Of a DNA stretch of 37,369 nt, positions 1 to 37,369 are shown one piece after another (within the stretch, counting starts at the first letter, position 1; each line of letters starts with the position of its first letter). A program made the translations under genes and the position numbers. Origin of the DNA: Candidatus Heimdallarchaeota archaeon (lineage in GTDB: Archaea > Asgardarchaeota > Heimdallarchaeia > Heimdallarchaeales > Heimdallarchaeaceae); NCBI GenBank assembly GCA_021399395.1, contig JAAFKJ010000163.1, forward strand, positions 1-37,369, in the 5' to 3' direction. The notes under the pieces were generated by a model that made no database searches, had not been told where the DNA came from, and was given only the letters and a program-made list of their open reading frames with translations.

Positions 1-474
1 AGTTATTCTGTTAGAAGTGAATCTCGAAATCAAGATTCTAGAGTGATAAGAGCTGTTTTGGAACCTATTTTAATAGACTATGGAGTGGATCTAGTTTTTT
101 CAGGACATGATCATTACTATTATAGAACCACAAGAAACGGCATTGTTCATATTACCACCGGTGGAGCAGGTGCACCTCTTTATACTCCTATTGCAACTGA
201 ATATGCTATTGCAGGAGATAAGTACTTCGCAGAACATCACTATTGTAATGTGTCGGTTACAGACGATAAACTTACAATTACAGTTTTGATGTATGATGAA
301 AATCTAGAATATACTACAGTTGAAGATACAATAGAATTCAATTTAAACGGTATAATAACTACAACTCCTACTCTAACAGAAGTTTCATACCTTTCAGGAT
401 TTCTAATCTTCTTGTTTATCATAACAATCTCTATTCAAAGAAAGAGAAAGGATAAAAAATTGTTTAAAATGTGA
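1..474 (+). CDS. Calcineurin-like metallophosphoesterase (purple acid phosphatase type), 3' part only, with C-terminal membrane anchor
   Basis: Frame is open from base 1 (SYSVRSESRNQDSRVIRAV...), so the gene starts left of the window. Motifs VDLVFSGHDHYY and ITTGGAGAPLY; ends in a hydrophobic helix plus RKRK. Confidence 0.85.
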   Translation, partial: SYSVRSESRNQDSRVIRAVLEPILIDYGVDLVFSGHDHYYYRTTRNGIVHITTGGAGAPLYTPIATEYAIAGDKYFAEHHYCNVSVTDDKLTITVLMYDENLEYTTVEDTIEFNLNGIITTTPTLTEVSYLSGFLIFLFIITISIQRKRKDKKLFKM

Positions 475-503
475 CAACACTCTAAACAATTTCTCTAATT
501 TTT

Positions 504-618
504 TTAAATGTTATCTTGGATGAATTGAGTTAACTTTGTGAAATAGTCTAATTCCAAATAAGCTTCTACATGTCCTCTTCCATCCACTCTCCAGAGTAAT
601 TTTGTGGTACCTGGTATT
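504..618 (-). pseudogene. 3' remnant of an alpha/beta hydrolase gene
   Basis: Minus frame reads IPGTTKLLWRVDGRGHVEAYLELDYFTKLTQFIQDNI*, matching the catalytic-His end of alpha/beta hydrolases (LWxVxGxGH...Y...F). No ATG before an upstream in-frame TGA. Confidence 0.6.
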
Positions 619-621
619 TTT

Positions 622-654
622 GATCCATTTCCGCTTAGTAGCAGTCCGATTTGA
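622..654 (+). pseudogene. Extreme 3' remnant of a beta-helix (NosD-like) gene
   Basis: Reads DPFPLSSSPI*, matching the ends of the three intact paralogues (DPYPLVSNPLS*, DPYPLVTNPLE*, DPYPLITNPL*). Confidence 0.5.
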
Positions 655-674
655 ATGGTGTTAGAGCTATCTCA

Positions 675-720
675 TTGTCTCAGAAATGTCACAAAAACTT
701 ATCAAATGAATATTAATAAG
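675..720 (+). promoter_or_regulatory. Promoter of regulator 1: 11-bp phased direct repeats plus weak TATA box
   Basis: TTGTCTCAGAA (675), ATGTCACAAAA (686), weak ACTTATCAAAT (697), then TTAATAAG at 713. Confidence 0.6.
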
Positions 721-748
721 TAACTCAAATATAATTCAAATGAGTAGA

Positions 749-772
749 ATTTCAAGGGAAATTCTTTTGAAC
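749..772 (+). promoter_or_regulatory. Conserved palindrome or leader hairpin upstream of regulator 1
   Basis: ATTTCAAGGGAAATTCTTTTGAAC; 20/24 identical to 11123-11146; TTCAA...TTGAA arms. Confidence 0.55.
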
Positions 773-791
773 GTTTGTGAGATTCATAGAG

Positions 792-1820
792 ATGGTGCAG
801 AGAAGAAACATTACTTTAATTGGTTTGTTGATTTTTACTACTTTCCTATTGCAGAATCCAAATGATCAACTTAGACTCTACGGCCTGAATGATCCAGTAG
901 ATTCTTCCGATAATCTTCTCTCTGACTCAATTATAATGAAATCTCACATAATTCAAATAGATATTCAATCATCTGACAAAGTATTTGTAACTGAAGTCTG
1001 TAATGTTGAGAATCAACTCAATTTCTCCATTTCAACAATGAATCTTTGGATGAATCACTCTTGCAGTAATATTACCGTACAAGATGGTTCAGGGGAATTA
1101 GATTATGATGTTCTAATTCAAACAACTTCCTTTTGTCAATTGACATTCGATTTCAATCAAGCACTAAACACAAATGAGTCAACAGTTTTCTATATCTCCT
1201 ATAATTTGGATTTGATGCCTCTTTACGAAGATGTATCAGAATATTATTATTTTGAGTATTCCTCCACTATAAATTTCTACACTCTCAAGCATTACCTATC
1301 AATTAAACTGCCTGAGAATAGCTATATCCATGAGGAAGCTGGGTTGACATCTGTATATCCTACTAACTATACACAGAGTGTTGCAGGTAAAAGTCTGATA
1401 TTATCATGGACTTTGAATGATCTTATACCTTCCATAAATCCAATCTACATTGTAAGATTTGACCCTCCTTCGCTTGAACAATCTAATCTTCCTGTATGGG
1501 CTTTTATTGTGGGACCAATTGTTGGAATATCCATAGGTGTTGTAAGTACATATTTCCTCATGAGACGTAAAGAAGGAAAATCAATCAAAGATATGGGGGT
1601 ATTATTTTTGAATGAATCTCAAAAAATTCTTCTTGGGATAATAAACGATGTAGGTGGTAAAATTGCTCAAAGTGATTTAGGTAGAAAAGCTGATTTCACA
1701 AGAGCTAAGACATCAAGGAATCTCTTACTTCTTGAAGAACAAGGATTAGTGAGAAAGGAAAAATGGGGGAGAAATGCAATAGTCTATCTCACAAAAGCAG
1801 GGGAGAAAGTGATTGAATGA
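792..1820 (+). CDS. Membrane-anchored winged-HTH transcriptional regulator (signal/TM, beta-rich ectodomain, TM, C-terminal MarR-like wHTH; COG2512-like)
   Basis: N-terminal hydrophobic segment, TM helix VWAFIVGPIVGISIGVVSTYFLM followed by RRK, then IAQSDLGRKADFTRAKTSRNLLLLEEQGLVRKEKWGRNAIVYLT. Start is ATG 792 or GTG 777. Confidence 0.85.
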   Translation: MVQRRNITLIGLLIFTTFLLQNPNDQLRLYGLNDPVDSSDNLLSDSIIMKSHIIQIDIQSSDKVFVTEVCNVENQLNFSISTMNLWMNHSCSNITVQDGSGELDYDVLIQTTSFCQLTFDFNQALNTNESTVFYISYNLDLMPLYEDVSEYYYFEYSSTINFYTLKHYLSIKLPENSYIHEEAGLTSVYPTNYTQSVAGKSLILSWTLNDLIPSINPIYIVRFDPPSLEQSNLPVWAFIVGPIVGISIGVVSTYFLMRRKEGKSIKDMGVLFLNESQKILLGIINDVGGKIAQSDLGRKADFTRAKTSRNLLLLEEQGLVRKEKWGRNAIVYLTKAGEKVIE

Positions 1821-1821
1821 T

Positions 1822-1878
1822 ATGTACTATAATTGTCAAAAAATTATCTCGAAATTCGCAAAAGAAACATCTCATAAA
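1822..1878 (+). promoter_or_regulatory. Promoter of beta-helix genes 1-2: four 11-bp phased repeats plus weak TATA box
   Basis: ATGTACTATAA (1822), TTGTCAAAAAA (1833), TTATCTCGAAA (1844), TTCGCAAAAGA (1855), then CTCATAAA at 1871. An AGGTGA RBS precedes ATG 1911. Confidence 0.6.
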
Positions 1879-1910
1879 CGAGAAGAACAAATGTAATAAT
1901 AGGTGAAAGT

Positions 1911-4289
1911 ATGAAAACTATCTGGAAATATTTAATTGGCGTTTTTGCAGGGTTGCTAGTTACTACAGCAATAATTGTACCTGTTTTGCTCTTAGAATTT
2001 GGTGAAGTCAATCCACCTTCTCATGATAACCTAGTAGAACACGACCCTATCACTATCTGGGGAAATGATGATTTTCTAGATTACGATTTTGCAGGAACCG
2101 GAACACAAAATGATCCCTATATAATCGAGTTTCTAAACATCACTTCTATCACTTCATATGCAATTTACATCTTTGGAACTAACGCTCATTTTGTAATTCT
2201 AAATTGCTTACTTAGTTCTTCACATTCCGAAGGAACTTCTATTCATCTAGAGAATGTTTTCAAAGGAACTTCAACAGTTTTCAATAACACCATCATCAAT
2301 ACCTTCAGAGGAGTGGTGCTATCTAATACTGATTCTTGTGATGTTAATCAAAATTCATTCGAATTTTGTCGATTTGCTATATCTCTATCTTCATCTGATG
2401 ATTCAGGTATTTTCAATAATACTTTTTACAATAGTAATACCAATTTCCTCTATCATATTGTCAGTTCTAGTTCAATAAGAATGAATCTCACATCAAATAC
2501 TTTTGATGGAGAAACAGGCCTAATCCAATTAGATTATTCTACAGATGCATATTTGATAAGAAACCAAATGAATAATGCTTCATTTTACCTAACATATTGT
2601 CAAAGAAGTTTAATCTCAAACAATACTGGAATCGATTTCAATATCCTTCTGTTATATTCTAGAGATACGAATATTACATTTAACGAAGGGGCGTATTTCT
2701 CCTCATTTCAATCACCATCCTCTAGATTAGAATACAACCAATTTGATGATTATTCCATTAGAGATACAAGTATTTCAGCTTATGATAGTTATATAGTTAA
2801 TTCAAATTTAGCGGGAGATGGGTACTTTGATATGATTGTGAGTGCTAATGCTTTAAATCTCACTGATTCTCTATTAACTGTTGCACAAATTTTACTCATA
2901 AATTGTACAGATATCTGGATATATGATGTTGATTCTTCATTTCAATATATCCAAATAGATCTTATCTATTGTTATAATATAGAGGTTGTAAATGTCAGTA
3001 CTGAGATTTATCTTTATGCTCAAGAATGTAATAATATTTCTGCACGCAATAATGGATTAATGCATATTTACTTCACATTATCTCAAAATCTTTCCATAAT
3101 AAATAATTCTTTTTCTGATACAGATATATATTGCTCACAATCAGATAATTTGGAAGTAACAGGTAATGATTTCATAAATAGTGAAATTTCTTTTATTGAA
3201 ACTGAGAACTCGTATGTTGCAAATAATTACTTCTTCGATGGTCATATTGATTCATTCTTAAACCTGAATATTTCTATTCTCTCAAATCTGTTTGAAGTTT
3301 GTGAATATGGACTTACAGATAGCCATTCAACTGAAATATATATAGAAAATAATATTTTCACTGAAGTTTATGATGTTGGCCCTCGCATATTTTCATCAGA
3401 GAGTTTTTCTTTCAAAAACAATTCAATTTCTGGGGAAAATTGTGGTCTAAACTTCTATGGTGGTGTAGGTTCATATGGGGCTTTAGCTTTATCTAATAAT
3501 ACAGTAAACTCCAAGCCATTGGGTTTTATTGTTGATCAAAATAATCTGACACTAACTAACATGACGTACGGACAATTAATCATATTGAACTGTAACAATA
3601 TTGCGATAGAAGATATAACTATTACAAATACAAGTGTAGGAATTTTCATCTATAAATCAAATTATGTAAATGTAACAAATACTATAGTTGATAATTGTTA
3701 TAATGGCTTTGTCTTAACTCAATCTGAATATTGTATCATATCTGAAATATCCATTTCTGATTGTTCTAACATAGGATTGTATGTTCTTGGAGATTCAACT
3801 CAAGCTCATCTCTCTGGTTCTACATACACCAGAAATGTCGTAGGGGTTTACATCTCTTCCTCAGATTTATGTGTTATCGAAAATAATACTCTCTATAATA
3901 ATGGTGATGGCTTAAGAATTTATTATTCTGATTACGTTATAACCCATAATAATACCTTCATAGGAAATACTAATAGAGGATTGCAGCTTTCAGGAATGAA
4001 TCAAGGATGTAATGTTACTTACAATCTATTTCAAGATAATATTGGATATGCTATTGAAATCTCTACAACTTCAACATCTCATTTCATACATCATAATGCA
4101 TTCATAGGTAATAATCTTGAAGGAACATCTCAAGCTCTAGATCGAGCAGGAGAGAGTATCTGGTACGATGATTTATCCTCTGAGGGGAATTTTTGGGATG
4201 ACTGGTCAGGTAGTGGAAGTTATCAGATAGATTGGCAGACAGTTAGTGTTGTTGATCCTTATCCTCTAGTAAGCAATCCTCTAAGTTAA
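1911..4289 (+). CDS. Membrane-anchored right-handed parallel beta-helix (NosD/CASH-type) surface protein
   Basis: Single N-terminal TM helix, GTGTQNDPYII motif, many Asn-rich PbH1-type repeats, C-terminal GNFWDDW...DPYPL, many N-x-S/T sequons. Confidence 0.9.
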   Translation: MKTIWKYLIGVFAGLLVTTAIIVPVLLLEFGEVNPPSHDNLVEHDPITIWGNDDFLDYDFAGTGTQNDPYIIEFLNITSITSYAIYIFGTNAHFVILNCLLSSSHSEGTSIHLENVFKGTSTVFNNTIINTFRGVVLSNTDSCDVNQNSFEFCRFAISLSSSDDSGIFNNTFYNSNTNFLYHIVSSSSIRMNLTSNTFDGETGLIQLDYSTDAYLIRNQMNNASFYLTYCQRSLISNNTGIDFNILLLYSRDTNITFNEGAYFSSFQSPSSRLEYNQFDDYSIRDTSISAYDSYIVNSNLAGDGYFDMIVSANALNLTDSLLTVAQILLINCTDIWIYDVDSSFQYIQIDLIYCYNIEVVNVSTEIYLYAQECNNISARNNGLMHIYFTLSQNLSIINNSFSDTDIYCSQSDNLEVTGNDFINSEISFIETENSYVANNYFFDGHIDSFLNLNISILSNLFEVCEYGLTDSHSTEIYIENNIFTEVYDVGPRIFSSESFSFKNNSISGENCGLNFYGGVGSYGALALSNNTVNSKPLGFIVDQNNLTLTNMTYGQLIILNCNNIAIEDITITNTSVGIFIYKSNYVNVTNTIVDNCYNGFVLTQSEYCIISEISISDCSNIGLYVLGDSTQAHLSGSTYTRNVVGVYISSSDLCVIENNTLYNNGDGLRIYYSDYVITHNNTFIGNTNRGLQLSGMNQGCNVTYNLFQDNIGYAIEISTTSTSHFIHHNAFIGNNLEGTSQALDRAGESIWYDDLSSEGNFWDDWSGSGSYQIDWQTVSVVDPYPLVSNPLS

Positions 4290-4304
4290 AAAAAGTGGAA
4301 AAAC

Positions 4305-6683
4305 ATGAAAATCAACTGGAAGTATCTCATCAGTTTCTTCGTTGGATTAGTGATAATTTCAGCAGTTTTGATACCTGTTTTGTTGTATCAATTTGTGTAT
4401 TTTCAAGGAGATTATACAGGACATGATCCAATTGTAATCGAATGCGATGAAGATTTCCTCAAATATAAATTCAAAGGTACTGGAAGTATAGAAAATCCCT
4501 TTGTAATTGAAGAACTAAACATTACAACAGTAGATAATTATGCGATTCTCATAACCCATACAACACTTCATTTCATAATTCAAAATTGCTTTTTGAAAAC
4601 TATGATTGAAACTTGGCATGCCTACTGCTATCCAGTTGGTTTTTCTATTTCTTTGTCTGAGATAGAAGATTCTACAGTTACAATACGCAATAACACTTTA
4701 TCTGGATATCACTCGGGACTCTCTGTAGAGTATGTGAATGGTTGTAAGATTCTTAACAACAGATTTGAAGAGTGCGATATTTCTGTGAGTTTGGCTCATG
4801 CTGATAACACTCTGATAACTGGAAATACTTTTCAAGATGTTCATAAGTATTATCGAACCTATGTAGATGCTAAAGATGCTAACAATTTAACATTGACACA
4901 AAATCATTTTAGTGGCTCTCGAGGAAACATCGTTTTAAGCGGAAGTAGCGAATCGTTTGTTGGAAGAAATATTATGAACAATGTTTCTTTTTCAGCTTAC
5001 TCTTCTAAATTAACCCTTACAAATAATACAGGGCAAAGTCTTACTGTTGCAATCGTAGGTTCAAATGAATCTATCATAGTTTTCAATGAGGGATCTAATT
5101 TCAGAATTATTGGTTCCCCTCACTCTCGAATCGAATACAACCATTTTGATGATTATTCTATTGAAGATCAGTCTGTAGAGAATTACTTGACTTATATTGT
5201 TAATTCTAATACCTGCTCAGACGGTTTATTTGATTTAATCATAAATAATAATTCAATTGATCTCAGCACGATTCTACCGCTATATTCTCAAGTTATTTAT
5301 GTCAATTGTTCAAATATCTGGCTAAATAATTACTCGGATTCATCAAAGATTGCTAAATTCGATTTCATTTATTGCCTTGATATTGGTATCTTAAACAATG
5401 ATGTTTTGCTTGAACTTGATTTTCAAGAAAGCGAGAACATAACTGCATCTCAGAATTCTATTTCACAACTAAAAATACAGTATTCAGGTGATATGACATT
5501 CTTCAGCAATACATTCTCAGAAACAGAAATTACTTGCGAATATACATATGATCTGGAATTTCTGGAAAATTATTTCTATCAAAATTCATTGTATTTAGAT
5601 GATTGTGTAAATGTTTCAATAACTGAGAACTTAGTATTTAATGGGCTGATTAAAGGGCATGGAAACTCGAATTACTCTGTTCTTTCGAATGATTTTGTTA
5701 TGTGTGAAAAAGGTCTATTTCTGTCAGACTCACTTGATGTTATATTCTCTGATAACAAATTTGATGATATTTATGGTTCAGGTCCTACAATGTTTGAAAA
5801 TGAAAATTTCATCTTTAATAATAATTCAATTAATGGTGTTCAATGTGGTTTCTATTTCGGTGTAAGACCCCATGAGTATTTACCCCAAGTAACTAATAAT
5901 TTCGTAAATTCAAAACCTCTAGGATATTATGTAAATCAAAATAATTTAACAGTGGAGGGACTATCTTTTGGACAATTAATAATAAGCAACTGCAGTTCGA
6001 TTATAGTAAAAGACATCACGATTTCTAATACAAGATCTGGTTTATCTGTTTTCTATTCAGAAAATATATCTATTGAGAACTTATCCGTAAGTTCCTGTGA
6101 TGATGGAATTTGGGTAAGAAGCTCTGAGAATCTTAGAATTTCAGATTCTCAACTATCTAGTTGTTCATCTAGTGGGATCACCATTGGAAGCGTTGATAAT
6201 GTCTCAGTATCTAATAATACTTGTGATCAAAATTGGGTTGGTATGTCACTCTCTTCTGCCGATTTCGTCCTTATTACCAATAATACCTTCATGAGAAATT
6301 ATTACGGACTGAGTATTCACTATAATGATTACGTTCTAGTCCAAAATAATTCCTTTATAGAAAATTCTAACATAGGAATATATCTTGATGGGACTGATGA
6401 CTGCAGTTTTGTTTTTAATTTATTCCTCAACAACACTGGATATGCAATGTATGCTAATCGTTTTTCAGAAGGAAATTCAATTCACCATAATGCGTTTATA
6501 GATAACAATCTAGAAGGTTCTTCCCAAGCTTTCGATTGGGAAGGGTTAAACAACTGGGCTGATTATGGAACTCTGGAAGGTAATTTTTGGAATACGTGGT
6601 CAGGCACAGGAAGTTATCAAATAGATTGGATCACCGAGAACGTGGAAGACCCTTATCCTCTTGTTACAAACCCTCTAGAGTGA
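4305..6683 (+). CDS. Membrane-anchored right-handed parallel beta-helix (NosD/CASH-type) surface protein, tandem paralogue
   Basis: Same architecture and same length (792 aa) as 1911..4289; starts 15 nt after it. Confidence 0.9.
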   Translation: MKINWKYLISFFVGLVIISAVLIPVLLYQFVYFQGDYTGHDPIVIECDEDFLKYKFKGTGSIENPFVIEELNITTVDNYAILITHTTLHFIIQNCFLKTMIETWHAYCYPVGFSISLSEIEDSTVTIRNNTLSGYHSGLSVEYVNGCKILNNRFEECDISVSLAHADNTLITGNTFQDVHKYYRTYVDAKDANNLTLTQNHFSGSRGNIVLSGSSESFVGRNIMNNVSFSAYSSKLTLTNNTGQSLTVAIVGSNESIIVFNEGSNFRIIGSPHSRIEYNHFDDYSIEDQSVENYLTYIVNSNTCSDGLFDLIINNNSIDLSTILPLYSQVIYVNCSNIWLNNYSDSSKIAKFDFIYCLDIGILNNDVLLELDFQESENITASQNSISQLKIQYSGDMTFFSNTFSETEITCEYTYDLEFLENYFYQNSLYLDDCVNVSITENLVFNGLIKGHGNSNYSVLSNDFVMCEKGLFLSDSLDVIFSDNKFDDIYGSGPTMFENENFIFNNNSINGVQCGFYFGVRPHEYLPQVTNNFVNSKPLGYYVNQNNLTVEGLSFGQLIISNCSSIIVKDITISNTRSGLSVFYSENISIENLSVSSCDDGIWVRSSENLRISDSQLSSCSSSGITIGSVDNVSVSNNTCDQNWVGMSLSSADFVLITNNTFMRNYYGLSIHYNDYVLVQNNSFIENSNIGIYLDGTDDCSFVFNLFLNNTGYAMYANRFSEGNSIHHNAFIDNNLEGSSQAFDWEGLNNWADYGTLEGNFWNTWSGTGSYQIDWITENVEDPYPLVTNPLE

Positions 6684-6786
6684 TTTTTAAAGACTTTTTC
6701 CATTTTTTCATAATTGTTAATGAGGAAGTTTTTTAAATAATTGTTTATTTCTTCAAACACTACATTGTATCTATCAAATCTATAAG

Positions 6787-9700
6787 GTGTTCAATATAAC
6801 TACAGAGTACATAGGGGTAAACATCGGTTCTGTATCCGTTAACTTAGTTTCTCTTGATGAAAAGGGTAAGGCTTCCATCGCCAAACATCCTCATTTAGGG
6901 AAACCTGAAGAAGTTCTAGAAAAAATGATTAAAGAACAAGTTAGTTCAGAAAAGAGATTCTTTGATGTAAGCGGGTCTTTTGGTGAAATTTCAGAAATTG
7001 TTGCAATAGAGAAAGGTATCAGTTCTTATGATGAGAAATTTGATATTGTGGTTTCACTTGGTGGTGAATCCTTTGTATTATATGTTCTTGATGAAAAAGG
7101 ATACATAGTAAACGTTCTTTCACATGATAAGTGTGCAGCTGGAAGTGGAGAATTCTTCATTCAACAGATTGATAGATTGGACGTAACTTTATCTGAAGCA
7201 ATAGATTTAGCTAAAAAAGGGAAGAAAATCGAGCTTGCTTCTCGTTGCTCTGTTCATTGTAAATCTGATGTTACACATAAACTAAATCGTGGTGAAGCAT
7301 CCATTGAGGATATTCTAACATCAGTTCTCGCAAGTATGGTTAGTAAGGTCATGGGGTTAATTACTCAATCTCGAGTTGAACTGAAGAGACTACTACTGAT
7401 AGGTGGGATCTCTCTTAACGATGCATTTGTGAAATTGCTTCGAGAAGAATTAGATGGTGTAGAAGTTGTTATTAAAGACGTTAGTTCTGTTTTCGAAGCT
7501 TATGGTACTGCTTTGATAGTCCAAGAATCACCACTACATGACAATTACAAGTTAATTACAACTAAAACTTTTACACAACTACCTTCTCTAGAACAATTTA
7601 GTGACCAAGTAACAATTATTGAAGCTAAAGAAAACAAAAAGGATTTTGATAAAAACTTATCTCTAATATTAGGAGTAGATGTAGGATCTACAACTACCAA
7701 AGCAATATTACTCGATCCTGTAGATAATGCAGTTGTTGCATCCTATTATGGCCGAACTAGTGGAAATCCTGTCGAAGCAACTAAAAAATGTATTCAAGAA
7801 TTAATTGATCAAGCAGGAAATTGCAAAGTAAATTTAGTAGGTGTTACAGGTTCAGGGAGACAAATAGTTGGTGCTTATCTTGGTACATCAGCTGTTTATA
7901 ATGAAATTTCTGCTCACTCTAAAGGAGCAGTATATTATGATGAAGAAGTCGATACTATTTTCGAAATAGGTGGGCAAGATTCTAAGTACATGTTTCTACA
8001 AAATGGTGTTCCAGTAGACTATGCAATGAATGCTAGCTGTTCAGCTGGAACAGGATCTTTCTTGGAAGAAAGTTCGAAAGGAGATCTTGGAATACATGTT
8101 TTTGATATTTCAGATGTAGCTATGAAAGCAGATAGTCCAGTAAGATTCAAAGCAGATTGTGCTGCATTTATCAACACTGATATTCGTACAGCAGCTCAAG
8201 AAGGATATGAACCCGATAATATAGTAGGCGGGTTAGTTTATTCCATTGCCGATAATTATCTGAATAAAGTTAAAGGACTAAGACCTGTTGGACAAAAAAT
8301 CTTTTTCCAAGGGGGAGTTGCAAAAAACAATGCTGTTGGATATGCCTTCGCTCAGGCAACTGGAAAGAAAATTATTATCCCTCCAAATCCAGAGTTAATT
8401 GGAGCTTTTGGTATCTCGTTGATTGCTAAATCTAAATACGAACAACACGAAATCATAGGCATGTCTGAGCATACCTCTCTTGAATCACTCATCAAAGAAA
8501 AAATGAAACATTCAGGAAGTTTTACTTGCAAAGCATGTAAAAATTATTGTCAAATTGAAAGATATGAAGTGGGTGGTAGAAAATTCCCATTTGGAGGAAG
8601 ATGTTCTAGATATGAACATCAGTGGAGAGGTTCGGATAAAACAGAAGAAAAAGAGGATTTGGTTCTTATCCGAAATGATCTTTTATTCGGTATCAATTCT
8701 GGAACTGAAAAGAAGAAACCTACTCATAATGAAAGAATAGGAATTCCACGAGCACTACTTACTCATTCTCTTTATCCTTTATATTCAACATTTTTTGAAG
8801 AACTAGGCTATGAAATCATCCTTTCAGGGATCGATGATGATAAAGAATTGATGACAAATGCTTCATTTTGTTATCCAGTACAAATTTTACATGGAGCAGT
8901 TTTAGATTTGGTTAAGAACAAAGTAACTACTGTGTTTTTACCTCATGTTCATTCCGGGACAACAGGAAAAGATTGGAGAGATTCAACTTTTTGTCCTCTA
9001 ACTCAAGCTAGTCCTTATTTCATATCACAAGCTTTCAAAGAACTAGAATTTTTGAGTCCTGTTTTAGATTTTAGACAAGGTTACGAAAACAATAATGCTC
9101 TTGTAAAAATGGCTGTAGAAAAGCTTGATATTCCCAAGAATATTGCTAACAAAGCATATCATAAAGCAATAACTGCTCAAAAACAGATCGAAGATAAATT
9201 TTTGGAGAAGGGGAAGGAAACTTTGGACAAACTCAGAGATTCTGGTGAGATAGGGATTTTATTAGTGGGAAGAAGTTACAACGCTTTTCCACCAGAGACG
9301 TCCCAATTAATACCTAAGAAACTAGCTAGTATGGGAGTCACTGTTATTCCTTTTGATTTCCTGGGTAAAGATTCTGCCGAAGACTTTCCTTGGTTCTTTG
9401 CTAACTACGCACAAAAAGCTCTAGAACTAGCTCAGGAATATGATAATCTGTTCATACTTTATATTAACAGTTTTAGCTGTACAATCGATGCTTTTGTTCA
9501 AAATCATATGAGAAATGAGATGAAATCTAAACCTTATCTGATCTTAGAACTAGATGCACATTCAGCTGATGCTGGAATACAAACCAGACTAGAAGCTTTT
9601 CTTGAAATAATCAAGAATTTCCAAGTAACCAAGAAGAAAACAGAAGTTAAACCATTCCAAATAACTAAAGTGAAAAAGAGGAGTGGAAAAATCGTTGTGA

Positions 9701-10971
9701 TAACTTCTGATAATAAGAAACTGGATATTAGAGACCCGAGAGTAAAACTCCACTTTTTCCCATTCTCTCAATATCATACTGATACAATGTCGAAAATATT
9801 CGATCTTTTTGGTTTCCACTCGGGAGAAACAACTGAGATGAAGATTGAATATCCTGTAGAAGGTTTGAGATACACTTCAGGAAAAGAGTGTATACCTTTA
9901 CCTATAATCATAGGACATATGCTATCAATAATAGAAAATAGAAAACCTGGGGAAGCAGTTGGATTTTTCATGATCAGAGGGGGATCGCCTTGCGCTGTAT
10001 ATAGTTACTTTAACTATCTATTACATTTCATTGAAAAGAATGAATTCAAGGATGTGTTCCTTTTTAGGTTTGATCAACTCACTGATTTCTTAGGAATTGA
10101 TCGAATAACTATTGCCAAATATGTACCTGCAACAGCACTAGTTGGAGATCTTATGGTTGAGATAGATAGTGCTTTACAAGTAGTGGGGCATAACGGCAGT
10201 AGGCAACTTCTCCAAGATTATTGGTCAGAGTTCTTATCATGCACAACTGAGTTGAAGCAATTTCATAAGAATGTTGAGAAATTAATAGATAAAATCTCTA
10301 CAATTCCAAGAAAGGAATCTCCCAAAAATTTACCCAAAGTGCTAATCACTGGTGATTTCTTCGTTAGATATAGTCCATTCTTTCTAAATGAACTAAAAGA
10401 GCTTTATGCTAAACACAACATTCTAGTTAAATCTTCAGATCTATATGAAGTTTCTTTGTATAGTAATATCAATTTAAGACTAATAGTCGCCCAAGATTGG
10501 AGAAAAGAACCGAATAAAGTTTCAACAGCTCTCAGAGCCTTTGCTACTTTCTGGACTAGATCCTCACAACTTTATATTATTAGTTTACTCGCTCCTCCTC
10601 TTATGCATGCAATTGAAAAGAGATATAGAAGGAAGTTTAAGAAAACAGGTCTGTTGTTTGCTGGAAGAAATAATCTTAGGGAAATAAACAAACAATCCAA
10701 ACCACTAATTAGTCCTCTGATTTTTGGAGAAGCAATTCCAACAATTGGAAAAGGTATGGAAACACTAGAAAACAGTGATTATGACTCACTTATACTAACA
10801 GGACCAATAAACTGTTTACCATATAAAATAGCACAAGCTATTCTGAAACCAATATATCTAGAACATGGAGTGCCTTTCCTAGTATTTGATGTAGATACCT
10901 CGGCGATAACTCCTAATATGAAACGTTTAATCAATGCTAATATTGAACAGATAAAAAGAAGGCAAAACTAA
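6787..10971 (+). CDS. Fused acyl-CoA dehydratase activase (two BadF/BadG/BcrA/BcrD ASKHA ATPase domains, DUF2229-like region, dehydratase-component-like C terminus)
   Basis: GVDVGSTTTK, GVTGSGR, EISAH, FEIGGQDSK, MNASCSAGTGSFLEE, CAAF, CKACKNYC, GGRC, IGIPRAL, CYP, LELDAHSADAGIQTRLEAF and GKECIP motifs. Confidence 0.9.
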   Translation: MFNITTEYIGVNIGSVSVNLVSLDEKGKASIAKHPHLGKPEEVLEKMIKEQVSSEKRFFDVSGSFGEISEIVAIEKGISSYDEKFDIVVSLGGESFVLYVLDEKGYIVNVLSHDKCAAGSGEFFIQQIDRLDVTLSEAIDLAKKGKKIELASRCSVHCKSDVTHKLNRGEASIEDILTSVLASMVSKVMGLITQSRVELKRLLLIGGISLNDAFVKLLREELDGVEVVIKDVSSVFEAYGTALIVQESPLHDNYKLITTKTFTQLPSLEQFSDQVTIIEAKENKKDFDKNLSLILGVDVGSTTTKAILLDPVDNAVVASYYGRTSGNPVEATKKCIQELIDQAGNCKVNLVGVTGSGRQIVGAYLGTSAVYNEISAHSKGAVYYDEEVDTIFEIGGQDSKYMFLQNGVPVDYAMNASCSAGTGSFLEESSKGDLGIHVFDISDVAMKADSPVRFKADCAAFINTDIRTAAQEGYEPDNIVGGLVYSIADNYLNKVKGLRPVGQKIFFQGGVAKNNAVGYAFAQATGKKIIIPPNPELIGAFGISLIAKSKYEQHEIIGMSEHTSLESLIKEKMKHSGSFTCKACKNYCQIERYEVGGRKFPFGGRCSRYEHQWRGSDKTEEKEDLVLIRNDLLFGINSGTEKKKPTHNERIGIPRALLTHSLYPLYSTFFEELGYEIILSGIDDDKELMTNASFCYPVQILHGAVLDLVKNKVTTVFLPHVHSGTTGKDWRDSTFCPLTQASPYFISQAFKELEFLSPVLDFRQGYENNNALVKMAVEKLDIPKNIANKAYHKAITAQKQIEDKFLEKGKETLDKLRDSGEIGILLVGRSYNAFPPETSQLIPKKLASMGVTVIPFDFLGKDSAEDFPWFFANYAQKALELAQEYDNLFILYINSFSCTIDAFVQNHMRNEMKSKPYLILELDAHSADAGIQTRLEAFLEIIKNFQVTKKKTEVKPFQITKVKKRSGKIVVITSDNKKLDIRDPRVKLHFFPFSQYHTDTMSKIFDLFGFHSGETTEMKIEYPVEGLRYTSGKECIPLPIIIGHMLSIIENRKPGEAVGFFMIRGGSPCAVYSYFNYLLHFIEKNEFKDVFLFRFDQLTDFLGIDRITIAKYVPATALVGDLMVEIDSALQVVGHNGSRQLLQDYWSEFLSCTTELKQFHKNVEKLIDKISTIPRKESPKNLPKVLITGDFFVRYSPFFLNELKELYAKHNILVKSSDLYEVSLYSNINLRLIVAQDWRKEPNKVSTALRAFATFWTRSSQLYIISLLAPPLMHAIEKRYRRKFKKTGLLFAGRNNLREINKQSKPLISPLIFGEAIPTIGKGMETLENSDYDSLILTGPINCLPYKIAQAILKPIYLEHGVPFLVFDVDTSAITPNMKRLINANIEQIKRRQN

Positions 10972-11047
10972 ACATTTCGTCTTTCGATTTCATCACTTTC
11001 TATCCAGTTTATTTGCAACTATATGATCGATAATTATCCTCCTCCTC

Positions 11048-11096
11048 TTGTTTCATTCGTGTCTTGAAATAGTCCCGACTGACTTTTCTTATATTG
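11048..11096 (+). promoter_or_regulatory. Promoter of regulator 2: three 11-bp phased repeats plus TATA-like box
   Basis: TTGTTTCATTC (11048), GTGTCTTGAAA (11059), TAGTCCCGACT (11070), then TTCTTATATTG at 11086. Confidence 0.6.
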
Positions 11097-11122
11097 AGGA
11101 CTACATTTATTCTCAATGACGA

Positions 11123-11146
11123 GTTCGAAGGGAAACTCTTTTGAAC
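11123..11146 (+). promoter_or_regulatory. Conserved palindrome or leader hairpin upstream of regulator 2
   Basis: GTTCGAAGGGAAACTCTTTTGAAC folds into a 10-bp stem using G-U pairs; followed by an AGGTGA RBS and TTG start. Confidence 0.55.
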
Positions 11147-11162
11147 AAAAAGGTGAAATATA

Positions 11163-12185
11163 TTGGCATTGAGAAATAGAAATTGTTTAACTCAGACAAC
11201 TTTGATTATACTTTCTTTAATACTAATACTTAATGTGTCCAATCAAACTTATCAAACTAAAGGGTGTGTTGAACACACTCAGAATAAAGATCAATATAAC
11301 AGTAATGGAGATTTTACAGTCATTTCTCATAATACTCAAATTGATGTTGTAAGTGTTGATACTATAGAAGTAAGAGAGATATTCAAAATTGAAAATAAAA
11401 ATCCTCTTTCTGCTGATTTTATTAGTCTCTGGTTAAACCATTCTTGTAAGAATATCATTGTAGAAGATCCTATTGGAACTTTGGAATATGAGAAAATTGT
11501 AGATTCATTATCATATAGTTACTTGAAAATAAACTTCAGATCGGAGCTTAATTACAAAGAACAAATGGTTTTTTACATCACTTATTCTCTCAACGATCTT
11601 CCGTTAGCAGAGAGTATAAATCATTACTATTTCGAATTTTACTCAACTATAACTTTCACTACTAAACTACATCACTTATCAGTAAAGTTACCTGAGAGAT
11701 GCTATGTAAGTGATAATACAGATGTTACGTCTATTTACCCAGCTAATCAATCACAAAGCTTCATGGGTCGAAGATTAATACTGTCATGGACTCAAAGCAA
11801 TTTAACCTCTTCAATGAATCCATTTTATTTAGTAAGATTTGATGTCCCAAAAAATCTAACTTGGGTATATGTTCTGAGTCCAATTCTAGGTGTTATGATA
11901 GGTGTAACTTCTACTATATGGTTTATGAGAAGGAGAGAAAGAAGTGCAATACAAAGTATGGGTACAGTCTTTCTAAATGAATCTCAAAGAGTCTTACTAA
12001 AAACAATACTTGAAAATGATGGCAAAATTGCTCAAAAAGATCTATGTAGAAAAACAGGTTTTACTAGGTCAAAAACATCAAGAAATCTGATCTCTTTAGA
12101 AGAACAAGGTTTTATTGTTAAAGAAAAATGGGGTCGAAATTCGCTCATAAAGTTGACTAAATCGGGAGAGATGGTGATAGAATGA
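11163..12185 (+). CDS. Membrane-anchored winged-HTH transcriptional regulator, paralogue of 792..1820
   Basis: Same layout; wHTH IAQKDLCRKTGFTRSKTSRNLISLEEQGFIVKEKWGRNSLIKLT; RBS AGGTGA 6 nt before TTG. Confidence 0.85.
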   Translation: MALRNRNCLTQTTLIILSLILILNVSNQTYQTKGCVEHTQNKDQYNSNGDFTVISHNTQIDVVSVDTIEVREIFKIENKNPLSADFISLWLNHSCKNIIVEDPIGTLEYEKIVDSLSYSYLKINFRSELNYKEQMVFYITYSLNDLPLAESINHYYFEFYSTITFTTKLHHLSVKLPERCYVSDNTDVTSIYPANQSQSFMGRRLILSWTQSNLTSSMNPFYLVRFDVPKNLTWVYVLSPILGVMIGVTSTIWFMRRRERSAIQSMGTVFLNESQRVLLKTILENDGKIAQKDLCRKTGFTRSKTSRNLISLEEQGFIVKEKWGRNSLIKLTKSGEMVIE

Positions 12186-12186
12186 T

Positions 12187-12243
12187 TGCTCCCGAAAATG
12201 TTTCAAATTACTCCCGAAATGAACCCGTCCAATATCTCATTAG
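12187..12243 (+). promoter_or_regulatory. Promoter of beta-helix gene 3: four 11-bp phased repeats plus weak TATA box
   Basis: TGCTCCCGAAA (12187), ATGTTTCAAAT (12198), TACTCCCGAAA (12209), TGAACCCGTCC (12220), then CTCATTAG at 12236. Confidence 0.6.
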
Positions 12244-12274
12244 AATAGAACAAATAATATAACATGGTGAAAAA

Positions 12275-14644
12275 ATGAAACCCGCATTGAAATATCTAAC
12301 CGGCATTGCTGTCGGAATAATTGTTTTAGCATCAGTTTTTGTACCACTCTCACTTTTAGTGTGGAACAATAGACTTGTACAGCACGATCCTATTCTAATC
12401 TGGAAAGACGAGGATTTTACTGGGTATAATTTACCTGGAAAGGGAACTCTGGAAAACCCATATAGAATAGAGAATTATAATATTACAACAGATGATTTGT
12501 ATTGTATATATATCATCAATACCACCAAGTACTTCCTAATAGAAAATTGTTATTTACAGACTACACATGAAGAAGGATATGGGATATATCTAAGTGATAC
12601 AACAAGTGGAACAGGAAAAATAACCAAGACAACTATAGACAAATGTGATACAGCATTGGGTTTATTTGAATCTAGTGGAAATGATGTAATTGACAACTCG
12701 ATATCACTTTGTAAAACACCTTTCGATATCTACAAGAGCAACTCAACAGACTTGATTAACAATTCACTGAGTAATTATGAAGAAGCTTCTAATTGGAATT
12801 CTTATATCTACTCAAGTTATGATACTAATTTCATTGGTAATGTTGTTCTCAAGTACGATTATGGTTTGTTTTTTGCAATTGAAGATTCAGATGATATATC
12901 TTTTGCACAGAATGATCTACAAGATGTAACTCTATACATTCAATTTTGTTCAAATATAACAATCATGAAAAATCAAGGTTCCGAATGTCATATCAATCTT
13001 GGAAATAGCCAAAATAATACTATAAATGATAATCAAATACACTCTCTAGATATCTATAATAGCTTTTATACTGAAGTTAGAAATAACTACTTGATTCGCT
13101 TTGACATCTATCTTGAATCATCATCTGATATCTACTTCTATACATTTGAAGATAATTATGTAAATGATAAGAAGCTGGAGTTTTTTATAGGAATAAGTAG
13201 TTTGAGCATTACAACATCTTTAAGTGAATATGGGAGAATATACTTCTTAGGATGTACAGATATTACTATAAGTGACCCTACTCCAATGGGAGGATATTTA
13301 CCAATTGATTTTGTAGATTGCATGAATATATTCATCTCCAATGTTAACCAGGATCTTGATTTATCTTTTCAGAATTCAGATAATTGTATGTTGACAGAAA
13401 CTAATATCCTAGACTTGGAATTATTCAACTCTGAAGACATCACAGTATCAGATTGTAACGTAAATGGTTATGAAATTGACGTTCTATATTCAAATAACAT
13501 AGCAATAACTGATAACCAAATATCAATTTCCTATCTAAGAATCGATCATGATAATGGTGTAAACCTAATTAATAATGAGATTTCAGTTGAAGAGATTGAC
13601 ATAAGTTATGTTCAGAACTTGATAATGCAAGACAATAACATTTCTGACTGTTTGGATGGTTTGAGATTTTACATGATCTCAGATTCAATGATAATGGGTA
13701 ATCTCATTAAAGACATGACTGAATATGGAATCGCATTCAGTGATTTCCACAACATAAGTTTTGAGAACAACTTAATTACAGATTGTTTAAAAGGATTGAA
13801 TTTATTTGCTAAGAATTTGGATCAATATCTGTTATCATCGTTTTCAGACAATTATTTTGACGGAAAGATTATTGGTTATTACGCTAGTGTTGAGAACCTT
13901 ATAATAGATACAGGAGATTTTGCTCAAATGATCTTTGTCAATTGTACCAATCTCTTAATTAAAGACATTATTGTGACTAATTCACCTGATTATATCAGAA
14001 TTGTATATAGTGATAAAGTAATTGTTTCTAATGTAACTTGTGAAGATTCATTTGGAGGTATCTCCGTTCATTATACAGAAAATCTTGAAATTAGCATTTG
14101 CTCATTCAACTCTATTACATATACTAGCATAGACTTTGGAGATTGTCCTTCAGCTTCTATCGTGAATAATACTATTAATTCAAGTGGTGTTGCAGTCAAT
14201 ATGTATCTCTCTGATTATACTCAAATTCTGAACAACTCCATAGAAAATACCCAAAATGGCGTTATAGTATTTAAGTCATTAAACTGCTCAATAAATTGGA
14301 ATTCTATGATTAACTGCAGTGAGGTTGGAATTGAACTTTATCGAAGCGATTATTGTAATATTACATATAATCTACTGAAAGATTGTTATTACTGGGGTGT
14401 TAAATTGCAAGAAGAATCAACCTATAACCAAATTCATCACAACGCTTTCATAAACAATAACTGGCAAACTATCAATCCTGAGTATACTTCTCAAGCAATT
14501 GATGATGGACAAAACAACATATGGTTTTACCCTATATTGTTGGAAGGTAATTACTTCGATGATTGGAGTGGTTCTGGGGAGTATGTGATTTATGGTGAGG
14601 CTCTTAATACTGATCCTTATCCTTTAATCACAAATCCTCTTTAA
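12275..14644 (+). CDS. Membrane-anchored right-handed parallel beta-helix (NosD/CASH-type) surface protein
   Basis: N-terminal TM, GKGTLENPYRI, PbH1-type repeats, GNYFDDWSG...DPYPLITNPL; GGTGA RBS. Confidence 0.9.
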   Translation: MKPALKYLTGIAVGIIVLASVFVPLSLLVWNNRLVQHDPILIWKDEDFTGYNLPGKGTLENPYRIENYNITTDDLYCIYIINTTKYFLIENCYLQTTHEEGYGIYLSDTTSGTGKITKTTIDKCDTALGLFESSGNDVIDNSISLCKTPFDIYKSNSTDLINNSLSNYEEASNWNSYIYSSYDTNFIGNVVLKYDYGLFFAIEDSDDISFAQNDLQDVTLYIQFCSNITIMKNQGSECHINLGNSQNNTINDNQIHSLDIYNSFYTEVRNNYLIRFDIYLESSSDIYFYTFEDNYVNDKKLEFFIGISSLSITTSLSEYGRIYFLGCTDITISDPTPMGGYLPIDFVDCMNIFISNVNQDLDLSFQNSDNCMLTETNILDLELFNSEDITVSDCNVNGYEIDVLYSNNIAITDNQISISYLRIDHDNGVNLINNEISVEEIDISYVQNLIMQDNNISDCLDGLRFYMISDSMIMGNLIKDMTEYGIAFSDFHNISFENNLITDCLKGLNLFAKNLDQYLLSSFSDNYFDGKIIGYYASVENLIIDTGDFAQMIFVNCTNLLIKDIIVTNSPDYIRIVYSDKVIVSNVTCEDSFGGISVHYTENLEISICSFNSITYTSIDFGDCPSASIVNNTINSSGVAVNMYLSDYTQILNNSIENTQNGVIVFKSLNCSINWNSMINCSEVGIELYRSDYCNITYNLLKDCYYWGVKLQEESTYNQIHHNAFINNNWQTINPEYTSQAIDDGQNNIWFYPILLEGNYFDDWSGSGEYVIYGEALNTDPYPLITNPL

Positions 14645-14646
14645 CC

Positions 14647-14654
14647 TTTTTTTT
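14647..14654 (+). terminator. Archaeal oligo-T terminator
   Basis: T8 run 2 nt after the stop codon at 14644. Confidence 0.5.
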
Positions 14655-14858
14655 ATATCAAGTTGTCTGATTTTGCAGATTCCTGAGAATATGTTTTTCA
14701 TCTTCCTTTTTCTTCCTTTTTCTCTTCATTTTTGAGTTAGATTTATAAGTGTCTGAAAATCGCAAAAACGCATTTTCACGCCCTTAAATATTCAAATCTT
14801 GAAATTTTGCTAGTGTATCTAAATTGATATAACTGTTCAAACAAGGGATAAGATTAAC

Positions 14859-15257
14859 ATGCATCAAATAGAATCAAAAGGAACCTATTATGAGATAGGT
14901 AGACAGATAGGGAAGAAGCTCTCAAAAGTGAAGAGTTATCCTCCAAAATTTACGAAAGAAGTACTGGAAAAGACTCTTCCATATGAAGAGGTTGCAAAGA
15001 AGTATACTCCAGATTTACTAGAAGAATTCAGAGGATTATCAGATGAATTAGATATAGATTATTATGTTCCTCTCACACTTGAATTGACTCCTTATAGATT
15101 TCAAGCACAATGCTTAGTCTTTGCAGTTTCAGGAGAACATACTCGATCAGGACATCCTGTGTTAGCTAGAAGCCATGAATGGAAAGAAGAAGAGAGTGTA
15201 AACTTGGCAGTCTGTCATACAGCTCCTGAAGGAAAACTGAAGAGTGTAGGCTATTGA
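14859..15257 (+). pseudogene. C-terminally truncated peptidase C45 / acyl-CoA:6-APA acyltransferase-like Ntn hydrolase
   Basis: GTYYEIGRQIG, PDLLEEFRGLS, nucleophile Cys in AQCLVFAV and VLARSHEW are present, but the frame stops about 47 residues after the Cys. No continuation is seen in other frames. Confidence 0.75.
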
Positions 15258-15294
15258 AAGTTCAAGGAGACCATTGGGTAGTTGAGTTTATACA

Positions 15295-15336
15295 TTTTTT
15301 CTACTCGAAGTAAACCCTGTTCTATGGATGCAAAGT
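15295..15336 (+). repeat. Dispersed intergenic repeat, copy A
   Basis: TTTTTTCTACTCGAAGTAAACCCTGTTCTATGGATGCAAAGT; 24/25 identical to copy D over the core. Confidence 0.85.
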
Positions 15337-15476
15337 TGGAGTCTTATGATATACATCTGCTATTTTGCTTCTGGATAGGAATGCACAATATTTTTATTAA
15401 GAATACATATTATTCATTATTAGAGTAATTTCGTATGAATCTTAACGAAATGAAGTATACACAACAAGGTGATAAT

Positions 15477-15599
15477 ATGAAAAAATTAAAAACAAAACTC
15501 TATTTCAGCTTCACTATTATTCTTATTAGTTTTCTAGTTCACTTTCCTTTTATTTTTTTCCACTCTCAGGAATGCTTATTGCTAGAAGAATCAAGCTAA
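15477..15599 (+). pseudogene. Signal-peptide stub (40 codons) of a secreted-protein gene fused to repeat copy B
   Basis: AAGGTGAT RBS, then MKKLKTKLYFSFTIILISFLV running directly into the repeat-derived pyrimidine tract; TATA-like TTTATTAA at about 15393. Confidence 0.55.
15538..15565 (+). repeat. Dispersed intergenic repeat, copy B (left part only)
   Basis: TTCACTTTCCTTTTATTTTTTTCCACTC; 24/28 identical, ungapped, to 16536-16563. Low complexity weakens this match. Confidence 0.6.
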
Positions 15600-15639
15600 A
15601 CTCGAATAAACTTAAAAATAGAGAATTGTTTCAGTTGGT

Positions 15640-16527
15640 ATGTACGAAAATGCAAAATTAAATCAGACACTGGAACTCAGTGATGGTAGAAAGCTGGGAT
15701 ATGCTGAGTTTGGAGATTTTAACGGCAAACCACTTTTTCATTTTCATGGTCATCCTGGTTCCCGATATGAAGTTCTTCTTCATGGAGACAAACCAACTAA
15801 ACTTGGCCTTCATGTGATAGCTCCTGAAAGACCCGGAATTGGACTTTCCGATTTTCAACCTAGACGTAAACTCTTGGATTGGCCTGATGATATCGTCGAA
15901 CTTGCAGACCATCTAGGAATTGAAAAATTCATTGTCGAGGGAATATCAGGCGGTGGTCCATATGCTGCAGCCTGTGCTTATAAAATTCCTCATAGGTTAG
16001 AGTGTTGTGTTATTGTTGCAGGAATGGGACCAATCAATATGCCAAAAAAGGGGATGATGAGATCGAATCGTATTGGTTTTTTTATTTCCCGTAGACTTCC
16101 CTTTCTTGTTAAACCTATGGTCAAAAAAACAATGAAAAAACTAGATGATCCAGATAAAGCTAAAGATTTTATGAAAAGGATTTTTGAAGGAATGTCTGAA
16201 CCAGACAGGATACTAGCTCAGGATTCTAAACTGTTAAATATCTTTACAAATGAATTTAGAGAAGCTTTTAGATCAGGACCAGATGGAGTAACATATGAAG
16301 AAAAAACATATGCAAATCCATGGGGTTTTAAGTTAAGTGATATATCTCCAGATCTTCAAGTTTATCTCTGGCATGGAGGTTTGGATGTGGTTGTACCAAT
16401 TTCTATTGGACGTGAAATGTGTAACTTAATTCCCAATTGTAAAGGTTTTTTCTATCCGAATGAAGCACATCTTTCTTTTGTATATAAGCACTTTGAAGAA
16501 ATTGTTAAAATAGTATCAGGTCATTAA
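15640..16527 (+). CDS. Alpha/beta fold hydrolase
   Basis: DGRKLGYAEFG, FHGHPGSR, ERPGIGLS, nucleophile elbow GISGG, LWHGGLDVVVP, EAHL. Confidence 0.92.
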   Translation: MYENAKLNQTLELSDGRKLGYAEFGDFNGKPLFHFHGHPGSRYEVLLHGDKPTKLGLHVIAPERPGIGLSDFQPRRKLLDWPDDIVELADHLGIEKFIVEGISGGGPYAAACAYKIPHRLECCVIVAGMGPINMPKKGMMRSNRIGFFISRRLPFLVKPMVKKTMKKLDDPDKAKDFMKRIFEGMSEPDRILAQDSKLLNIFTNEFREAFRSGPDGVTYEEKTYANPWGFKLSDISPDLQVYLWHGGLDVVVPISIGREMCNLIPNCKGFFYPNEAHLSFVYKHFEEIVKIVSGH

Positions 16528-16535
16528 AACATCTC

Positions 16536-16578
16536 TTCACTTTTTCTTTACTTTTTTCCACTCGAAGTGTACCCTGCT
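16536..16578 (+). repeat. Dispersed intergenic repeat, copy C
   Basis: ...TTTTTTCCACTCGAAGTGTACCCTGCT; 23/25 identical to copy D over the core; right arm missing. Confidence 0.85.
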
Positions 16579-16692
16579 TAATCTTTACTTTAAGTTTGGC
16601 TATAATAATCCTAGTTTAAATCCTTTTAATATGAATTAATCTCAAATTAACCAAATTTATATAAGATTACATGTTTTATTTCATTGAGACAC

Positions 16693-17082
16693 ATGGACAG
16701 ATCTAAAGATTGGTTTTCTCAAGCTGTACACATTCTCAAACAAGCTAAATGGAACTTAGAAGGTGAATTCTTTGATGGGGTTTGTTTTTTAGCTCAGCAA
16801 TCAGCTGAAATGGCAACCAAAGCTCTATGTCTTCATTACAAACTAGAGTGTTGGGGCCATGCAATCAGTAGACTATTTCATATTCTAAAAAGTGACATTT
16901 TGATTCCTGAATCAATTGTTGACCTTGGCAAGAAGCTTGATAAATATTATATCCCAACACGAAATCCTAACGGTTTTGAAAGAGGCGCACCAAAGGATTA
17001 TTTCACAAAACAGGAAGCAGAGGAAGCGATTGACAATGCAGAAGAAATTATTGAGTTCTGCCGAAAAATTATACAGAAATAG
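16693..17082 (+). CDS. HEPN domain protein (COG2250-type), partner of MNT
   Basis: VCFLAQQSAEMATKAL, WGHAI, LDKYYIPTRNP, EAEEAIDNAEEIIEF; ATG at 16693. Confidence 0.9.
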   Translation: MDRSKDWFSQAVHILKQAKWNLEGEFFDGVCFLAQQSAEMATKALCLHYKLECWGHAISRLFHILKSDILIPESIVDLGKKLDKYYIPTRNPNGFERGAPKDYFTKQEAEEAIDNAEEIIEFCRKIIQK

Positions 17083-17398
17083 AAAGAAGATAATAGCTGA
17101 CTTACAAGCTATTGCCAAAAATATTGATCTCCAATATTCTGTTGTAGATATTGTTCTATTTGGTTCAATAGCAAGAGGGGATTTTGGGTTGTATAGTGAT
17201 GCAGATGTTCTGATAATTCTTGAAAAAAGTAATAAAAAGCGATATTTCGATAGAATACCTGAATTTTCAGGATATTTCAATGTATCTCATTTGTATGTAG
17301 ACATATTTCCTTATACTGATGAAGAAATAAGGAGAATGAAGAAGAATAATCTTTTCATTAGAAGAGCTCTAGAAGAAGGAATTTCGTTGCTATCTTAA
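17036..17398 (+). CDS. Minimal nucleotidyltransferase (MNT), putative antitoxin
   Basis: LFGSIARGDFGLYSDADVLII (GS-x10-DxD) and VDIFPYT. Likely start ATG 17036, overlapping the HEPN 3' end by 47 nt. Confidence 0.9.
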   Translation: MQKKLLSSAEKLYRNRKKIIADLQAIAKNIDLQYSVVDIVLFGSIARGDFGLYSDADVLIILEKSNKKRYFDRIPEFSGYFNVSHLYVDIFPYTDEEIRRMKKNNLFIRRALEEGISLLS

Positions 17399-17422
17399 AC
17401 AGGATGTAGTCATTTTTGTTCA

Positions 17423-17536
17423 ACTACTATTGAAAAAGGGACACAAATGGAAACTACTGAAACTGCTTAATCTTTTAGACTCCCTTTAAGTGCAACAGAG
17501 GTTTGCTTGAGCATTATAATGAAGAGAAGAAAGTAA
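17423..17536 (+). pseudogene. Possible degenerate 3' remnant of a C-terminally anchored surface-protein gene
   Basis: Reads TTIEKGTQMETTETA*SFRLPLSATEVCLSIIMKRRK*, resembling the TE..SF-TM-basic tails of other proteins in the window. Ends 9 nt before repeat copy D. Confidence 0.35.
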
Positions 17537-17545
17537 CTTCTCATT

Positions 17546-17590
17546 CTTTTTTTCCACTCGAAGTAAACCCTGCTCCAGTGGAAATAAAGT
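17546..17590 (+). repeat. Dispersed intergenic repeat, copy D (complete imperfect palindrome)
   Basis: CTTTTTTTCCACT-CGAAGTAAACCCTGCTCC-AGTGGAAATAAAG: 13-bp inverted arms (12/13 complementary) around 18 nt. Confidence 0.85.
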
Positions 17591-17740
17591 CTATCCCTTC
17601 CAATATTGTCTCTGATGTAATAAGATACCTTCTTGTTTTTCTCTTTGCAATATAATGAAAGAATAACTATTTATGGAACCTTTGAGCGATTCTGAGCAAA
17701 AGAGTAATATTAGTTAATAGTTTTAACAATTTAGATATTC

Positions 17741-18433
17741 ATGGAATGGTATTATATTCTAATCATAATAGTTGGAGCTCTATTGTTTGCAATCTTGTCA
17801 TTAATTATTTGGTACTTTTCATACATCACACCGATCCCAACTGGGAAAATCTCTGATAATATTTCCGTTATTCGTACTGGAATAGTTAATTGCTTTGTTT
17901 ATAGTAAAGGTTCCAAAAGGATTCTAATTGACGCTGGAACATCAACTAAAAAATTAGCTAAAGGATTGATAACTCTAGAAATAAATCCTGAAACAATCAG
18001 TCATGTATTTCTGACTCATAGTGATCCTGATCATATAGGCGGTCTTTCACTTGTTAGTCATGCAACAACACATCTTGGAGAGAAATCGAAAATAGCTGAT
18101 TATGAGAAATATCACTTCCTTGATGATGGGGAAATAACTGAAGTTGATGGAATTAATATTCAAGCTATAAGTGCTCCTGGTCACCGTCTTGGACATACTG
18201 TTTTCATAATAGATGATGAATTCCTGTTCACTGGTGATGCTCTTAGTTTGAAGAAAGGAGAAGTAAAACCATTTCTTAGAATTTTTAGTTCTGATTATGA
18301 AAAACAAAAGCGAACTATTGAAATGTTAGCTGAACTTGATAACATCACTATTATGTTTACTGCTCATAATGGATTTACAACAAACTTTGAGGAAGCTATT
18401 GGGATGTGGAAATCCCTAAAATGGAAAGATTGA
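17741..18433 (+). CDS. MBL-fold metallo-hydrolase with N-terminal membrane anchor
   Basis: LIDAG, THSDPDHIGG, PGHRLGH, FTGDA, TAHNG. Confidence 0.92.
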   Translation: MEWYYILIIIVGALLFAILSLIIWYFSYITPIPTGKISDNISVIRTGIVNCFVYSKGSKRILIDAGTSTKKLAKGLITLEINPETISHVFLTHSDPDHIGGLSLVSHATTHLGEKSKIADYEKYHFLDDGEITEVDGINIQAISAPGHRLGHTVFIIDDEFLFTGDALSLKKGEVKPFLRIFSSDYEKQKRTIEMLAELDNITIMFTAHNGFTTNFEEAIGMWKSLKWKD

Positions 18434-18525
18434 CATTCCCATTCTTCATTTTTAAATACTGAATTCTCCAAACATCTTTATAGCTCTAAAATGATTTTTA
18501 GAGTGTCAACTGCTGGTGAAATTAA

Positions 18526-19437
18526 ATGAAAGAAGAGATATTAGAATATTATAGAATACAGAGCGAAATAAGTGATCCAGGTAAATTTACCAAGTATTTT
18601 GGTGATTTACCTGATTCTATCTCAGAATTATGTGAGATAGTGCAGAATACATTCAATCACATCTTTTGGATTATGAAGAAGGAGAATTATGGGATCTCAC
18701 CAAAAGATATTGTAGAAATCGGAAGAGATCCAAATCAAGAATTAAACCTTAGACGAATGGAAGAGAAACTGGAAGCATATTTTTCAATTGATGAAAAATC
18801 ATTTACTGAACAACGCAAACCAATTGATAAAATAGTTGGAAATTGTCGTGATTACGCTTTACTTCTAGTTTCTATGTTAAGATACAACGGTATTCCAGCG
18901 AGAGTAAGAAGTGGTGCTGCTAGGTATTTCTTTCCTCTATCAGATGAACGATATGAAGATCATTATATCTGCGAGTATTGGAATGAAGAAGATAAGAGCT
19001 GGCAGATGGCAGATCCACAAATTGACGAATTACAAAGAAAAGCGCTCAATTTGACAATCGACACTACAGATCTTCCCTTTGATCTATTCCTAGGTGCAGG
19101 TAGAACATGGATAAAATTCAGGAAAGGAGCTGTGAAACCAGATAATTTTGGTATTGGCGATTGGAGAGGAGATATCTTTGCTCTTAATAAGTTGATTATG
19201 GAACTTGCTAGTTTGAACAAAGTAGAGGTTTTAGCTTGGGAAAGATGGGGAATCTGTGGTGAAATTGAGAATCTGAAAACATTGGGTTATGAGATTTTCG
19301 ATGAACTTGCTGAGAAAATAACTAATGTAAATGATCCTGAGATTTTCTTTGAGTTGAGAAATATGTTTGATAAAGATTCAAGGTACAAAGTACCTAATAA
19401 CTATAAAGCGTGGTTTATGAAATTTAACTTTGAATGA
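18526..19437 (+). CDS. Transglutaminase-like domain protein
   Basis: Cys-His-Asp triad in GNCRDYA, EDHYICEYW and WQMAD; GIPARVRSG; GGTGA RBS. Confidence 0.88.
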   Translation: MKEEILEYYRIQSEISDPGKFTKYFGDLPDSISELCEIVQNTFNHIFWIMKKENYGISPKDIVEIGRDPNQELNLRRMEEKLEAYFSIDEKSFTEQRKPIDKIVGNCRDYALLLVSMLRYNGIPARVRSGAARYFFPLSDERYEDHYICEYWNEEDKSWQMADPQIDELQRKALNLTIDTTDLPFDLFLGAGRTWIKFRKGAVKPDNFGIGDWRGDIFALNKLIMELASLNKVEVLAWERWGICGEIENLKTLGYEIFDELAEKITNVNDPEIFFELRNMFDKDSRYKVPNNYKAWFMKFNFE

Positions 19438-19462
19438 AAAATAAAAAAGAAAGGATATTTGA

Positions 19463-19960
19463 TTAACCGGTTAGTTTCCCTATCTCTTCTGACCATTTAA
19501 CCATATCTTCTTCTTTCCAATTGTAGAGATCAAACTCACCAGGTTTTCCTCTAGTCTTTATCCAACCCCCAAATACAGCAGTTGAGGTAGGTTGGATTTT
19601 AAGATTCTTTTTTACAATACTATCAAGAAATCTCTTCTTTCTTTTTGCGTATTTATCCATCTCACCTTTTTCTAGAGCAGGATAAGTTAAACCAGCTGAA
19701 GATACAAAAACAAATACTTTTTTTCCACTGAAATCATTTTGAAGATATTTTTTCGCTCGTTTGGTCCAGCTGAAATAAGCAACACTGGAACCGATGATTA
19801 TATTGTCGAAGCTGGAAAAATCATGGTTCTCAGTTTCACTTGACAATTTTACAACTTCAACCTCATGATTAAATTTCTCTTTTAACTCACGTGCTATAAT
19901 CTCAGAAGATTTTTCTGTTGCACCAAATCTTGTACCATAAACAATTAATGTTTTACTCAT
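19463..19960 (-). CDS. Flavodoxin domain protein (HemG-like)
   Basis: TLIVYGTRFGAT, FDNIIIGSSV, AVFGG; likely start ATG 19960 after a GAGGT RBS. Confidence 0.85.
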   Translation of the reverse strand: MSKTLIVYGTRFGATEKSSEIIARELKEKFNHEVEVVKLSSETENHDFSSFDNIIIGSSVAYFSWTKRAKKYLQNDFSGKKVFVFVSSAGLTYPALEKGEMDKYAKRKKRFLDSIVKKNLKIQPTSTAVFGGWIKTRGKPGEFDLYNWKEEDMVKWSEEIGKLTG

Positions 19961-20080
19961 TGTTAATAACCTCAAATACTGTTCTGTTTTTAGTAATTTG
20001 CTTATTTAAGACTATACATTTCAAGAAGAATAAACAATAATCTAAATAATTCTTATAAATGTTGTAACTAATTGAGATAT

Positions 20081-20644
20081 ATGGTTAGAGTATTAATTTT
20101 GAATGGGAGTCCTCGCAAAAAAGGAAATACCCTCTTTCTAGTTAGCGAACTTGCTGAGCAGCTAAGAGCAAAAAATAATTTTGTTAAAATTCTTCATTTG
20201 AATGATTATGATATCAAACCTTGTCAAAGTTGTTATTGGTGTTATAGGGACTTTCCTCTCCAATGTATACAAGATGATGTGATGAATGGATTATATCCAC
20301 ATGCTCTTGATGCTGAAGTAATTATCTTTGCATCACCCATCTATTGGTTTACTTATTCAGCTCAGCTGAAACTTTTCGTAGATCGGTTATTAGCTTTACA
20401 TGTGAAGGGAGGTCACTCATTCCAAGGGAAGAAGTTCGCTTCTATTTTTGTTTATGGTGCTAGTAATCCTGAAGGTTCTGGTGTCTTCAATGCAATCAAA
20501 TCAGTAGAACAGATGATATCTTATTTTGGAGGAGAGAATATAGGCGTAGTTTACGGAACTGGGGGCGATAAACTTACTGCCAAAGATAATCCAGAGATTC
20601 TAAGAAAAATAGGCAATTTGGTACTAACTATATCAAATCAGTAG
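20081..20644 (+). CDS. Iron-sulfur flavoprotein / NADPH-dependent FMN reductase family protein
   Basis: LNGSPRKKGNT, compact C-x2-C-x2-C-x7-C motif (CQSCYWCYRDFPLQC), FASPIYW...QLKLFVDR. Confidence 0.9.
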   Translation: MVRVLILNGSPRKKGNTLFLVSELAEQLRAKNNFVKILHLNDYDIKPCQSCYWCYRDFPLQCIQDDVMNGLYPHALDAEVIIFASPIYWFTYSAQLKLFVDRLLALHVKGGHSFQGKKFASIFVYGASNPEGSGVFNAIKSVEQMISYFGGENIGVVYGTGGDKLTAKDNPEILRKIGNLVLTISNQ

Positions 20645-20671
20645 AATCTACATAGAATTTAATTAGATTAA

Positions 20672-20684
20672 TTTATTAGTGTTT
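20672..20684 (+). promoter_or_regulatory. TATA-containing promoter element of peptidase 1
   Basis: TTTATTAGTGTTT starting 27 nt before ATG 20699; the identical 13-mer and spacing occur before peptidase 2. Confidence 0.6.
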
Positions 20685-20698
20685 AAGACATAAAGTTG

Positions 20699-22210
20699 AT
20701 GATGAAATTGAAGTTTAAAGCTCCTACTATTCTAATTTGTTTATTATTTATTTGTTCTTCTATTGGTTTTTCAGTTTCTTCTGATACACTTCATCAAACT
20801 GATACAAGTATCTTAAAACTCAATCAAGTTGAGAAGATTGAATCCTTTCAAAAGGAACCTGTACTTAGTTATGTAGAGGAGCAAGTCGGTGACCAATTTC
20901 TATTCTGGATAAACATACCTGACATAACACAGCTGAGGGGAACACTGCTAGCAAAGGGAAACTGGAGTTATATCTATATGGCAAATGAAACAATAGACTT
21001 GCTAGGTGTGAATGCTTCAATTTCGATGTGTGAATCTCTTAGTCTTGAATTTGATTCAACTATTTATCCATGTGCACTTGAAGTAGCTGGGCATCCTGAT
21101 GGGAATTTAGGTGATATTGATGGGGATCCACACATAACAGTCTTTTTAGCACCTCTATGTAGATATTGTGGTAGTAATTCTGTTTTAGGTTACTACGATG
21201 ATAAGGATGACGAGATTGGTAATCCTTATTCAAATAACAGAGAAATGTTCTATGTAGATTCCGAGCATTCACTTGTTGATACTTTATGGATAATAACTCA
21301 CGAATTTAATCACATGATTTGGGGAAATTACGAATATGATGAAGCATCATTTCTTTTAGAAGGCTTAGCCAACTATAATGTGGATTATAATGGATATTAT
21401 TCATGGGTTACAGATGCAGTTACTACAACTTATACATATCACCCAGAAATTTCTCTTCTTTACTTTGTACGGGAATATGGGGCATTATGGGATGCTAGTT
21501 ATGGGCAAGCATACTTATTTGTAACATATCTTGCCGAACGCTTTGGTAATGATTTCACTCGAGAATTAGTTTCTACCGCTGCTGATGGTGCAGAAGCAAT
21601 AGATGCTGCTCTAATTAATTTTGGCTATACTATGACATTTAATACTGTTTATCTAGATTGGATAACAGCTTGTACACTAGATGATCCTTCTTTTGCCGAT
21701 GGTATTTACGGATTTGAAAGCGTTGACTATAAAATAGATGCCCAACAACCTATTGGTTATGTCTTTCCGATTGAAAAACTAGATATCACTCATAACTATT
21801 ATGGATTTGAAGTAAAGGCAGTGTATGGAGATCATGATAATTTCACCTTTGTTATAGAGAACCCCTATCCTTATGCTCTTGGAATATCAATAGCTTTCAA
21901 AGATGATTCAGGATGGAATGTCACTCAATATTTCAATACAGAACAATCCGATCAGATCTCTCTTTATATTGAAGGCACCAAGATTCAAGAAGCATACGTT
22001 ATAACAAGTTTAATGTCTGCAAGTACTCCTTCAGATTTTGGTGTTGTTTATGCTCTTTCTGAACTTCCTTCTGAAAAACTTGACTACTTCTTCTTTGAAG
22101 GCAGATTAGAAATAACTGATGAAAGTTCTTTCGCTTTCGTAACATTTGTTTCTATCGTCTGTTTGTTCCTAATTGCAAAAATTAGAAGAGACCGAAAATT
22201 GTCCAAGTAA
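20699..22210 (+). CDS. Secreted, C-terminally anchored zinc metallopeptidase (HEXXH...E, M30-like)
   Basis: Signal peptide, DIDGDPHITVF, NNREMFY, THEFNH, LEGLA, SYGQAYLF, C-terminal TM plus basic tail. Confidence 0.85.
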   Translation: MMKLKFKAPTILICLLFICSSIGFSVSSDTLHQTDTSILKLNQVEKIESFQKEPVLSYVEEQVGDQFLFWINIPDITQLRGTLLAKGNWSYIYMANETIDLLGVNASISMCESLSLEFDSTIYPCALEVAGHPDGNLGDIDGDPHITVFLAPLCRYCGSNSVLGYYDDKDDEIGNPYSNNREMFYVDSEHSLVDTLWIITHEFNHMIWGNYEYDEASFLLEGLANYNVDYNGYYSWVTDAVTTTYTYHPEISLLYFVREYGALWDASYGQAYLFVTYLAERFGNDFTRELVSTAADGAEAIDAALINFGYTMTFNTVYLDWITACTLDDPSFADGIYGFESVDYKIDAQQPIGYVFPIEKLDITHNYYGFEVKAVYGDHDNFTFVIENPYPYALGISIAFKDDSGWNVTQYFNTEQSDQISLYIEGTKIQEAYVITSLMSASTPSDFGVVYALSELPSEKLDYFFFEGRLEITDESSFAFVTFVSIVCLFLIAKIRRDRKLSK

Positions 22211-22212
22211 GG

Positions 22213-22225
22213 TTTATTAGTGTTT
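22213..22225 (+). promoter_or_regulatory. TATA-containing promoter element of peptidase 2
   Basis: TTTATTAGTGTTT starting 27 nt before ATG 22240. Confidence 0.6.
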
Positions 22226-22239
22226 TAACCTTTACATCT

Positions 22240-23790
22240 ATGGTTGAAATGCTGAAATATGGAAGTACTGTATTGTTATTATTTATTATTTGTACATCCA
22301 CTTTTGGAACAGATATTTCGACTTCTAATCCTTGTGATATCTTATTTGAGATAATGGAAAATAAACCCAGTATAAAATCTGAAACTCCCGTAACTGAAGT
22401 AGCAGATCAACTTAAAGTGTACGAGTCTTTTGGGAATCAAGAAGAATTTTGGACTGCAAATTTGAATACTAATGAATGGTTTACAGTACGTGCAACATTG
22501 CTCTCAGTTGGTGATAATTGCTATATCTACATGGACAATAGAACCATCAGTTCAATGGGGCAAAGTCAAGCCATAGATAGATGTGAGATATTAAGTTCAG
22601 AATTCGATCATACTGTTTATCCCAAAAACCTAGAATTAATGGGTCATCCAAATGGAACATTGGGTGACATTGACGGTGATATGCATATTACAGTATTCCT
22701 TGTTGAAGGTGTGGGGAGTTATTACTTACAACGTAATGAATTAGTTGGTTATTCTTATTCCAATCAAAGAGAAATGGTGTTTGTTTCTTCAGAGATGTCT
22801 CTAATTAATACTATTGGTGTTATGTGTCATGAAATCAACCATCTTTTTCTATTTAACAATGATTTGGATGAAGCAGTTTTCTTTATAGAAGGATTAGCCG
22901 AATTTTCTATGTACTATGCAGGATATATGTCCAATTATTCCTTCATGCAAGGTGGTATGACAATTAATACAACCTATTCAGCTTACTATTTCTCACAGAA
23001 TCCTTCTGTATCTCTGTTCTATTTTGATGCAAATTATTATTCCTATGCAAGTTATGGATATGGTTATATGTTTCTCTTCTACATTGCTGAAAAATATGGC
23101 ATAGATATAATCAAGGATCTAGTTCTAATTGATGTTCTTGATGGACCAGAAGCATATGAATCAGTTCTCTCTAATCATGGCTTTGAGATTAGTTTTAACA
23201 GTTTATTCCTCGATTTCATAACAGCTTGTACTATTGATGAGCTTGAAATATGTGATGATTTATTTGGTTTTGTTAATGCGGATTTTCATATAACCAATAC
23301 AAGATTAATTTCTTCGTTACCCTCAACAAAAGCGGACATAGAACATAGATATTATGGAGTTGAAATTGAAAAAATTACCAGCGCACCAGACAAATTTACT
23401 CTTGAAATTGAAACTCCTGTATACCCTAGATCTCTTGGTATTGTAATTATTATTGAAGATGACAACGGATGGAATGTTACACAATCATTAGTGACAGGAA
23501 ATGGTTCTACAATCTTGATTCATTGTAATGGAGATAATATCCAGACTGCATATTTAGTAACAAGTTTAATGAAAGAAGACACTCCCAACGCTGTTAGAAC
23601 TTGGTCTTCTAGCCCTGTCAATGAATTAACTATTGTTATCAAGGAAGGCTTCCATTATTCTCTAACAGAAGCAAATTGGTCTTTCCTTGTCTCATTTGTG
23701 TCTATATTTGTTATTTTTACTGTGGATGTGAAAGGAAGAAGAGCAAAAAAACAAAAAAAAGAAAGGAAGCGGATATTGCAAGAATTATAG
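22240..23790 (+). CDS. Secreted, C-terminally anchored zinc metallopeptidase, tandem paralogue
   Basis: DIDGDMHITVF, NQREMVF, CHEINH, IEGLAE, C-terminal TM plus basic tail. Confidence 0.85.
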   Translation: MVEMLKYGSTVLLLFIICTSTFGTDISTSNPCDILFEIMENKPSIKSETPVTEVADQLKVYESFGNQEEFWTANLNTNEWFTVRATLLSVGDNCYIYMDNRTISSMGQSQAIDRCEILSSEFDHTVYPKNLELMGHPNGTLGDIDGDMHITVFLVEGVGSYYLQRNELVGYSYSNQREMVFVSSEMSLINTIGVMCHEINHLFLFNNDLDEAVFFIEGLAEFSMYYAGYMSNYSFMQGGMTINTTYSAYYFSQNPSVSLFYFDANYYSYASYGYGYMFLFYIAEKYGIDIIKDLVLIDVLDGPEAYESVLSNHGFEISFNSLFLDFITACTIDELEICDDLFGFVNADFHITNTRLISSLPSTKADIEHRYYGVEIEKITSAPDKFTLEIETPVYPRSLGIVIIIEDDNGWNVTQSLVTGNGSTILIHCNGDNIQTAYLVTSLMKEDTPNAVRTWSSSPVNELTIVIKEGFHYSLTEANWSFLVSFVSIFVIFTVDVKGRRAKKQKKERKRILQEL

Positions 23791-24303
23791 GTGGATGGTT
23801 AAAGTTCCTTGAATAAGTGTTAACCCAACTTCTGCAGGTGTAAAAGTAGCTTGGAATAGTATCTTATGACCACCTAATGTACCATGAGATACAGCTTCTC
23901 CTGAAATTTTTCCGTCAATTTGTACCATTATAGATACACCTTCGAAAATTAATTCAGCACCATAGAAATCTCCTTCGATCATCCAAATACCTATAAAGGA
24001 ATTTGTTCCTATTGCGTGACCGATTCCTGTTACTGGATTAATATTCATCCTTGTAATTCCGGCTTGGAGTACTCCTTCAATATCTCCATACACAACGAAT
24101 GGAAACATTGCATCATCCCAATGTACAACCCCACCATCTGAAACCCAAACTGTAGGTGGCATAAATACTCCTGCTGGGGGATAAATGTACTCCAGAGCAG
24201 CAAAATCTACCTTAACCACCTTAGCTTGTGCGGTAGTGCTTCCTAAAATAAATAATCCCGCTAGACATACCATAAGTAAAAGATAAACTCTTTTGTTCTT
24301 CAT
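23785..24303 (-). CDS. Hypothetical secreted Gly-rich beta-strand protein
   Basis: Sec-type signal peptide ending AQA; 172-aa ORF with alternating hydrophobic pattern; no family recognised. Confidence 0.75.
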   Translation of the reverse strand: MKNKRVYLLLMVCLAGLFILGSTTAQAKVVKVDFAALEYIYPPAGVFMPPTVWVSDGGVVHWDDAMFPFVVYGDIEGVLQAGITRMNINPVTGIGHAIGTNSFIGIWMIEGDFYGAELIFEGVSIMVQIDGKISGEAVSHGTLGGHKILFQATFTPAEVGLTLIQGTLTIHL

Positions 24304-24461
24304 TTCTTACGCCTTCTAATAAACCTTTAATGTTTATCGAACTCAGTATCACTACATATTATTTAAGTCTTTTGTGTGCTAATTTATCACTATATAAAAG
24401 TATATATTTCAAGTTTCTAGTTAAAAATTAAGAATAGTAAATGTACTGCAGCAATAGATTT

Positions 24462-25346
24462 CTAGATGTTATCATCAAGAACAAAAGAATAGTCTTCTGG
24501 AGGTTCTTGTCTCTTGATTTTGCGTATTTTCTTAATATATTTTAAAAACTGAGAATATCTATCGATAGTTTGTTTGTCTGTTAGTTCTTCCCAATCTGTT
24601 TCTGTCATTATTATTCGAATATCTTTTACCAGAATATCTAGCTCTGCAGCTGGTAACTCTGAGGCTAATTTCTTAGCTAAAGTGATATTCGCTGAATCTA
24701 CTCCAGGGATATCATATCTCTCAGGATCATTTTTCCATGCTTCAAAAGACGGAGCGAGTTCTTCAGTTGATAGAAGATCTACGATTCTATCTACTGTGAA
24801 AGGAAGTAATTCTTTAAACATTTTATATGCCTTAGCATATTTAGTTGAATGTTCAACATTCACCTGAAAATAGTCATCAGTTGGAAAGAGCTGAAGTATA
24901 CTCCTTATTTGGAAAATACCCATAGGAAACTCTAGTTCCAGGAATTTTGCTCTATAGGGATCATCCTCAAATGGAACCAGTCTTATTCCTAACAATTTTT
25001 CTCTTATTGTTAGTTTCCAAACCCTTGCAACTGCTTTCCTCTGAAAAGCTCCTGATAATTCTTCACTCTCGTGAAAGACATGAACAATAGGAAGTTTCCT
25101 TCTTGTTGCTCCACTATACAACTTTCTGAAACTTGTCGTATTGACTTCACTCCCTTTTGATCTAAGATTCTTAGATACGAATCTCACTTCATCATCCTTA
25201 TCTGTTAACTCCCATTCCAATCCCTCTATAATATTTATTAATTCAATTGTAACTTCACTACTATCCTCTATACAAATAATCTTTTTCAATATAAACCGAA
25301 AGCTTTTTTCCGATTCAGCTTTCATAAAATAAAGAATCAGCCTCAT
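24462..25346 (-). CDS. Hypothetical cytoplasmic protein
   Basis: 294-codon ORF with protein-like composition, co-oriented with the upstream reductase; start uncertain; no motif recognised. Confidence 0.75.
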   Translation of the reverse strand: MRLILYFMKAESEKSFRFILKKIICIEDSSEVTIELINIIEGLEWELTDKDDEVRFVSKNLRSKGSEVNTTSFRKLYSGATRRKLPIVHVFHESEELSGAFQRKAVARVWKLTIREKLLGIRLVPFEDDPYRAKFLELEFPMGIFQIRSILQLFPTDDYFQVNVEHSTKYAKAYKMFKELLPFTVDRIVDLLSTEELAPSFEAWKNDPERYDIPGVDSANITLAKKLASELPAAELDILVKDIRIIMTETDWEELTDKQTIDRYSQFLKYIKKIRKIKRQEPPEDYSFVLDDNI

Positions 25347-25371
25347 TTTTTAAATATAACTGCAAAAAAAC

Positions 25372-26733
25372 CTATTTTTCTTCTAATTTTGCGAATAAAT
25401 GCATCTGACCAAGCATCCACTCAAGGTATCTTCGAGTATGATATTTCTTTGGCATCTTCCTATAATGATTGTAGATTCTATTAGACATCGATATAGCTTT
25501 ACCCACTTTTAACATCAACCTTATCTTGGAAATGCCTTTGAAAAACGCTATAACCATCTTCAATGGACCGATCCTTGCATATTTTGCATGGATTAAGTTC
25601 TCAAAATCGCTTTTTGTCAAAATACCTTTCTTAATCAAGAAAGAAAAATCTTCCTCAGAAAAAGCAAGAAATTGTCGTCGCATCATGTCTAAAGCTGCAT
25701 TGTCTCTTCCTCTCTCTTTCATAAACTGCACTTGGTACTCCCACAAACTATCTATGGAAACTTCTTTTCGTCTCAGTGAATCAACAACAACTTCTGCTGC
25801 TATTTTTGCTGCTATCATAGCTGAACCGACCCCACAACCATTGCTAGGAATTACTTGACATGCTGCTTCACCTACTGCTAAAAATCCATACCAAACCATT
25901 GTGGTTGGTCTTCGAATAATTATGTCTCTGCCCCCTCCTCTTAACATTTCGTTTGAAATATTTCCTTTGGAGTTAACGAAATCGTTTACAATTGCTTTTG
26001 CTGATCTATCAGAATATCCCTTACCAACCCCTGCTCCAACATCTAAAATATTATCCTCTTCAAAATTTAACCAACTGTAACCCTTTTCATATCCATATCT
26101 ATAGTAAAGAATATCTTTCTCAATAGGGTGGGTTTGTAAATCTATGACTCCTTCTGAAACCTCATGTGATTCTCTGTGAGCTCTTGCAAGATCTTCCTTT
26201 TCGATTTTGATATTCAAGTCTAAAACTTCAATATTACTGGAAAGAATACGAGCTTTGCCAGAACAATCTACGACCAATTGAGCATTTTCAATGCTACCAT
26301 CCTTCTTCTTAACTCCAACTACCCATTGACCTCTCCCCATTGGTTCAATAATTTCTGTCTCAAAAAGGAATTCAGCTCCAGCTTTTTCAGCTGATTTTAC
26401 TAATCTTTCTAAGAACAATTTTCTATCAACTATCCAATAATCATAGTGACTCAGGTGAATTATGCTTTCTAGATTTGGTGATAAAACTGCTAAGTGATCC
26501 CTATCTCTCTTTCTTTCTTCACCTTTAGGAGCAGGAATTCCTGAATAAGAAAAAGCTTTCTTCTCGATAGAATCGCACCAATCGTGTTCAATTTCATTTC
26601 TTGATTGTTTTTCAAAGACTTTTACTTTTAATCTAGCATTTGCTAAGTGAAAAGCCAATACACAACCTGCGATTCCTCCACCAACGATAATAACATCGAT
26701 TTCTTTCTTCTTTTTCTTACTTTTAGGCATCAA
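25372..26733 (-). CDS. Geranylgeranyl reductase family FAD-dependent oxidoreductase (DGGGPL reductase-like)
   Basis: DVIIVGGGIAG, VDRKLF, VVDCSG, GYSW, AVGEAACQVIPSNGCGVGSAM. Confidence 0.85.
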   Translation of the reverse strand: MMPKSKKKKKEIDVIIVGGGIAGCVLAFHLANARLKVKVFEKQSRNEIEHDWCDSIEKKAFSYSGIPAPKGEERKRDRDHLAVLSPNLESIIHLSHYDYWIVDRKLFLERLVKSAEKAGAEFLFETEIIEPMGRGQWVVGVKKKDGSIENAQLVVDCSGKARILSSNIEVLDLNIKIEKEDLARAHRESHEVSEGVIDLQTHPIEKDILYYRYGYEKGYSWLNFEEDNILDVGAGVGKGYSDRSAKAIVNDFVNSKGNISNEMLRGGGRDIIIRRPTTMVWYGFLAVGEAACQVIPSNGCGVGSAMIAAKIAAEVVVDSLRRKEVSIDSLWEYQVQFMKERGRDNAALDMMRRQFLAFSEEDFSFLIKKGILTKSDFENLIHAKYARIGPLKMVIAFFKGISKIRLMLKVGKAISMSNRIYNHYRKMPKKYHTRRYLEWMLGQMHLFAKLEEK

Positions 26734-26789
26734 TTTGAATAAAGATTACATATTCTTTAGTTTTATCCAAAATATGTAGTAATATGGAA

Positions 26790-27416
26790 CTAAGACCATA
26801 GTATCTCTAACAAGTAGGTCAAACCTGCAACCAGTAAAGCAGCAGGTAATATCTTCAGAGCATAGACGAGTTTATTTTCTTTAGAAACCGCACCTAGAAA
26901 GACACCTAATACAATTACTTCAACAAAAACTATTGAGAAGGATATGATATAGGCTGCTAATATTGATAAACCTGCTAGAACAAAGAAGAAAGGACATATC
27001 GCTAGAAGTGAAAATAGAAATGGTGAGATTCCATCTACAGCTGCTATTATCAATGAAGTCCAGAAATTTGCTTTGGTGATTTTTGTATTATTCAAATCAG
27101 TAACCATGATCTCTTCAAGCTCTTTTACTTCCTTTGTTCGTTCTGCTCTTTCTGTTAAATAAGCTATCCAAAAGCCTGAAACACCCATGGCAATACTTGC
27201 ACCTAATCCAGTAGAGATGAGAATTTTTGCACTCTCAACACTTTCTGCAGGATCAAGTCCAAAACCAGTAACAACCATAGAACCAAGAATTATTCCTAAA
27301 GCTGTAAGTGCTCCATCAAAACCGTTCATTACAAAATATCTACGTAAAATATTTTCTCCCTCGGTCATAGACAGAATCTGTCTGATTTCTTGAATCTTTT
27401 TCAATTTCTTAATCAC
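26790..27416 (-). CDS. VIT1/CCC1 family membrane protein (putative Fe/Mn transporter)
   Basis: RRYFVMNGFDGALT, IAMGVSG...YLTERAE, five hydrophobic helices. Confidence 0.88.
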   Translation of the reverse strand: MIKKLKKIQEIRQILSMTEGENILRRYFVMNGFDGALTALGIILGSMVVTGFGLDPAESVESAKILISTGLGASIAMGVSGFWIAYLTERAERTKEVKELEEIMVTDLNNTKITKANFWTSLIIAAVDGISPFLFSLLAICPFFFVLAGLSILAAYIISFSIVFVEVIVLGVFLGAVSKENKLVYALKILPAALLVAGLTYLLEILWS

Positions 27417-27551
27417 TATATGTTTTTAATAAGGATTCCTTCTTTATGATTGATATAAACTTTTTGAATAGAATAGACACAACCTTTTCACAATTTGACT
27501 CGTGATATGTAATAGACTTTTTATACTGAAAAATGATACTTAACTTGAGAT

Positions 27552-28517
27552 ATGACTTCATCAGAAAAATCTAGAAATAGGCGTAAATATATCCCTAATA
27601 AGGCTGCACTAGATTTTGAACCCACAATGGATTGGACAAAGTTAGAAGCTAAGAATGAATACCTTCAAAAGAATTTTGAATTCAAAGTTGATTTAATCAG
27701 TTATGATGATTGTATTGAGGGTATGAAGGCATTACCTGATGAAAGTGTGAATATGGTTCTAGCAGATCCTCCTTTTGGAATAGAATTCCATAAAATGGAA
27801 ACGATGTATAATAGGAAAAGCGAGAATGTTGTTGAAGGGTACCAAGAAGTTAAGATTGAAAACTACGACCAATTTACATTTGAATGGATAAAAGAAATAC
27901 CCAGAATTATGAAAGAGGATGCTGGTGCCTGGATTTTTAGTGGGTGGACTAATTTGAAAGATATTTTATTTGCATTAGAGATGAATAATTTAAGTGTAGT
28001 AAACCACATTATCTGGAAATATCAGTTTGGAGTCTTTACTAAGAGGAAATTTGTTTCAAGTCATTATCACATTCTTTTTGCTGTTAAAAACAAAAAGAAA
28101 TATTTTTTTAATAAAATTGAGCACTACCCAGAAGATGTATGGATTATAAACAGGAAATATATGCCTGGAATTAAGAAGAACGCTACAAAACTTCCTACAA
28201 ATGTAGTTTTAAGATGTATAGATTTCGGTAGCAGACCAGGGGACTTGATTTTTGATCCATTTATGGGGAATGGAACAACTGCAACTGCCTCCAAAGGCTC
28301 TTTCAGGCATTTTATGGGTTTTGAGATGAACAAAGATTTGAAAGAGATTATTGAATGGAACTTAAACAAAGTAGAATTAGGAGAATTATATTTGCCGTAT
28401 TCAGAAAGATTTGACTCAAGTGTTGAAAAAGCAAAAGTAAAATTCAATAAAAAACAGAAATCTCAAGAAAAAAAAGAAAATAATGAAAAAAAATCCGAAC
28501 TAATGGATTTTATCTAA
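27552..28517 (+). CDS. Site-specific DNA methyltransferase (N6-A/N4-C, beta class)
   Basis: Catalytic DPPF precedes SAM-binding DPFMGNGTT; DCIEGMKAL, HIIWK, GFE. Confidence 0.93.
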   Translation: MTSSEKSRNRRKYIPNKAALDFEPTMDWTKLEAKNEYLQKNFEFKVDLISYDDCIEGMKALPDESVNMVLADPPFGIEFHKMETMYNRKSENVVEGYQEVKIENYDQFTFEWIKEIPRIMKEDAGAWIFSGWTNLKDILFALEMNNLSVVNHIIWKYQFGVFTKRKFVSSHYHILFAVKNKKKYFFNKIEHYPEDVWIINRKYMPGIKKNATKLPTNVVLRCIDFGSRPGDLIFDPFMGNGTTATASKGSFRHFMGFEMNKDLKEIIEWNLNKVELGELYLPYSERFDSSVEKAKVKFNKKQKSQEKKENNEKKSELMDFI

Positions 28518-29194
28518 TAGTCTAACAATGTTTTATTGGTAGGTTTTGTTAGAGGTGCTTTAGTAACTTTTAATGTAAACTTTGATCTTCTAGGAGACCC
28601 ATCAGCATTGCGCATATCTTTCTGAAAGTAACCAATCCATTTCTTTGAGATTCCCTCATTCAAAATATCTCTATCTATCAAAATGAAGTTAATATCTCTG
28701 ATTTTGAATGATTTCTTCCTTTTTCTAGACGGAGCACCTCTTTCAATTCGTTTCTTAACATAATCACTTTTTCCTCCCTTTAGTTTTTGATGCCATATTT
28801 TAAAATCTTCATTTTCATCAAATTCAGCTTCCCCACAGATAATTATGTAACCAATTCCTCCATATTCTTCAATACACGATTCAACTGCTTCGCAATCATT
28901 TAGAATTATCCAGGGGTGACTACTTGAATTCTCTATGTGAGCTTTAAAATCCCATGGTATCTCATTGAAATAGTCAAACACTGTATTTCCAAATTTAGGA
29001 CCCATTTTCCCACCTATTCGTTTTGTTAGAAGATTCCTCAGTTTGTACTCAATATACCAACCTATCCATTCCATCTGTTTCCATTGAAAATCTACTTCTT
29101 TCATTTCAAGGATGGCTTCCTTCCCATCAATTTTTTTTTCAAGCTCAGAGTTAATTAAACTAAATATTCTATGTACACTTTTTTGAAAATCCAT
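28514..29194 (-). CDS. Putative type II restriction endonuclease (PD-(D/E)xK-like)
   Basis: Convergent with the MTase with a 4-nt overlap. EWIGWYIE helix and FDY...WDFK fit an E...D...DxK catalytic pattern; basic 226-aa protein. Confidence 0.65.
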   Translation of the reverse strand: MDFQKSVHRIFSLINSELEKKIDGKEAILEMKEVDFQWKQMEWIGWYIEYKLRNLLTKRIGGKMGPKFGNTVFDYFNEIPWDFKAHIENSSSHPWIILNDCEAVESCIEEYGGIGYIIICGEAEFDENEDFKIWHQKLKGGKSDYVKKRIERGAPSRKRKKSFKIRDINFILIDRDILNEGISKKWIGYFQKDMRNADGSPRRSKFTLKVTKAPLTKPTNKTLLDY

Positions 29195-29317
29195 TTAAAT
29201 GTACGATAAATCAACAAATTTAAAGTTTTCTTAATTTTCTAATCACTTTTACACTTTTAAGACACTCTCCAAAAGTGTTTTAAAATGAATTTTCCATTCA
29301 TTAATGAGGAGCTCTCA

Positions 29318-30640
29318 ATGCAAGTTTTTTTTGATAAGACCCTAGAGAAGGAATTCGAGAAAATTTATACGAAATTCAAGTCTATTGAGCTACAAGATGA
29401 TAAAGCTTATACTCAAGATCTAGATTACCTAACTAAACGACTCCAAGTTTTCGATCCTTGTCCATCAATATGTAAAAAAGAAAATTTTAATTCTGCAGCA
29501 ATCGATGGTTCTGGTGCAGAAAGCATTATATCTCTGAATGATATTTCTATACATCTACTTACAGCTGCATTTGCTGCAGATAGAACTCATTTTGCGGAAG
29601 GTACAACTAGACATCTAAAGGTCTCACCTCCGGTCTGTACTCATCCTGAAGGAATAACTAGGTTAATCCTTCTAAGAGAAGATAAGAAAAACGAAGTGTG
29701 GAAGGAGTTTCTTGATTTCATACTTTACAATTACAATGAGAGCTTAGAAGATGTAGTTACAAGGGTTCTGAGAGATATAGTTGCAACCGCTTTCAAGGAT
29801 AAAAAACCAAATGATCCTATACCTAAATTAACCACTGAAATGAACATCAGAATGGTGGCTAAATTAATAGGGTTAAAACTTCACAAAGAAGACTTCAAGA
29901 AATTTTCATCGTGGATGGTTTCACCAAGGGCAAATGCACCAAGAGGATGGTTTGAGCAATTCAGAGAAGTTCTTGAATATGCAATAGCAAAAGCTCTTTT
30001 GGATTCAGATACTCATTTCAAATATCTCTTCATTGATGGCTCGATGAATATGTTGATGGACCCAGGACAGAAGCAACCTCGATTAGCTCCTAACTACTTG
30101 CTTCGTGACATCAATTTGAATGCTTTTAAGAATGAAACTTGTGTTGTAGCAGTAAGCAAAACAACCACTTTCCCATATATCTATAGGCTTGCACTTGACT
30201 TAGAGAAAAGTCTCGGAAAAGAGAAAAAGTGGTTTATTCGCGTACCAACTAAATCAAGAGACAATTTTACCTTGAATATTCTAAAAGATCGACCTCATAT
30301 TCCTCCCGCTTACGGAGTCACTTATCTCTTCCATTTCTCATCAGATGTTCCTATTTTACGTATAGATTTAGATGAAAAATGGTGGAAGGAAAATATATCT
30401 TCAAAAGATAAGAAGAAAGAGACAGAAAATGAGATCAATCTTTTCAAAGATATTGACTGGTTAGCAAGAGATGTTCGATATTACGGATATTTCTTTGATT
30501 TGGCATTTGCTCATAATACAACTATCGTCCGTTTTCCTGAACGAGATGATGTTGCAGAAAGAATGATTGATTACTTTACAGAAAAAGGGGAAGACCCCAA
30601 AATGTTTATACATCCAAGAAAAAGATTAGGATTAATGTAG
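29318..30640 (+). CDS. nurA: DNA double-strand break repair nuclease NurA
   Basis: AAIDGS, LFIDGS, VAVSKT, GY...LAFAH; upstream of herA. Likely start ATG 29318 after GAGGAG (alternative 29285). Confidence 0.85.
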   Translation: MQVFFDKTLEKEFEKIYTKFKSIELQDDKAYTQDLDYLTKRLQVFDPCPSICKKENFNSAAIDGSGAESIISLNDISIHLLTAAFAADRTHFAEGTTRHLKVSPPVCTHPEGITRLILLREDKKNEVWKEFLDFILYNYNESLEDVVTRVLRDIVATAFKDKKPNDPIPKLTTEMNIRMVAKLIGLKLHKEDFKKFSSWMVSPRANAPRGWFEQFREVLEYAIAKALLDSDTHFKYLFIDGSMNMLMDPGQKQPRLAPNYLLRDINLNAFKNETCVVAVSKTTTFPYIYRLALDLEKSLGKEKKWFIRVPTKSRDNFTLNILKDRPHIPPAYGVTYLFHFSSDVPILRIDLDEKWWKENISSKDKKKETENEINLFKDIDWLARDVRYYGYFFDLAFAHNTTIVRFPERDDVAERMIDYFTEKGEDPKMFIHPRKRLGLM

Positions 30641-30653
30641 AAAGGTGATAAGA

Positions 30654-32453
30654 GTGGAATTAGAACTACCAGAACCAATAGGTGTTTTAGCAGAAGGTGA
30701 TATATCTACCTTAGATGTTGTATGTGCAGATATTAGGTTTCAAATCGGTGAAATACTGATAATCAAGCACCCCGGTGAATTTCGTTATTTCTTGTTTAGA
30801 GTTATGAACTATGAAAATATTCTTCGTAGTATTCGTGATATGACAGAATTAGCTGCAAATTTTTTGAAGAACAGAGAAGCCTACATTGCGAGGGTTGAAT
30901 CAGACAAATTAGTAAAAGTCCATGGGTTGTTAATGGGTTACAGTGAGTATGATTCAGATCAAAGTAAATGGGTATTTAAGAAACCTAGAATCTTACCTCC
31001 TCACTTTTCAGAAGTATATAGAGGTGCAGAATGCCAAGACGCTCTAGCAGATCTGTTAGAGGATGAAATTGGAAAACATATTGAAGTAGGAAAATTATTG
31101 GTTGGCACTACAAGTATGGAAATTCCAATTAAAATTAATTTAGAATCTCTCCCAATGCATGTACAAGTTGCAGGTACAACAGGTGCAGGAAAATCTTTCT
31201 TCATGTTGACTTTTATCACCTCAGCATTGAAAACAAATCTAACTAATTGGGCTTTGAATAAAGATATCAAAGAAAAAGTTTCAGTGTTTATGGTTGATGT
31301 TCATGATGAATATATGAAAGGATTACCCTTCCAAGATAAAAGAAAAGGAATTATTGATGTAGCTAATTCTGTTTTAAAGGGAGGAAATGATCATTATGAT
31401 GCACTTTTTGGAGATAAGTTTTATCTAACAAGAGATTTAGACGCAATTCCAACTGAAATGCAGAAAATTGCTAAGGCCATACGATTTAGGAGACAAGATC
31501 TTTATGTAAGTGATATAACTTCAGTGATGACAGTATCAGACCAGATGCTCGGATTTATGAATAGAGCTCGAGGTATAGAAAACGATTGGATAACAAAAAT
31601 TGATGAATTAGATGATACTGAAACACTTGGATTTGCTCCAGGGACAGTTAGTGCTGTAAAACGAAGATTATACCCGATAATTAAATCACCGATTTTTACT
31701 AAAGACGAATACAGCGATTTAGCAGAGATTGTCTTTAATCTAGAGCAAGGTCATTTCTATAATTTTAGTACTGCTCTTCTTTCATCTAGCGAACAATTTG
31801 TTGTGATTACAATGGTTGCAAGAACTCTCTTTGCATTAAGACAAGCATTGATGTCTTCAACAAAATGGGATCAATTTAAAGAACAAGTCTACTCAAAATT
31901 GCCACTTAAAATTGCACAAGAATTACTAGGTGAAACAGCTAACAGCAAATACTCAATTAAAGACCTTTATGTTGTTGGAAAAGATAAAATGAAAACCGTT
32001 GATCAACTTCCAATCGTGATGATAACAGTTGAAGAGGCACCAAGTATTCTAGGTTCTCAGATGTCTAAGGAAGGAAATGTTTTCATCGATATTTCCAGAC
32101 AAGGAAGGAAATTTAGAATTGGTTTGTTGTTGATTACCCAGAATATATCTTCTATGGAACCAGTAATCCTAGCTAATACAAATACAGAGCTTAACATGAT
32201 GCTAGGTAATGAAATAGAAATCCGAATGGCAATACTTAACGCGAGTAATAACATAGCTGGATTTGAAAACGAGTTTAAGGTTTTAAGCAGAGGAGAAGCT
32301 ATTCTTACAAATTCTCTAAGAAATGTACCCTTACCTGTAAAAGTTAGTAATGTTCCTCTGTATATAGAGGAGGAGCTACCCTTCTTTGAGAAACCTTTCG
32401 AGAAACTTAAAATCAAGAAAACAAAAACACAATCAACAGAAGTTCCACTTTAG
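30654..32453 (+). CDS. herA: HerA bipolar helicase/translocase ATPase
   Basis: N-terminal HAS-barrel-like region, Walker A GTTGAGKS, DVHDEY, Walker B VEEA, RQGRKF...ITQ. AGGTGAT RBS favours GTG 30654 over 30645. Confidence 0.9.
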   Translation: MELELPEPIGVLAEGDISTLDVVCADIRFQIGEILIIKHPGEFRYFLFRVMNYENILRSIRDMTELAANFLKNREAYIARVESDKLVKVHGLLMGYSEYDSDQSKWVFKKPRILPPHFSEVYRGAECQDALADLLEDEIGKHIEVGKLLVGTTSMEIPIKINLESLPMHVQVAGTTGAGKSFFMLTFITSALKTNLTNWALNKDIKEKVSVFMVDVHDEYMKGLPFQDKRKGIIDVANSVLKGGNDHYDALFGDKFYLTRDLDAIPTEMQKIAKAIRFRRQDLYVSDITSVMTVSDQMLGFMNRARGIENDWITKIDELDDTETLGFAPGTVSAVKRRLYPIIKSPIFTKDEYSDLAEIVFNLEQGHFYNFSTALLSSSEQFVVITMVARTLFALRQALMSSTKWDQFKEQVYSKLPLKIAQELLGETANSKYSIKDLYVVGKDKMKTVDQLPIVMITVEEAPSILGSQMSKEGNVFIDISRQGRKFRIGLLLITQNISSMEPVILANTNTELNMMLGNEIEIRMAILNASNNIAGFENEFKVLSRGEAILTNSLRNVPLPVKVSNVPLYIEEELPFFEKPFEKLKIKKTKTQSTEVPL

Positions 32454-32464
32454 ATGGTGAATAT

Positions 32465-33739
32465 ATGGTAAAGATTCTACATTTTTCTGATACTCATGTA
32501 TCTCATAGGAGATATCGCGATGTACGAGATTCTTGGAAATTAGATCAACGAGTTACATGGATTGAAGAAGACTACTGTCTTGGTTTTGAACAAGCTTTGG
32601 ATATTGCAGTAAAAACAAAACCAGATTATTTGGTTCATTCAGGAGATTTATTTGATGTACCTGTAGGAAGGAATTTCTCCGGTCCTAGTGAGTATTCTCG
32701 TACTTACGTAATTAAATCTCTAAAGAAGTTTTTCAAGAAAACTACAAATAAGATTCCATTGATTATAATAGATGGGAATCATGGAACCTATCTTACAAGA
32801 AACTATAGCACCTTAGAGTTTATTGAAGCTGCTTTTCCGGAAAATGTTCATGTTTTCACAACTTATGAATTAAAGGACGCTATACGAAATAATACTCCTT
32901 TAGTGAAAGAGTTCAAAGACGTAAATTTCTATTTGTTCCCATATTTCCAATTTGGTAAATTAGAAAATTGGGCAAAAGCATATGAGGAATGGTTAAGAAA
33001 CAATCAACAACCAGACCCAGCTAAAATATCTATTGCAGTTGTTCATGGAATGGTTAGAGGTTTAGATTTACATGAATTGATCTTACAATACAAATACGAT
33101 TATGTTGCATTGGGTCATGATCATAAACAAAGAAAGATCAAGAAGAACGCATGGCAGGTTGGAAGTACAGCTAGATATACTTTCGCAGAAAGAAATCAAG
33201 AAAAAAGCGTATTGGAAGTTCAAGTTCAAAAGGGAGAAGAACCCATAGTATTACCTAAACTACTGGAAAATGTTCGTTCAATGAAGCAGATAGATTTTCC
33301 TCTTAAGGTAGACATGAATACCGCTGTTTTTGAGAAACAAATACGAGAACATGTTGATAAATTCAAGAAGAAATATAATGGTGAATCAGCTGTAAGACTG
33401 AAAATTAAATTCAGTGGAGCAGTTCTTCTTTCTAACTGGTGGGGAATGGAAGATATTCTAGTAGATATTCAGAAAGAAACTTTTGGAGATGAATACAACT
33501 TACTTGAATTCAGATGGGATTCAGGAGAGGTAATAAAGAGAGCCCCCATAAGTTATCAAAAAGGTGCGAAGGTTCATGATTATCTTATTGAGGATCCCGT
33601 CAAGGATTTTGAGAAATATATAAGATCATTAAGTATAGAAAATGAACAACAAGCTAAATTGTTTATTGAGTTAGGTGCTCAGATTATCGAGGAAGTTTTC
33701 AAATCTTCTTCTTCTGATGCTGAGGAGGAGAGTGATTAG
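32465..33739 (+). CDS. mre11: Mre11/SbcD nuclease
   Basis: HFSDTH, HSGDLFD, GNH, VVHG, ALGHDH, GS motifs; GGTGA RBS. Confidence 0.92.
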   Translation: MVKILHFSDTHVSHRRYRDVRDSWKLDQRVTWIEEDYCLGFEQALDIAVKTKPDYLVHSGDLFDVPVGRNFSGPSEYSRTYVIKSLKKFFKKTTNKIPLIIIDGNHGTYLTRNYSTLEFIEAAFPENVHVFTTYELKDAIRNNTPLVKEFKDVNFYLFPYFQFGKLENWAKAYEEWLRNNQQPDPAKISIAVVHGMVRGLDLHELILQYKYDYVALGHDHKQRKIKKNAWQVGSTARYTFAERNQEKSVLEVQVQKGEEPIVLPKLLENVRSMKQIDFPLKVDMNTAVFEKQIREHVDKFKKKYNGESAVRLKIKFSGAVLLSNWWGMEDILVDIQKETFGDEYNLLEFRWDSGEVIKRAPISYQKGAKVHDYLIEDPVKDFEKYIRSLSIENEQQAKLFIELGAQIIEEVFKSSSSDAEEESD

Positions 33740-33740
33740 A

Positions 33741-35870
33741 ATGAGAATACTGTGGATACAAGCAAAGAATTTCAAATGCTATAGTGACATCAAAGTTCCA
33801 TCCCAAGGCATTCTACCTAAAGGATTGCTCTTTGTAGAAGGTGAAAATTCTGTAGGAAAATCAAGTTTGTTTGATGCTATTTTTTATGCTTTATTCTATG
33901 ATCCAACTACAACCAAAGAATTAGGTACTAAGGATGATTTAATCCGAAGAGGTTATTCAGAAACAGAAGTAGAAGTTGCATTTGAACTTGATAACAAGTG
34001 CTATCTTGTACAACGAAATCACAGTCAGAAAACGGCTGTTCAAGCATATCTGCAAGAAATAGATGCCGCTTCAGCTCTTCAAGGAACCATTTCTGGAAAA
34101 AGAAAAATCAGTGAGGGTGTTGTTGAAGTCGATAAGAAGATTACTGCTCTTCTTAACATAACAAAGGAAAAAATACTGAATACTTTGGTAGTCAGGCAAG
34201 GGTCGGTTCAGGATCTAGCAGAAGCTAAAGGAGCCGAACTTCGAAACATAATCTATGAACTCTTTCAACTTGATTTTTATAGAGACAGAGCTCTAGAAAT
34301 CATAAAAGAGAAAAAATTAAAGTTAGATGAGGGTAAGAAGAAATATGGGATTGAAAGAACTACCGAAGATATCGAAAAAGGAATCAAAGAAACTAATGAA
34401 TCAATAAAGCAATCTAAAAAGGATATAAACATCTACGATTCAGATGTAGAAAGATTACAAATCGAAATAAGTAATTTCCCTGATTTCAAAGAAGTTCAAG
34501 AAATTAATGGCTTAACTCAAAGATTGGATCAACAGGGCAGAACGATTAAATTAAAGCAAGTTTCCATATCAGAACTTGGTAAGAAGTTTGAACTTAAAGA
34601 ACCAATTAACCAGAAAAATATTGAAAGTAGAAGTAAGGAATTTGAGAAAATAATTGAACAGAATCTAGATAAGAAAAAAACTATAGAAAAAGAAATCGAG
34701 ATTTTGAATGAAGAAAGAAGCAAATCAGAAATCGAACGTGAAAATTTCTCAGAAAGAAAGAAAAGCTTGGAGAAGATTGCTGAAAAAAGTGATAAACCCC
34801 AATGTGATGTCTGTGAACAAGAGATAAGCGAGTCAAAATTCAAGGAACTTCTAAATAGATCAACTCAGAATATTCCTGCTTTAACTCAAGGTATAAAGAA
34901 AAAAGAAGATGCAATTAAGACTAAACGTTCTGAAACAAAAAATTTGGAACAAACTAATTTCCAAGTTCAGAGAGACATCAACAAACTTGCATCTTTGATC
35001 AATGATATTGAAGAATTAGCAGATCTAAATGATGCAAAAGAAGAAATAGAGAATTTAATTCAAAGTTCTTTACAAAATTATAAGGTTAAAAGCTTAAATG
35101 AACTTGCACAGAAGTTTAAACTTAACAATTTTAGTGAACTCTTTGATCACATCAAATCTTTGGAAGAAGATATTAAGAAAAACGAACTCAATAAAAAGCA
35201 CAAATTGAACACTATCGGAGAGAAATCCGAGTTAATTGAGAAGCTAAAAAAACAAATTGAAGAGAATAAGAAAAAGGAAGTTGAGTTAGCTAAAATTGAT
35301 ATGGAGATTTCCATTTTTGATGAAGTTAGAACTCTGGTCGAGAAATTTATTGCTGAGGATTTAATTTCTAACAGAATGCTAGCTGGAATTCAACAAGCTA
35401 CTAGAGGTTATATCTTCCTATTCACCAAAGGAAGATATTCTGAACTCTATCTTGAGCCTACAAAAGCTAAAACACTTAATATGAGTATCAAAGATGAAGA
35501 ACTAGGTTTTGTTAAAAGTCAAAATCTTCTTTCTGGTGGAGATAAAGCTGCAATAGGTCTAGGTTTGAGAATAGGTATCAGTGAGCTTCTCAAAAGAATA
35601 CGACCAACAAAAGATTCTCCAATAGAACCTCCTAAGATGGATATTCTCGTATTAGATGAACCTTTAGGGTCTCTCGATGAGGAAAGAAGATCTAAAGTTA
35701 TTGAAGGATTAGTTGCAGAGAAACGATTCAGTCAGATATTCTTGATTACTCACACAAACATCAGAAATAGATTTAGAGCTCCAATGATTACTGTACAATC
35801 TGGTGCAAAAGGAAGCACTGTTTCATTACACTATTCACCCTCTGAAGTGGAAGAAGAAGCAGAAGAATGA
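33741..35870 (+). CDS. rad50: Rad50/SbcC SMC-family ATPase
   Basis: Start ATG 33741 (MRILWIQAKNFKCY); Walker A GENSVGKS, Q-loop VRQG, central CDVC hook, LSGGD, LDEPLGSLD, ITH. Confidence 0.93.
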   Translation: MRILWIQAKNFKCYSDIKVPSQGILPKGLLFVEGENSVGKSSLFDAIFYALFYDPTTTKELGTKDDLIRRGYSETEVEVAFELDNKCYLVQRNHSQKTAVQAYLQEIDAASALQGTISGKRKISEGVVEVDKKITALLNITKEKILNTLVVRQGSVQDLAEAKGAELRNIIYELFQLDFYRDRALEIIKEKKLKLDEGKKKYGIERTTEDIEKGIKETNESIKQSKKDINIYDSDVERLQIEISNFPDFKEVQEINGLTQRLDQQGRTIKLKQVSISELGKKFELKEPINQKNIESRSKEFEKIIEQNLDKKKTIEKEIEILNEERSKSEIERENFSERKKSLEKIAEKSDKPQCDVCEQEISESKFKELLNRSTQNIPALTQGIKKKEDAIKTKRSETKNLEQTNFQVQRDINKLASLINDIEELADLNDAKEEIENLIQSSLQNYKVKSLNELAQKFKLNNFSELFDHIKSLEEDIKKNELNKKHKLNTIGEKSELIEKLKKQIEENKKKEVELAKIDMEISIFDEVRTLVEKFIAEDLISNRMLAGIQQATRGYIFLFTKGRYSELYLEPTKAKTLNMSIKDEELGFVKSQNLLSGGDKAAIGLGLRIGISELLKRIRPTKDSPIEPPKMDILVLDEPLGSLDEERRSKVIEGLVAEKRFSQIFLITHTNIRNRFRAPMITVQSGAKGSTVSLHYSPSEVEEEAEE

Positions 35871-35924
35871 GCTGAATCTTGTTTTATTTTCTTGTAAGAG
35901 ACTTTCACAAAATTTTTCAATCAT

Positions 35925-37369
35925 ATGAATATCCTATATCTAATGATACCTGGAACTCTTCGTCCTTTACCTAAAAAAGTTAAAGAAGTAAAAACTGATG
36001 CAGACAAAATATTGAGAACAGTTGAATACGATATCAACAATACTAAAGAGATCTATGCAGATAGCTCTATTTTTACTTTTGAGGAAATCACTTCTCATTA
36101 TATTAGGGTTTTAGACCAATATTCATATCTCGTCCCCCTGACCAAAGAGGCTGATAAATTGGTTGACAAATACGTCAATGATTATCTCCTTAATCAGCTA
36201 GTTTACGGGCTATTTACTAGATTGGAAATGAATGAAAGAAGATTGAATGGTGATTTACAGCGTCTTGATACAATTCTCATGTCTAAGAGGAAGAAATACA
36301 TCGAAGAGATGATTCCCAGACTCAGAGATGAGATGAAGAGTAAACTATCCTTCATGAAAGATTTGTCTTTCGATGAAATCTTAGAAAAAGGGCAAATATA
36401 CGGGACAACAATAGGAGACATCGTTGGTAAGATCGGTACTATACGTGATGAATATCAAAAACTTGCAACAGGATCATTTGATGTTTCAGAGTTCTACTCT
36501 TATCTGGAAGAAAAACTCTTCAAAGTCGAAGAAGAGCTTGCTGAATATGAACTGATTTTACGCACTTGTAAGATGCAAATGCTTTCAGAAGAAGCAGAAC
36601 AGCTAATCGAAGAAGGTAACGTAATCAATAATGAATTTGAAATAGAACAAACAAGTGAGCTTGTGATCAAAGGAGATGAGTTCGTAAAGAAATCAGCTGA
36701 AAAATTATTAGAAATGGAGGAACTTAAGGTTACACTACCAAGAAAAGGTATAACAAAAGAATTCTCTAACAAATTTAAAGCACTCTCCTCACAGTATGAA
36801 ACACAAAAAATTAGTCTCTCTGGAATTACCAATGATCTAGGAAGTAAAACCATCAAATTATCATCTCAGATTGTCAGAATAAATGCAATCAAAGAAATTG
36901 CCGCTTCTGATGGAGAAGAAATTTTTGAAGTAATCGACATGTTAGATATTAAGAGAAAAGGTACATTCAAGACAGTTGTTCAAAACGGAGAATTTCCTGT
37001 ATTTGAAGTAAGTCCTTTAGGTAAATTGAAGATGCCTTTAGGAGTGGAAATAACTACCCCTATGATAGAAGAAGTTCTCAAAACTCTAGATGAAATTGAG
37101 CAAACTCCTGTTAAAGAAGATATTAAAAATCAATGGTCGACTTTCAAAGCGGGAGAAGTAACAGCTTCAGTTGGAAGAAAGCTGTCTCCTGCATGGAATA
37201 AAACAAAGGAAGTAACAAGTAAAACTGGCAAAGCAATAGGTAATTCAAGCAAAAAAGCATACACAGGTACCAAAAACTTTGTGGCTTCAACAGCTGAAAA
37301 AATGAAATCGAAAGAGGGAAAGGAAAAGAAAGAAAAAATTCCTAAAGAAAAGAAGAAAAAAGTTTCCGA
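35925..37369 (+). CDS. Hypothetical helical protein, cut by the window edge and absent from the ORF track
   Basis: Frame is open from ATG 35925 (or 35943) to the end, at least 481 codons: MNILYLMIPGTLRPLPKKVKEV...KEKKKKVS. Confidence 0.88.
   Translation, partial: MNILYLMIPGTLRPLPKKVKEVKTDADKILRTVEYDINNTKEIYADSSIFTFEEITSHYIRVLDQYSYLVPLTKEADKLVDKYVNDYLLNQLVYGLFTRLEMNERRLNGDLQRLDTILMSKRKKYIEEMIPRLRDEMKSKLSFMKDLSFDEILEKGQIYGTTIGDIVGKIGTIRDEYQKLATGSFDVSEFYSYLEEKLFKVEEELAEYELILRTCKMQMLSEEAEQLIEEGNVINNEFEIEQTSELVIKGDEFVKKSAEKLLEMEELKVTLPRKGITKEFSNKFKALSSQYETQKISLSGITNDLGSKTIKLSSQIVRINAIKEIAASDGEEIFEVIDMLDIKRKGTFKTVVQNGEFPVFEVSPLGKLKMPLGVEITTPMIEEVLKTLDEIEQTPVKEDIKNQWSTFKAGEVTASVGRKLSPAWNKTKEVTSKTGKAIGNSSKKAYTGTKNFVASTAEKMKSKEGKEKKEKIPKEKKKKVS

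Follow-up and report, generated by a model that had tools for sequence, protein, structure and literature searches.

Phased 11-bp direct repeats as candidate operators of membrane-tethered winged-helix regulators in Heimdallarchaeaceae

The stretch of DNA analysed here, called the window, comprises 37,369 nucleotides of a Heimdallarchaeaceae MAG. It contains two modules, each consisting of a membrane regulator gene (R) and a beta-helix surface-protein gene (B), all read from the forward strand. R1 (792..1820) encodes a signal/anchor helix, a ribophorin-I-like beta ectodomain, a TM helix and a C-terminal DUF7343/MarR-like winged-helix domain (wHTH). Its fold was assigned from the structure model of its paralog R2 (11163..12185), to which it is about 46-50% identical and for which the AlphaFold model has a mean pLDDT of 83. 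The program-listed open reading frame of R1 begins earlier, at GTG 777. The presumed targets in the first module are B1 (1911-4289) and B1b (4305-6683), membrane-anchored NosD-like right-handed beta-helix proteins with Pfam Beta_helix and NosD domains and with 23 and 22 N-x-S/T sequons, respectively. In the second module R2 is followed by the gene for the beta-helix surface protein B2 (12275..14644). R is present in 23 of the 24 sampled genomes of the genus.

Arrays of 11-bp units on the forward strand lie upstream of both R genes and directly after both R stop codons. Array P_R1 (P1; 675..707), upstream of R1, has three units at 675/686/697 (TTGTCTCAGAA, ATGTCACAAAA and ACTTATCAAAT). Array P_B1 (P2; 1822..1865) begins 2 nt past the R1 stop codon and has four units at 1822/1833/1844/1855 (ATGTACTATAA, TTGTCAAAAAA, TTATCTCGAAA and TTCGCAAAAGA), the conserved core being formed by the units at 1833-1854. 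In the second module, array P_R2 (P3; 11048..11080) has three units at 11048/11059/11070 (TTGTTTCATTC, GTGTCTTGAAA and TAGTCCCGACT) upstream of R2, and array P_B2 (P4; 12187..12230), which again begins 2 nt past the R stop codon, has four at 12187/12198/12209/12220 (TGCTCCCGAAA, ATGTTTCAAAT, TACTCCCGAAA and TGAACCCGTCC). When the letters were checked, all 14 units, their 11-bp register and their coordinates agreed with the original prediction, and the gap between the last unit and an AT-rich octamer was exactly 5 nt at all four promoters.

The periodicity was scored without a consensus, as the matching letters among three consecutive units. Among periods of 8-14, 11 alone was extreme in the window; the signal at 675 and 1822 was strong, that at 12187 moderate and that at 11048, taken alone, weak. 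The score was 0.64 for P1 and 0.67 for P2, and the share of random genome regions of the same length that reached the observed score was 0.0018 for P1, 0.0009 for P2, 0.021 for P4 and 0.106 for P3, the weakest array, which is not significant alone. Dinucleotide shuffles of the two R-B spacers gave shares of 0.001 (P_B1) and 0.015. A search for repeats with an exact 6-nt seed, a method that overlooks most degenerate units, returned only 12185/12207 (spacing 22), a 13-nt repeat of 92% identity, and a previously unlisted pair at 721/732 (spacing 11).

The whole genome was also scanned with unit matrices. With a matrix of the 14 window units, the promoters of a third module, on contig C120 of the same genome (G000), were 2nd and 8th among the genome arrays. 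An out-of-sample matrix was also made from 24 units, taken from B promoters only in six other genomes, and 5,619,464 positions were scanned with it. P4 ranked 1st, P2 2nd and the B promoter of the C120 module 3rd; the R promoter P1 ranked 9th, with only 10 of the 5,619,464 positions scoring as high. Fifty positions scored as high as P3, and the R promoter of the C120 module was modest, its score being reached by 527 positions. High-scoring arrays inside coding regions, such as C131:16313, C4:389 and C174:60559, were attributed to chance.

The positions of TATA boxes and transcription starts at these modules are putative. Six sequencing runs are listed with positions 500-10400 of the window; all are DNA contigs, from two studies, and no RNA run is among them. 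No positional TATA peak was found upstream of 195 SD-led genes of the genome, and the upstream regions of tRNA genes were used as the BRE/TATA reference in their place. Weak TATA-like boxes lie 39 nt before the ATG in the B1 promoter (CTCATAAA, 1871-1878) and in the B2 promoter (CTCATTAG, 12236-12243), both poor compared with the tRNA promoters of the same genome. The block AATATCTCATtA, which is the TATA-like region of the B promoters, is kept in 10 aligned loci, and CTCATATA is found in other clades. At the R genes the distal TATA-like octamers TTAATAAG (713-720), 5 nt past P_R1, and TTCTTATA (11086-11093), 5 nt past P_R2, may serve as promoter elements; the position of TTAATAAG is held by an AT-rich octamer in the aligned R promoters of relatives. 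A second candidate lies closer to the gene. A proximal element, GGAAAyTCTTTTkrA, is found 32-39 nt before the start codon in R genes of nearly all clades and resembles the BRE/TATA pattern upstream of the tRNA genes of the genome. Before R1 it is GGGAAATTCTTTTGAAC (756-772, within the feature 746..772), overlapped by an 8-bp inverted repeat (746-753/758-765), and before R2 the conserved element in the R-promoter alignment is GGGAAACTCTTTTGAAC (11130..11146). The element before R1 is probably the BRE/TATA of a leaderless mRNA. The poor octamers had been proposed as the promoters of all four genes; this may hold for the B promoters, whereas for the R genes TTAATAAG and TTCTTATA are not the sole candidates and the proximal element is the better one.

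The arrays were compared across 61 R loci. In most clades the R stop codon is followed at once by phased 10-11-bp repeats. Within 60 nt of that codon, a GC-containing 4-mer repeats at a distance of 11 bp in 32 of 47 modules and of 10 bp in 17 of 47, against 3-12 of 47 for other distances. Period 11 exceeded dinucleotide shuffles (share <=0.032) in 18 of 32 loci, as compared to 0/32 for period 9, 1/32 for period 12 and 0/32 for period 13. An AAA or AAAA run closes most of the units, and they are phased by one helical turn, as would be expected if the arrays were merely phased A-tracts that bend the DNA intrinsically and bind no sequence-specific protein. Such an origin is very improbable. The most conserved, clade-specific letters are GC-containing cores (TC-C, GTTGC, AGTCT) and not A runs, and 289 control spacers of this AT-rich genome are flat (11-22%), with no excess at 10-11 bp.

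In ten of these loci the R-B spacers align nearly without gaps (two rows have a single-base gap each), although their R proteins are only 45-55% identical. The conserved blocks are TGTCnnAAAA, TCYCGAAA, the TATA-like block of the B promoters and the Shine-Dalgarno sequence; judged from this alignment, the R-B spacers are under purifying selection. In the B-promoter arrays good conservation among relatives is confined to the two middle units, which lie 17-38 nt upstream of the octamer; the outer units are poorly conserved. Among the R promoters, the P_R1 array is conserved in loci L004 and L026, and P_R2 in the C120 module and L003. These data also bear on the possibility that the repeats have no function, reflecting chance periodicity and the ancestry of duplicated promoters, or that they act at the RNA level in a transcript shared by R and B. 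The promoters of modules 1 and 2 are not independent of each other, the modules being paralogs; P3 is not significant by itself; and in some relatives (L047, L050, L052) B directly abuts R and there is no spacer. Nevertheless, we regard this possibility as hardly credible: a matrix built from B promoters only also matches the R promoters, which share no homology with them, the one-turn spacing recurs with different letters in many clades, the spacers are conserved as described, and Rfam at gathering thresholds gave no match in positions 1-15000 of the window.

The regulator itself proved to be of another kind than first thought. The recognition-helix strings TRAKTSRNL and TRSKTSRNL had been read correctly, but the assignment to OmpR/ToxR-type wHTH proteins has to be abandoned. 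The Pfam matches of the R wHTH are DUF7343, MarR_2 and HTH_24. DUF7343 (PF24034) is matched by 28 of 28 family members, with 36.2 bits for R1 and 46.3 bits for R2, above the gathering score of 27.6; for MarR_2 (cut-off 27) R2 scores 27.1 and R1 25.6. Trans_reg_C (PF00486) gave no match in R1 or R2 in Pfam at E up to 0.01, and at E up to 1 it was absent among the R2 matches listed and among the 25 most often matched of the 44 families hit by the 28 members. In structure comparison the wHTH is matched best by BpsR and HpaR of the MarR family (Z about 14). MarR family proper was considered and rejected: MarR (PF01047) scores 18.5 bits, under the cut-off of 24.6, and the wHTH of the model extends only ~70 residues after the TM helix, so that there would be no room for the MarR dimerisation helices, while the wHTH fold itself is MarR-like. 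In the R2 model, helices 7-24 and 233-267 flank the beta ectodomain and the wHTH occupies about 270-340. The order is therefore N-terminal ectodomain, TM helix and C-terminal wHTH, the reverse of ToxR/CadC/TcpP. On superposition, the ectodomain (residues 49-231) gives Z 18-19 and an rmsd of 2.1 A over 172 residues against the luminal domain of Ost1/RPN1 that lies next to the membrane, the next fold group having Z 14.7. Pfam Ribophorin_I (PF04597) has no match to R, and its whole-genome search matches only another gene, on contig C136; the R family profile aligned to that protein with 80% hhalign probability (E 1.4e-5, 159 columns). On its model, R has a single TM helix after this domain, as ribophorin I/Ost1 does, and differs from ribophorin I in that the first luminal domain is missing and a DNA-binding domain takes the place of the cytosolic tail.

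The letters of the boxes vary with the helix that would read them. Helix FTR[AS]KTSRN goes with GTCYC/CTCCC boxes (the unit core in the clade of the window is TnTCyCrAAA), helices [YF]SKSKISRN and F[TI]KSRISRN with GTTGC/GTTTC boxes, and helix YTKAKVSRN with AGTCT boxes. Mapped on a tree of 48 R proteins, box class requires no more than 3 changes, and 0 of 500 shuffles gave so low a number. Independent switches number only 3 (at least 2 if well-supported branches alone are counted), and R and its spacer are inherited together, so the clade-specific boxes in part reflect shared descent. Since the boxes change with the DNA-reading helix of R across relatives, they are most likely R's own docking sites. 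In two clades the box core recurs in the R promoter of its own module: KTSRN-clade R promoters have GTCYC in 6/8 cases and GTTGC in 0/8, and KSRISRN-clade R promoters have GTTGC in 7/7 and GTCYC in 0/7, where chance would give a core 5-mer about 0.15 times per 220 nt. Counts of core 5-mers were used here because 6-mers shared between the two promoters of a module were too noisy in AT-rich DNA (means of 3.8 for the own module, 3.2 within the group and 2.8 across groups). One locus, L024, combines a KISRN helix with GTC-type boxes. This rules out a code in which T or I in the helix decides between GTC and GTTGC, and, as far as these pairings tell, there is no simple residue-to-base code.

L024 also agrees with the idea that the boxes are functional but are bound by a trans-acting factor encoded elsewhere, as does the observation that in two large clades the R promoters have no boxes (0/12 loci). 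However, R is the sole DNA-binding protein encoded in the module by Pfam domain search, and changes in its recognition helix accompany changes in the boxes. In addition, a genome can have up to five or six modules with differing box classes, and each class would need its own unlinked factor. An outside factor is thus improbable, and we infer that R is the protein that binds, and in several copies.

Taken together, it is fairly likely that the phased boxes are cognate operators of the membrane-tethered winged-helix R of the same module. R would be a type-I membrane protein with its ribophorin-I/Ost1-like ectodomain outside, one TM helix and a cytoplasmic wHTH. Several R molecules would sit head-to-tail on one face of the DNA, on 2-4 units at 11 bp, and from these units, just upstream of a weak BRE/TATA, R would help TFB/TBP onto the B promoter. 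In the clade of the window R may likewise act on its own gene, at the distal promoter or from an upstream activating site, with basal R coming from the conserved proximal leaderless promoter. R would probably activate B and auto-activate itself. The original prediction of binding and of control over both genes agrees with the conserved cis-elements, their presence in both promoters and a core that tracks the clade, and it is limited on the side of autoregulation by the two clades that have no boxes in their R promoters. Cross-talk between the two window modules, also predicted, is plausible because their helices and boxes are near-identical. What counts against the operator reading is the weakness of P3 alone, the poor conservation of the outer units in B arrays and the modest C120 R promoter. 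If the proximal element is the sole promoter, 85-117 nt would separate the R-promoter boxes from the start codon, a long distance for an archaeal activator. MarR-like wHTH proteins usually recognise palindromes, which they bind as dimers, and two clades carry palindromic or inverted copies (GTTGCGCAAC, GGTTGGCAACC, TGCAAC) and not pure direct arrays.

It could also be that the boxes are real R operators but that R represses, covering the weak BRE/TATA until a signal to the ectodomain releases it. MarR-like proteins are commonly repressors, palindromic copies lie near the TATA-like box in two clades, and the last, weak unit, 5 nt before the octamer, overlaps the expected BRE position, so repression would fit too. 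It is nonetheless unlikely, since the well-conserved units are upstream of the octamer and not on it, the TATA-like boxes are poor in the way expected of activator-dependent promoters, and the activators EarA and ArnR are described with sites at comparable upstream positions. What suggests the predicted activation by R, as against repression, is only position, the boxes standing directly upstream of a weak TATA-like box.

Parts of this arrangement are known from other systems. Like ToxR, TcpP and CadC, R is a membrane-tethered wHTH protein, predicted to bind upstream of its targets at several sites repeated head-to-tail about every helical turn. The ToxR tox-box is TNAAA-N5-TNAAA (PMC8517210), and promoter DNA is tethered to the membrane by more than one ToxR molecule (PMC10629549). 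Those proteins have an N-terminal OmpR/PhoB-type domain and a C-terminal periplasmic sensor and act with bacterial RNA polymerase, whereas R has a MarR/DUF7343-like C-terminal wHTH and an N-terminal ribophorin-I-like sensor and would work at archaeal promoters. ArnR and ArnR1 of Sulfolobus acidocaldarius are membrane-bound activators of surface-structure genes, a paralog pair that may regulate each other, and binding requires both of two boxes at -43 to -84 (PMC6396743). In ArnR the HTH is N-terminal, the sensor is cytoplasmic and HAMP-like, two TM helices stand at the C-terminus and the boxes are inverted repeats, TCGAC-N5-GTCGA (PMC6396743); the R modules differ in their outward-facing ectodomain and direct-repeat boxes at 11 bp. 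For regulators of the EarA (Methanococcus, Thermococcales)/Ptr2 type, recruitment of TFB/TBP is proposed from a motif that occurs up to three or four times next to a weak BRE/TATA, at a constant 9-11 nt on its upstream side; for EarA, as many as three sites adjoin one another, 9 nt ahead of a weak BRE (PMC10665913). The B-promoter boxes described here end 5 nt before a conserved, weak TATA-like box that is 39 nt upstream of the B start codon, and may be upstream-activator sites of the kind that EarA, Ptr2 and ArnR use. EarA and Ptr2, unlike R, are soluble, belong to other families, read other motifs and have neither membrane anchor nor ectodomain. R has a predicted DNA-binding domain and a TM segment in one polypeptide and so falls in the class of transmembrane transcription regulators (TTRs), whose members combine a DNA-binding domain with one or more TM regions and which is reported to be widespread in archaea, with about 4 per genome (Demey et al. 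2023, PMC10269533). The text of that survey, whose supplementary tables may list the R family, has 0 occurrences of Asgard, no R family and no operator (PMC10269533).

The R modules offer a new architecture for membrane-tethered one-component regulation, in which a single TM helix joins a ribophorin-I-like ectodomain to a MarR-like wHTH at the C-terminus, and they tie such regulation to a large lineage-specific expansion of beta-helix surface proteins. To our knowledge, the control of transcription of individual genes has hardly been described in Asgard archaea, and we know of no way as yet to manipulate Heimdall-group organisms genetically. The R modules are candidate regulator-operator pairs that can be tested wholly in vitro, with sites predicted to the base and defined phasing. 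At least three natural specificity classes (GTCYC/CTCCC, GTTGC/GTTTC and AGTCT) come with matching variation in the recognition helix, and each module holds an internal control because the same boxes stand in two non-homologous promoters. In the literature covered, that outside subscription journals, no paper on DUF7343 was found, and the listings describe neither an Asgard wHTH operator nor a ribophorin-wHTH fusion. A more speculative proposal, to which we give a low probability, is that the ribophorin-I-like ectodomains, placed at the cell surface, monitor the export or N-glycosylation of the sequon-rich beta-helix proteins and that a monomeric wHTH, coupled to the ectodomain by the one TM helix, feeds back on the surface-protein genes through a clade-specific 11-bp operator code, making these fast-diversifying private modules. 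If so, the R family would be a natural panel of matched helix/operator specificities, with an ectodomain homologous to the substrate-handling subunit of the eukaryotic oligosaccharyltransferase. A further candidate member of the regulon, and no more than that, is an array at G000:C34:6271, 40-70 nt ahead of an orphan beta-helix gene; the window matrix placed it 11th, and 186 positions reached its score in the out-of-sample scan.

Two paralogous modules lie on the + strand of the window, within a metagenome-assembled genome of 2.8 Mb and 34% G+C (contig C76). Proteins homologous to those of the window carry the source labels Heimdallarchaeaceae, Heimdallarchaeota or Asgard group. Module 1 consists of the membrane regulator gene R1 (792-1820; the ORF listing opens the frame at GTG 777) and the genes of two beta-helix surface proteins, B1 (1911-4289) and B1b (4305-6683). 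Module 2 consists of R2 (11163-12185) and B2 (12275-14644), and an unrelated BadF/BcrA-type activase gene of 1394 residues lies between the modules. Pfam classes the B proteins as NosD-like right-handed beta-helices, and they are anchored in the membrane. Each has 16-23 N-x-S/T sequons, which amounts to 2.0-2.9 per 100 residues against 0.69 in the long ORFs of the genome, a three- to fourfold excess over the genome average. Some 33 beta-helix paralogs are dispersed across the genome, and most of them lack arrays and are preceded by strong TATA boxes of the ordinary kind.

All 14 of the 11-bp direct-repeat units that the original prediction had placed upstream of the R and B genes were recovered in exact 11-bp register, in arrays starting at 675 (P1, the R1 promoter), 1822 (P2, B1), 11048 (P3, R2) and 12187 (P4, B2). 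The gap from the last unit to the TATA-like octamer is exactly 5 nt in every array, and the units are degenerate, both as claimed; an exact-seed repeat finder detects only two pairs, 12185/12207 (spacing 22) and an additional one at 721/732 (spacing 11). At 721-741, downstream of the octamer TTAATAAG, TAACTCAAAT and TAATTCAAAT stand 11 bp apart in approximately the register of the array at 675, and these may be additional weak units or a product of chance. A consensus-free periodicity score, counting matching letters over three consecutive units, was compared for periods 8-14 and was extreme for 11 alone. P1, P2 and P4 are individually significant and P3 is not, because the share of equal-length random genome regions reaching the observed score was 0.0018, 0.0009 and 0.021 for the former and 0.106 for P3.

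The genome contains more R genes, on contigs C120 (full module), C167 and C122 (partial). A matrix of the 14 window units was run over both genome strands with overlapping hits merged, and it ranked P4 first, followed by the B promoter of C120, P2, a coding-region hit, P1, P3, a second coding hit and the R promoter of C120. A second, out-of-sample matrix was derived only from 24 B-promoter units of six loci in other genomes. Over 5,619,464 positions it placed P4, P2 and the C120 B promoter at ranks 1-3, and P1 at rank 9 though this is an R promoter not homologous to the training set. The score of P3 was reached by 50 positions, that of the C120 R promoter by 527 and that of a site on contig C34 by 186. 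The latter, at G000:C34:6271-6303 and thus outside the window, is a three-unit array (TAGTCTCACAA ATGTCTTAACT TTGTAAAAAAC) which starts at the stop codon of a coiled-coil gene (566 residues). Its end lies 40 nt upstream of the start codon (ATG) of an orphan beta-helix gene (374 residues) without an adjacent R. The beta-helix gene is a candidate for a regulon member controlled in trans.

With a threshold of E 1e-10 or better, R was detected in 23 of the 24 further genomes sampled from this genus and in none of the 16 genomes from other genera of the order. The comparison across relatives took in 61 R loci. In the FTR[AS]KTSRN clade, to which R1 and R2 belong, ten R-B spacers align almost gap-free (one row has a single internal gap), and the corresponding R proteins are merely 45-55% identical. 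Conservation is concentrated in unit 2 (TGTCnnAAAA), unit 3 (TCYCGAAA), AATATCTCATtA and the Shine-Dalgarno sequence GGTGA, with units 1 and 4 poorly conserved. Spacers of other R clades likewise open with helical-turn-spaced repeats, which start only a few bases from the R stop, but the core is different. The F[TI]KSRISRN clades have GGTTGC or AGTTGC; the [YF]SKSKISRN clades have CGTTGCA, CGTTTCA or GGTTGGCAACC, at three loci (L032, L034 and L039) in as many as five or six tandem 10-bp units; and the YTKAKVSRN clade has AGTCT. In counts which inflate the number of events because relatives are not independent, 18 of 32 loci exceed their 1000 dinucleotide shuffles at period 11 (share <=0.032; 8/9, 6/7, 4/5, 0/6 and 0/5 by group), the same test giving 0/32 for period 9, 6/32 for 10, 1/32 for 12 and 0/32 for 13; among the 47 of 63 loci with a downstream gene 70-160 nt away, a GC-containing 4-mer is repeated at 11 bp in 32, at 10 bp in 17, and at distances 7-9 and 12-15 in 3-12 loci each. 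The 289 control same-strand spacers of this genome gave a flat 11-22%. In the clade of loci L006-L008, L011, L013, L015 and L061 the spacer has a direct pair of CGTTGC copies, spaced by 10 bp, that makes up the palindrome GTTGCGCAAC, and two inverted TGCAAC copies about 25 nt further downstream. A dimer of dimers or looped DNA would fit this layout better than a simple tandem array.

The most informative result is that a module's own R promoter repeats the core of its B promoter, the two promoters being non-homologous. R promoters of the KTSRN clade contain GTCYC in 6 of 8 cases and GTTGC in none, and those of the KSRISRN clade contain GTTGC in 7 of 7 and GTCYC in none, the chance expectation for either being about 0.15 per 220 nt. 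A maximum-likelihood tree built from 48 R proteins (16 of 64 rows, short or without assignable boxes, are omitted) requires three changes of box class, or at least two on well-supported branches, and 0 of 500 label shuffles gave as few changes. A one-residue code between helix and box was rejected, as locus L024 combines a KISRN helix with GTC-type boxes. The R promoters of the two SKSKISRN clades have no such boxes (0/12), and therefore the proposed autoregulation, which is consistent with the box core in R promoters of some clades, would be restricted to those clades.

Binding of R to its own boxes is the most economical reading of these patterns, since no other DNA-binding protein is encoded in the module and the helix of R changes along with the boxes. 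A single genome can hold up to five or six modules of differing box classes. The R proteins match Pfam DUF7343 above the cut-off; MarR_2, HTH_24 and IclR-HTH match less strongly, and all of these matches fall in the last 70 residues. An AlphaFold model of R2, built from 28 family sequences (mean pLDDT 83), places a hydrophobic helix at the N-terminus (7-24) and then an all-beta domain (51-227); a long TM helix (233-267) leads to a minimal winged helix (270-340) with its recognition helix at 302-314. The modelled wHTH matches BpsR and HpaR of the MarR family in structure (Z about 14, rmsd about 1 A, 70 residues) and is MarR-like in fold only. Operators made of phased direct repeats are familiar from OmpR/PhoB-type domains, and the pho-box has a period of 11 bp. 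R failed the tests for OmpR-type membership, and its assignment to the OmpR/ToxR type had to be given up.

Direct orientation, 11-bp spacing and a minimal wHTH without the MarR dimerisation helices suggest that R copies could bind in tandem, head-to-tail, along one face of the DNA. This would resemble ToxR, which binds its tox-boxes in this manner (PMC8517210; PMC10629549). The location of the boxes just upstream of a weak BRE/TATA suggests that R activates by recruiting TFB/TBP; the opposite outcome, in which R bound at the boxes represses, is considered improbable. Activation by recruitment has likewise been proposed for EarA and Ptr2 (PMC10665913), and the membrane-bound activator ArnR has its boxes at -43 to -84 (PMC6396743). 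Membrane-tethered regulators are a known widespread class, archaea included (PMC10269533). A literature search on DUF7343 found no paper, and the result listings of further searches contained no Asgard wHTH operator or ribophorin-wHTH fusion.

Upstream of the tRNA genes of this genome a purine-rich GAAA-type BRE is followed by TTTAAAAA or TTTTTTAT. By this standard the B-promoter boxes ATCTCATAAA and ATCTCATTAG, located 39 nt before the ATG and directly upstream of the SD, are indeed weak, as had been noted. For the R-promoter octamers the position is conserved, but a further conserved element lies 35-40 nt downstream. The motif GGAAAyTCTTTTkrA, 32-39 nt before the start codon, is common to R genes of nearly all clades, including boxless ones (window 746-772 and 11125-11146; loci L004, L006-L008, L011-L014, L016-L023 and L025-L027), and agrees with the BRE/TATA pattern of the genome. 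As a promoter it would yield a leaderless mRNA from about 792 (R1) and 11163-11169 (R2). Short inverted repeats flank the motif, 746-753/758-765 being a perfect 8-bp pair, and the R2 repeat shows a compensatory A-T to G-C change. The motif could be the proximal BRE/TATA of a leaderless mRNA, a second operator or a 5'-UTR hairpin. We infer from the sequences that R promoters of the R1/R2 clade may combine a basal proximal promoter with a distal promoter that depends on the boxes, or with an upstream activating site. Transcripts from a distal R promoter would be predicted to begin near 742 and 11115, and those of the B genes near 1898-1902 and 12260-12265.

The best structural match to the beta domain of R2 is the membrane-proximal luminal domain shared by yeast Ost1 and human ribophorin I (Z 18-19, rmsd 2.1 A, 172 residues), and the M1 aminopeptidase N-terminal domain is the runner-up fold group (Z 14.7). 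There is no Pfam Ribophorin_I match in R. A genuine Ribophorin_I gene exists elsewhere in the genome, on contig C136, and hhalign aligned the R family profile with its protein at 80% probability (E 1.4e-5, 159 columns including the TM helix). The model thus indicates that the ectodomain and TM helix of R1/R2 (residues ~49-267) are a structural relative of the Ost1/ribophorin I luminal domain, and the profile alignment weakly suggests a sequence relationship as well. In R, a Heimdall-group archaeon would then have joined a ribophorin-I-like domain to a DNA-binding one. R variants at L047, L050 and L052 continue for about 40-50 residues beyond the wHTH at their C-terminus and are followed directly, without a spacer, by a B-like gene, with which they are probably co-transcribed without an internal operator.
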